In this document: one piece after another, positions 1 through 64,000 of the stretch | Layout: every line of letters starts with the position of its first letter | How positions within the stretch are numbered: position 1 is the first letter of the stretch | NCBI RefSeq assembly: GCF_000143415.4 | Contig: NW_003314262.1 | Coordinates: forward strand, 5,096,397-5,160,396 | Direction of reading: 5' to 3' | DNA length: 64,000 nt | From: Selaginella moellendorffii | Lineage: Eukaryota > Plantae > Lycopodiophyta | Position numbers and translations under genes: made by a program | The notes under the pieces: model-generated | The model's input: only the letters and a program-made list of their open reading frames with translations | Told to the model about the DNA's origin: nothing | The model's database searches: none

Positions 1-3000
1 CGACTGAATCACTTTTCAAGGAAAAGCTAAAGCTCAACCCTCTACTAAATAATCTCGTCTAGAACACAACTAACTCAACTTGCCACTCAGTTCAACGTCA
101 ACACAGTTGCTAACTAGCAAATGCACGAATGCCAACAACACAAAGCTATAGCCAAATCATCAACACTATATTCATCAAAACTAATGAAACTCAATATCAA
201 TCCTTGGAAGGATATCTCATTTCACTCAGATCTCAATATCAACAATGTCAATGACAAAGCATCACTTCAATGCCATCAACACCAAAACAAAGCTAGAAGA
301 AAGCATGAGTGAATCACCACTCAAAACTCTCTAGCAACCAAGCTAACCAAAGTCGAAGATACTTTAGTCCGTATCCAAGACCAATCCTCCAATAAAACTC
401 AGTTACAGATAACACTTCATCAAGGAGTGATTCACCACATCTAAGACTCAATGAAATCTAACACTACAGACTAAATGTAACCAAATGATATCAACAGAGG
501 TAGAGTCGACATGCCAACATGAAAAACTCATGTAAGTCTAACGACACGATCCTCCGCAACACCATCCGGTAAAGCAAGCCCATCACTGCTAAATCATCAT
601 CGAGCAAAGCAAGTGTTAACAGTCCTTGACGAAGTCTACAAGTAATCACTAGTTGCAAAGCAACTAACAATCACTCCTCAACTTACCTTCACAAGACCCA
701 AACACTAAACTCATACCATTGAATCATATACTTGTCCAACATGAACATAATACCCCAGGCACGAGATAAAGGTTCATGGACAAGCACAAATTAAATGACC
801 ACTCAAATCCAACTCAACCGTAATAAGCTCATCAACACGTCTAGTCAATAGCTCCGAGCATGCCTTGAAGAGGCTAGCTACACATGATCAACACTAAGTC
901 GAAACTCAAGTGAAGACCATGAGATGGACTCATATCGGTACACAACCTCCTCATAGACAAAGCTATAGTACGGGTACCAACATCTCAACCTCAAACAACT
1001 AAGTTGGACATCACCATCCTTAGCCAAGGCGCAGGGCCACCAAGACCAAGTCAAGATCAGTGAGAGCTCACTACTCTTATAGAGTTTTAACAAAATGCAA
1101 GGTGCAACCCACCACCGAGCATAATGCTACAAAAGAAAAGCACAAGGGTCACCCTTCTTAGAAAAGTGCCACTTTTCTATATCAACTCTAGACTCTATCC
1201 AACTCAATTGTTTTAGCCCCAAAAGTTAGCATCCCTTTCGGGCCGCATTATACAAACTACCTATCAAGGTCTAAGCTAACCAAAGTCAACTCCAACCCCT
1301 TCACTAGTTTGTACTGACTTACGAAAATGGAAAGGTTTTCGGACAAAGTGATCAACGGATCAGCTATTGGAAAAGCCTAAGAAAATTTGTGGAAAATTTC
1401 CATCCTAGAGAAAGAATGACTCTCAGTCCAGGATTGCAAACTTTCAAGACTCAACCAACTTCATCCTACAAACAACTTCACATAGGTTCACCTCGACACA
1501 GATTCTTATGACCCAATAGCATGCTTAAGCATCGAACATCTTTGCCCATATAACCGACATCGAACACTAACATCCGCAAAGTGCAAAATGAACATCCAAG
1601 GCTTGATCACGAAGACCACATCTTCGGATATCCATATTGCACTAACACCCTTCTTCAATCACCTTCAAGATCCAATGTGAAGCCAAAACACTAACAAGAA
1701 AAATGACATGGAAAAATCAAGGTCCAAGGAAAATTCCTCATCACTTGAAATAACAATGCCACTTCCACTAACACAAGTGCTAGTGATGTCAATGCCCCAA
1801 CTATACATCTTCTCCATCCAACAATCTACTCCAAGTGCTAACGGATCAACCGACAAGCTATAGCAAATGAATGCTACAACCCTTTCCAACACCTAACAGG
1901 CAAACTCAAGGAAACAAGGTACCAACTTAAGCTTAGCATAATGGACCACCATCGAGAATCTAGTCAAAGCTACTACAATGCTACTTCGTGCAAGTAGACT
2001 AGCTTCTCCATCAACCACTTTGGGGTTGATCATCATTTAACCAAGCAACTTCGTAAACACATTGCTCATTATCACATGGATATGATATAGAAATCACAAT
2101 AACTTGATCATCAATTGAGCAATACCACGAGTAATGCCAATGTCATTACTTTAAAGGTTTATGTGAGTATCAAGTGCTAACTCAATTTGACAAAATGCAA
2201 CATAAATGCCACACTCCACCGATAGAGATTTACAACACCCAACATCACTAACTTTTGTTCACAACACGGACAAGCTCATGCCACTCTCTTTCCGACCAAA
2301 CTCAACACTAATCCAACACCAAGCTACTCAAGGAGCAATAGCAAGGTTCCCCGAAAAAGAATTGAGCATTGCAACCCCAGTCTTCCATAGCAAGCCTAGA
2401 CAAAATGGTATAACGTTTCACCGCTATCCATTCCACAACTCACCATTTGTAAGACCATCACTTCCAACATGCATCAAGATAGGGACTCTTGATTGCATGA
2501 TGTGAACACAAGTAATGAGTTAACACCTCGTTGCAGATCATCTCTCCAAGAAGAGAAAATGATTTATGTATTTGATCCTCCGTCCCCGATGACTCTCTTT
2601 TCAGTTTCATCTTTGACTAAACCTCAAACTTGCTTTCGCACTGCCTTCAGTTCAATCCAAGAAAAGTTTATGAGAGAGCACGGCCATGACTACTTGAACC
2701 AATAGACTAATCCCTATAGTCTTGATTGATCCACTTATAATCATGCCTAGGAAGGATCCACTAGTGCCGTGCTAAACAGCTACGGACCAGCCTATTTGCC
2801 ACTCATAGCAAACCCAGGGAAGTTTGCGTTCACCCATGGTACATGGAACAACTCATGGATCCACCGATAGGCTAACATTAATCCTGCCAACTCAAAGTGT
2901 AACCTCAAGTTGCTAATGCGCCTCACTCACGAGCCCAAGCGCAAACTCGTGTAACATAACAACTTAGTCCACCCTATGAGCCCAAGAGCAAGCTCACATA

Positions 3001-3155
3001 TTATGAAACACAGAGGTAACCAAAACCTATCCCAAGGAACCAATGCGAAGTCTTTGCACCAAAACGTGTACCCACTCGGATCATCGTTTTCATCTCTGCG
3101 TATGCAACGAGACTAGTTGCCCAATCTCATTGGATAGTTCTCGCCGAGACTCTAT
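1..3155 (-). mobile_element. Internal region of an LTR retrotransposon (family A), degenerate, no long ORF, runs off the window
   Basis: Lies directly inside the PBS at 3156-3166 and the LTR at 3169-4301. No ORF of 100 aa or more in the track; internal domains not recognisable. Confidence 0.6.
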
Positions 3156-3166
3156 CTCTGATACCA
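3156..3166 (-). promoter_or_regulatory. Primer binding site (tRNA-iMet)
   Basis: ctctgatacca is the reverse complement of TGGTATCAGAG, 2 nt from the LTR terminus. Confidence 0.9.
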
Positions 3167-3168
3167 AA

Positions 3169-4301
3169 TGTAGTGCACGTGGTTTTGACCCTTTATCCTA
3201 CGGTGATTTACCATAGGATAACACCACAAAGCGGAACCTAAACCCTCTTTGTGCCACGTGACAGATGCCACGTGTCACATGCCACGTGTCCATAGGAACC
3301 CGAGGTTCAGGGCCTTGGGCCACTGAACGAACGAACGGTGCCAAACTCCCAAGCATAGAGCCAAGGAGTGATGGAACCGAACCATGGAGCAACTCTCGAG
3401 CATATAGCCCAAAGAGTGAAGGGACAAGGGCCCCAAGCGACTTGGAACAATCCTGGAGCAACCAGCATCCCAATGCCAGGACTAGCATGCAAAACGGAGC
3501 CAAACGGAGTCTGGCGCTATTTCGGCATACCGGTGGCCTAACGCGAGGATATGGGTACTCCACCAACTAGCATGGAATGGAACTTGGGCTTAGACTCAAG
3601 CCGGATGCAGAACAAGGACAGGCACGCAAGCGGGAGCTAGACTATGCCTCATGTTGGTCGGCCATGCCCGACCTACCCACTATCCCTACTATACATTTGG
3701 AACCCCCCATAGCCCCCCCCCCCTTGAGGAACACACGCTTTGGGCTTTCACCCCAAGCCTCCCTTAGTATCAGGAGTTAGTCTCTGGGACAAGCTCAAAA
3801 CTTACTAAATATGGAATGTCCCTAGATTGCGAATTTGGACACGGGACGAACACCATTGTGTTCAAAACGATCTCTACATTCCATAGATATGCCAAATGAG
3901 CAAATCTGGACACTTTCCATAAATAGCATCTGGGACGAATTGAGACTAACACAAAGGGCATGATAGCGAGGGTGTTTGGCAGACACAGTAAGCTATCATG
4001 TAGCGATATTGAGGGACCAATCTCAATACGCAAGGGTTCTTGTCAAGCCAGTGCAAGACAGAGCAAAAGAGAACTAACAAGCCGGGCCAAGTATGCTCAA
4101 CTAAATAGACACTTAGGAATTCCTTCCTTATGCTCATCCGGCCAAGTACAGATGCAAAGTCCAGTTTACTAACACTTGAACAAGAGGGACTAATAAAGGG
4201 TCCAGCAATACCGACCTCCTGCCATCGTGGCAGTAAGGTAAGAGTGTCCGTAAGGACTAGCCGACAGGTAACTTTCGATACCTGAAGTCACATTCGCGAC
4301 A
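3169..4301 (-). mobile_element. 5' LTR of family A element (about 1.13 kb)
   Basis: TG...CA termini (tgtagtgcac...cattcgcgaca), adjacent PBS, and end-to-end similarity to 39555-40684. Confidence 0.85.
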
Positions 4302-5399
4302 GATATGCCATACGGATAAGCAAACCTAATTACAAGCTATAACTATTGGACTTCATGGCTGCGGGCACTGGATTTTCTCACATCGAAAGGTATGAAGCGA
4401 TGGGAAAAACCCTAACATTAGGGTTTCTTGCTTGCATCCATTGCCGCCGCATTCTCCAGGAGCACATCCACAAGCAGAGCAAGGTTGGGCTGTTGCAAGG
4501 CTATGTGCTAGCACAACCACGCATATTCCCTGCCCACTCCAGGATCAACAGCCACTTTATTGCACACTACAAGAATGAGTAGTGCCAACGAAGTGTTTGC
4601 TTGGGTATACCTCAAAACAAGCTTACACCCACCACTAAGGTCACAAGGAATCTCACTACTGCATTCCTGGCCACGCAAAAATGGGTAAAACAATTTGGTT
4701 TCTTCATTTCTCTTCACCCCTGGCTTGTAGGAACTTTTTCTGGCTAGAACACCGGAACTTAGTGCCATGGCAGCACAAGGGGTGTTCATTGACTCTGCCC
4801 AGGTAGTGCTTGTGAATCAACTATTCCAGTTTCTAATCATCCCCTTAGAAAAAAGACAGGATGACAGTGACTAGACTAGACGACGAGATCCATAAGTCAA
4901 TAGATAGCGATCAGATTGAGCATGTTCCCTAGTTCTAGTCTCTAGAAGTTACTTTTGATGTGTGGCCCGGGCATGTACCTAAGTACATTGGCTTGCGAGC
5001 ATTAGTCGTGCAAATCTCAGTTCATTCTTGAAACCTAGCTTCCTACTTTCACAAAATGAGAGACAGAGCTAGCAAAGATTGCATTACTAATCCTCATACC
5101 CCCCAAACACCCAAACCATAGGAGGTGACATAAGAAATGCTTAGAGAAATCATTTTGGTCGTGGTCAGTACCAGGTTACCGAGCGGATGATCCTATGCCT
5201 CAGACGAATATATTGAAAATGGCCTAGTCGATTTGCTTAACCATAAAAGGCTTCTTTTAAACACCACTAGACACTTCTCATCCCAATCATGACTAGTGGC
5301 ATGTTTTTATATGTTTTGGAGAAAATTGGTCAAGGGAGTAGCAATCTCTAAGAAGTCCTTCATAAATCATTACAAAACTCTAGCCATACCAAGGAAATT

Positions 5400-5632
5400 A
5401 TAGAGATCATACATAGTCAAAGTGTTCGATAGGTTGGGAAAGGCAAAATACTTCTCAAGGATTGACATAAGGTTAACATATTACCAAATTAGGGTAACAA
5501 GGGAAGATGTCAAGAAGACAACCTATCAAATAAGATATAGAAGCTTTGAGTTTTTGGTGATGCCCTTTTGACTATACAATTCATCGACAACATTCTCGGC
5601 ATTGATAAATTACATTTTTGTACCTTATTTGA
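5400..5632 (+). pseudogene. Ty3/gypsy reverse transcriptase fragment
   Basis: Hand translation VFDRLGKAKYFSRIDIRLTYYQIRVTREDVKKTTYQIRYRSFEFLVMPF*LYNSSTTFSALINYIF matches Ty3 RT motifs and contains a stop. Confidence 0.85.
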
Positions 5633-6154
5633 ATTACAATAAGACAATCTTTGCCTTGATATCCAATCTTGTAGTAATGAGAATAATAACCCTCCACCTT
5701 GTCATTCTTTTATTGGTTCAAATGAAGTTTCTTGGCCTCATTACCATCTCTATTCTTCGAGTCATGATATAGTAATGGTTTTTTCTTCACCAAATATGGA
5801 GCATTGGCTAGTTGGTCATTATATTAACTACCCTATAGACCATCCTATTGAACAAATTTGACTAATTTGATTGACAATTTTGGTGAAAAGATTTGAGCCT
5901 TAGTGATAGCATGACCTATAAGTTTTATCACAAAAAGTCAATCTTTACCTTGTCCTCATAACAGTTGTAACCCCAACTTTGCCATGATTCCAATCAACAA
6001 TCAATTTCATAGCTATTATAAATATTTGGTGACAATTTTTATTCCATGATACTATAATCCTTGGCATATTTTACGTACCAATAGTATTCATAGACACAAC
6101 ATTGATTCAACCCTTGATGTGAAGCAGAAAATTTGTAATACATGTTGTTTTCAC

Positions 6155-8446
6155 CCTTTACCCTATAGTGTTTTACCAAAGGATAACCATAAAGTGGAAC
6201 TCTAGCTTTTGGATACATAGGCCAAGGGTAGTGGAATAAAACTTGAGTTCAAGGCCTTGAGCTACTAAACTAAAAGACAGAGCTAAACTTTTGAGCATAT
6301 AGACAAGGAGTGAAAGAGTTATAACACAAAATGACTTTTGAACATTCAACTCAAGGAGTGAAGGAATAGGAGTATGGAGCAACTCCCAAACGTACAACCT
6401 AAAGAGCGAAGAGATAGGGGCATGAAGTGATGTTAAAATAGTCTTAGAGCTTCTAACATCTCAATATCAACACTAGCACGCAAAATGGAGTTAAATGGAG
6501 TCTAGTGTTATTTTAGCATACTGGTGGTCTAATACAAGGATATAGATACTCCACTAGCTAACATGGTATGCTTATGCTTAAACCCAAGTCGAATGTAGAA
6601 TAAAGATAAGCATGCAAGTAGGAGCTAGACTATGCCTCAAGTTAGTCAGCCATGCCTGACCTACCTATTATCCCTACTATACATTTAGAACCCCTCATAA
6701 TCCTATTATAAGTAATTAAAGAAAATTACCTGAAAAATGATCCATAAAGTTCAAATATAGAGAGAAAAGGCCCATAAATAAAAGTGCATCCTCTTTTTCA
6801 AACAATTAAGGGATTTAGGAACTTAGGGTTAAAAATCCTCGGGTTTAAATAGTACTAGACTAGGTGACCTTTCGAGAAGTCCAAACTCAAGAGGTTACAT
6901 TTCGTATCAGAAGGGGTCTCTCGCGTCCAACTTTATTGGTTGGCTAGAGGAATTACATCACATGTTGATTGACATTTAGCAAATCCAGTTTGCTCCTGTT
7001 AGGCTTAACCTGAAGAGTGGGGTGTCAAGAGAGTATGGCTCTCGAGAGAGCTACAACTCTTAGCTTCCATTCATAAGGGCGTGAATTTGTAGGGAAGCAT
7101 AGTGAATTGTAAACAACCAAAAACTTAAGAGATAATACATAAAGTTCAAATATAGAGTGCACCCTTTATTTCAATCAGTTAAGGGTTGTATGATACTTAG
7201 GATTAAATGTCCTTAGATTTGAATAGTATTAGGTTGGGTGACTTTCTGGGAAGTCCAAATGCAGGAGCTTACACCTACCCTATAGTGTTTTATAATAGAA
7301 TAATCATGAAACGAAACTTTAACCCTTGGACACATGGGCCAAGGGTAATGGAGCAAAACCCAGGTTTAGGGCTTTGAGCCATGGAACGAAGACACAGAGC
7401 AAAACTCTCAAGTATATAACTAAGGAGTGAAAGAATTAGAGTAAAGATGACTTATAAGCATTCAACTTAAGGAGTGAAGGAGCAAGAATATGGAGTGACT
7501 TTTGAACATACAACCTAAAGAATGAAGGGATAGAGGCACGGAACTAAAGCATGGATAACTCATGAGCATTCAACTTAAGGAGTGGAGCAAGAGTATGGAG
7601 TGACTCTCAAATATACAACCCAAGGAGCAAAGGGATAAAGGCATGGAGTGATGTTGAAATAGTCCTAGAGTTTCCAACATCCTAATGTCAAGACCAACAT
7701 GTAAAATAGAACCAAATGGACTTTGGTGCTATTTTAACATATTAGAAGCCTAATGCAAGGATATAAGTACTCCACTAGATAGTATAGTATGGAGATTGGG
7801 GCATAGACCCAAGCCAAATATAGAACAAAAACAAGTACTCAAGCAGAAGCTATATTATACCTCAAGTTGGTCAACCATGCCCAACCTACCCACTATCACT
7901 ATTATATATTTGGAAGCCCCATGGCCCTACCCTATGGTGTTTTATCATAGGATAATTATGATGTGGAACTTTAACCTTTGGACACGTAGGCCAAGGGTTG
8001 TTGAGCAAAACTTGAGTTTAGGGCGTTAAAACACTTAAAGAAGAGATAGAGACATACTCCCAAGCATACAATCAAAGAGCAAATAAATTAGAGTATGGAT
8101 GACTTCTAAGTTCAATTTAAAGAGGGAAGGAGTAGAAGCATGGATTAACTCCCCAACATATAGCCCAATGAACAAAGGAATAGGAGCATATAATGATGTT
8201 GAAATAGTCCTAAAGCTTTTAACACCCCAATGTCAGAACTAACACACAAAATAGAACCAAATAGAGTTTAGTGTTATTTCAATATATTGGCGGCCTAACA
8301 CAAGGATATGAATACCCCACTAGCTAGCATAATATAGAGCTTGGGCTTAAACCCAAGCTGAATACAAAACAAGGACAAGTATGCAAGTGGGTGCTAGACT
8401 ATGCCTCAAGTTAGTCAATCATGCCTGACCTACCCACTATCTCTAT
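6155..8446. repeat. Three head-to-tail degenerate units (about 520-650 bp) related to one end of the family A LTR
   Basis: Units start near 6155, 7274 and 7926 (ccctatagtgtttta...ggataa) and end in ctacccactat-like motifs. They match about 3190-3710 with many C>T and G>A changes. Confidence 0.7.
6707..7273 (+). mobile_element. Degenerate Cassandra-type TRIM (5S rRNA-derived LTRs)
   Basis: Colinear with 10438-11030: 5S-like tagtactagactaggtgacctttcgagaagtcc, eroded PBS ttcgtatcagaag, near-TSD CCTAT/CCTAC. Confidence 0.8.
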
Positions 8447-9108
8447 TGTAATGCATCTTATTTTTCTCCCCATAAGCCAATTGAAAAATAGGCAATTGCT
8501 TAATAAGAAAACCCTTCGTGGCTATTTTATCCTCATTTATCCCCCAATGTTCTAAGGATCTATAATGACAATATATCTAAATCTCATCCCATGATCACGT
8601 ACACTACACTCACCCCCTTTTTAGAGATGTCAATGTCCTCATTGACTATTGACTAACAACTTCTACTAAGCCAAGGGGAACTAGCACCACCATTTCCGCA
8701 CTAAATTTACCAATTCTTCCATTGTGTAGACCAACTATTTTATGTAAGGCAATTAGTCATCCACTCGTACCGCAGTCCCACGGTGGATACCTTCATCTGT
8801 GGATGCTCCACCAAGAGGAAGGATGTATGCATGGATGCCCAATACATACGATTTCAAATTTAGGGGTAAGAATATACCTTGCTCAAGGGTATATTATACT
8901 TTTAAGTAGCCACTAATCAATGGGAATCAAACCTGTGCCATTTCCTCTGATACCACATGTAACGCACCCTATCTTTTTCCCCTTAAGCCAATTGAATTGA
9001 TTAATAAGAGAGCCTTAGTGGCTATTTTATCTCTATTTATTCCCCAAGGTTCTAAAGATTCATGGTGACAATATATCTAAATCTCATCCCATAATCACAT
9101 GCGCTACA
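8447..9108 (-). mobile_element. TRIM (non-autonomous miniature LTR retrotransposon); LTRs 8447-8608 and 8958-9108
   Basis: Direct repeats with TG..CA ends, reverse-complement PBS ctctgatacca at 8945-8955, reverse-complement PPT ctcacccccttttt after 8608, near-TSD TCTAT/CCTAT. Confidence 0.85.
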
Positions 9109-9132
9109 CCTATTATACATATTATATATTTG

Positions 9133-10330
9133 GACATGGCTAAAGACGTCTAAAACTATGTAAAGACATGTCCAATATATTAGTAGGTCAAAGCCATGAT
9201 TAAGGCAAGTGGGGGCTTATTACAAAGCCTCCCAATTCTAGATCTTCCATAAAAATGTCTTATCACGGGATTCCCCCCAAGTGAGGGGTTGATGCAATAT
9301 TCATGATGGTGGACTGATTTTCAAAAATAGCATATTTTATACCCACCACAATGGAAGTGGATGCAAAAAGTGTGGCAAAGCTATTTTTTTAACAAGTGGT
9401 TTGAGTGCGGGGAAGGCCAAAAGAGATTATCTCAAATCGAGATAATATTTTCACTAGGTATTGGGTATTAAGTCAAGTTTAATGGCATTAACACTTCTTG
9501 ATAGATGGACAAATGGAAAGGGTGAATAGATAATTAGAGGATTATTTGCAATGTTATATCTTCGAAGACCAGACTTATTGGGTTTATTTAGAACTTGTGA
9601 AAATGTGTTATAACAATTCACCACATTTAAATATTGGGGTGAGTCCATGGGAAGTCATCAATGGGTGAACTATTGAAGGTCCTATGAAACTCGGCATAGC
9701 TGAGTATCATGGAGAGTTACTTGCAATGGAGGTGTTCACGGCAGAAAGACTCAACATTTAGAATCTAATGAGGGATTCCTTGGAATGGGCTTAACAAAGG
9801 CAAATTAAATACGTAAACCAAAAATGCTGGGATGTAAAGTTTTAACTTAGGGATAAAGTGTAGCTGAACACTAAGAACCTAAGGTTACCAAGTGGGATCA
9901 ACTGGAAGTTAACCTAAAGATAAAATGCATGTATTTCTGGAAATGAACTGATCTTGAGTTCCTTAAACAGGTTTATGGGGCCTTATGAAATTCAGGCTTG
10001 AATTAGTAAAATGGCTTACCGCCTCTGACTTCCTCAGAAGATAGGGAAGATGCGCCCTATGTTTCACGTGAACTTACTTAAGCCGTACTTTCTTTAAGGA
10101 CCCACTTCTCAAGGACCAAGTAAGACATATACCTAAAGTTATCCAAGGGAAAGAAGAATACGAAGTCAAGGCCATCCTCAATGTGTGCAAGAGCAAGTGA
10201 TAAGAACGAAAGGTGAGGGAGTTCCATGTGAAGTGGAAAAGATTTTCACACTATGAAGTAACATGGGAATTGAAGGAAAACCTTACAAATGCATGAGATC
10301 TAGTGAAGGAATTTTTACAAAGTAGAACTA
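9133..10330 (+). pseudogene. Ty3/gypsy chromovirus integrase plus chromodomain remnant
   Basis: Translates to ITGFPPSEGVDAIFMMVD*FSK..., GRPKEIISNRD, FMGPYEI...AYRL*LP...MFHVNLLKPY (GPY/F module) and EEYEVKAILN...FHVKWKRFSHYEVTWE (chromodomain). Many stops. Confidence 0.9.
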
Positions 10331-10437
10331 TATGTACTTATGCAAAATTTAATTAAAGAATCTATTTGAGAAATTGAGCAATGTCATATGTTGGGACCCA
10401 AAGGCATGCCGAAAGTAAGCTAATTAGCATATGTTAG

Positions 10438-11030
10438 TGTAAGCAACCAAAGGGAACGATTCGAGAGACGATCCATGGGGTTCAAATATAGAGGGAAAGG
10501 GCCCATGAACAAGAGTGCACCCCCTTTTCCAATCGGTCAAGGGTCTTGGGATAGTTGGAGTTAAGCGTCTTTGGGTTTGAGTAGTACTGGGATAGGTGAC
10601 CTCCCGGGAAGTCCAAACTCAGGAGCTTACATTTGGTATCAGAGGGGTCTCGGGTCCGACTCTGTTGGTTGGCTAGGGGAATCACACCACATGTTGATTG
10701 ACATCTGGCTAGTCCAGTTTGCTCCCACTGGGCTCGACCCGAGGGGTAGGGTGTCAAGAGAGCGAGGCTCTCGGGAGAGTTGCGGCTCTCAGCTTCCGTT
10801 CACGAGGGCGTGAACTTGCAGGGAAGCGTGGTGGATTGTAAGCAACCAAAGGGAACGATTCGAGAGATGATCCATGGGGTTCAAATATAGAGGGAAAGGG
10901 CCCATGAACAAGAGTGCACCCCCTTTTCCAATTGGACAAGGGTCTTGGGATAGTTGGAGTTAAGCGTCTTTGGGTTTGAGTAGTACTGGGATGGGTGACC
11001 TCCCGGGAAGTCCAAACTCAGGAGCTTACA
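10438..11030 (+). mobile_element. Structurally complete Cassandra-type TRIM, 593 bp; 194-bp LTRs (10438-10631, 10837-11030) containing 5S rRNA-derived sequence
   Basis: TG..CA LTRs differing at about 4 sites, PBS TGGTATCAGAG at 10634-10644, purine-rich tract before 10837, perfect TSD GTTAG. LTR segment gagttaagcgtctttgggtttgagtagtactgggatgggtgacctcccgggaagtcc resembles the plant 5S rRNA 3' half (A box, IE, C box). Confidence 0.93.
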
Positions 11031-11035
11031 GTTAG

Positions 11036-12150
11036 CTAGGTTGACCAAGCATAAAGAATTATACCTGACTCCTTATGGGGATGTCAAATCCGTAAACGTA
11101 TTCTACAAAGGTTGGGTTTGAGTCCCAACCCTTTAGTAAAGCAAGGTTGGGTTCAAATCCCTACCCTATACTCCCCAAAGTGTTGTAAACTAAAGGATCC
11201 ACAAAAGCATGACCAAAATGATAAAGAGTTCATCAGACAAGACTGAGTCTGAGATCAAGTCCAAGACTGATTTTGAGACCGAGTCCGTGATCCGAGATTA
11301 AGTTCGAAACCAAGTCTAAGACCGAGTCCGAAATCGAGTCTGAAACAAAGTCTGAAGTTGGGTCCAAGATCAAGTATAAGACCAAGTCTGAGGTCACGTC
11401 TGAAATTGAGTTTGAGATTGAGTTCGAGATTGAGTCTAAATACTAATATAGGTAGTGGAATGAAAGCCCAAAGCGTGTGTCTCCCAGAGGGGGTTGTAAA
11501 GTATAGTAAAGATAATGAGGTCCAAGAATCAATTTTCAAAGAACTCTCACTTGAGGTTGAGCCTGAGGCTTATAAGCCTTGGGTGGGAATGAGTATGGAT
11601 TCAGGTGGTGCTAAAGGGGCTACCCAAGGAAGTTCTTAAGAGCAACTCCCACTTCTAGAAGGGAAACCAATTGTCGTACTCCTGGCTCATGTGGAGTGGT
11701 GCCCCATTTGAGTACTTTGCAACTCATTGCCCCTCACCCTTTTTAGAGGCTTGGGCCTTTCCTTTGGGATGGAAGTGGGGTAATAGGGGTACCCATTAAG
11801 CCATAGGGTTTCCCTTTAGTGTCCCAAAGCAAGTGTTGTAGCCAAAGTTTAAGATTTAGAGGGTTCCATGATCAAATTTTGTTGTACCAAGAGATATTAG
11901 GAACCTAGAGGTTTGGTATACTTGGTTGCTTGTGTTTGCAGGGAGTGTAACCAAACCTTAAGTCTAGTTTAACCTAGGGAGGGGGATTGGGAGAGAACTT
12001 CAGAATTCATAGATGGATGGCTAAACCTCTATTGTTTGTGTAGTGAGTTGTTAAAACCAAGTAAAACCAAGTAAAAGCTAGTACAATAAATGAGAACTTT
12101 GGTAAGGGATTTTAACTAAGGTTAAGGCCATAATGGTCGGATAGTCATGG
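11036..12150 (+). mobile_element. Degenerate LTR-like sequence related to family B, probably the 3' LTR or UTR of the chromovirus
   Basis: Eroded hexamer array at 11240-11440 followed by tgaaagcccaaagcgtgtgtctcccag, as in family B LTRs. Boundaries uncertain. Confidence 0.5.
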
Positions 12151-14560
12151 TAAATTTACAAATTAGAAAGGAAAAATTTATAACTTACAGCTATGCTATA
12201 TTTTGGGAGTATGGCAATTTGAAGGTTATGCCCCATACATATATGGTATACCCCATGAAAAAATATTATATACATAATCATATTTTGATTGCTTATATAG
12301 CAATTTCAATTGATAGTATACATAATAATTTTGCATGCAACTTAAAAATAATTTATATAATACTCCATAGGTAATTACATAATTATGACCATAAATAAAA
12401 CTCTAAAAAATTATAGTAATAAGATAATTGATTATTTCTCATAATAAAATTTAAAAAAATGCATTAATAATTCTTAAATTTCACATGTAGTATATATATG
12501 TTGAAATTGATTAAACATTTCTTTTATAGTTTTAGTGTTATGTAGCACTCTTTATTACTCAAATCATGTTATTATTTACCTTTGTACTTTCTTTAATTTT
12601 ATGTAAAAATAATTAGAAAATTATATAGTAACTTATCCACACATAAATTTATTTTAAAAATTAAATTTATAATTTTTATTTGTAAAAATATTAAAATAAA
12701 TTAAATATTTTAAAAAGTTTAAGTTAAAATAAGCTTTTTTTTATTCAACCTTAATAGAATTTCACACATAACTCTTAATTTATATTTTTTAATCTTCACA
12801 AACAATCATCATACAATGAGATATTTCCCCACTGTAAGTGGGTATAAACTTTTGATTAAAATTTCTTAGTTACTTTAATATGATATATAAATACAACACT
12901 CACTTTTCAAATTCTTTAAGTTTTTTCTTAACTTCTTTGATATGAATGAGTTTTAGAATAACATAATCATAGTTTATAACTTTTGGTAGGAACAAGAAAA
13001 TATTGTTTTTTTAATAAAAAAAATATTTTAGCCTTTAGCAAATACTACATTGTGTAATTCATTGTCAAATATAGTAATATAAGAGGATTTTGTGAATGAA
13101 CATTGTTTCATATTTGTTATTTATTTCTGAAATTGTTGGAGCCATAATTGTTAAACTTATATTATATTATACGACACACATTGATTTTAATATAAAAATA
13201 GAAAATTCATGCAATAAGAATATTGGTCATATATAGTCATATTTTAAAAAATGCTTTTATGTGCCATAAATTCCTTACACATAATTGTATTGTAATTGTA
13301 ATACTTGATATCAAAACCAAATTCACTTTGTATTAGTTGGATATAATATCAAAGTTGTGTAGTTGATGAGACTAACAAAATTTAGCAGCTTCATATGGGT
13401 AATTTCTAAAATTTAAAAGCAATGGCTGGACATCCAAACTACTATGGCAGGGTGATGTAATTAATATTCAAGTCTCTTCATAATTTTTATGGTATGTTAT
13501 TGACTCCTTAATTACAAAATTCTGCTCATCATAATCAAGATTCTCACAAAGTTGTAATTTCATGTTAACTTTCAATATCCAAACATAAAACTAGGGAAAG
13601 CATCACAAAGTTGACTTTATCATATATAATTTCTATTTCCAGCTAGCATTATTGTGTTATTCTAATGTGAATATATCCCATTAGGTATAGCATTAAAATA
13701 TTATATTGTCAAAGCTATCACTATAAATGTTTTTTGTTGTAATAATTGTTATAATTGTTTTCATTTCTTCCCATAAACAAATTCATATCCTAGGAGACTT
13801 ATGTAGATTTCTCTAGTGCTTTTAAACTTTTAACTAATCTTTATGTTTATGTTTGATTATATTGTGTATATTATTATAGTTGAATTTTGATATTGATCTA
13901 TCAAAAAAGCTAATAAATACATTTATAATGTGAAATACTTAGCTTTGGTTTATTTTTATGATAATTGTTATTTTTATTAGTTCAATAAAATTAATATTAC
14001 AAAATGTTTTTATAACTAAAATTATCAAAGTAACCTAACTCTAATATTATACTATTTAAATATTTGTATCCTTAACCTGGAGCAAATGTATGATAACAAA
14101 CAATAGTTCTTGCTCAAGGTCAAGGAAAAGGACCTTTTGGACATGCCTTGCTATACTTACTTTGTGTGGATTGGATGCTTTGGAAATCGTGTGGGCAATG
14201 GGGTGGTACTATGACAACCATGTAGATATGTTTATTAATTTCAAGCAATTCAATTTTGCTGCTGTCCCCTCTAGAGACCAAGTTCAAGAAACTGGCTAGG
14301 CATGCTCTTGGATGCTATTACATGCTTGGCAAATGCAAGTGCCCTGCTCTAGCTCTAGGTCACAACATTCTATGTTTCATGCACATTAGCTACAATCGTG
14401 CACACAGGAGGAGTGAAAAGCTAAGATTACAAAAAAGATTAGATTAAACCAATAAAAATACATGCTTTTCTATGGAAATAGAATACAGAAACATTTAACT
14501 CAAAAACTCTAATTTATATAAAAGCATAATTCAATATTTATTAAAATCCCACTACTCTAA

Positions 14561-15921
14561 TCTATATATATAAAGCGATAGTGGGGAGGCCTGGATTCTA
14601 GGCCCAGGCTGGGGTTGGTAGCCATGGTTTTTGTAAAAGGTTTGCACTAGCCAATTAGAGGTTGGCACACTTTGGCTAACAATTGGCTAGTGCAAAAAAA
14701 AGAGAAATGTGACACGTGTTGCATCCCCCTTAACTCAATGCAATTTATAGTGGAGCTCCCTTGCTTCAGGGTGCTTGCATTGCACCAGGCTATGCCGTAC
14801 CTCCATATCTCCTGGAAAAATTTTCACCCCTACCTGCTCTATCCTATGGCACTGTAGGCCACAATAATAAAGAAGAATGTAAATCCAAGTTTGCAAAAGA
14901 TCTCCACCACCTTGGCTACATTGTCTTTGGTAGTTATAGCCTACTATCATTGTGTTCCATAAAACCGTCCTTGGATATCATGGGGAAATAAAAAATGTGC
15001 TGAGCAGTGGCTATAATTCCACACTTGCCATAAGCATTTGTGACACTGCTCCCTCTTGTGGATCCTAGCATTGAATTCCCTTCCAGTTCTAAATCCACCA
15101 AAGTCTCACAAGCCATCAGTAGCACTGCTGCAAATATTGGAAGTGTTTCTTCCAGCCTTATGCATTCAAAAACTTTAAAACCATCTTGCTCTCCCCTATC
15201 TTAGTGTATCCCAGTACAGTATGATACAGTATGATGCTTCATCCAATTGAACACTACTTGAGGGTCTAGCATGCTCTTACACTTTGTGGAAGTGTCAACC
15301 AGGGTGTTGGACCCTCAGGGATCAAAGCCCACTAGCCAATTAGTGATCATGGAGAGCAAATTCCAAGCCATAATGCTTTTGGCTACCATGGAATCAGAGT
15401 TATGCTGACTTTCTTAATTGTGAAATTATCATAGCTTATAAGCTCACTTTCTTAAAGTGAGCTAACATTGAACTCTGGAGGCTCTTGACAGGATGGAGGA
15501 TTAGATGTTTTTCTCCTGCCTAGGATACAGCAAGCAAGCAAGTTTAAAGCAAATTGTCTAGCAATCATCAGATCAGCATTGACATGGTTGCCAACAGTAG
15601 CTATAGCTACATGGCAACAACTTACATGAGCGACAGCCAAAGGTATGTGTTATTTTCTTCTCCCTACCAAAGAAATTTTAGGCTACTAGGTGGGCTCAAC
15701 AATAAATCCTTGAATCATTTACTAACTATGATAGGTTGTCCAAGAGAACTTTAGCTTCAAGACTTTTTTTGTAAAGTTCTTTCTTCTATATTTTGAGAGC
15801 TATCTTTAAACACTTTAGCAATTTAGGAGTTAATAAAGCAGCAAACATAGCGAAGCTCAGCAAATCTCTTGAAATGGCATGAAATTTGCCAACCACCCAG
15901 CATTTGCTGGGCAATTGCTAG
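14561..15921 (+). mobile_element. Non-autonomous Helitron (about 1.36 kb) with a captured PPR fragment
   Basis: 5' A|TCTATATATATAAAG (alternative start 14547). 3' hairpin CCCAGCA-TT-TGCTGGG at 15896-15911 followed by CTAG|T at 15918-15922. Inserted at an AT dinucleotide with no TSD. Confidence 0.75.
14735..15200 (-). pseudogene. PPR (PLS-type) gene fragment, frameshifted
   Basis: LLMACETLVDLELEG...SVTNAYGKCGIIATAQHIF and MIVGY resemble L/S/P motif segments. Confidence 0.6.
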
Positions 15922-16075
15922 TATTAATATATGGCATCATAGTGAGCCTCATAAAGCTTTATTTTTTACAGGTTTGTTAATGGAAATGTTTTATTTGAAA
16001 CAATGTCGTAATAATTTTAATAAAGTAATTTAAATTAAAGCACGGTTTAGGGCTTATCGTGGAGATTTTAGGGCA

Positions 16076-19000
16076 ATGGGGGGCGAGGCGCGAGGCGACC
16101 AGGACGAAGCGGAGGACGAGGACGAGGAAGACGATGTCGATTTTGATCCTTCGCTGCCAGGTATTGCGTCCGGTGTGGCCGGCAGTGAAGAAGAAGGATG
16201 TGTCGTGGTGGATCACGATAATGCGGATGACAAGGAGGAAGATCAGGGGTTTCTCGAGTTGGGAAGCGACGAGGAGGCGATTCTCGACTACCTGAGCGAT
16301 GCCGAATGCTCGTCGCCGCACGAGGATGAACTCATGGGCAATGCGCTGGAGGCTCTTCCCGAGCTCCACAGCCCGGCTCACGAGGAGAACAAGTACGCGC
16401 TCGAGAGCGGGGTGGCATCTACCAGCGCCGAGGACGAAGAGACCGTAATGGATGCTATATCGAAGCGAACGCGAGCTCACTACTCGCTGGCGGACATGAC
16501 AATGGATCAGCTGGAGACTTTCTTGCAAGAGTCGGACGAGGACGACTACTTCCACAATGTGGATGACGAGGAGGAGTACCGGAAGTTCCTTGCGGCAGTG
16601 GCCCAGCCAGACGAGGGAGAAGGGACGCAGGTTGTCAAGGACGACGAAGATGAAGATGATGAGGACTTTGAGCTTGAGATCGAGGAGATGCTGGAGAGTG
16701 ATACCGAGCAGTCTCAAAAGGATAAGCTTGTGGAAAGAAGGCCAGAAACGAGGGAGAAGAGACGCGAAAAGATGCGAAACAGGGAGCGGCCTCTCGGTTT
16801 CACCAAGAACCCGCTAAGGCCGCTGGTTCCTTACCATGTTGTTTCTTCGGACGTGGCTGGGGAGAGCTCGAGCGCCCGGCGGCCCGAAAGCTGCTTCTCA
16901 GCCGCTCAGATCGGACAACTCCACTCCCTTATTCACGAGCATGTCCAGCTGCTGGTTCAAGTATTCTCGCTATGCATATTGGAACCATCTCGGCAGCAAG
17001 TAGCGATCGATACCCATCGAATGCTGATGGAGCTTGTCAACAGGCGCTCCGCTTCGTTTCGCAAGCTTCCGTTCCCGGACTTTTGTTTCCATCCTCCTTT
17101 TATTCGCCCGTCTGTGGACGATCGACAGCTGGAAGAGCAGAGCATCACAGGAGTGAGAGTTTGGTGTCCTTTTATTGCTGGGCCAGTTCACTCGGTACTC
17201 TCTGTTGCTCCGCTTGATCACGTCAAAGAGTTTCTGGACGAAGTTGCAGTCGGTAAGTCGTTTCTGCAAATTCAAAAATCGATTCTAACCTTTCTTATCG
17301 ATCAGCTGTTCAGGAATTTAGGCAGCGGCACGTCCAAACAGGCGCTTCTAACACCCGTTGTGTTAGAGAGCCGTTGTTTCCACTCCCTGATAATTTGCAA
17401 CCGAAAAACAGTTCAAGGCCTTCAAATCAGTCTCAAGTGAAGAAGTCACTGGCGGCACTACTTGTCGAGAACACTAAAAAGCAGGTTATTGCTCTAGTTC
17501 CTAAAGGCATTGTGGCAGCTGCTCAAAGGTTTCTTCCGTTCTTTAATCCTGCTCTGTATCCTCATAAGCCGCCACCTGCTGCAACGGCCAACCGTTTGCT
17601 CTTCACGGACGCAGAAGACGAGTTAGTGTTTTCTTGGTTGAAGTATTTGGTCGGACTAACAACTCTCTGTTTTGCTGTTTCAAGACTACTTGCTATGGGG
17701 CTTATGGCTTTCAACACTGATTGGAATGCCATACAGCAACGTTTTCTTCCTACGAAGACCAATCACCAGGTCTGCTCATGTGCATTGTTTCCTTTTTAAC
17801 TTAAAAAGATCTTACAGATTTTTGTAAGACAAAAAAATCGGAGCTCATCGAGAGCTCCAGAAAACTCTATCAAGGTATGGTTTTCATTGAGCTTAATAAA
17901 GGCAAGCTGATTTTTTTTCAGGCCGTTAGGAGGATGAAAAATTCTTCGCTAACAGTAGAAGAGAAAGAGACTATCCAGGAGGTGAGGGTGGACTACCATC
18001 TTTCTTCATGGCATTGACGTAGTTTAATGCTTTAGGCCTTAAAATGTTTTAAGTACGACTGGAATAAGGTGTGGCAACATGCTGTTCCTCATCGCGATCC
18101 TGCTCTTTTGCCGCGCCAATGGCGAACAGCAATCGGGACGCAGAAGTCCTACAAAAGCGATGAAGCATCTAAAACCAAACGGCGGCTACATGAAGCGAGC
18201 AAGCGTCGAATGAGAGCGTTGCAAAAGAACGCAGCAGAATCGCAAGAGGTACTTTCTTCCATGTACATATTAAGCTTGTCTTGAATCTATGAAGGCTTTC
18301 AGGATGGAACGGATGCACTTGGGGAGGTTACTAACAGTGACGACGATGGTGGAGATTGCGATGACACTCATATTCATCAAGCTTTTATATACGACTGGAG
18401 AGTGGATGCGAGAGTGATAGATAGTCCGGCAACACAAGGCCATTCTGGTGACGCAGCAGTGCATCCTTTACTGACAGGAACAGGGACTCCATCTGGTGGC
18501 TGCAGTTCGAGGAAGCGGTCCCGAGCACAGACCATCAGACTTGCTCCTGGACTTCCATCACTTAATCTTCCTCCTCACGTAAGGGTGATATCTCGGTCAA
18601 GTATGCATTCGGATGCACAACCGGGAAATTCTCGAGCAGGCCAACATACAAACAGTATTCATCCCCTTCTACTTCAGCCGACCGAGAAGCAGTTACCAGC
18701 TGCCATCAGGCCTTTTCCAAGCTACCCCCAAACGGCTTTCCATCCTTTTTTTGGAGCAAAGTCGTCTGGATCATCAGAAAGCGGAAGTGCGTCTCAGGCG
18801 ATTAACGTTCATCCTCTTCTACGACAACCTCACGTACCACCAAGGGCCAGAGATAAAAGTGGTGAGATTCTCAACAACGATCTCGGCCAGGGAAAACAGT
18901 CGGGTGCTAGGATGGAGAAGGTTGACAGCTGCTTGGATAAGGAGAACAGCAAAGACATTTTCATGAACCAGGAAGAACTTAGCGACTCGAAAGACGAGAC

Positions 19001-19996
19001 TGAGGACTGCCGGGTGCAATTTGAATGCGAGGAAATGGGCGATTCGGACAAAGAGTGCTCCGAAGCTGTGGAAGAAAAGGTGCGTGTTATCTTTCAAGTT
19101 TAGTTTTCTCATCTGTTTTCATCCATGGTAAATGTAGCAGAAAGAAGAGATCGAGTTTGAGGTGGAAGATATTGACAGTGAATCTGAAAGCATGAGCGAA
19201 CCAGCTCGAGCGAAAGAATCGTCGTCTTCTGCTGCTACGAATGTGGTGCATGAGGCCGCAGTTCCGAAACTTCATTTCTTAAGGCAATTTGGCAAAGACA
19301 ATGGTAAGGCACTCTGATCATTACTTTCGCTTAACGCTTTCTATGATGTGCAGAGATCGACACGACTGCTATGGAGGCGGCACATGTTTTAGCGGTGATC
19401 CACCAAAATGCTCCCGAATTCAGGAAACCTTTTTGACGAGTAAGACGCGTCGACAGCTGTACGTGTGCTCGGCATTAAGGTACTTCTCGCTTATGTACGA
19501 CATTTTTTTTAGAATGTATATATAGCTACTGAGCTCGAGAGACGTGTCTGTGATCGGTCTTACGCCGTATACGCGGTTTGCAGGCAACATATGCCAAAAT
19601 CTCTTGGCACGTCGTTTTACATTTCTGGTGCCAGTTTTCTAATATGTCTGTTTTCCGCCTCAGAAGAAGAAAAACTAGCGTCTGGAAGATTATGGACTTG
19701 GTTCTTCTACTTCTTCTTCGCCGTCGTCTTACCTTCCCGTCGTCTTCAACTTTTGTAAGCTTGGCAGTTTCTACCAGTAAAGGGCTTGCATGTTACTAAT
19801 ACTGTGCATTCTGCTAACTTTTTTCTCTATAAGACAATCGAAGTGTTCACACCTGATGCGGTGATGGTATGCTTTCGTTCGCTTTGAACTAAACTGACAG
19901 GTTACTTGATCAAATGCAGCGCAGAGGCATTGCTTTTAACAAGGAGACCATTGTTATCGAATCTCCTGCAGCAAGTTCTTCCACACGACAGTTTTA
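16076..19996 (+). CDS. DUO3: DUO POLLEN 3-like / GON4L-related homeodomain-Myb-like protein, multi-exon; 3' exons and stop uncertain
   Basis: Acidic N-terminus, DAISKRTRAHYSL...LETFLQESDEDDYFHNVDDEEEYRKFLAAV, LLFTDAEDE|LLAMGLMAFNTDWNAIQQRFLP, IFVRQKNRSSSRAPENSIK, PHRDPALLPRQWRTAIGTQKSY. First intron 17253-17305 is GT-AG and restores the frame. Confidence 0.85.
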
Positions 19997-20653
19997 AAAA
20001 AGGTGAATAACTGATTAAAAAATTGGATCTTATTTCTGCGTTTTTCACTTACGCTTCTAGAGATTCTGCTGGACCACTCTAGTGTTGAAGAAGTAAGTTG
20101 CCAAGTAAAACTGTCCAGCTTGAGCACGTGATTGGTCGTATCGCTGCCGCTTGGCCAAGACAAAAATGCGTCACTCTCAGTCTATCATCAGGTACAAGAG
20201 TTTCCAAATAATTTCTGCTTTTTATATCGTCGTTGATAGGTGTAAAAGCTCGGGAGTCGCAATCGCGAGATTAGAAAACATCCTTTTGCTCCCGAGAGAA
20301 TTGAACACTGGACGGTATTCCTTTGTACGTGTCCCTCTTCGACGCTCTGCTGCTTTCCTGCGCGTGTTGATTGCTGCGTCTTCCTAGATAAAGAAACAAG
20401 ATAGAACGAGATGAACTTGAGCCCATTAGTGTTGGGTCCTTCTCTCTGCTTCTTCCAGAGATTTCGATTTCGTGCATTTCTCTTTTGCATTTAATAGCGC
20501 ACTGCTGAGATTCGCGCTGCTCTGTCTGAAAGCTCTAGAACAGATCAAAGATTTCCTGGAAGCGTGAAGAACTTGCTAGAACTAGAAAAGGAGCACTGGC
20601 TTGTGGCTTTTAGGCGGTCGTTTCTTCTCCAGCAAAAAATGCAGAGCTGAATC

Positions 20654-22022
20654 ATGGATGCTCTTGGTCACAAGGCGTGCAATTTTGCGGACGTCGAATA
20701 CTTTTGTCAGGTATGGCTGAATGGTTCTTGAAAACAAGCGTGGTTTTCTTCTCTCTTTTTTCGCAGGAGCTGCCGCATTACAGCGATTGGGAATCAAATT
20801 CATTTCTTCCCTTGAATTTTCCGGATCCTTCCTCCGTTCCAACTCTTTGTCACAATTTGGCCAGTTCTCTTCCACATTGCAGCAGCAGCAGCAGCAGCCT
20901 TGTCTTGGCCAACCAGGAACTCTTGAGGTCTGAAGTTCCCAACGGTTTCCAGGATTTGGGATTTTTTGGTAGTTTTTTAACGACTATAGGCTCCGAGGCT
21001 AATCACTTCACAGGAGCCACTAGCAACCACTTGACAACGCCCTCTGGGAACTGTTGGAACGCATGCGCCGCACAGCTCCCTTATGAAACGGCGAGCAGCT
21101 CAATCTCATCTGAAGGACTTGTTCTAGATCCGGATTCTTCCGATGGCAACTTACCAAGACAACGTGAAGCAGCCGGTGAAGCTGACGATTCGTATAAGAA
21201 GCTGTCAACAAATGCAGAAGAACAGGCTGTAAGCAGTGTCCTCGAACGCAAAGACGTCTTAGATGGCGGCGCCGCCGAGTTTACCGAAAGGGACAATACC
21301 GGGTACAAGACAACAGGATTCCACGGAGGGAAGAGAGGACTACCCGCGAAGAACCTCATGGCGGAACGAAGACGGAGGAAGAAACTCAACGATAGGCTCT
21401 ACACACTCCGCTCGATTGTTCCCAAGATCAGCAAGGTAAAGTCAGTCAGCCTTTCGTTTTTCTTTCATTATCTCAGTTTCGTGGGTGTAACAGATGGATC
21501 GGACCTCAATCCTGGGGGATGCCATTGACTATCTGAAGGAACTGCAGCAGAGAATAGAGACCGTCTACACCGATCTCCAAAGTCCCGTTATGAGCTTTGC
21601 AAGCAAGCAGAAGCTTTTGTTCGAGGAAGAGCTTCAAACCAGCGTGACGTTTCCAATGGAGGTAAGCAAACTTTTTTCTTCCATGGATTTATAGTGTTGG
21701 GAACCCCAGGTTGACGTTCAGACGAGCGGTGCCAATGCTATAAGCATACACATGTTTTGTGAGCAACGGCCTGGTCTGTTGCTGTCCACAATGCGCGCTC
21801 TCGATGGACTGGGAGTCGACGTGCAAGAGGCCGACATCAAGTTCACGAATGGCTTCCAACTGGAAATTTATGCCGAGGTGATGAAACCGCAACTTTTCTA
21901 ATATTTCTGATGTTCTCTCTTCTGGCTTGCAGCAATCAACGAAAAAACTAGCTAGCCCCGAAGAGATCAAAGCTGTGCTAATGCACACTGCGGGCTACTT
22001 CAATCCAGTGATGCCGTGCTAG
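20654..22022 (+). CDS. ICE1: ICE1/SCREAM-like bHLH transcription factor with C-terminal ACT-like domain, 5 exons
   Basis: [33 protein letters not shown]|[21 protein letters not shown] and [31 protein letters not shown]...[13 protein letters not shown]. Exons about 20654-20710, 20767-21435, 21494-21661, 21695 or 21710-21877, 21933-22022. Confidence 0.9.
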
Positions 22023-22191
22023 CTTTGCACTTCTAACATATAAAACCAAAACCCAAGGTAACATCTCAATACAATTCTAATGCTTGTTTATTCTAGTTTA
22101 CTAGAGCTCGAAATCTAGCCAGCAAGCAAGAAAGTATTCAAGTTTCGGAGCTTTCTTTCTCGAAAAGCTTGCAAACTTTCTTCTCGATCAC

Positions 22192-23420
22192 TCAGAGCTC
22201 GGAGCACGTCGCTGGCGCAAACGAGATGGTGGAACCCGGGTTGTCGAAAAGAATGTGATAGTCGCGTTGCATCAGACTGCCAATGACGCTCACATCTCCC
22301 GGATCACGCATCGCAGTGGCCACACAAGCCCAGCCGGATCCATTCGACAAGATGTAGTTCTTTTGGCTGAGAACCATCCGAGCGCTCTCAGGGTGGAGCT
22401 CCATGGATGGAAACTTGTAGCTCGGATCCAGCGCCGTGCTGTAGCACAGCTCCAAGTTCTAGGCAGCGAGACCTGAGGATAGAAGGCATTCTGGTAATGG
22501 AGATCGGAAGATACGTGGAAAGAGTGGCCGAGTCGAACATCACGGCATGGCCACCATCCCCCCCGAGCTCACAGCGTCAGAGTCGTTTCGAGCGATGGCG
22601 ATGACGCTGAATCCAACCGTGATCGCGCGGAGCTCGGCGAAGTAGTAGTGCCCATGGCCGGGGCTCGACAGCATTGGAATCGTCTGGACGCCCTCGCCGG
22701 GGATGCGAGCACGGCCCAGGAAGAGCATAGACGAGAGACAGTAGGAGAACTTGTTCTCCGTGATCTCGGAGTAGTACGAGTGGCGGGAATTGTGAGCTGC
22801 GACACCAGCGAGAGCGCGCCTCGCCCCAGCCCGATCACTCCCGAGAGACCTTCGGTTTTTCTCTCGCAGCCAAAGAGGGTGTCGGGGACGGGGATCCTTT
22901 CCGTCCAGCGACCTCTGGCGTAAACGAGGGTGACGGTCTCGGTGGCGAGGCGGCCACCGCGCCCGGCGTGGCCGATCGCGCTGGAGGGATAGTAGATGCA
23001 AGTGTTGCTGCCATCGGAGCAATGAGAAGGCGTGAGGCGGCAGCGCGAGTCACTGCAGCTTACGTTCTTGAAGCTGGAAGATCGTTCCTCGACCTGCGCC
23101 CACACGAGATCCAGCGCCGTGTCGATGATCGCTAGGATCTCTTGCTCGGGCGTTCCGAGGTGGAAGATCGTCCAGCAGCTTTCGTCCCAGGTGGACAGGG
23201 AGAAATTGGCAGGGCGCGAGCTCGAGGAGGATGATGATGATGATGATGATGATGATCCGGACAAGAACTTGACGCGCGAGTGGCTGCTCTGGATGGACGA
23301 TGCCAATTCCCGAGATGGTCGCTTGCGTAGCTCGACTCGGATGCCTTCGATCGAGTCTAGGCGAGCAGCAGCGACGAGGAAGAGTGCTGTGGAAGTGATC
23401 GTCAAAACAGGGGACACCAT
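22192..23420 (-). pseudogene. A1 (nepenthesin/xylanase-inhibitor-like) aspartic protease, frameshifted
   Basis: Signal peptide, LGTPEQEILAIIDTALDLVW, FGC, GVIGLGRGALSLVSQL, KFSYCL and VIGSLMQRDYHILFD...ISFAPATC are spread over several reading frames without evident introns. Catalytic motifs read DTA and DSA. Confidence 0.8.
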
Positions 23421-23731
23421 TTGGGATGTGTTCTTGGATCCGGAGAGCTCTTCCAAGAGAGATCGTTGATCAAAATTCTCGACTTCTACGCGCAATTTCC
23501 TTGATATATAGCATGGATTCGTCGTGTGAGCATGCCAAGAATATGCATTCGCTAAGGACAACGCATTTTTGCCTTGAGTTGCAAAGATTCCTCTGCTGTG
23601 AGATCGATTCTAGGAATCCGCAGTGGCGGAATTTCTTTCCCGCTCTAAAACCCTAGCTAGTGATTCGCGCCATCTCTCAAGCCCTAACCAGTGAGGGAGA
23701 AGGGGGAATATCCCCTTCTCCCAATCTCCGT

Positions 23732-25408
23732 ATGAGCCTAGCTAGAAGGGCAAGATCGGTGGTCACTTCCTTCGTCTATACCCTAGGGTTCTCGGTGGCG
23801 ATCGATCAGCTCCTGTGCGGGCGCGTCCAGGTCGATAAGGCCGATCTCCTCTACCTCATCAAGCAATGCGGCTACGAGCGCGCGCTGGGCAGCGGCCAGC
23901 GCCTCGCCGCCTACATCGATCGCGGCCTCTACCGCAGCGACCGGTACGTGCTCAATCTCCTGGTGGACATGTATGGCAAGTGCTGCCAGATCCGCGACGC
24001 GCGCCTCGTCTTCGATCGCATCGCGCCCAAGAACGAGTTCTCCTGGACCCAGATCGTCAAGGCGTATGCCCACAATGGGCATTTGCTCGAGGCCATACTG
24101 TTCTTCCGCAAGTCCCTCCTGGAAGGCATGGATCCCTCCGACTACGCTTGCAGCATCGTTATCGGCGTGTGCTGCAGCCTGGGATCGCTCCAGGATGGGC
24201 GATTCGTGCACGCGGTGGTGAGAGATCGAGGCTACGAATCCGATCCCCACGTCGCGGCGGGATTGATCCACATGTATAGCAGCTGTGGATGCATGGACGA
24301 GGCGAGCACAGCCTTCCGGAGGACGAGCCACCGGGATCGATTCATCTACACGGCGATGATCGGTGGATTCGCGCAGGCCGGGCAGTGCCGCGAGGCGGTC
24401 GTCCTCTTCCGGGAGATGGATCTGGATGGGATCACCGGCGACAACATCACGTTCGTGAGCGCGATCGGGGCTTTCCAGGACTTGGGCGATCCGCGGCAGT
24501 GCCGGGCGATCCACGAGTGCGCTGCGCAGGCCGGGGTGGAGTCGGACTGCCTCGTCCAGACGGCGCTGCTCAACATGTACTCGCAGTGTGGATTCGCGGA
24601 GGAGGCGCTCCAGGTCTTCGGGGAGATGGCGGAGAGAGACAGGGTGGCGTGGAGCTCCACCATCGCGGCGTGCGCTCGCCACGGCTATGGACGCCAGGCC
24701 ATGGAGCTCTTCCGCCGGATGGAGCTCGAGGGGATCAAGCCCGACATCGTGGTGCTCTCCAGCCTCCTGGACGCGTGCTCCAGCGTCGAGGCGCTGGCCG
24801 AGGGGGCGATGATCCACGCCAGGATCATCGCCGGGGGCTTCCACCGCGACCGCATCCTCGACGCCGCCATCCTCAACATGTACGCCAAGTGTGGCAGCGC
24901 CGCCAGCGCCAGGCGCGCCTTCGACGAGCAGTCCCCGGACGATCCAGTCTCGTGGAACGTGATGATCGGGGCGTGCGCAAAGGCGGGCCTGGATCTCGAG
25001 GCGATCGAGAGCTACCGGCAGATGCAAGCGCTCGGGATAGATCCCACGCCCGTCACCTTCATCACTGTTCTAGCGGCGTGCAGCCACTCCGGCTTCCTGG
25101 CCGAGGCCAGGATCCAGTTCCTGTCGATGATCCAGGACTTTGGGATCGCTCCCGACGTGGATTGCTACTGCTGCCTGGTGGATCTGCTGGCCAGGACGGG
25201 GGATCTGGAGGCCGGGGAGGAGCTCATGCTCAGCATGCCGTTTGAGCCGTTTGAGGCCGGGTGGACGAGCTTGCTGAGCGCTTGCGGCGTCCATGGTGAT
25301 CGAGGCCGAGCCACGCGTATCGCTGGAGCTGGAGCGAGCATCGCCCCCGAGACGTCTGCGCATTACGTGCTCCTCTCCAACATGAAGAGGGAGGAAGAAT
25401 GTCTATAA
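23732..25408 (+). CDS. PLS-class pentatricopeptide repeat protein with E domain, no DYW (organellar RNA editing factor candidate), intronless
   Basis: Repeated LVDMYGKC/LLNMYSQCG, VSWNVMIGACA and FITVLAACSHSG motifs, then CLVDLLARTG...MPFEP...WTSLLSACGVHGD...YVLLSN. Confidence 0.93.
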   Translation: MSLARRARSVVTSFVYTLGFSVAIDQLLCGRVQVDKADLLYLIKQCGYERALGSGQRLAAYIDRGLYRSDRYVLNLLVDMYGKCCQIRDARLVFDRIAPKNEFSWTQIVKAYAHNGHLLEAILFFRKSLLEGMDPSDYACSIVIGVCCSLGSLQDGRFVHAVVRDRGYESDPHVAAGLIHMYSSCGCMDEASTAFRRTSHRDRFIYTAMIGGFAQAGQCREAVVLFREMDLDGITGDNITFVSAIGAFQDLGDPRQCRAIHECAAQAGVESDCLVQTALLNMYSQCGFAEEALQVFGEMAERDRVAWSSTIAACARHGYGRQAMELFRRMELEGIKPDIVVLSSLLDACSSVEALAEGAMIHARIIAGGFHRDRILDAAILNMYAKCGSAASARRAFDEQSPDDPVSWNVMIGACAKAGLDLEAIESYRQMQALGIDPTPVTFITVLAACSHSGFLAEARIQFLSMIQDFGIAPDVDCYCCLVDLLARTGDLEAGEELMLSMPFEPFEAGWTSLLSACGVHGDRGRATRIAGAGASIAPETSAHYVLLSNMKREEECL

Positions 25409-25767
25409 TCTATGCTACTCTCTCCCAAAACAAAAGAGTTCCAATCCCAAGAAGTGTTGTTCTTCCAAGTCTTCCACGTTTGAGTTTGTTTGACTTGAAA
25501 TGCTGCTTGGACTTTTTCTTCTTGGACTTCAAGGTGGTGGTCACTATTTTATTTTTCCCATGGTTTAGCCTTGAGATTAGACTTGTTAGAAAGTGGTAGA
25601 GTCCTATAACAACACTAATACAGTGTTAAAATTATACGAAGCGAGCTCGAGAGAGAAAAAAATATATCTTTGCCTGAAGTCAGCCTAGCGTCTAGCCCAG
25701 ATGTGTAGAAATGTGAGCAGTGATTCTATAGCGCAAAAGGGCATCGATCGATCATTCTTCCAATCCG

Positions 25768-25871
25768 ATGAAGGTACCGGCTTTGCTCCTCTCTGCCGGC
25801 GGCAATTCCACCACGAATGTGCTGCTGGTCGGGACAATCTTCCTCCTCGCCTCCCTGCTCGTCATCCTCGG

Positions 25872-25902
<31 letters not shown>

Positions 25903-27367
25903 GTCGAATTCGTGATGCCCATCACACAGTCCTGCGAGAATTCGTCGTCCAACTTGTCAGTGTCCACGAATTTCGGCCCAGCTGCGGCGATTGATCCAAT
26001 TCCTGCGCCAGAGGAGCAGGGGACCGGGATACACTCCACCGTCCGGCATCTCCATCCATTCGGCATCGCCTCCTACACATTCGTCCTCACCGGCGGCTAT
26101 AGAACCCAGCGCAGATCCTTCGCGGTCGTGGGCCTCGCCGCCAAGTCTCTACACGTCTTTGGCAAGCCCAATTTCGCGTGCGAATGGGTGCCCGACTCCA
26201 CCACCTCGGACTCTCCTTCCATCTTTGGCAGCGCAAGAAAAATCTTGCCCGACTGGGGCTATGGCCGCGTCTACACCGTGGTAGTCGTCCACTGCTACTT
26301 CAAATCCTCCGTGGGCGAGGACGGCAGCGGCGGGCGATTGATCCTCCATGCCGGCGAGAAGGGATCTCCCTCGCCGCCCTCCAAGATCACCGCTCTCGTG
26401 GAAGCACCCGGATCATACTCTCCCTCCCAGTTCCTCCCAAAGTACGACTACCTCTACTGCGGCTCCTCGCTGTTTGGCGACGTCAATCCACAGCGGCTTC
26501 GCGAGTGGATCGCATACCACGCCTGGCTGTTCGGACCGAGATCGCATTTCGTGCTCCACGACGCCGGCGGCGCGCGATCCAAGGGCGTGAGATTGGTGCT
26601 GGAGCCTTGGGTCCGATCGGGGCGAGTGACCGTCCAGGATTTTCGCGAGCAAGCGCGCTTCGATGGCTACTACCATAACCAGTTCCTGGTCGTGAACGAT
26701 TGCTTGTTTCGCTACAAGCACGCCGCCAATTGGACCTTCTTCTTCGACGTGGACGAGTACGTACACGTTCCCGGCCCATCCACGTTGGATTCCGTGCTGA
26801 ACGAGCTTGGCCAAAAGTACTCTCAGATCATCTTTAAGCAGACCCCCATGGGCCACAATGTGTGCATCGACAGCAATCGTACGAACTTATCTAGGTGACT
26901 CTCTCTCTTTCTGTGTGTGTGTGTGTGTGTGTGTGATTGTTTAGAGCTAGAGTTCCTTTTAGATTGCCTTGGTGTTTCTTCTATATCTTACGGTCGCTTG
27001 ATCTTCTTCTTCCAGGCAATGGGGATTTGAGAAGCTGGTTTTCATCAACGTCAACGTCCAAAAAACGTTGCATCTCGAGCGAAAGTACGTGTTGCGAGCG
27101 CCACTGGCAGATTCCGCAGGAGTCCATCTCTCGCAGAATTTAAGAGGGAAGAGCATCTACTCGAAAGACCACATTTCTTACTACCACTTCCACAACACCA
27201 TCAGCGAACACCAGGAGAATTGCCGAGAGTTTGTCAAGGTTCCCAAGCACAAGACCTCCAAAGTGTGGCTCAACAAAGTCCCGTACCTTTACGACGATAG
27301 ATTGAGCTCTTTGGCTGATAAGGTGAAGGAGTTTGAGCTACAAACCATTGGTCCAGTAACACTGTAG
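25768..27367 (+). CDS. GALS: Galactan beta-1,4-galactosyltransferase (GT92/DUF23), copy 1; exons 25768-26894 and 27016-27367
   Basis: N-terminal TM anchor, ILPDWGYGRVYTVVVV, YLYCGSSL...NPQRLREWIAYH, FDGYYHNQFLVVNDCL, FFFDVDEY, WGFEKLVF, YYHFHNTI. Confidence 0.93.
26913..26935. repeat. (TG)n microsatellite in the GALS copy 1 intron
   Basis: About 11 TG units; absent from the paralogous intron. Confidence 0.9.
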
Positions 27368-27631
27368 AGAAAAAAGATTAAACAGGTCAGAGCCATTCTT
27401 TGTAAAGAACTAGAAACTTATATGATACCCGAGGCATACAGGATTTCCAACTGACAGAATGTTTATTGCTGATCAAATGCGTGCACGTACATGGCATTTT
27501 CCTGTAGGAAGCAAATTAACTTCACAACACTGACTGGATTTGCCGCTATGGAGCCGTGGTTAAACTAGAATATAAAAAGGGATTTAGTACCTGTTAAGGA
27601 GGGAGATCTTGGTTCTCCTCTATCAGAGCAA

Positions 27632-27850
27632 GTGTTGTCCTGGAAAGCTGAAGATCGGGTGGATATGGTGAAAAGAGTAGATAAGAACATCATCATGCGA
27701 TTCGGCTGCCACCTTGAGTTCGTGAGCGATTTAGGTACGCAGTTTATTAATACGGTTATTGCAGACACCGTATCCTCCTTAGCAAATTGCGAAGTTGAGC
27801 GGACAAACAAGACGCTATATGCACTATGACTAAGATTTGCAACGCTGGGA
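27632..27850 (+). pseudogene. Ty3/gypsy integrase core remnant
   Basis: NIIMRFGCHLEFVSDLGTQFIN...ANCEVERTNKTL resembles the SD.G..F and G.VER.N motifs. Confidence 0.65.
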
Positions 27851-29152
27851 CTTGAAACACTAGCGGTGCAAATCTTAGTCAGAGTGTCACATAGTCTCTT
27901 GTTTGCCACTCAACTATTGTGCAGAGAGTCGATGAGTTGGGCATGAGAGCTGCCTCTACCTCAATCAGGCAGCCAAAGTCTTCAGGGAGACTCGCCACAG
28001 CTTCCTGCCATGGACCTATTCTGTCAGATGGAGCTCGCTTGACATCGTAGTCCTCTTGAATGGAAAGGTCATCTCGATCGCCTCTAGATCCAGGCCCGCC
28101 TCTACTAAAGCGCAGATCACCACATTCCAAGAGACTGGACTTCTAGTCAACAATGGTGTCAAAGGATTCAATTGTGGTGGAAGCGGTGATGATGATTATC
28201 GCCCTCTCGACTAGAGCCTCGATGCTGATGCAAGCTCTCGGGATAGATCCCACGCTATGTAGTTGTTCTAGCACTGCTGCCGCTGGCCATATTTTGAGTT
28301 TGTAACTTATAAGCAAAAGGCAAGATTGAACCTTTCGTTTTATATTTCTCAAATATTAAACCAGAGAAGGAGCCGAGAACTCCAATCCAAAGGAATATTG
28401 TTGTTGCTAAGTCTTCACCCACGCCTTGAGCTTTTCTCGACTTGAACTTCTGGGACTTTAGGCTTTGGATCTTCTTCTTCTTCGCCACCATTTCTTCCAA
28501 GTAGTTCATGATTTTGTTCTTCCCATTTTCAACGCCTCTCCATGATCTGCTCAGCAGTGAAGTTAGATCCATGTCCATGATCTGCCGGGGAGTGTAAGTT
28601 TGTGTCCTGACGTGAAAAGGATACCATTATACGTGAAAAGGAAACTATTATAATAACCGCTAATGTGGATTCCATGCTTGCAAGACGCATTCCAACTTAC
28701 AAAACCTCGACTTTACTTTCATTTGAAGCGGCGAGGACCGAAAAACTCGAAAAAATCTGAAAACGATTAATTAAAACAATGGCTTTGCGAGTAAGTATAT
28801 AAAATTGAGAAAAGCGTCCGAGAGAATCGCCAAAAGCACCACACCAGTGGTGGGATGGAATTGAAGCACTAGCAACCACGATAACGATATGACCTCGTCC
28901 GTACGAGACGGCGGGTGTGCCGTACGCCTCACAATGGGCCACGCGAACGAGAGAAATAGAAGAGAAAAGAAGCTATCTATTTCTATGCCGTAAGTCAGAA
29001 GGCGTCTGCGAGGAGCCCAGCCGTGTAGAAATGTGAGAATCGACCACTACAGCGCAAAAGGGCATTGATCGATCGTTCTCCCAATCCAGAATTCTCAAGA
29101 ATTCCATTCCATGCCACATTCCAGAATCGGATCGATCGATCCAGCTTTCCAG

Positions 29153-30835
29153 ATGAAGGCACCGGTTGCAGCGCCGGGTCTGCTCCTCCTCCACGCCTCC
29201 GCCAGCGGCAAATCCACCGCGAATGTGCTGCTGGTCGGGACAATCTTCCTCGTTGCCTCCCTGCTCGTCATCCTCGGATCCTTCACGACCAAGAGCAGCG
29301 GCAGCAGCAGCAGCAGCGTCGAATTCGTGATGCCCGTCACGCAGTCCTGCGAGAAATCGTCGCCCAGCTCGTCAATGTCCAAGAATTTCGTCCCCGCTGA
29401 GGCAATTGATCCAATTCTTGCGCTCGAAGAACAGGGGACCGGGATACACTCCAATGTCCGCCATCTCCATCCAATCGGCGTCGCCGCCCACACATTCGTC
29501 CTCACTGGAGGCTATAGAACAGAGAAGAGGTCCTTCGCGGTCGTGGGCCTCGCCTCCAAGCCCCTCCACGTCTTTGGCAAGCCCGAGTTCTCGTGTGAAT
29601 GGGTGCCCACCACCTCGGCCTCCCAGCCCACCTCGGACTCTCCTTCTTCTTCTTCCATCTTTGGCCGCGCAAAGAGAATCTTGCCCGACTGGGGCTATGG
29701 CCGCGTCTACACCGTGGTAGTCGTCCACTGCTACTTCAAGTCCTCCGTGGGCGAGAACGGCAGCGGCGGGCGATTGATCCTCCATGCCGGCGAGAAGGGA
29801 TCCGCCACGCCGCCCTCCAAGATCACCGCGCTTGTGGAAGCGCCCGGATCATACTCTCCCTCCCAGTTCCTCCCAAAGTACGACTACCTCTACTGCGGCT
29901 CCTCGCTGTTTGGCGACATCAATCCACAGCGGCTGCGCGAGTGGATCGCGTACCACGCCTGGCTGTTCGGACCAAGATCGCATTTCGTGCTCCACGACGT
30001 CGGCGGCGCGCGATCCAAGGGAGTGAGATCAGTGCTGGAGCCTTGGATCCGATCCGGGCGAGTGACCGTCCAGGATTTTCGCGAGCAAGCGCGGTTCGAT
30101 GGCTACTACTATAACCAGTTCCTGGTCGTGAACGATTGCTTGTTTCGCTACAAGCACGCCGCCAATTGGACCTTCTTCTTCGACGTGGACGAGTACGTAA
30201 ACGTTCCCGGCCCATCCACGCTAGATTCCGTGCTGGACGAGCTTGGCCAGAACTACTCGCAGATCATGTTTGAGCAGAACCTCATGGGCCACAATGTGTG
30301 TGTAAATAGCAATCGTACGGACAGATCCAGGTGAGAACCTCTCTCCCTCTCATCGCAGAAAAAATTCGTAGAAAGATCGTCTCTCTGGTCGTAGACGTAG
30401 AAAGATCGTTTAGAGCTTTCAAGTTTCCAGAGTTCTCTTTGATCCTAGATCGTCCTTCAAGTTCTTACGATCGCTTGATCTTCTTCCAGGCAATGGGGAT
30501 TCGAGAAGCTTGTTTTCATCAACGTCCAAAAATCGGTGCGTCTCGATCGAAAGTACGTGCTGCGAGCGCCGCTGGCGGATTCAGCAGGAGTCCATCTCTC
30601 GGAGAACGTAAGAGGGAAGAGCCTCTACTCGAGAGGCCAGATTTCCTACTTCCACTTCCACAACACCATCACCGAGCACCAGGAAAATTGCCGAGAGTTT
30701 GTCAAGGTTCCCAAGAACAGGACCTCCAAAGTGTGGCTCAACAAAGTCCCGTACCTATACGACGATAAATTGAGCACCTTGGCTGATGAGGTGAAACAGT
30801 TTGAGCTCCAAACCATCGGTCCAGTTACACTGTAG
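29153..30835 (+). CDS. GALS: Galactan beta-1,4-galactosyltransferase (GT92), copy 2; exons 29153-30330 and 30490-30835
   Basis: Close paralog of copy 1 with the same intron position and an intact frame. Confidence 0.93.
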
Positions 30836-31499
30836 AGAAAGAAGATTAGACACATTCTTTGTAGAGAACTAAAAACTTGTATAGTATTTTGTGATACCGC
30901 GGCAGGAATCAGGATACATCCAGGATTTCCAGCTGATAGAATGTTTAGTGCTGATCAAATGCGTACATAGAAACGAAAGCTTACGTTCCACGACGAAACC
31001 AGCTGTTGCATCCAGCCTTTCAAGCTGACGTTTCAGATGTCCTGTAAGTCTCAAAGGAAAAGAAAAAAGGAAAAGATTGAAAGTGAATACTAACTTGAGC
31101 AGTGTAGACTGCGCGTCGGTTGGATCCAATGCAAAATTGACAGACGCCGACGAGTGTGAGAAAATTTTGGCCTGTTTCTTCGTACCAGAGGCCCGCGTGT
31201 GTTAGAACAAACTTATAAAAATCTGGTGGTCACCTTGCAGAAGTTGACAAACTTGGATGTTGACGCAGAAACCGCAACGCTGCCTCGCGTTGCCAGTGAA
31301 CACGGGCACAAGAAAGAATTTCTGTTTGAATCACTTCTGTTGGTAACAATAATCATAATATCACACAAAAAATATATGATTCAACTAACTTGCTCAGAGA
31401 GATGTGCCTGCACAGAGGAAGAACAAGATCAGTCGCAAATATCACGTTTTTTTTCTCTCTCTCTTTACCGTCAAGCTATGAGATCAGAGATGGTTTTGG

Positions 31500-32773
31500 T
31501 CAATCGAGACGTCGCAGAAGGTATTCGACTTGGACGTCCTTTGTCAAAGGCATCACCCAATCTCCGTAGAGGCGAGCAACGAGCTTGGGTTCTACTTTGT
31601 AAAGTGGAGTCGGCTTGGTTCCATTTGCGTCAATCTCTTGCCCGTAAGTTCTTGCTTTGTGCTCCACGCGCTTTTGCACGCTCGCCTCTACGCTCTCAAA
31701 CGTGACCAGCTTCATTAATTCTTGCGGGTCCTGGTGAGAGAAAGGCTAGAAGTCAAGACACGTCTTGAAAGAAACTGTAAACACCTGTGCTCGGATATGA
31801 GGTTCGAATAGATGTGGTGACTCACGAAACTTGGCCTCGGCAACGAACTTCCCGTAGTGTATTCTCTTCGAGAGGGCCTGAAAAGGAAAAAGAAAAGAAA
31901 AGGTCGTTGAAGGAAATCTCGACTTTGTGCCGCGAAAGTACAAACCTGGAGACACTTCACGTCACAGACCGCTGTTGAGCCATAATTGCCATCATCCCCG
32001 TCAGATACAAAGGAAGGCAGCAAGTTGCTATAGTACATTTTCCAGATCCTGGTGTTAATGTTGACGGCTTTGGCCGCTTGATGGAGCACCTGCACAAAAA
32101 CAAGCTTTCATTGCTTGGATCCCAGATATGGCCCATGTCTCACACCTTGGGATACTCGAGTGGAGGAAGTATAGGCTCCGGCAAATCATCTGGGAAAAAA
32201 GCGTGTTCATCAGGGGCGCAGTATCTTCGAACCTGCCAAACGAAAAAGAAAGAAGACTTCACAAAGTTATCTCATGGTGATCATAAAAGAAACGAATAGA
32301 CAAAGAGAGAAACAAAGAGAAGACAAAAAGCTTGCCTTGGCATGGAGGCACTCGGTTTCTTTGAGCATGAACTCCACCAGTGAGCCATCAAAGCCAGGAA
32401 TGCGAAACCTGTTAGGATCATACGTCCGCGTATTCATCTTGTACTGCGCTCGCTCGATCAAGCTAAAGATAATATTATCCTCTTGTTGGATCAACGAGTC
32501 CCGGATGGCATCCAGGGTCAAATTCTCGCTCTCGTCCTTGACACCACCTTCCACGATCCTAAAACACTCCATTATCACTCGAAAACTAGGAGCGCGAGGC
32601 ACATACCCGAGAGAAGCGCTGGCCCTGGGATGGATGAGCGAAATCAGTGGCGCGCACTGCCGCATTGTCCTCCCGAAGCTCGCTCTGGCTGGAATTTCGA
32701 TTCTCTGGCGAGGCGCGACGAATCCAGCTCTGGCGCTCGGCGGCGACCTAGAGAGGAGTCCCTGTTGAGCCAT
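31500..32773 (-). CDS. CM: Chorismate mutase (AroQ, eukaryotic type) with probable plastid transit peptide, multi-exon
   Basis: [65 protein letters not shown]|[36 protein letters not shown]. Confidence 0.95.
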
Positions 32774-33006
32774 AGAAAGATCCAAGTGAGAAAAAACCTA
32801 GCCGCGCTTTCGCTCTCTATTCCAACCAGTCAAACGAAACTCCAAGAAGAAAACTTGCCACGTTTTATTACGAGGAAGATGAAGACCAAAAGTAAATCTG
32901 GAGAGAACCAAAGGGTCCCGGATTAAAGGCACAGACCTCAAAAAGTTCTTCCCTCTTGTTCTTCTTACACGTAGAGACCATGATGTGTCGATGGAACAAT
33001 TTACTT

Positions 33007-33816
33007 CTAGCCTCGCGACTGCCCAGCTCGGGATGAAAGAATGATCCCCACGATCAATCCGTAGAGAGCCAGCGCCTCGGCGAAGATGAGGATCAAGATC
33101 ATGCCCACGAAGAGCTTTGGCTGTTGAGCGTTGGCCCTGTGAAAACGATGGAAAGTGAGAAAGCCAGAGAAGAAAACAGAGTGGAGTTTCCAGCAGGGAA
33201 ATCTTGTGAGGACCAAGCTCGCGATCTTCAAATGATTCGAAGATCATTGAGCCCAGTCCAGAGATCGCTCTGGCTTATAGTTTAGTTGAGCTAAAGCTGG
33301 AGATAGTCAGCAGACACTCGACCGTCTACAAGCGTGAACTATTCGAAGCAGCAAAACGAAGAAAGAGTTTGGAAACTTGACCTCACTCCAGCGTCTCCAA
33401 CAATTCCAATCGCCATCCCAGCCGAGAGGCCAGCAAGCCCGCAAGCCAATCCGGAAGAGAGATGCGCGTAGCCATCGAAGAGGTAGTAGGATTTCGCCTT
33501 GGGATTGATCCCAGTGCTGATAATCACCGCGATGATAAGGCCGTAGATGCCGAGAACTCCAGCCATCACCACCGGGACGATCGATTTCATCACGAGCTCC
33601 GGTCTCATGACGCCCATGGACGCCACGCCCACGCCGCTCTTGGCAGTGCCATAGGCAGCTCCCATGCCTGTAATCGATTGATCCATCGCATTGCGATTAG
33701 ATCAAAGAGGAAAAAGAATCTGGCTTACAAGAGAAGACGAGAGCTGCGGCAGCGCCGATGAATCCAAAGAAGGGCGCCGTCTCATCGCCACTGAAGGCGT
33801 CCATGCCCGACGACAT
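33007..33816 (-). CDS. VHA-c: V-type H+-ATPase proteolipid subunit c, 3 exons
   Basis: [109 protein letters not shown]. Confidence 0.97.
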
Positions 33817-33922
33817 TATTGCGAGCACGAAACCCTAGCTCGCATAAACCCTAATTTCTCCTATATCAAAATCTTTCCAAATTTTCGCGCCCAAATGGCT
33901 TAGCTAGGGTTCTTGTTGGCTC
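33817..33922. promoter_or_regulatory. Putative 106-bp bidirectional promoter with telo-box motifs
   Basis: Divergent ATGs at 33816(-) and 33923(+). Contains AAACCCTAG, AAACCCTAA and CTAGGGTT. Confidence 0.6.
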
Positions 33923-36185
33923 ATGGCTTCTTCTTCCACGATCGCCATAGGTTTGCTTCGATTCCGGGCGGCATTTAGTTTCTCATGATCTCGTTCTGTG
34001 TGCAGGCAACTGCTCGGTGGAGATTTCCGGCGACATCGATTACGAGAAGAATGGGAGGAGGGTTTCTTTCAGCATTCCTGGATTGGGGACTGTTCGTGTG
34101 AGCGCTGCCGGTAAGTTGCTAAGGCTAATCCTGCAGTTAAAGCGCACGGATTCCGGTTTTCTTACAGATTCAACCAGCATTGTTCCTGTCAATCCCAATG
34201 CTCTTGACAGTGGTTAGTTCTATAGACTAAATGTTAGTTCTTGTGAGCATCGTGTGTTCATCCATCGTCTTACAGCTCGAACCAGCATTGTTCCTGTCCA
34301 TCCTAATGCCCTTGACAGTGGTCAGCTCTATAGACTAAATGTTTGTTCTTGTGAGCATCGTGTGTTGTTCTTACAGCTCCAACCAGCATTGTTCCTCTCA
34401 ATCCCGTAGCTCTTGATACCACAGGGCAGCAGCTCCTGGAGGTATGCTTCCTTTCGTTTTAACGCCCTAGTTAACTTGGATCCATCTTCTCAAACGGCAG
34501 GACGCTCTCGACCTTTACACCAGCGAATTTTCTACGTCGTGCGGTGCTTACATTTTTGGATGTGTGAAAGATGGAAAGAACGTCACTCTGGTCCTCGCGG
34601 AACACCAACACGCAAGTCACCAAACTCTAAGAGTTATTGATGCTTATGCTTTGTTTTCCTTTACAGGTAGTCGCCGCAATGACTTACCAAATATCTTTCT
34701 CAGACGAGCTTTGTGCTGTGGTTTTACTATCTGCCGTACGAAGTAGTCACCAACGGAAGGCATGTTTCCTATATTCTTTGCGGTAGTCTTTTAGCTTTTT
34801 AATTGTCGTTCTCTCATTCTATAGGGGTTAGGGACACGTTTGTGCATCGAGTTCCAGAGAAGGCTGTGTGATATAGGCGTATCAACAGTGTACTGTTTTG
34901 CTGGCAGGTCCGAGTCCTTCTGGTCTAAACAGGCAATCTCTTCTGAAAAATATGTGGATATGTATTCATTGCTATGTTTGAAGCAGGGATTTAAACCGTT
35001 GGCTGATGGTAGCACGAAACCAAAGTTTGCTGAACCGCTAGCGTCGTTTTTTACAAGTGATACCAAAGTGATGATTTTTGAGAAGTTTCCTCGAGCAGTT
35101 CAAGGTTCAACTAAACCATCTTCAACGCAGCAACATGCAATGCAACAACATACTGGTAAAACTTGCGGTTCGTAGTTGTTTTTCTTTACGGGATGCTTTC
35201 AGATCCCCCCGGGACTTCAAAGGCCGTAAGGAAAAAGGGCACTAGCAAAAGAAAACGGAACGAAAAGGGTGATCCCTCCTGCCAACCGTTACTTGCATTT
35301 TCTCAGCCACCTCGTGATTCTCCAGACACTGCAGCTGGAAAGAATGTGGAACCAATCCAGACATGCGGGGAAAGAAGTCCAGTGGTTTTGTTTATGAATA
35401 TGGCTGACGAGCAGCGCAAGCGACAACTAACCAAGGTGCAAAGCTACCGGTTTACAAGCTTTGAATCAAGAGGTATCTGTTTGCAGTTTGTCGAAACGCT
35501 TGGAGGGCAAGTTACAGATACAGGAAGCAAGTGCACTCACGTCTTGACAGGCCAAGTTCGACGAACTATGAACTTCTGTGCAGCTGTTTCTGTCGGGTAA
35601 ATTGTAATTGTTTTTCTCTAAATTGTGTGAAATGTCTATGTGATAGAGCCTGGATTTTATCGCCAGAATGGTTACGATCAAGTGTCGAAGCTAAAACATT
35701 CGTAGGTAAGAACTTTGGAAAGAACATTTTTTGATCGATAAACTTTGATGATCAGATCCTATTCCTTTCGTTCTGGAGGATGCTGACTTCAAGGCAAACT
35801 ATAACACTGACGTCGCAAGCGTGATCAAACGCGCAAGAGCGAAGCCACTGTTTCAAGGATTACAAGCTTGTCTGACCCCTCATATCGATCAAGTTCTCCG
35901 TGAGCTTATCGAATCTGGCTGTGGCAAGGTATGCTTTTTCCTAGCTTCATGGGAAACGAATATGATCGTTTTCATTTGCAGGTCGTGTCCCGGATTGAGG
36001 AGCTTACTATGCCAGTGTCAAAATCATTCGTCATCTCTTGCAAAGCCGATGCCATGCAAGCTAGAAACGCTTCAAGCGTCGGGCTTCGAGTCTTTGACAC
36101 GGAATGGCTGATTCGCTCTGTAATGAAACAAGAGCTGGATATTGAGGTCAAGGACGACCTGACGATTGTCACCACGGTTACTTAG
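33923..36185 (+). CDS. GNAT acetyltransferase plus tandem BRCT domain protein (DNA-damage response type), multi-exon; start codon inferred
   Basis: GNAT: VVAAMTYQ...LLSAVRSSHQRK|GLGTRLC...VYCFAGRSESFWSKQ|GF. BRCT: VETLGGQVTDTGSKCTHVLTGQVRRTMNFCAAVSVG|AWILSPEWL and VFDTEWLIRSVMKQELD. Confidence 0.8.
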
Positions 36186-39100
36186 CTACGAAGCGTCATC
36201 CTTTTTTTCGTTCGGGGATTTTTTAAGCTCTTTTTCCCATTTTTCTCTCAGTGTTTGATTTTATTTGCAAGTAATAAATTCACCAACAAGAAGATTGTAT
36301 CAAGTAGCAGAATATTATGAAGAAAAGAAAAAATATCTTACAGTCCACATTAGAAACTCAAGATTATTACTCTTGAAGTTTGACAGCCGAGTTCAACACA
36401 GTGGAAGGATCAAAGGCACGAAAAATGATATATAGTATAGTATAGTATGGATTTTGGTTAAGGCTTGATTGAGGTAGCATTTCATTAAGTTCTTATAGAT
36501 TTATGTATGAATTAAAAAATAATAATTAATAATAATAATAATAGTTATTTAGTCATTGTAATGCAAAAGTATATATTTTTGCATTAGAATTACTCCTAAA
36601 TCATAAAGTACCTAAATGGCAAATCACGTGTCTTTGGACCTCATAAATAGTGTCATCCCAATAAACATTAAAACTACAATCATAAATTCTTTTCTATATT
36701 ATAAATTATTATTTTATAAATTATGAATTATTTCCTATAGGGCATATATGTTCTAATTCTTGTTATCTACTTTTTAATTTTAAATTATAGGTAGTAAGTC
36801 TTTCTGAATATCCAACTATTGTCTTTCAAATAAGAGAAAGAAAAATAAATTATTCATTACTTTTCCAAAAACAGTGTAACTGTTGTATTTGAGGCAACAA
36901 CCAGGCTATTAGTGTGTTTCAGAACCTTAGGACAAACAAGAAATAAGGGGGGGAAGGGTGATTATTTTACTAATCAACATTATTAACCAATCAGTTAATC
37001 AACCTTAATCCATACCTATTAACTTCCTCTTAGAATATTTCTAAATAATGTCTTTAATATTTTGTTGCATTAATCTGCATAATTTTAACTATTATATCTA
37101 CATTTGAAAATGTGGTGCAAACTCTTGAACTATTATTAGATTTGAATTTGATTGGAAATGAATTTGTTGGTAGACAACACATTCCCTACTACTACAAACC
37201 AATTAACACCAGCTGAACAAGTATTTTATCTTATGGTCTTTAGTACATATTGTAGCAAATGCATCAAAAGGGAAGGCTCAAAAGTAGTGATTGAGAGGAC
37301 AAAAGAAATAGCTAAAAAAATTAAGATTGAGTGGAAACACCAAAAGGAAGTCACTGATAAGAAAGTGTATTTATTTGAGAACTTAGAGCCAGGGAGGTGG
37401 TGAATGCTAAAACTGAGGCTCATGTGCCAAACAATAGCAGCTAAATTACCAAAAAAAAATTAAAAAAATTAAAAAAATGAATATATACAAATAGTTGAGA
37501 GGTTGATTGTGAGTGACACATGCTAGAAGGAATTCATTTTTGGTCATGAAATAAATAATTACTAAAATAGTGAGAAGATAATACACATAATTGGATAGGA
37601 GTAATATTTCCTAATAAGCTTAGACAAGGATCTATTCATCTAGAACAAAGGGAAAATATATGTCCTTTAGAAAAGATTTGTTTTTATATTATAGAAATTT
37701 TCATATATCTTAGTGCTTTCTTTGATGGGGATAAGGAATATCATGGATAGATATTCCTTTCTCTGGGGTAGGCCTTCCCTTAAAATCTTGCTAGTATGGC
37801 ATATAAAAATTTTCTCTAAGCAATGTAAAACTTAAAAGAAAAGAAAAGAAAGGGTAAATACTTTAAAAGTAATATTAGATGACCTAGGTAATTTGGAAGC
37901 AATTAGGGCATTTCTTTTTCTCTCTCACTCGCTTTATGCCTACGCCTCTATCAAGATGTGCTAACACTCCAAGCGTAGCTCTAAAGTTATGTACAATAGC
38001 TTAAACATCACCTAGGGTTGTGCAAGAACAAATGCCATTGCTACCTTCTACTAGATCAAGCACACCCTCAATTGGGTGGAGTGATCTTGTCCTCACACCA
38101 CTGCCATAAACTGTCGACTCCACTTTCAAAGCATTATTGACACAAGATTCCACTTGGGCATCTCCGTTGGCACTGCACTCTATTGTGAGACACAAAATCC
38201 CTAGGCCCCAAAGTGGAGTTGGAAGGGTGCCATGTGGTAGTGGCTGAAGCGAAAACCAAACAAGCGTAACACGTTTGGACTAAAAGCTCCAATTTGAAAG
38301 GTCGAGAGTGGGAGTGGAACTCTCAACGAAGTGCTCAAGGAACAAGCACGAAGCAAGCAATAAGTGAGTCTCTAGAAAAGGGACACTAGAGGACCAACAC
38401 ATGACACGTGGTAGAGTCCGAGATGGAGTTCAAGATGGAGTCCGAGATGGAGTTCGAGATGGAGTCCGAGATGGACCCAAGATGGAGTCCGAGATGGACC
38501 CAAGATGGAGTCCGAGATGGACCGAGACGGAGTCCGAGATGGAGTCCGAGATGGACCTGAGATGGAATCCAAGATGGAGTCCGAGAAGGACCCGAGATGG
38601 AGTCTGAAGTCAAGACTAAGACAGGGACCGAGACCGGGACTGAGACCGAGACCGAGACCAAGGCCGAGACTGAGGCCAAGGCTAAGGCCGAGACCGAGCC
38701 CGAGCCCAAGTCCGAGTCCAAGTCCGAGTTCGAGTCTGAGAGGGTGAAAACCCAAAGTGTTTGTCTCCCAGACCCTAGGGGGTTTGGTGAGCTCCAAAAC
38801 TATAGTAGGGGGAGGACTGTAGTGGAGCTAGTGTTTGGCCAGGAAAGGCCAGTTCGGCCCAAGAAGGCTGTACCCAATGTTGGGTGATGAGCTGCCCATT
38901 GGAAAGTCCAAGACTAGAGTGAACACGGACTGACAAGGGGGGTAGCTTAGTGAAGTGTTCAAGAGCTGGCTCTAGTTCCCCCGGGAGATCGACTAGCTGA
39001 TGCTCCCAGTCCAAGTGTGGGTGGCACTACCTACTTGGATACCAGGTGTGGCTCAACGAAACCTCACTCTAAGCCCATGGCTAGAGCACACAAAAGCGGA

Positions 39101-39554
39101 AGGCGGGGAGAGTACCCAGGAGGCCCGCATAGGGCCGCAGTGTTTCAAAATGTTGTCCCAAAGTCTCAGACTATGGAAAGGAAGATGAGTAGCCCTCTAG
39201 TGCGGTGACCAAGGGCATAGTCACATGGTGAGGAAGTCCCAAAGGACCATGGGACTTAGTGGTCAAGCCTATGAGCCTTGATCCAATGGCAGTATTGGCG
39301 AGCATGGCCATGGACAGAAAGGGACTTGGTGAGGACCGGAAAGGGGATATTGGGGAAGGCTATTCCCCATGTTTGTAAGCATCTTAAAGATGCTAAGGAG
39401 TGGATCTGGGATGACCACTCATGGACAGAAGGCCTAGTCTTGGAGACACAGGGTTGCAATACAAGTGGTGTTGGACCACCAATGTGACCAAGGTGAATGG
39501 GCATGGCCTAGTGTAACGGACTGGTATATTGATGGTATCTTGGGTGTCGGTCAT

Positions 39555-42061
39555 TGTAGCGCATGTGGTTTTGACCCTTTATTCTATGGTGATTTACCAT
39601 AGGATAACACCACAAAGCAGAACCTAAACCCTCTTTATGCCACGTGTTATATGCCACGTGTCCAAAGGACAGTGGTGTGGAACCCGAGGTTCAGGGCCTT
39701 GGGCCATTGAGTGAAGGAACGGTGCCAAACTCCCAAGCTTGGAGCCAAGGAGTGATGGAACCGAACCACGGAGCAACTCCCGAGCATACAGCCCAAGGAG
39801 CCAAGGGACAGGAGCCTGGAGCGACTTGGAACAGTCCTGGAGCAACCAGCATCCTAATGCCAGGACTAGCACACAAAACGGAGCCAAACGGAGTCTGGCG
39901 CTATTTCGGCATACCGGTGGCCTAATGTGAGGATATGGGTACTCCACCAGCTAGCATGGAATGGAACTTGGGCTTAGACCCAAGCCGGACGCAGAACAAG
40001 GACAGGCACGCAAGCGGGAGCTAGACTATGCCTTAGGTTGGTCAGCCATGCCCCACCTACCTACTATCCCTACTATACATTTGGTCCTCCCCCCCCCCCC
40101 CCCCCCCTTGAGGAACACACGCTTTGGGCTTTCACCCGAAGCCTCCTTTAGTATCAGGAGTTAGTCTTTGGGACAAGCTCAAAACTTACTAAATATGGAA
40201 TGTCTCTAGATTGCGAATTTGGACACGGGATGAACACCATTGTGTTCAGAATGATCTCTACATTCCGTAGATATGCCAAATGAGCAAATCTGGACACTTT
40301 CCATAAATAGCATCTGGGACGAATTGAGACTAACACAAAGGGCATGATAGCGAGGGTGTTTGGCAGACACGGTAAGCTATCATCTAGCGATATTGAGGGA
40401 CCAATCTCAATATCGCGGGGGTTCTTGATACTAGCAAGTGCAAGCCAATAACAGGAGTTTCTCAAACCGGGCTGAGTATGCTCAGCAAGAAACACATAGG
40501 GTTCCTACCTTATGTTTATTCGATATAAGTACACGGTCATTGACCAGTTTTTTAACTAGCTCAAGTGGGAAACTGATAATGGGCCCAGCAATACCGACCT
40601 CCTGCCATCGTGGCAGTAAAGAAAGAATATCTAAAAGAACTAGCCGACAGGTAACTTTCGATACCCGAAGTCACATTTGCGACACTCTCCCCCCCTTGGG
40701 AAGATCGACATCCTCGTCGATACATACTCGAGTCTAGAATACCGCCAAGTAAACAACTCCAGAAAAAGTTCACGGTACTCACACTATGTGAGAAATGCAC
40801 CAACTTAAATGAGTTAGGGGGCAACCTCTTTGTCTAACGTGGATGCGCTACCAACTCAGACACCTTCCGGCCGTCGCCGACAAGGAAATGACCAACGGAG
40901 TCAACCACCCTTGTTGCTTTGGGTGTCACCCAGCTACAAAAGTGTGATACGCCCTTGCCTGCAGAGACATAGAGAGAGAAGCTAGAGGCCCTAACCCTCC
41001 TGAGCAAAGAAACCAAACCCGTCGGCAAGGTTTAGATAGACTACTGTAAACAGGCAGTTAGAGTTGTTTACACGGTCACGCCCTTTCAACGGAATAAGGA
41101 ACATTGACAGAGAGGCGGGTTATGTGACCAGTCAACAGTAGCTACCCCATGACTAGAGATTTCACCATGCACACGAAGTGCCGAAGCTAGTTTGCTTATA
41201 CTGGCCCAAACTCAAAGATCAATATATGGACTATATCAAAGTCATAGACAATGATATCATAGAGTCGTAATTATCAGTGAATAAAGCGTAAATTAGAACA
41301 CAAAAGTATTCCAAGTAAGTTATCATCCAATAAACCAATATTACAGTATAGGAACCACCAAGATCATTATAATTGGTAAACATAGGAATCACCATCCAAC
41401 AAAATTCAATAGCAAGTATATCATCAATGAAACTCAATGATGAAACTTAACTACCGAAGATGGCAGACAGCATGCCAAACAACTTACCAAAGATAACTCA
41501 AAGAACACAAAGTATCATCAACTGGCAAGCAAGATGCTCGCGAATGTATCACCCAAAGGAAATAACATCATAATCTATCAGAACTTAACCCGAGCAATAA
41601 TCAACTAAATAGAATGAATGTGGCAAGACTAACAAACACTTATTCATGCCAACTATCACACTAGCCAATCCGAATAGATCCCAGCCAACAACACCAAGGG
41701 ACTTAAAGTGCCTAAGCAAGTGTTAGCAACATCCTAGTGATGTCTCAACCCAAGAGACCAATCCAAAGCAAATCACAAAGAACATGTGAAATTGGGAAAA
41801 ACCGTAAGCCATCAAAGAGAATAATTAACCATCATGAAAGATCATTAATCATTCCATCAATAGAGAAAATGCATAATCGTCATCGAAGAAAGAATCCACC
41901 ATCCCGAAGAATGGCAAATCATTCTAGATCAACGATAATCAAGCAAAACCTTTGACAAGGATAATCAACTACCCTAGATGATAGTCAATCATCACTAATG
42001 ATTGTTAGATGCAACGACCAACTTCAATATCGAAGCTAATGAGCCAAAATGCCTTCCCCAA
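39555..42061 (-). mobile_element. Family A element, 3' part: 3' LTR 39555-40684, PPT about 40685-40696, non-coding internal remnant
   Basis: LTR colinear with 3169-4301, followed by ctctccccccct (reverse-complement PPT). Interrupts the outer B LTR after ...tgggtgtcggtcat. Confidence 0.85.
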
Positions 42062-42851
42062 TGTTGTGAATGTGACTTTGGGTATCGAAAGTTACCTGTC
42101 GACTAGTCCTTACGGACACTCTTACCTTACTGCCACGATGGCAGGAGGTCGGTATTGCTGGACCCGTTATCAGTCTCCGCCTAAGCTAGTTGAGAAACTA
42201 GTCCTCGCGTGTGCACTTGACCAGATGAGCATAAGGAAGGAATTCCTAAGTGTTTATTTAGTCAAGCATACTTGACCTGGTTAGAGAAACTCATTCGTTG
42301 ACTTGCACTTGCTAGTGTTGGGAACTCCCGCGATATTAAGCTTGGTCCCTCAATATTGCTAGATGATAGCTTACCGTGTCTGCCAAACACCCTCGCTATC
42401 ATGCCCTTTGTGTTAGTCTCATTTCGGTCCCAAATGCTATTTATGGAAAGTGTCCAAATTTTCTCATTTGGCATATCTATGGAATGTAGAGATTGGCCTG
42501 AACACAATGGTGTTCGTCCCGTATCCAAATTCGCAATTTAAGGACATTCCATATTTAGTAAGTTTCAAGCTTGTCCCAAAGACTAACTCCTGATACTAAG
42601 GGAGGCTTGGGGTGAAAGCCCAAAGCGTGTGTTCCTCAAGCACTGTGGGGGGTTCCAAATGTATAGTAGGGATAGTGGGTAGGTTGGGCATGGCCGACCA
42701 ACCTGAGGCATAGTCTAGCTCCCGCTTGCATGCTTGTCCTTGTTCTACGTTCGGCTTGGGTTTAAGCCCAAGTTCCATTCCATGCTAGCTGGTGGAGTAC
42801 CCATATCCTCATGTTAGGCCATCGGTATGCCGAAATAGCACTAGACTTTAT
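42062..42851 (+). mobile_element. Family A LTR in the opposite orientation, truncated by a family B insertion
   Basis: Reverse complement of about 3510-4301. Starts TGTTGTGAATGTGAC and stops at the TG of the next LTR. Confidence 0.85.
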
Positions 42852-43971
42852 TGTAAACGACTAATTTTTCCATTCTACTTTAGTCACTTAACCACACCTT
42901 CGACCACTTGGAGGGGTCTCACTCACCACCTCCTTAAGTCCAATTCAGGACTTGGGACTTGTTAGCCCCGAGAATGGCATCCATGCCACTCATCCCTTGC
43001 ACTTAGTCCAAGTGCTCTACGTGTCCGGTCCCAAGACCAACACCCCAAGGTACCACCAACATACTAGCCCGTTACGCTAAGGCCATGCCCCTTTACCTTG
43101 GTCATACCGGTAGTCTAACACCACCTGCATCACAATCCCGTCTCTCAAGGACTGGACCATCCGTCCATGAGTGATCATTCCAGATCCACTCCTTAGCATC
43201 CTTAGGATGCCCGCAGACGTGGGGAATAGCCTTCCCCAATATCCCTTTTCTGGTCCCCACCAAGTCCCTTTCTGCCTATGGCCGTGTTCACCAACACTAC
43301 CACTGGATCGAGGCCCACAGGCCCGACCACTAAGTCCCACGGTCCTCTGGGACTTCCTCACCACACGACTGTGTCCTTGGTCACTACCCCAGAGGACTAC
43401 TCTTCTTCCTTTCCACAGTCTGGGCCTTTGGGACAACATTTCGGAACACTGTGGCCTTGCGCGAGCCACTTGGGTACTCTCCCCACCTTTCGCCTTTAGG
43501 TGCTCTAGCCATGGGCTTAGAGCGAGGTTCCGTTGAGCCACACCTGGTATCCAAGTAGGTAGTGCCACCCACACTTGGACTGGGAGCATCGGCCAGTCGA
43601 TCTCCTAGGGGAACTAGAGCCGGCTCTTGAACACTTCACCAAGCTACCCCGCTTGTCGGTCCATATTCACTCTAGTCTTGGACTTCCCAGTGGTCAGTTC
43701 ATCACCCAACACTGGGTCTGGCCTTCCTGGGCCAAACTGGCTCCACTGCAGTCCTCCCCCTTACTATACTTTTGGAGCTCACCAAACCCCCCAGGGTCTG
43801 GGAGACAAACGCTTTGGGCTTTCACCCTCTCAGACTCGAACTCGGACTCGGACTCGGACTCAGACTCGGACTTGGACTCGAACTCGGACTCGAGCTCGGG
43901 CTCAGTCTCAGCCTCGGCCTCGGTCTCGGTCTCGGTCCCGGTCCCGGTCCCGGTCTCGGTCCCGGTCTCGA

Positions 43972-44005
<34 letters not shown>

Positions 44006-47000
44006 AGTCCCGGTCTCGGTCTCGACCTCAGACTCCATCTCGGGTCCTTCTCGGACTCCATCTCGGACTCCATCTCGGACTCCGTCTCGGTCCATCTCGG
44101 ACTCCATCTCGGACTTCGTCTCGGTCCATCTCGGACTCCATCTCGGGTCCATCTCGAACTCCATCTCAGACTCCATCTCGGGTCTATCTCGGACTCCATC
44201 TTGGACTCCATCTCGGACTCCATCTCGGGTCCATCTCGGACTCCATCTCGGGTCCATCTCGAACTCCATCTTGGTCCACCTCGGACTCCATCTCAGACTC
44301 CATCTCGGACTCCATCTCGGGTCCATCTCGGACTCCATCTCGGACACTTCCATGTGTCATGTGTTGATCCTTTTTGGGTCCCTTTTTGGAGCCTTGCTTA
44401 TTGCTTGCTTCGTGCTCGCTCCTTGAGCACTTTGTTGAGAGTTCCACTCCCACTCTCAACCTTCCAAGTTAAAGCTTTTAGTCCAAACGTGTTACACTCA
44501 TTTGGGCTTTCGTTTCGGCCACTACCATGTGGCACCCTTTCCGGCTCCACTTTGGGGCCTAGCGATTTTGTGTCTCACAACTCCACCACCCATAGACGAA
44601 GTTCAATGTCCTCATCGAACAGTAAACCATTTTATAAAGTAACACCCGCATGTGTTACCATTTCCATCCTTGGCACCTAGCCAATATTTGTCAATGGTTT
44701 GACATTGAAGGCTCACCATGCCTTTTCCATATTCGTCAATGGTTTGACACCAAAGGCTCACCATGCCTTGCCCATCCTCTAAGGAGGATAGTCTCTCCAA
44801 CTTAGAGACTCATTTGACCACCTAGGGTGGTTTGCTCCTTTTTATTGGTTCAGTTCTCGCTAAACCCGTTAGAGACACCCTCTCTAACTCAATTCCACTA
44901 CTCATTCTTGAGTAGTCACAGATTCCATTGATCTACCTTTGCACTTTGGAACGTTTACTTTTGACTTCTTGAAGTCAATTTCCTAGGTGTCTCCGACACC
45001 TTGCCTTGCACATTTTGTGCAACTCCACTTCCCCTCCTAGAAAGTTCTCTACTCGAGGGCACCCTCATCCTCTTTTCCATTTTTGTGCCACCATTGGCAT
45101 TATGTTCCATTTATCATTATTTGTGCTAGGGTTGTCCATAGCCCTATTTTTTGGCTACTTAGTTGCTCCCTCATTTGGAGCCTTTCCTTTGCCAAATTGG
45201 AGCACTTGGGAATCCATCCTTGGAAGTCCACTTCTTTTTCCGCAATCTGTTAGCATCAAACACATGAGTGTTCCTTGGCTAACTTTGCCACTTGGATTCT
45301 TTCCAATGGATTCCACGGCCCTATCATGGGCACTCGTCTTTTGCTCCTATCCTTGGATTGTTGCACTAAGCAACATAGGATCATTACCTCCCTCTTTGAG
45401 GTAATCTTTTGGTTCCATAGTAAAGGATCTGCTTTGCCCAGACTAGGGTGTTCACCCCTAGTAAGTCTCCCCAACTATTCTAGGCTCTCTTCCCAGCCCA
45501 ACCTTGTGACCCACCCATGGGCCTGTCTCTGGAGACTATTTTCTTGAACTCATAATACTATTGTATTGTAGTAGTTCATTTCCCTTAGATGTCTTTCCCA
45601 CTTAGTCACCTTGACTAAGCCACACCTTTATCAATAGTTCAAATCAACACTTTGAACTAGGAATCATATTCCTTAACCCAAACAAAGACCTTATCTTTGT
45701 TTAACTATAAGATCACCTAGTAATCTCATCTTGACCCCTTAATAGGTCTACCAATAGGAATTAGGTCTTCCAGACCTTACTAAGTTGTTGACTATGACCC
45801 CGGGGGCATCCCCCACACTTGGCGGTGCGCCCAAGCTAGCCCTTCCGGCCAAGGATCCATAGCAACTGAAACTAGGTGTCCCCATCTCATTCACCACGTC
45901 CTTGGTGCCCTTTGCACCAAAGTGTTCAAGTTATATATGCCGAGCTTTCACTCTAAGGAATCTAACCGTGCATCACGACTCCGGGGCATCCCCCGCTTGG
46001 CGGTGTGCCCAAGCCAATCTCCTCATTGAGAGTCTATGACCACCGAAATATGAGTGTCCTCATATTCCAAACCATCACCACGCCCTAGTGATTTGGGACT
46101 CGAACCCAAGCACTAGAGGGTCGGGACTCGAACCCAACCTCCAAATATGCATCTACGGACGGCATCCCCCAGGATGCCTGGCGTGACTCTCCACGCTGGT
46201 GCACCAACTTTTACTCAAAGCGCGCTATAAATCACAGCTTAGGAACCTAGTTCCTCCACACTGCCAAGTCCTCTCACTTGACAAGTCTGTGATCATGCAT
46301 GGACTCCTCCATGCTTGGCCCCATGGCCCACCCCTTTTGAAGTTATCACCTTCAACTAGGGTATTTGTTCCTCTGACTTGCCAATCTCACTTGGCAAGTC
46401 TTCCGACCACTGTAACATGGTTCCTGCACAAGCGTGAAAGCCCTTGATCATCAACTTTCGTTCAAAGCCCTCTCTTTGAACACTCGGGAACTATTTCCCT
46501 AACCTTAATAGCCTTGCCTCATGGCAAGCTTTAAGACCACGCTTCTGCTGCGCCACTCTAATTTCATGCTTTCCTTGAACCATTTACGCTTAGCCTTTCT
46601 AGGTACTAAGCTACCTAGAATCGTCTTTGGGAACCTTGAAGGAACTCTGTCCCTTAGCTTGCTAAGGCTTCCCTTTTCGCAAGCTTTCTAGTTATTATAT
46701 AGTCTAATATGGACTATTCCATATTTTAGACTCTCCATGGCATCACGGTTGCTAGCAACAACACCCTCGAGCCCCCATTTGATTCTCCATTCCCAACTGG
46801 CATAACTACTCTTGGTTATGCCCTTCGATTCCTATGGTTTGGTTCTATCCCCTTACTACTTGCTTTTGGCTTCACACCTTTCCTTCGGTCATTCTCCTCC
46901 CGACTAGAAGGATAGCTTTGCACTTCCTATCATGCCTTAGCAAGTATTTTTAGGGATGAACCTACCTGATAGCCTAGGGAGTGGTTCCTCAATCCAAGTA

Positions 47001-49756
47001 TGCTCACCCTATAATCCCACACACCGGGATTACATTGTTGCTTATGGGCCCTTACATGCCCATCACTAGCCTTGCCAAAATTCCATTTTTGGCTTTGTCC
47101 AATTCGAGTAGACAATCTTCTTTTGTCTCCGCCACCTTGGACATTTGGATAACACCTTCTATCCATCATTCGTTAGGGACTTAGTCCCTTGGGCCTTATC
47201 TATTGCCCTTGCCACATCAAACACCACCTCCTGGTGTTCTAGAGTGTTCGGGTGTCCTAATGATGGCTTCCTTGACAATGAGTATTTCCTTTTATGACAT
47301 TGACTTACTATATCGCAACATAAGCAACTTATCCCCCGTAAGGGTATATCCAACTTCCCTATGCCATTAAGAAGGCTTGGGTAGCTACCTTCTACCCATT
47401 TAACCAATTATTTTGCACCTCTCGCTTAGTTGCCTCATAGTTGTCAAGTCCTACAACTCATTGCTGGTGCTTCCACACCTCCATCATTATCTGTTGCACC
47501 ACACTCTAATTGCATGCTCTGCAGCTTAGGCTATGCCATTCCCATTTCCATTGGGATTCCTTTGGCAAGGGGTTCTCATGAACCCACCAACATAGCCTCA
47601 AGGTATCACACCTTGGCACATTTGGTGTCTCCACACCATCGGCTCCACGAGCCTACCTCTATAACACTTTTTTTTTGTGTCTAAGTCTTTGCCAAGACCA
47701 ATACCGCTCTTTCTCATGCCAACCATCTGTTAACACGGCACTATAGAGGTCATACACAACTTTGTGTCAAAGTTGTTTCCTTTGCCATCGATGAGATACC
47801 CTCTGTTCTCATCCTTGGATCCTATGATCCCCCCCCCCCCCCATCCTTCGTGGGGTACAACACACCTCAGTCCAAATGCTCCTATCAATCCTTTTAGGAC
47901 CATTCCTTGACTCTACTTGAGTCATCCAGCAGTTTTGGACTTGGTTAATCCACAGATCCGTAAGGTCCTACTTGTGAGGCACTAACTCACTGGAATGCAC
48001 TTTTTGCATTCCTGTCTTACTCAAAAGGACTATTTTCACAAGTGTTACTCTGACACTTGATTTTGTTCTCTGGGGGAAACCTTTGCCCCTTAGGACTACT
48101 TTGTCCATGTGATGAGAATACCAACTCATCTCTAAGTACACCCCCCAACTCCTTGGGTTGTTCCAACATTTATTAAAGGTAGCCCCGGCTACCATTTCAA
48201 GGACTTGCGTCCTCTTCCATATTTGACCTCCCACGATTATTACTTCTGGTCTCACATTCATGAGCACCAACCTCAATTATATGAGGATAATCTTGTGACT
48301 CCTTTATTGTTTTGGAGTCTACATCTTTCCCATGATCCCAGCTATAGTTGTTTACCACAACTACCTGAGCTAGTTTGCTGAGTCAAACGCTCATCCGGAT
48401 CACATCCTCAACTCTTTGAGGGAAACCTTATACCATTCCCAAGATCCTGAAGTCGTTCCCTTACTGGCCCTTTTCCATCCACCACATCGCGCACAAGTTC
48501 ACACATGAACTTGAGCGGAGAGTCATGTCCTCTCGACATGCTACTCGTCGAGGATAGGTCCACATTTAGGACCTTCCAATTCCAATACAAGTGGTGATAT
48601 ACTTGGCCACCAATAATAGTCGGACTAAGGAACAGCTCCGATACCAAGTTGTAAGAGACTAATTTTTCCATTCTACTTTAGTCACTTAACCACACCTTCG
48701 ACCACTTGGAGGGTCTCACTCACCACCTCCTTAAGTCCAATTCAGGACTTGGACTTGCTAGCCCCGAGAATGGCATCCATGCCACTCATCCCTTACACTT
48801 AATCCAAGTGCTCCACGTGTCCGGTCCCAAGATCGACACCCCAAGGTACCACCGACATATTAGCCCGTTACGCTAAGGCCATGCCCCTTTACCTTGGTCA
48901 TACCGGTGGTCTAACACCACCTGCATCACAATCCCGTCTCTCAAGGACTGGACCATCTGTCCATGAGTGATCATTCCAGATCCACTCCTTAGCATCCTTA
49001 GGATGCCCGCAGACGTGGGGAATAGCCTTCCCCAATATCCCTCTGTCAGTCCCCACTAAGTCCCTTTCTGCCCCTGGTCGTGTTTGCCAACACTACCACT
49101 GGATCGAGGCCCATAGGCCCGACCACTAAGTCCCACGGTCCTCTGGGACTTCCTCACCACACGACTGTGTCCTTGGTCACTACCCTAGAGGACTGCTCCT
49201 CTTCCTTTCCACAGTCTGGGCCTTTGGGACAACATTTCGGAACACTGTGGCCTTACGCGAGCCACCTGGGTACTCTCCTCGCCTTCTGCCCTTGGGTGCT
49301 CTAGCCATGGGCTTAGAGCGGGTTCCGTTGAGCCACACTAGGTATCCAAGTAGGTAGTGCCACCCACACTTGGACTGGGAGCATCGGCCAGTCGATCTCC
49401 CGGGGGAACTAGAGCCGGCTCTTGAACACTTCACCAAGCTACCCCGCTTGTCGGTCCGTGTTCACTCTAGTCTTGGACTTCCCAGTGGGCAGCTCATCAC
49501 CCAACACTGGGTCCGGCCTTCCTGGGCCAAACTGGCCTTTCCTGGCCAAACTGGCTCCACTGCAGTCCTCCCCCTTACTATACTTTTGGAGCTCACCAAA
49601 CCCCCCAGGGTCTGGGAGACGAACGCTTTGGGCTTTCACCCTCTCAGGCTCCGGACTCGGACTTGGACTCGGACTCGGACTCGGACTCGGACTCGGATTC
49701 GGACTCGGACTCGGGCTCGGGCTCGGTCTCGGCCTCGGCCTCGGTCTCGGTCCCGA

Positions 49757-49794
<38 letters not shown>

Positions 49795-52700
49795 CCGGTC
49801 TCGGTCTCGACTTCGGACTCCATCTCAGACTCCATCTCGGACTCCATCTCAGACTCCATCTTGGGTCCATCTCGGGTCCATCTCGGACTCCATCTCGGAC
49901 TCCATCTCGGGTCCATCTCGGACTCCAACTCGGGTCCATCTCGGGTCCACCTCGGACTCCATCTCGGACTCCACTTCGGACTCCAACTCGGGTCCATCTC
50001 GGGTCCACCTCGGACTCCACTTCGGACTCCATCTCGGACTCCATCTCGGGTCCATCTTGGACTCCACTTCGGACTCCAACTCGGGTCCATCTCGGACTCC
50101 AACTCGGGTCCATCTCGGACTCCAACTCGGGTCCATCTCGGACTCCAACTCGGGTCCATCTCGGACTCCACTTCGGGCTCCAACTCGGGTCCATCTCGGA
50201 CTCCACTTCGGACTCCAACTCGAGTCCATCTCGGGTCCACCTCGGACTCCACTTCGGACTCCATCTCGGACTCTCCCACGTGTCATGTGTTGGTCCTTTT
50301 GGGTCCCTTTTTGGAGCCTCGCCTTTTGCTCGCTTCGTGCTCGTTCCTCGAGCACTTCGTTGGGAGTTCCACTCCCGCTCTTGACTTTTCAAGTCGGAGC
50401 TTTTGGTCCAAACGTGTTACGCTCGTTTGGCTCTCGCTTCGGCCACTACCATGTGGCACCCTTCCGGCTCCACTTTGGGGCCTAGGGATTTTGTGTCTCA
50501 CAACTCCACCACCCATAGACAAAGTTCGATGTCCTCATCGAACGGTAAACCCTTTCATAAAGTAACACCTACACGTGTTACCATTTCCATCCTTGGCACC
50601 TAGCCAATCTTTGTCTATGGTTTGACACCAAAGGCTCACCATGCCTTGTCCATCCTTTAAGGAGCGTAGTCTCTCCAACTTAGAGACTGATTGGACCACA
50701 TGTAATGGTTCTCTCCTTTTATTGGTTTAGTCCTCGCTAAACCTCTTAGAGACCCTTCTCTAAGTCAATCCCACTACTCCTTCTCGAGTAATCTCAATTT
50801 CCATCGTTATAACCTTTGCACTTTGGAACTTTGAATTCTGACTTCTTGGAGTCAATTTCCTAGGTGTCTCCGACACCTTGCCTTGCACCTTTTGTGCAAC
50901 TCCACTTCCCATCCTAGGAAGTTCTCTACTCGAGGGCACCATCATCCTCTCTTCTATTTCGTGCCAAAGTTCCAGTTATCATACTTTGTGCTAGGGCTGT
51001 TCATGGCCCTATCATTTGGCTACCTTACCACTCCCTCCCTTTGGAGCTTCCACTTTCGCCAAATCGGAGCATTTCGGAATCCCTCCTTGGAAACACACTT
51101 CCTTTCCTGCAACTTGTTAGCGTCCAACACATTAGTGTTCCTCACCTAACTTTGTCACTTGGATTCCTCCCAAGGGATTCCACGGCCCTATCTTGGCCAC
51201 TCATCTTTTGCTCCTATCCGTTGATTGTTGCACCAAGCAACATCGAATCTCTACCTCCCTCCTTGAGGTATTGTTTCGGTTCCATAGCAAAGACTCTTCT
51301 TTGCCAAGTCCGGAGGATGTTCACCCCTAGTACGTCTCTTTAGCATCTTCTGCTATGGGCTCTATCCACGGCCCAACTTCGTGACCCTCCCATGGGTCTT
51401 TCATAGAGACTACTTTCCTCGGACTCACTATGCCATCTCACGGACATAGTTTATTTCCCTTAGGTGCTCTTCCCACTTGGTCATCACGACCAAGCCACAC
51501 CACCTTAAACAGTTTAATTTCAACATTTTGAACCAGGAACTTCATTCCTTAGCCAACCAAGGACCTTGTCCTTATCTGGCCATAAGATCACCTAGTGATC
51601 TCACCTTGGCACCTTAACAGAGTTGCCAAGAGGTACCTGGTCTTCTAGACCTCCAAGTTGTTGACTATAACCCCGGGGGCATCCCCCACACTTGGCGGTG
51701 CACCCAAGCCAGCCCTTACGGCCAAGGGTTCATAGCAACTGAGATTAGGTGTCCCCATCTCACTCACCACGACCTTGGTGCCACTTGCACCAAAGCGTTC
51801 AAGTTAGATATGCTGAGCTTTCACACTAAGCAATCTAACCGTGCATCACGACTCCGAGGCATCCCTCGCTTGGCGGTGTGCCCAAACTAGTCTCCCCACT
51901 GAGAGTCCATGACCACCGAAATATGAGTGTCCTCATATTCCAAACCATCACCACGCCCTAGTGATTTGGGACTCGAACCCAAGCACTAGAGGGTCGGGAC
52001 TCGAACCCAACCTCCGTATATGCATCTACGGATGGCATCACACAAGATGCCTGGCGTGACTCCCCACGCCGGTGCACCAACTTATTTTTAAAGCGCACTA
52101 CAAATCACAGCTTAGGAACTTAGTTCCTCCACACTGCCAAGTCCTCTCACTTGACATGTCTGTGATCATGCATGGACTCCTCCATGCTTGGCCCCATGGC
52201 CCACCCCTTTTGAAGTTATCACCTTCAACTAGGGTATTTGTTCCCCCGACGTGCCAATCTCGCTTGGCAAGTCCTCCGACCACTGTAACATGGTTCCTGC
52301 ATAAGCGTGAAAGTTCTTGACTATCGACTTTCGTTCAAAGCCCTCTCTTTGAACACTCGGGAACTACTTCCCTAACCTTGATAGCCTTGCCTCATGGCAA
52401 GCTTCAAGACCACGCTTCTGCTGCGCCACTCTGATTTCACGCGTTCCATGAACCATTTACACTTGGCCTTTCTAGGTACTAAGCTACCTAGAATCGTCTT
52501 TGGGAACCTTGAAGGAACTCTGTCCCTCAGCTTGCTAAGGCCTCCCTTTTTGCAAGCCTTCAAAATGCCACATAGTCTAATATGGACAATTCCATATTTT
52601 AGACTCTCCATGGCATCACGGTTGCTAGCGGCAACACCCTCGAGCCCCCACTTGATTCTCCACTCCCAGCTGGTATAACCAACTTTGGTTATGCCCTTTG

Positions 52701-55700
52701 ATTCTTATGGTTCGGTTCTATCCCCTTACTTCTTGCTTTTTTGGCTTCACACCTTTCCTTTGGTCATTCTCCTCCAGACCAGGAGGATATCTTTGCACTT
52801 TCTATCACGCTTTAGCAAGTATTCTTAGGGATGAACCTACCCAATAGCCTAGGGAGTGGTTCCTCAATTCGGGTATGCTCACCTTATAATCCCACACACC
52901 GGGATTACATTGTTACTTATGGGCCTTTACATGCCCATCACTAGCCTTGCCAAAATTCCATTTTTGGCTTTGTCCAACTCGGGTAGACAGTCCTCTCCTG
53001 TCTCCGCAACCTTGGACATTTGGATAGCACCTTCTATCCATCATTCGCTAGGGACTTAGTCCCTTGGGCTTTATCCATTGCCCTCGTGACATCAAACACC
53101 ACCTTCTGGTGTTCTAGAGTGTCCGAGTGTCCCAATGATAGCTTTCTTGACAATGAGTATTTCCTTTTATGACATTGACTTACTATATCGCAACACAAGC
53201 AACTTATCCCCCGTAAGGGTATATCCAACTTCCTTATGCTATTAAGAAGTCTTGGGCAGCTACCTTCTACCCGTTTAACCAGTTATTTTGCACCTCTTGC
53301 TTAGTTGCCTCATAGTTGTCAAGTCCTACAACTCATTGCTTGGTGCTTTCACACCTCCATCATTATCTGGGTCACCACACTCCAACTGCATGCTCTGCAG
53401 CTTAGGCTATGCCATTCCCATTTCCATTGGGATTCCTTTGGCAAGGGGTTCTCATGAACCCACCAACATAGCCTTAAGGTATCACACCTTGGCACATTTG
53501 GTGTCTCCACACCATCGGCTCCACGAGCCTACCTCTATGACATTTCCCCTTCGTGTCTAAGTTTTTGCCAAGACCAACACCGCTATTTCTCATGCCAACC
53601 ATCCGTTAGCACTGCCCCATAGAGGTCACACACAACTTTATGTCAAAGTTGTTTTCTTCTGGGAACACCTTTCCCATAACTTTAGCATGGCACATTTTGC
53701 CATCGATGAGATACCCTCTGTTCTCATCCTTGGATCCTATGATCCCCCCCCATCCTTTGTGGGGTACAACACACCTCAGTCCAAATGCTTCCATCAGTCC
53801 TTTTAGGACCATCCCTTGACTCTACTTGAGTCATCCAGCAGTTTTGGACTTGGTTAATCCACAGACCCGTAAGGTCCTACTTGTGAGGCACTAGCTCACT
53901 GGAATACACTTCTTGCATTCCTGTCCTACTCAAAAGGACTATTTTCACAAGTGTTACTCCGACACTTGATTTTGTTCTCTGGGGGCAACCTTTGCCCCTT
54001 AGGACTACTTTGTCCATGTGATGAGAACACCAACTCATCCACTTAATACACCCCCAACTCCTGGGGTTGTTCCAGCATTTATTAGAGGTAGCCCCGGCTA
54101 CCTTTTCAAGGACTTGAGTCCTCTTCCGTATTTGACCTCCCACGGTCATTACTTCTGGTCTCACATTCATGAGCACCAACCTCAACTATATGAGGAAAAT
54201 CTTGTGACTCCTTTATTGCTTTGGAGTCTTTATCTTTCCCGTGATCCCAACTGTAGTTGTTTACCACAACTACATTAGCCAGTTTGCTAAGTCAAACGCT
54301 CATCTGGATCACATCCTCAACTCTTTGAGGAAAACCATATACTGTTCCCAAGATCCCAAAGTCATTCCATTATTGGCCCTTTTCTATCCACCACCTCGTC
54401 TACAAGTTCACACATGAACTGTAATGGAGAGCCATGTCTTCCCGACTTGCTACTCCTCAAGGATAGGCCCACTCCTCGGACCTTCCGATGCCAACACTAG
54501 TGGTGATATACTTGAGCACCAATAAAAGTCGGACTAAGGAACAGCTCTGATACCAAATTGTAAGCAACTAATTTTTCCATTCCACTTTAGTCACTTAACC
54601 ACACCTCTGACCACTTGGAGGAGTCTCATTCACAACCTCCATAAGTCCAATCCAGGACTTGGGACTTGCTAGCCCCGAGAATGGCATCCATGCCACTCAA
54701 CATTTGCACTTGGTCTAAGTGCTCCACGTGTCCGACCCCATGACCAACACTCAAAGGTACCACCGACATAGCAGCCCGTTACGCTAAGGCCATGCCCAAT
54801 CACCTTTGCCACACTAGTAGTCCAATACCACTTGCATCACAGTCTTGGCTCTCCAAGACTAGGCAAACCATCCGTGAGTGGTCATTTCAGATCCACTCCT
54901 TAGCATCCTTAGGATGCCCACCGACAAGGGGAATAGCCTTCCCCAATATCCCTCTGTCAGTCCCCACTAAGTCCCTTTCTGCCCCTGGTCGTGTTTGCCA
55001 ACACTGCCACTGGATCGAGACCCACAGGCCCGACCACTAAGTCCCACAGTCCTCTGGGACTTCCTCACCACACGACTGTGTCCTTGGTCACTACCCCAGA
55101 GGCCTGCTCCTCTTCCTTTCCACAGTCTGGGCCTTTGGGACAACATTTCGGAACACTGTGGCCTTACGCGAGCCACCTGGGTACTCTCCTCGCCTTTTGC
55201 CCTTGGGTGCTCTAGCCATGGGCTTAGAGCGGGTTCCGTTGAGCCACACCAGGTATCCAAGTAGGTAGTGCCACCCACACTTGGACTGGGAGCATCGGCC
55301 AGTCGATCTCCCGGGGGAACTAGAGCCGGCTCTTGAACACTTCACCAAGCTACCCCGCTTGTCGGTCCGTGTTCACTCTAGTCTTGGACTTCCCAGTGGG
55401 CAGCTCATCACCCAACACTGGGTCCGGCCTTCCTGGGCCAAACTGGCCTTTCCTGGCCAAACTGGCTCCACTGCAGTCCTCCCCCTTACTATACTTTTGG
55501 AGCTCACCAAACCCCCCAGGGTCTGGGAGACGAACGCTTTGGGCTTTCACCCTCTCAGGCTCCGGACTCGGACTCAGACTCGGACTCAGACTCAGACTCG
55601 GACTCGGACTCGGACTCGGATTCGGACTCGGACTCGGACTCGGGCTCGGGCTCGGTCTCGGCCTCGGCCTCGGTCTCGATCCCGATCTCGGTCTCGGTCT

Positions 55701-56337
55701 CGGTCTCGGTCCCGGTCTCGGTCTCGACTTCGGACTCCATCTCGGACTCCATCTCGGGTCCATCTCGGGTCCATCTCGGACTCCATCTCGGGTCCATCTC
55801 GGACTCCATCTCGGACTCCAACTCGGGTCCATCTCAGGTCCACCTCGGACTCCACTTCGGACTCCAACTCGGGTCCATCTCGGGTCCACCTCGGACTCCA
55901 CTTCGGACTCCATCTCGGAATCCATCTCGGGTCCATCTTGGACTCCACTTCGGACTCCAACTCGGGTCCATCTCGGACTCCAACTCAGGTCCATCTCGGA
56001 CTCCACTTCGAGCTCCAACTCGGGTCCATCTCGGACTCCACTTCGGACTCCAACTCGAGTCCATCTCGGGTCCACCTCGGACTCCACTTTGGACTCCATC
56101 TCGGACTCTCCCACGTGTCATGTGTTGGTCCTTTTGGGTCCCTTTTTGGAGCCTCGCCTTTTGCTCGCTTCGTGCTCATTCCTCGAGCACGTCGTTGGGA
56201 GTTCCACTCCCGCTCTTGACTTTTCAAGTCGGAGCTTTTGGTCCAAACGTGTTACGCTCGTTTGGCTCTCGCTTCGGCCACTACCATGTGGCACCCTTCC
56301 GGCTCCACTTTGGGGCCTAGGGATTTTGTGTCTCACA
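42852..56337 (-). mobile_element. Tandem family B structure LTR-I-LTR-I-LTR; LTRs 42852-44579, 48650-50502, 54559-56337; about 4-kb non-coding internal regions
   Basis: TG..CA LTRs, reverse-complement PBS at 48635-48646 and 54544-54555, reverse-complement PPT actccaccaccc after 44579 and 50502. Outer flanks TTTAT and AAGAG differ. Confidence 0.9.
43830..44345. repeat. Compound minisatellite inside family B LTRs (TCGGAC/TCGGTC hexamers plus GGACTCCATCTC/GGGTCCATCTC 12/11-mers); also at about 38415-38735, 49650-50270, 55560-56107 and 61398-61730
   Basis: Directly visible arrays with a different copy number in each LTR. Confidence 0.95.
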
Positions 56338-57723
56338 AAGAGATTCCAGCACTTGCTCCTCGCAACCTCCGAAAGGGCCGTCATGAAGCCTTTCATGAGA
56401 GTAAGGACTTTGATTTGGAACATTCTTTTATTCATTCTTGACTTCACTTTTTTTTTTATAGATGTTGCAGAGAGCAGCCATCAGTCTTTTTGGCGGACTA
56501 AGACATTCTTCCCATCCCTCCCTACGGCTACAAATGACGACCTAGAAGAGCTCTCCTCTGCAGCGATGCATAAACAGGTTAGTAAGCATGAATTTTATCT
56601 TCAAGTTCTAATAGTTGATTTTCAAGTTCGCCCTCTATCCCCAACGGCCAGTGTTGGGGAAGTTGTTGTTCTCATTGGGGATTACACACAGCTTTTAGAT
56701 GCTACTAGTCGGGAGCTCTACATGCTTGATCGGTGGATCCATGGTTTGGGTCAGCTCACACCTTATGGGAAGATCGATTTCATCTTTTTCGATCTTCCCG
56801 ATGGGATGCCACCACCGCAGGGGGATACTCCGTCATGGAATGTGTTGCAGGCCCAACACATTTCCCAAGCCTTAAAGGTTTCGAGCAGCTTCATGACATA
56901 CGAGGGTGTGGTTGTCATGATCCTTCCTCGCTCTCTAATGTGGGAAGGCCTTCTCGCACACTTGGCTGACAATGATGATGGATTTGTTGAGTTTTCATCT
57001 GGTTGCCTTCTTTCGAGTATGGCGGTGGACACAAAAGGCACTAGCAGGCAGACGCGAAAGGTGTGTGACTTCTTTATTTATAAATTAACTCTATTCTATT
57101 TTTTTTTCCAGATTTATTCCTGGAACTACCATGCTCTATGCCACATTGGGAACCAGCGTAATGCCACACGAGCTGACGAGCGTGCTGCTCTTGCTTTACC
57201 AGGATATGACAGCTCTACAGACATCATCCCAAATGTGATTGACTCGGATGTTCTTCACCCAGCGTTCCCTAGTTATCGACATCGTTCGGTCACGGCCATG
57301 CAAATCTTGTTGGAGTTATTCTGTCCGCCAAGGGGGATTGTGCTTGATGCTACAGTAGGATTTGGATCAATGGTGCAGGCAGCAAAAGAGACAGGCCCAG
57401 CAGTTTTTGCACTTGAGAAGGAGGGTGCCTTTGAGGACATTCTTATGAGATTTTGCGACAGGTGTTGTTAGTGCTTGAAATAATCTATAATATTTATTCT
57501 CAAATGTTTCTATTTTATTAGGTCTACACTTATCACACACAGTGTTTCAATCCACACACTTGATCTTGATGATATGGATGATCATATGGACCGAAGTCAA
57601 TTCCACTTACCTATTTATGCTGAACGTATGGCACAACATTACATACAACACGAGCCTATAGTGAAGGAGCATTCCACTATACCCATTTCTACTTTTCTGG
57701 ATATGGAAGCAGAAGAAGATTGA
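56338..57723 (+). CDS. 3' part of a spliced gene for a beta-class N4-cytosine/N6-adenine DNA methyltransferase-like protein, 5'-truncated by an LTR
   Basis: Motif IV-like KIDFIFFDLPDG (DLPD at 56791-56802) precedes motif X/I-like HRSVTAMQILLELFCPPRGIVLDATVGFGSMVQAAKETGPAVFALEKE (about 57280-57423). GT-AG introns 56401-56461, probable 56582-56626, 57061-57111 and 57462-57521 keep the frame open to TGA at 57723. Confidence 0.75.
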
Positions 57724-60700
57724 ATATATTCTAATTTTAATATAAATTATATTGTTTAATATATTATTTTCTTTTTTTGTAGACTAAAAGATTAGTTCAT
57801 GTCAAACCAATAATCTACATGAGTTTATGGCATACCTTAAACACCTAGATTTTGTGTTAAAAATTCTTGGTTCGGGACGAACTAAGGTAATGCCATTAAA
57901 CTTTCGCTAGTTAGGGGATTGTATTGACTTCCTTTGACTTTTGTTGACTTTCATTGACTTGAGCTCAGCTCAAAAACTACCCAGCCCCGTATCTCATCGA
58001 TGGCAAAATGTGCCATGCTAAAGTTATGGGAAAGATGTTCCCTAAAAAAGAAAGTAACTTTGGCATAGAGTTGTGTGTGAACACTATAGTGTAGTGTTAG
58101 CGGATAGTTGATATGAGAAACACTATATCGGTCTTGGTAAAGACCTAGACACTAATAAATAGTGTCATAAAGATAAGTTCATGGAGCCAAATGTGCCAAA
58201 GTGTGATACCTTGAGGTTATGTTGATAGGTTCATAAGAACCCCTTACCAAGGGAATCCTAATGGAAATGGGAATGGCATAGCCTATGCTGAAAGGCATGC
58301 GGTTGGAGTGTGGTGACCCAGATAATGATGGAGGTGTGGAAGCACCAAGCAATGAGTTATAGGACTTGACAACTATGAGGCAACTAAGCAAAAGGTGCAA
58401 AATAATTGGTTAAATTGGTAGAAAGTAGCTACCTAAGACTTATGGCATAAAGAAGTTGAATATACCCTTATGGGAGAGAAACTACTTATGTTGCAATATA
58501 GTAAGTCAATGTCGTAAAAGGAATATTTATTGTCAAAGAAGATCATCATTAGGACACCCAAACACTTTAAAACACCAGGAAGTGGTGTTTGGTGTCGTAA
58601 GGGCATTAGATAAGGCCCAAGGGATTAAGTCCCTAGTGAATGATGGATAGGAAGTGCTATCCAAACATCCAAGGTTGTAGAGACGGAAGGAATCTGTCTA
58701 CCTGATTTAGACAAAGCCAAAAATGGGATTTTGGCAAGACTAGTGATGGGCATATGAAGGCCCATAAGTAACAATAGTAATCCCAGTATATGGGATTATA
58801 AAATGAGCATACCCAGATTGAGGAACCACTCCCTAAACTATTGGGTAGGTTCATCCCTATGAATACTTGCTAAGGCATGGTAGAATGTGCAACGCTATCC
58901 TCCTAATCTGGAAGAGAATAACCAAAGGAAACATATGAGGCTAAAAAGCAAGTAGTATTGGGATGGAACTGAATTATAGAAATTGAAGGGCATAACCAAT
59001 GGTGGTTATGCAAGTTGAGAGTGGAGAATCAAGAGGGTGCTTAAGGATGTTGTTACTAGCAACTGCAATGCCATGGAAAGTTTAAAATATGGAATTATCC
59101 ATGTTAAACCATGTGGTGAGTAGAGAGCTTGCAAAGGAGAAGCCTTAGCAAGCTAAGGAACAGAGTTCCTTGAAGGTTCCCAAAGACAATTCTGGGTAGA
59201 TAAGTATTTAGAAAGCCAAGTGTAAATGGTTCCTAGAGTGTGCGAAATCAGAGTGGCACAGCAGAAGCATGGTTTTGAAGCTGGCCATGAAGCGAGGCTA
59301 TCAAGGTTAGGGAAGTAGTTCCCAAGTGTTCAAAGAGAAGGCTTTGAACAAAAGTTGATGATTAAGGACTTTCACATATGCATGAACCATATTACGATGG
59401 CTGAATGACTTGCTAAGTGAGATTAGCAAGTTTGGGGAACAAATCCTCTAGTTGAAGGTTCTAACTTCAAAGGGGTGGCCCATGGGGCCGAGCATGGAGG
59501 AGTCCATGCATGATCACAGACTTGTCAAGTGAGAGGAGTTAGTAGTGCAGAGGAACTAGGTTCCTAAGCTATGATTTATAGCACACTTTAAGTACATATT
59601 GGTGCACCGGTGTGGGGAGTCACACTAGGCATCTAGTGTGATGTCGTCCATAGATGCATATACGGAGGTTGGGTTCAAGTCCCGACCCTTTAATGCTTGG
59701 GTTCGAGTCCCAAATCACTAGAGCATGGTGATGGTTTGGAATATAAGTACACTCATATTTCGGTGGTTATGGATTCTCAATGAGGAGATTGGCTTGGGCA
59801 CACCGCCAAGTGGGGGATGCCTCGGAGTCGTGATGCACGGTTAGATTGCTTAGAGTAAAAGCTCGGCATATTTAACTTGAACATTTTGGTGCAAAGGGCA
59901 CCAAGGATGTAGTGAATGAGATAGGGACACCCAATCTCAGTTGCTATGGATCTTTGGCCAAAAGGGCTAGCTTGGGCACACTGCCAAGTGTGGGGATGCT
60001 CCCGGGGTTATAGTCAACAATTTAAAAAGGGTCTGGAAGATTTAATTCCATTTGGTAGACCTGTTAAGGTGCCAAGTTTATATCACTAGGTGGTCTTATG
60101 GCTAAGCAAGGACAAGGTCTTTGTGAAGTTAAGGAATAAGGTTCCTTTCAAAATGTTGATTTAAATTGTTGATGGTGGTGGGGCTTGGTCAAGGTGACAA
60201 AGTGAGAAGAACACCTAAGGGAAATGTGCCATGTCAATGCAATGGCATAGTAAGTCCAAGGAAAGTAATCTCTATAAAATATCCATGGGAGGGTCTCAAA
60301 GTTGGGCCGTAGATAGAGCCCACAGCAGAAAATGTTAAAGAGACGTACTAGGGGTGAACACCCTCTGGACTTGGCAAAACAAAATGTTTGCTATGGAACC
60401 GAAAGGATACCTCAAGAATGGAAGTAGCGATCCTATGTTACTAGGTGCAATAATCAAGGATAGGAGCAAAAGATTAATGGTTAAGAAAGAGCCAGGGGAA
60501 TCATGGGAAAGAATCCAAATGGCAAATTAGGCCGAGAACACTAATGTGTTGGGTGCTAACGGATTGTAGGAAAGGCAATGTTTTCCCAAGGATGGATTCC
60601 CAATTGTTCCGATTTGGCGAAAGTGGAAGCTTCAATGGGGGGAGTGGTAAAGTAGCCAAATAATAGGGCCATGGGCCGCTCTAGCACAAATTATGATAAT

Positions 60701-62694
60701 TGGAACTTAGTGCCAAAAGTGGCATGATATCGAAGAGGGGATGATGCCCTCAAGTAAAGAACTTCCTAGGATGGGGAAGTGCATGGGCAATGTAAGCTAT
60801 TAGAGACACCTAGGAAATTGACTCTAAGAAGTCAAAATTAAAAGTTTCAAAGTGCAAAGGTTATATTTGAGACTACTTGAGAATAAGTAGTGGAATTGAG
60901 TTAGAGAGGGTGTCTCTAACCGGTTTAATAAGAACTAAACTAATAAAAGGAAAGGACCACCACAAGTGGTCAAATGAGCCTCTAAGTTGGAAAGGCTATG
61001 CTCCTTAGAGGATGGACAAGGCATGGTGAGCCTTCGGTGTCAAACCATTGATGAGTATTGGCTAGATACCAAAGATGGAAAGGGTGATACATGTTAGTAT
61101 TACTTTATAAAATGGTTTGTCGTTCGATGAGGACATCAAACTTCGTCTATGGGTGGTGGAGTTGTGAGACACAAAATCCCTAGGCCTCAAAGTGGAGCCG
61201 AAAGGGTGCCATGTGGTAGTAGTTAAAAGGAAAACCAAACGAGCGTAACACGTTTGGACTAAAAGCTCCAACTTGAAAAGTTGAAAGCGGGAGTGGAACT
61301 CCCAACGAAGTGCTCAAGGAACAAGCATGAAGCAAGCAATAAATGAGTCTCTAGAAAAGGGACACAAGAGGACCAACACATGACACGTGGCAGATTCTGA
61401 GATGGACCCGAGGACCCGAGATGGAGTTCGAGATGGAGTTTGAGATGGACCGAGATGGAGTCCGAGATGGACCCGAGATAGAGTCCGAGATGGACCCAAG
61501 ATGGAGTCTGAGATGGACCGAGACGGAGTCCGAGATGGAGTCTAAGAAGGACCCAAGATGGAGTCCGAGGTTGAGACCGAGACCAGGACTGAGACCGAGA
61601 CCGAGACCAAGACCGAGACCGGGACCGAAACCGGGACCGAGACCGAGACCGAGGCCAAGCTCAAGACCGAGACCGAGCCCGAGCCCGAGCCCGAGTCCGA
61701 GTCTGAGTCCGAGTCTGAGTTCGAGTCTGAGAGGGTGAAAGCCCAAAGTGTTCGTCTCCCAGACCCTAGGGGGAGGATTGTAGTGGAGCCAGTGTTTGGC
61801 CAGGAAAGGCCAGTTTGGCCAGGAAGGCTGTACCCAGTGTTGGGTGATGAGTTGCCCATTGGAAAGTCCAAGACTATAGTGAACACGGACTGACAAGCGG
61901 GGTAGCTTGGTGAAGTGTTCAAGAGCCGGCTCTAGTTCCCCCAGGAGATCGACTGGCCGATGCTCCTAGTCCAAGTGTGGGTGGCACTACCTACTTGGAT
62001 ACTAGGCATGGCTCAATGAAACCTTGCTCTAAGCCCATAGCTAGAGCACCCAAAAGTGGAAGGCAGGGAGAGTACCCAGGAGGCCCATATAGGGCCGCAG
62101 TGTTCCGAAATGTTATCCCAAAGTTTCAGATTGTGGAAAAGAAGATGAGTAGCCCTCTAGTGTGGTGACCAAGGGCATAGTCACATGGTGAGGAAGTCCC
62201 AGAGGACCATGGGACTTAGTGGTCGGGCCTGTCGGCCTTGATCTAGTGGCAGTATTGGCGAGCATGGCCATGGACAAAAAGGGACTTGGTGAGGGCCGGA
62301 AAGGGGATATTGGGGAAGGCTATTCCCCATGTCTATGGGCACTCTAAGGATGCTAAAGAGTGGATCTGGGATGACCACTCATGGACAGAAGGCCCAGTCT
62401 TGGAAAGACGGGGTTGCAATGCAAGTGGTGTTGGATCATCAATGTGACCAAGGTGAATGGGCATAGCCTAGCGTAACGGGCTGGTATGTTGGTGGTACCT
62501 TGGGTGTCGGTCATGGGATCGGACATGTGAAACACTTGGACCAAGTGCAAAGGTTAAGTGGCGAGGATGCCATTCTTGGGGCTAGCAAGCCCAAGTCCAA
62601 AATAGGACTTATGGAGGTTGTGAGTGAGACTCCTCCAAATGGTCGGAAGTGTGGTTAAGTGACTAAAGTAGAATGGAAAAATTAGTCGCTTACA

Positions 62695-63360
62695 TCTATC
62701 TCCTCGTCACCTAACACTAAGTGTTTTGCCTATAAATCTCCACAGATAGCAAAAATGCTTAAGCAAGATGAGCATGTGAAAGAAATCTCATCTAGTGACA
62801 AAGAACTTGATTATGGCCAAGTAAAGTTGTCTAGAGAGCTCCTGCTTTCTCCTTATGACAAGGTTTGTCTTAATGTTTTTGGGTTACTTGCCTATGCAAA
62901 GTTGCTCAAAGGAGAAATATTGATCCAACAATGGATCAAGTTCATGCAAAAGTGGTACCCAACGGAGCATGTATTTCTCTTTTACAGGCGAGTCCATCCA
63001 GTTTGCTTAGATTTTTCATGTAGACAATGAGGTCAAAATAATCATAGTGAGCAAGAAGGATTGCATGCTCAATCAATATGTCCTCTCTAACTACACATCT
63101 GAATGACCCTACTATTGAGCCACCTCTTCCAGTATCTTCTCTAGTTGAGATAGCGAGGGATGTGGATGTGGAGAAAAATTCCAATAATACAAATTCAAAT
63201 GAGCAAAATTCTCCCCTCAAAAAGAAACTTTGCCTAGATCCAAAAATCTAAGCTACAAGATCTCTAGGGTTCGTTTCACAAAACTCCAATGGCCAAGTAT
63301 ACTGTAGAAAAGCTAGATGTAGCAAGTATGGTGATAAAACACCACATTCTTATCAAGAAT
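62695..63360 (+). pseudogene. Possible LINE ORF1 (DUF4283/zinc-knuckle-like) remnant; host site of the outer LTR element, continuing from about 37930-38183
   Basis: VFGLLAYAK...LIQQWIKFMQKW spacing and a degenerate YCRKARCSKYG...H segment. Weak similarity only. Confidence 0.3.
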
Positions 63361-64000
63361 AGAGTGGTGACTCATTTACGTCTACAGAAACAACTCTGAT
63401 GCTGATACAAATCTCTCTAAGCATTAGGGAAGTGATGAGTACACAAATGGATAACACTAAGGAAATGATGGATGCCGAAGTTGTGAAAGAAATTCCACAA
63501 TTTAGGCCACAAAGTTTGACATGTGATATGCCTACAGATGCCAAAAATCCATTAGCTGTAGACACAACTAATGAGGTGAGTTTAAGCTAAGAAGATCACA
63601 GCCAAGAAACTCAACAGGATGAAGAGTATGAGGCTATAAAAGAAGATCTAGGTGAACCAAAAGAGTACAGGCTAAGTCTTCTCCAATCCACCTATGCATC
63701 CAACAACAACATACCCTTGCCCAATCAATCTACCAAGATGAGGCAGCCATAATAGCAGCAGACACTATAATAGCACTACAAGGTCAAAGCTAGTTGTGCC
63801 TTCACTCACAAGACTACAAGTCAGCCAAGCAAGGCAGCAGTCTAAAGCTTTATGGAGTAGCTTGCTCAACACATCAAGGGAGGCAAGCAGCCAGTCGACA
63901 AGCTGATATAACCAATAAAAGATAAAGAAACAGCAAAATACCATGTATAGGTCTTATGCTACCTCAAGACAATCACTATGAAAGTGGATGGAGTCATGAG

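What the first reader, a model, noticed from the sequence alone, without database searches (positions are those of the whole stretch)
56338..57988. Intron-containing bacterial-type amino-DNA methyltransferase (N4C/N6A, beta class) gene, apparently carried by a mobile element
Seen: the 712-aa ORF in the track is LTR repeat fused to about 1.4 kb of unique coding sequence. With four short GT-AG introns removed (one only probable), the frame stays open to 57723. It carries IDFIFFDLPDG and, later, HRSVTAMQILLELFCPPRGIVLDATVGFGS..AAKETG...ALEKE. Known: motif IV ([DS]PPY after a hydrophobic strand) placed before motifs X and I (K/R-P..L...LI......G..VLDPF.GSG...AA...GR...G.E) is the beta-class N6_N4_Mtase architecture of prokaryotic restriction-modification systems. 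It is unrelated to plant MET1/CMT/DRM 5mC enzymes, and eukaryotic members are rare (4mC writers are reported from Marchantia and bdelloid rotifers). Inference: the segment lies wholly inside a TSD-bounded LTR element and abuts that element's internal sequence at a sharp junction, so it most likely arrived on a transposon. This would be a transposon-borne, intron-gaining DNA-modification gene that might mark its own copies or host chromatin. DLPD in place of DPPY/SPPY could mean altered chemistry or a catalytically dead protein. This copy lacks its 5' end.
Basis: partly seen in the sequence, partly recalled or inferred. Interest (0 to 1): 0.92.

Follow-up and report, generated by a model that had tools for sequence, protein, structure and literature searches.

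The report
Dead transposon end with methyltransferase-like gene
This stretch is the broken-off last 1.65 kb of a cut-and-paste (Mutator-like) transposon of the spikemoss Selaginella moellendorffii, and it holds the final five exons of the transposon's own passenger gene, which resembles a bacterial/phage DNA amino-methyltransferase with an altered catalytic motif; the gene family is interesting, but this copy is a dead fragment of a family the scan has already met elsewhere in this genome.

Summary
Window 56338-57723 carries five exons separated by four short introns, with IDFIFFDLPDG upstream of a motif X/I-like block. Two introns are confirmed by spliced contigs of a public run.

The genome is Selaginella moellendorffii. 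The gene is not single-copy: at least 40 annotated fragments exist, all from this species where a source is named.

The carrier is not the LTR element. It is a roughly 9.2-kb TIR transposon with 9-bp target-site duplications, read as Mutator-like. It has a SWIM-finger transposase gene on one strand. On the other strand is a ParB/DGQHR-like plus methyltransferase-like gene.

The window holds only the element's 3' 1,651 bp. It is cut at an LTR end, lacks the ParB part, the transposase and the 5' TIR, and its intron-2 acceptor is mutated (AG to AA).

Methyltransferase homology is supported only over motif X/I:
- Pfam PF01555, E 0.0006-0.03, below the curated cut-off
- PHROG, E 5e-6
- NCBIfam, E 1e-5
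- protein-language-model features, 71 of 100 hits PF01555

Two AlphaFold runs failed. Motif IV is D[LM]PD in all subfamilies, not (D/N/S)PP(Y/F/W), yet the domain is under purifying selection (dN/dS 0.18).

Similar ParB-methyltransferase transposon passengers are published for algae. The scan already has at least eight notes on this family on other DNA of this genome.

The parts
56338..56400 (+). Exon a (partial). Coding homology to the family starts here (..KEIPALAPRNLRKGRHEAFHE). Everything upstream of the gene is missing.
   Evidence: BLAST homology to L002 12284, L003 12238 and L004 10711 starts exactly at 56338. The LTR ends ..CTCACA at 56337.
56401..56461 (+). Intron 1, 61 nt, GT..AG.
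   Evidence: Read from the sequence. Annotated paralogs join ..AFHE|NVAESS... No RNA evidence was obtained.
56462..56577 (+). Exon b.
56578..56625 (+). Intron 2, 48 nt. Donor is GT. The acceptor is AA in this copy and AG in paralogs, so the splice site is mutated here.
   Evidence: Spliced contig joint 56577>56626 in run X1. DNA alignment with L002, L004 and L005.
56626..57060 (+). Exon c, the N-terminal half of the methyltransferase-like domain. The motif-IV-like FFDLPDG lies at 56785-56805 (DLPD at 56791-56802).
   Evidence: The best local alignment to a YhdJ profile falls on motifs IV-VI but is not significant.
57061..57111 (+). Intron 3, 51 nt, GT..AG. It is in frame and stop-free, which is why the long ORF reads through it.
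   Evidence: Spliced contig joint in run X1. Gap in the P0029 alignment. Paralog models P0007 and P0027.
57112..57461 (+). Exon d. It holds a motif X-like helix (57256-57321), the motif I block VLDATVGFGS (57340-57369) and the strand-2 acidic FALEKE (57406-57423).
   Evidence: PF01555 E 0.034 for this exon alone. phrog_3008 E 0.0014 for the window ORF. The same region of paralog P0027 gives phrog_3008 E 5.3e-6 and NCBIfam PRK13699 E 1e-5.
57462..57521 (+). Intron 4, 60 nt, GT..AG.
   Evidence: Read from the sequence. A divergent-subfamily model (P0012) joins the same two exons. No RNA evidence.
57522..57723 (+). Exon e with stop TGA at 57721-57723. The acidic C-terminal tail is conserved between subfamilies (..YAE.MAQ..EPIV.EH.TI..F.D..AEED).
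57724..57966 (+). 3' untranslated and subterminal region of the transposon. It holds four TTGACT-containing 10-nt repeats (57924-57959) and one TGAGCTCA palindrome (57960-57967).
   Evidence: In L005 the palindrome occurs only just inside element termini: 8 matches against 0.56 expected.
57967..57988 (-). 3' terminal inverted repeat. Its reverse complement is GGGGCTGGGTAGTTTTTGAGCT. The last base of the element is 57988.
   Evidence: The same end occurs in L002 (13941), L004, L005 (13871) and L006. It pairs with the 5' TIR GAGCCCGGGTAGGTTTTGAGCT of full copies.

Best explanation
Window 56338-57988 is the 3'-terminal 1,651 bp of a roughly 9.2-kb Mutator-like (MULE) DNA transposon of Selaginella moellendorffii.

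Full copies have ~22-bp imperfect terminal inverted repeats and 9-bp target-site duplications. Clusters of the palindrome TGAGCTCA sit just inside both ends. A multi-exon transposase gene with CxxH and SWIM motifs lies on the minus strand. On the plus strand is a multi-exon passenger gene. Its product has an N-terminal ParB/DGQHR-like module (..VIDGNHRWLAF..) and a C-terminal, circularly permuted (beta-class-like) SAM-methyltransferase-like domain.

The window keeps only the last five exons (the methyltransferase-like domain and an acidic tail), the 3' UTR, the subterminal repeats and the 3' TIR. This copy is dead:
- It is cut at the end of an LTR, with no matching duplication.
- It lacks the ParB-like part, the transposase and the 5' TIR.
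- Its intron-2 acceptor is mutated.

Inferred mechanism for intact elements: the passenger protein is made by the transposon for its own benefit. It recognises the element's DNA through the ParB-like module, and the terminal TGAGCTCA palindromes are candidate sites. Its methyltransferase-like domain keeps the SAM-binding motif I (D-x-x-x-G-x-G-S, with an acidic residue after strand 2). It has D[LM]PD where amino-methyltransferases need (D/N/S)PP(Y/F/W).

I therefore think it acts mainly as a SAM- or DNA-binding, non-canonical or inactive module (about 55%) rather than as a standard 6mA/4mC writer (about 25%).

Shown: the anatomy, the copies, the termini, splicing of two introns, purifying selection, and profile matches over motif X/I. 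Inferred: the fold of the N-terminal half, the binding sites, and the activity.
For: Species and copy number: 25 + 31 hits, all named ones Selaginella moellendorffii.

Shared 3' end and 5' extension in other copies.

TIRs and duplications: L005 4663-13871 is flanked by ACATGAATT on both sides. L002 is flanked by ATTTACCA[A/T].

Transposase-side motifs: SWIM CxCx15CxH (Pfam E 0.32), SCEFHW, WIHFDH.., and IS256-family E 0.14.

Methyltransferase-like domain:
- PF01555: E 0.034, 0.014 and 0.00063, always profile positions ~169-218 of 221
- phrog_3008: E 5.3e-6
- phrog_67: E 3.5e-5
- NCBIfam PRK13699: E 1e-5
- ESM-Atlas features: 71 of 100 best hits PF01555, score 0.95, 193 of 256 features shared
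- hhalign to a YhdJ profile: motif I only, E 0.0075
- Foldseek on a poor model: beta-class DNA methyltransferases rank first, not significant

ParB-like module:
- phrog_1033: E 0.022 and 0.012
- DGQHR: E 0.014

Selection: dN/dS is 0.18 between subfamilies and 0.5-0.9 among young copies. D[LM]PDG is conserved at 40% overall identity.

Splicing: two joints in run X1.

Decay of this copy.
Against: - No Pfam match reaches the gathering score (best 20.2 bits against 26.7).
- The N-terminal half with DLPD has no significant match to anything. hhalign probability is only 5%.
- Both AlphaFold2 runs gave pLDDT 33-35, so the fold is not shown.
- The transposase has no Pfam MULE-domain hit, so the superfamily call rests on TSD length, TIRs and short motifs.
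- The ParB-like call rests on E~0.01 matches over ~40 residues.
- Three deep RNA runs gave essentially no reads, though the organism's presence in them was not checked.
- A stand-alone paralog in a gene-dense region (L008) leaves open that the transposon captured a host gene.
Confidence: 0.85

Rival explanations
1. The methyltransferase-like gene is a host gene, or a fragment of one, that a MULE captured in Pack-MULE fashion. The stand-alone locus LOC9661604 would be the donor lineage, and the transposon copies would be passengers with no role for the element.
For: L008 10001-13177 encodes an apparently intact ParB-like plus methyltransferase-like protein (P0029/P0166). It is packed between ordinary host genes. 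No TIR-like motif and no transposase homolog lies within 10 kb. Plant MULEs are known to capture host genes (established knowledge).
Against: - The stand-alone paralog is only 40-47% identical to the transposon copies.
- Divergent transposon subfamilies keep the gene under purifying selection, with dN/dS 0.18.
- ParB plus DNA-methyltransferase passenger genes are reported in algal transposons of other superfamilies (PMC12477816; 10.1101/2025.02.11.637652). That fits an element-serving gene, and domestication in the opposite direction is equally possible.
Confidence: 0.15
2. The protein is an active DNA N6-adenine or N4-cytosine methyltransferase with an unusual catalytic motif, and it marks the transposon's own DNA or host chromatin.
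For: The SAM-binding motif I and the acidic residue after strand 2 are intact and conserved. There is long-term purifying selection. All profile hits are to DNA methyltransferases rather than RNA or protein methyltransferases, apart from one weak Erm hit.
Against: - D[LM]PD lacks both the second proline and the aromatic residue that stacks on the flipped base, in all three subfamilies.
- Comparable substitutions go with inactivity in METTL14-type proteins and in DIRS1 methyltransferase domains (PMC4738411).
- No methylation data were examined here.
Confidence: 0.25
3. The gene belongs to, and arrived with, the LTR retrotransposon that surrounds it.
For: The segment lies inside a TSD-bounded LTR element and touches an LTR on one side and LTR-element internal sequence on the other.
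Against: - Five other copies have the same 3' end and sit in different flanks. Full copies have their own TIRs and 9-bp duplications.
- The other LTR-element copies in the window (44580-48646, 50503-54557) lack the segment.
- The inner LTR array has non-matching flanks, TTTAT against AAGAG.
Confidence: 0.02
4. The resemblance to methyltransferases is a chance motif match, and the domain has another fold or function.
For: Significant matches cover only ~50 residues. There is no Pfam gathering-level hit. hhalign probability is 5%. AlphaFold failed. PDB sequence searches gave nothing significant.
Against: - Independent libraries and independent family members all hit the same region of DNA-methyltransferase profiles, with E down to 5e-6.
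- Language-model features point to PF01555 in 71 of 100 hits.
- The predicted strand/helix order and the colinear, non-significant alignment of the N-terminal half to motifs IV-VI agree.
Confidence: 0.1

Closest known systems
ParB-like plus DNA methyltransferase accessory proteins of algal DNA transposons (Ectocarpus Sola1-1_Ec32, PMC12477816; green and red algal cases cited there and in 10.1101/2025.02.11.637652)
   Same: Large TIR transposon. The accessory gene lies on the strand opposite the transposase. The predicted product has a ParB-like module plus a prokaryote-type N4C/N6A DNA-methyltransferase domain. The authors propose it binds and modifies its own element.
   Different: Here the host is a land plant (a lycophyte) and the carrier is Mutator-like, not Sola1 or Plavaka. 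The catalytic motif IV is altered to D[LM]PD. No sequence relationship to the algal proteins was tested here.
Bacterial and phage beta-class amino-methyltransferases, Pfam PF01555 N6_N4_Mtase (e.g. E. coli YhdJ, M.BceJIV, CcrM, M.PvuII, M.RsrI), often fused to ParB-like domains in phages and plasmids
   Same: The motif X/I block is at the C-terminal end, downstream of a hydrophobic strand plus DxPxG. Profile matches are to DNA-methyltransferase families. The architecture with an N-terminal ParB-like module is the same.
   Different: Scores are below the Pfam cut-off. Motif IV lacks PP(Y/F/W). The gene has many spliceosomal introns. There is a long middle region and an acidic tail with no match.
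Maize MuDR and other two-gene MULEs (mudrA transposase plus mudrB helper)
   Same: TIR element with 9-bp target-site duplications. It carries a transposase and a second, lineage-specific gene inside the TIRs.
   Different: The second gene is unrelated to mudrB. The two genes here diverge from the middle of the element. The transposase is too divergent for the Pfam MULE model.
Eukaryotic 4mC writers: Marchantia MpDN4MT1a/b (10.1101/2021.02.12.428880) and bdelloid rotifer N4CMT (PMC8885841)
   Same: Prokaryote-type amino-methyltransferase domains sitting in eukaryotic genomes.
   Different: Those are host genes with demonstrated 4mC activity. No sequence link to them appeared in a profile search of 1.84 billion representatives. 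This family is transposon-borne and its motif IV is altered.
Methyltransferase domain of DIRS1-type retrotransposons (PMC4738411)
   Same: A transposon-encoded amino-methyltransferase-like domain judged catalytically inactive because of active-site substitutions.
   Different: The DIRS1 domain is PCIF1-like (group 2, not permuted). It is embedded in a retrotransposon polyprotein with RT/RNase H and a tyrosine recombinase. Here it is a separate intron-containing gene in a TIR DNA transposon.

Membership tests
Pfam PF01555 N6_N4_Mtase (beta-class DNA amino-methyltransferases) | Whole-protein score at or above the Pfam gathering cut-off (26.7 bits) | tested here: not met
   Scores were 12.4-20.2 bits: window ORF E 0.15, exon d E 0.034, L004 ORF E 0.014, P0027 E 0.00063, P0029 E 0.055.
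Pfam PF01555 N6_N4_Mtase (beta-class DNA amino-methyltransferases) | SAM-binding motif X/I block (..P..L...I......VLDPF.GSG...AA...GR...G.E) matched by DNA-methyltransferase profiles | tested here: met
   phrog_3008 E 5.3e-6. phrog_67 E 3.5e-5 and 3.6e-5. NCBIfam PRK13699 E 1e-5. The hit is always on the same ~50 residues. hhalign to a YhdJ profile gave E 0.0075 on motif I. ESM features gave 71 of 100 hits PF01555.
Pfam PF01555 N6_N4_Mtase (beta-class DNA amino-methyltransferases) | Catalytic motif IV (D/N/S)-P-P-(Y/F/W/H) after strand 4 | tested here: not met
   The motif is DLPD in the window and the main family, DLPD in the L001/L006 subfamily, and DMPD in P0029.
Pfam PF01555 N6_N4_Mtase (beta-class DNA amino-methyltransferases) | Circularly permuted order: motif IV-VIII, then the target-recognition region, then motifs X and I-III | tested here: inconclusive
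   Motif I lies ~165 residues downstream of FFDLPDG. The best local alignment of the N-terminal half to a YhdJ profile falls on motifs IV-VI, but with E 0.42 for a single comparison. The predicted secondary structure fits.
Pfam PF01555 N6_N4_Mtase (beta-class DNA amino-methyltransferases) | Class-I SAM-methyltransferase fold | tested here: inconclusive
   AlphaFold2 gave pLDDT 33.0 and 35.4. Foldseek on the poor model ranks M.BceJIV, M1.HpyAVI and TTHA0409 first, but at E 0.012 and TM 0.22.
Pfam PF01555 N6_N4_Mtase (beta-class DNA amino-methyltransferases) | SAM-dependent methyl transfer to adenine N6 or cytosine N4 in DNA | not testable with these tools
   This needs a biochemical assay or modification-aware sequencing.
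Mutator-like elements (MULE / MuDR superfamily) | Terminal inverted repeats | tested here: met
   5' GAGCCCGGGTAGGTTTTGAGCT against the reverse complement of the 3' end, GGGGCTGGGTAGTTTTTGAGCT: 18 of 22 match. Seen in L002, L003, L005 and L006. Only the 3' TIR is in the window.
Mutator-like elements (MULE / MuDR superfamily) | Target-site duplication of 9-11 bp | tested here: met
   L005 has ACATGAATT on both sides. L002 has ATTTACCAA and ATTTACCAT. Only two complete copies could be checked.
Mutator-like elements (MULE / MuDR superfamily) | MURA-type DDE transposase (Pfam MULE PF10551, often with a C-terminal SWIM finger) | tested here: inconclusive
   No PF10551 hit. SWIM E 0.32, with a visible CxCx15CxH. 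IS256-family transposase E 0.14 over the CxxH region. ESM features were uninformative.
ParB/Srx (DGQHR) superfamily N-terminal module | Conserved DG(N/Q)HR core matched by ParB-type profiles | tested here: inconclusive
   phrog_1033 E 0.022 (L002) and 0.012 (P0166). TIGR03187 DGQHR E 0.014. Pfam is silent. This module is absent from the window copy.
Eukaryotic 4mC writers (Marchantia DN4MT1, rotifer N4CMT) | Detectable sequence relationship | tested here: not met
   A profile search of 1.84 billion representatives found 31 proteins. Every one with a named source is S. moellendorffii.
Eukaryotic 4mC writers (Marchantia DN4MT1, rotifer N4CMT) | The motif IV serine usually associated with N4C enzymes (my own recollection; a search of the Marchantia preprint found no SPPY or DPPY string) | tested here: not met
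   Motif IV starts with D in the window copy and in all three subfamilies.
Algal transposon ParB-methyltransferase accessory genes | ParB-like plus DNA-methyltransferase domains in one protein, encoded inside a TIR transposon on the strand opposite the transposase | tested here: met
   The architecture is seen in full copies L002 and L005. The published description is in PMC12477816. Sequence kinship with the algal proteins was not tested.

The most novel reading that the evidence does not exclude
The D[LM]PD variant is an active DNA-modifying enzyme. The ParB-like module guides it to the TGAGCTCA palindromes at the element's ends. A land-plant Mutator transposon would then write its own prokaryote-type mark (6mA, 4mC or something else) on itself, to escape or steer host silencing. 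The stand-alone paralog LOC9661604 would be a domesticated host version of that system.
Probability: 0.12. Interest if true: 0.85.

Novelty: new member of a known kind. Interest (0 to 1): 0.42.

Why it matters
Transposons that carry their own DNA-modification-type genes could manipulate epigenetic silencing from the inside. Such ParB-methyltransferase passengers have so far been described for algal transposons. I found no paper describing one in a land plant or in a Mutator-like element.

The Selaginella family shows long-term purifying selection on a domain whose catalytic motif is altered. That makes it a good test case for whether these passengers are enzymes or pseudo-enzymes.

This particular window adds only a dead 3' fragment. 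Its value is in confirming the element's 3' terminus, the intron structure and the splicing, not in offering a testable gene.

Tried and rejected
- AlphaFold2 on the window ORF (read through intron 3) with a 10-row family alignment gave pLDDT 33. The same on P0029:345-627 with a 12-row alignment gave pLDDT 35. Both are unusable. Foldseek on the second model gave nothing significant.
- PDB sequence searches with a single sequence and with two profiles gave nothing significant.
- hhalign of the family profile against a narrow YhdJ profile matched motif I only, at 5% probability. The YhdJ homolog search returned only close relatives (at least 65% identity), so the comparison profile was shallow.
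- The profile search of 1.84 billion representatives found no relative outside Selaginella. I therefore could not reproduce earlier notes that ferns or liverworts carry the gene.
- Pfam, NCBIfam and ESM features on the transposase pieces gave no firm family.
- RNA: three 2026 raw-read runs gave 0-1 reads, and the organism's presence in them was not checked, so this says nothing about silence.
- DIRS1-type origin was considered and rejected: there is no RT or tyrosine recombinase, and the element has TIRs.
- LINE-like 5' truncation was considered and rejected: the truncation point here is an LTR end, and full copies have TIRs and duplications.
- The window's exons were never joined into one protein. 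The natural read-through ORF, single exons and database proteins were used instead.

Full report
WHAT IS THERE. The 712-aa ORF 55333-57471 is real. Its first ~335 residues translate the end of an LTR that is full of 12-nt tandem repeats. From 56338 on the sequence is unique in the window.

Reading the three frames and comparing with annotated paralogs gives this model:
- exon a 56338-56400
- intron 1 56401-56461
- exon b 56462-56577
- intron 2 56578-56625
- exon c 56626-57060
- intron 3 57061-57111
- exon d 57112-57461
- intron 4 57462-57521
- exon e 57522-57720, stop at 57721-57723

FFDLPDG is at 56785-56805 and VLDATVGFGS at 57340-57369.

Contigs of public run X1 carry the spliced joints 56577>56626 and 57060>57112. 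Intron 3 is also an exact gap in the alignment with a 40%-identical paralog. In this copy intron 2 ends AA, where L002, L004 and L005 have AG. Introns 1 and 4 rest on sequence and gene models only.

WHOSE GENOME, HOW MANY COPIES. The first protein search returned 25 proteins at 50-97% identity, all Selaginella moellendorffii hypothetical proteins on different scaffolds. A profile search of 1.84 billion representative proteins returned 31. Every one with a named source is again S. moellendorffii. One ENA protein of unknown origin (P0039) is a tandem array of a motif-I-like fragment.

THE CARRIER. Six further loci were fetched for the family (five family copies plus a stand-alone paralog, described below). 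In L002, L003 and L004 the homology to window 56338-57988 is 93-97% and stops at the same base as 57988. L005 and L006 end at the same terminus. In L002, L003 and L005 homology continues ~7.5 kb further upstream.

The ends of full copies are inverted repeats. The 5' end reads GAGCCCGGGTAGGTTTTGAGCT and the reverse complement of the 3' end reads GGGGCTGGGTAGTTTTTGAGCT. L005 4663-13871 is flanked by ACATGAATT on both sides, and L002 by ATTTACCA[A/T]. The palindrome TGAGCTCA occurs only just inside element termini: 8 matches in L005 against 0.56 expected.

The left half of the element carries a multi-exon minus-strand gene. It has WIHFDH.., SCEFHW (CxxH) and a C-terminal CxCx15CxH SWIM finger. 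Database support is weak: SWIM E 0.32, IS256-family transposase E 0.14, and no Pfam MULE hit.

Nine-base duplications, these TIRs and these motifs make me call it Mutator-like, with about 80% confidence in the superfamily. That it is a TIR DNA transposon is firm.

The window contains only the 3' TIR and no other part of the element.

THE WINDOW'S NEST. Self-comparison and end sequences show an outer LTR element in minus orientation, 38183-62694, bounded by TCTAT duplications. Inside it lie:
- a 3.3-kb element with ~790-bp inverted ends (39555-42847)
- a plus-oriented LTR-internal-LTR-internal-LTR array of the same LTR family (42850-56337), whose flanks do not match (TTTAT against AAGAG)
- the transposon fragment (56338-57988)
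- the outer element's internal sequence (57989-61161)

About 840 bp of that internal sequence, and all of the transposon's 5' part, are missing. So 57988/57989 is a genuine insertion junction of the transposon into the outer LTR element. 56337/56338 is an LTR end brought there by insertion followed by recombination or deletion. The LTR elements are neighbours, not carriers.

THE PROTEIN. Support for a methyltransferase is real but local.
- PF01555 matches always fall on profile positions ~169-218 of 221 and stay below the curated cut-off: E 0.15-0.00063, at most 20.2 bits against 26.7.
- PHROG DNA-methyltransferase families give E 5.3e-6 and 3.5e-5.
- NCBIfam PRK13699 gives E 1e-5.
- Protein-language-model features place the window ORF among PF01555 clusters in 71 of the 100 best hits, with score 0.95 and 193 of 256 features shared.
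- hhalign against a YhdJ profile aligns motif I only (E 0.0075, probability 5%).
- PDB sequence searches are not significant.
- Two AlphaFold2 runs failed (pLDDT 33 and 35), because the only homologs are close paralogs. Foldseek on the poor model puts beta-class DNA methyltransferases first, but at E 0.012 and TM 0.22.

The N-terminal half has no significant match. Its best local alignment to the YhdJ profile does fall on motif IV-VI, with DLPD under DPPY, but at E 0.42 for one comparison.

Motif IV is DLPD or DMPD in all three subfamilies. Motif I and the acidic residue after strand 2 are conserved.

In full copies the same gene starts with a low-complexity region and a ..VIDGNHRWLAF.. module. 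That module weakly matches ParB-like and DGQHR profiles (E 0.012-0.022). Pfam is silent on it.

SELECTION. These values are summed exon by exon, without joining. dN/dS is 0.18 between the main family and the L006 subfamily, where dS is about 1.3-1.4 and near saturation. It is 0.5-0.9 among young copies. The domain has been kept by selection along transposon lineages, while individual insertions decay.

A STAND-ALONE PARALOG. LOC9661604 (P0029/P0166; L008 10001-13177) encodes both modules. It is 40-47% identical to the transposon version. It sits between ordinary host genes, with no TIR-like motif or transposase homolog within 10 kb. It is either a domesticated copy or the lineage from which the transposon took the gene. 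I could not decide which.

WHAT IS KNOWN. Iyer et al. (PMC4738411) list several independent acquisitions of permuted amino-methyltransferases by eukaryotes. They note inactive methyltransferase domains in DIRS1 elements and ParB-linked Dam-type enzymes in chlorophytes, and they say land plants have few such enzymes.

The Ectocarpus transposon survey (PMC12477816) describes a Sola1 element with a ParB-like plus N4C/N6A DNA-methyltransferase protein on the strand opposite the transposase. [quoted passage not shown] The Bostrychia paper (10.1101/2025.02.11.637652) describes related accessory genes in Plavaka and Chondrus Mutator elements.

The Marchantia 4mC writers are host genes that cluster with prokaryotic N4C enzymes. 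Nothing here links them to this family. I found no paper on a land-plant transposon of this kind.

EARLIER NOTES OF THIS SCAN. After I had reached the MULE/ParB reading, the findings index showed at least eight notes on the same family on other DNA of this genome, several with follow-ups reaching the same reading. They gave me the lead to the algal papers, which I then read. Their statement that ferns or liverworts carry the gene was not reproduced by my searches. A note on this window (s1-368848) marks 57860-57990 as a candidate terminus, and I confirm that.

VERDICT. It names the wrong carrier and overstates the enzymology.

This copy is a dead 3' fragment. The family is a new land-plant, Mutator-borne member of a kind of transposon passenger gene already described in algae.

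The window's exons were not joined into a spliced protein for searching or folding.

Noticed in passing
L008 10001-13177 (GL377567.1, LOC9661604; proteins P0029/P0166): A stand-alone, apparently intact ParB-like plus methyltransferase-like paralog, 40-47% identical to the transposon version. It sits in a gene-dense region between host genes, with no TIR-like motif or transposase homolog within 10 kb. It is either a candidate domesticated gene or the donor of the transposon's passenger.
   Followed up: partly
window 42850-56337: Tandem LTR-internal-LTR-internal-LTR array (three LTRs, two internal regions, 85-87% identity). Its outer flanks do not match (TTTAT against AAGAG), so it is the product of unequal or inter-element recombination rather than a single insertion.
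   Followed up: partly
window 38183-62694: Outer LTR element of the same family in minus orientation, bounded by 5-bp duplications TCTAT. About 840 bp of its internal region next to the left LTR are missing.
   Followed up: partly
window 39555-42847 (also 3169-4301): A 3.3-kb element with ~790-bp inverted ends (39892-40677 against 42069-42847). It is 88% similar to 3169-4301 elsewhere in the window. Its nature was not examined.
   Followed up: no
window 55500-56110: The LTR carries long arrays of 12-nt and ~23-35-nt tandem repeats. These create long stop-free frames on both strands and account for the first half of the 712-aa ORF.
   Followed up: no
protein P0039 (ENA, 1038 aa, source organism not given): A predicted protein made of about 12 tandem repeats of a ~85-residue unit. 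The unit contains a motif-I-like fragment (..GFGSMWQAAKKARQRVLRLEIS..) that matches the family profile. It looks like a tandemly amplified fragment of this gene.
   Followed up: no
protein P0023 (RefSeq 'G-type lectin S-receptor-like kinase LECRK1', 411 aa): Its first ~55 residues are 87% identical to exon d of the methyltransferase-like gene (window 57295-57459). This is either a chimeric gene model or an exon captured from a transposon fragment.
   Followed up: no
L005 4663-13871, 16663-19522 (reverse) and 23028-end: Three copies of the transposon from two subfamilies lie within 23 kb of one scaffold, suggesting local clustering or nesting of the family.
   Followed up: no
L004 7732-8634 and L002 1-906: A 900-bp sequence, 99% identical between two scaffolds, abuts a 5'-truncated transposon copy in L004. 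In L002 it lies ~2.6 kb upstream of the full copy. It may be another repeat or a recent segmental duplication.
   Followed up: no
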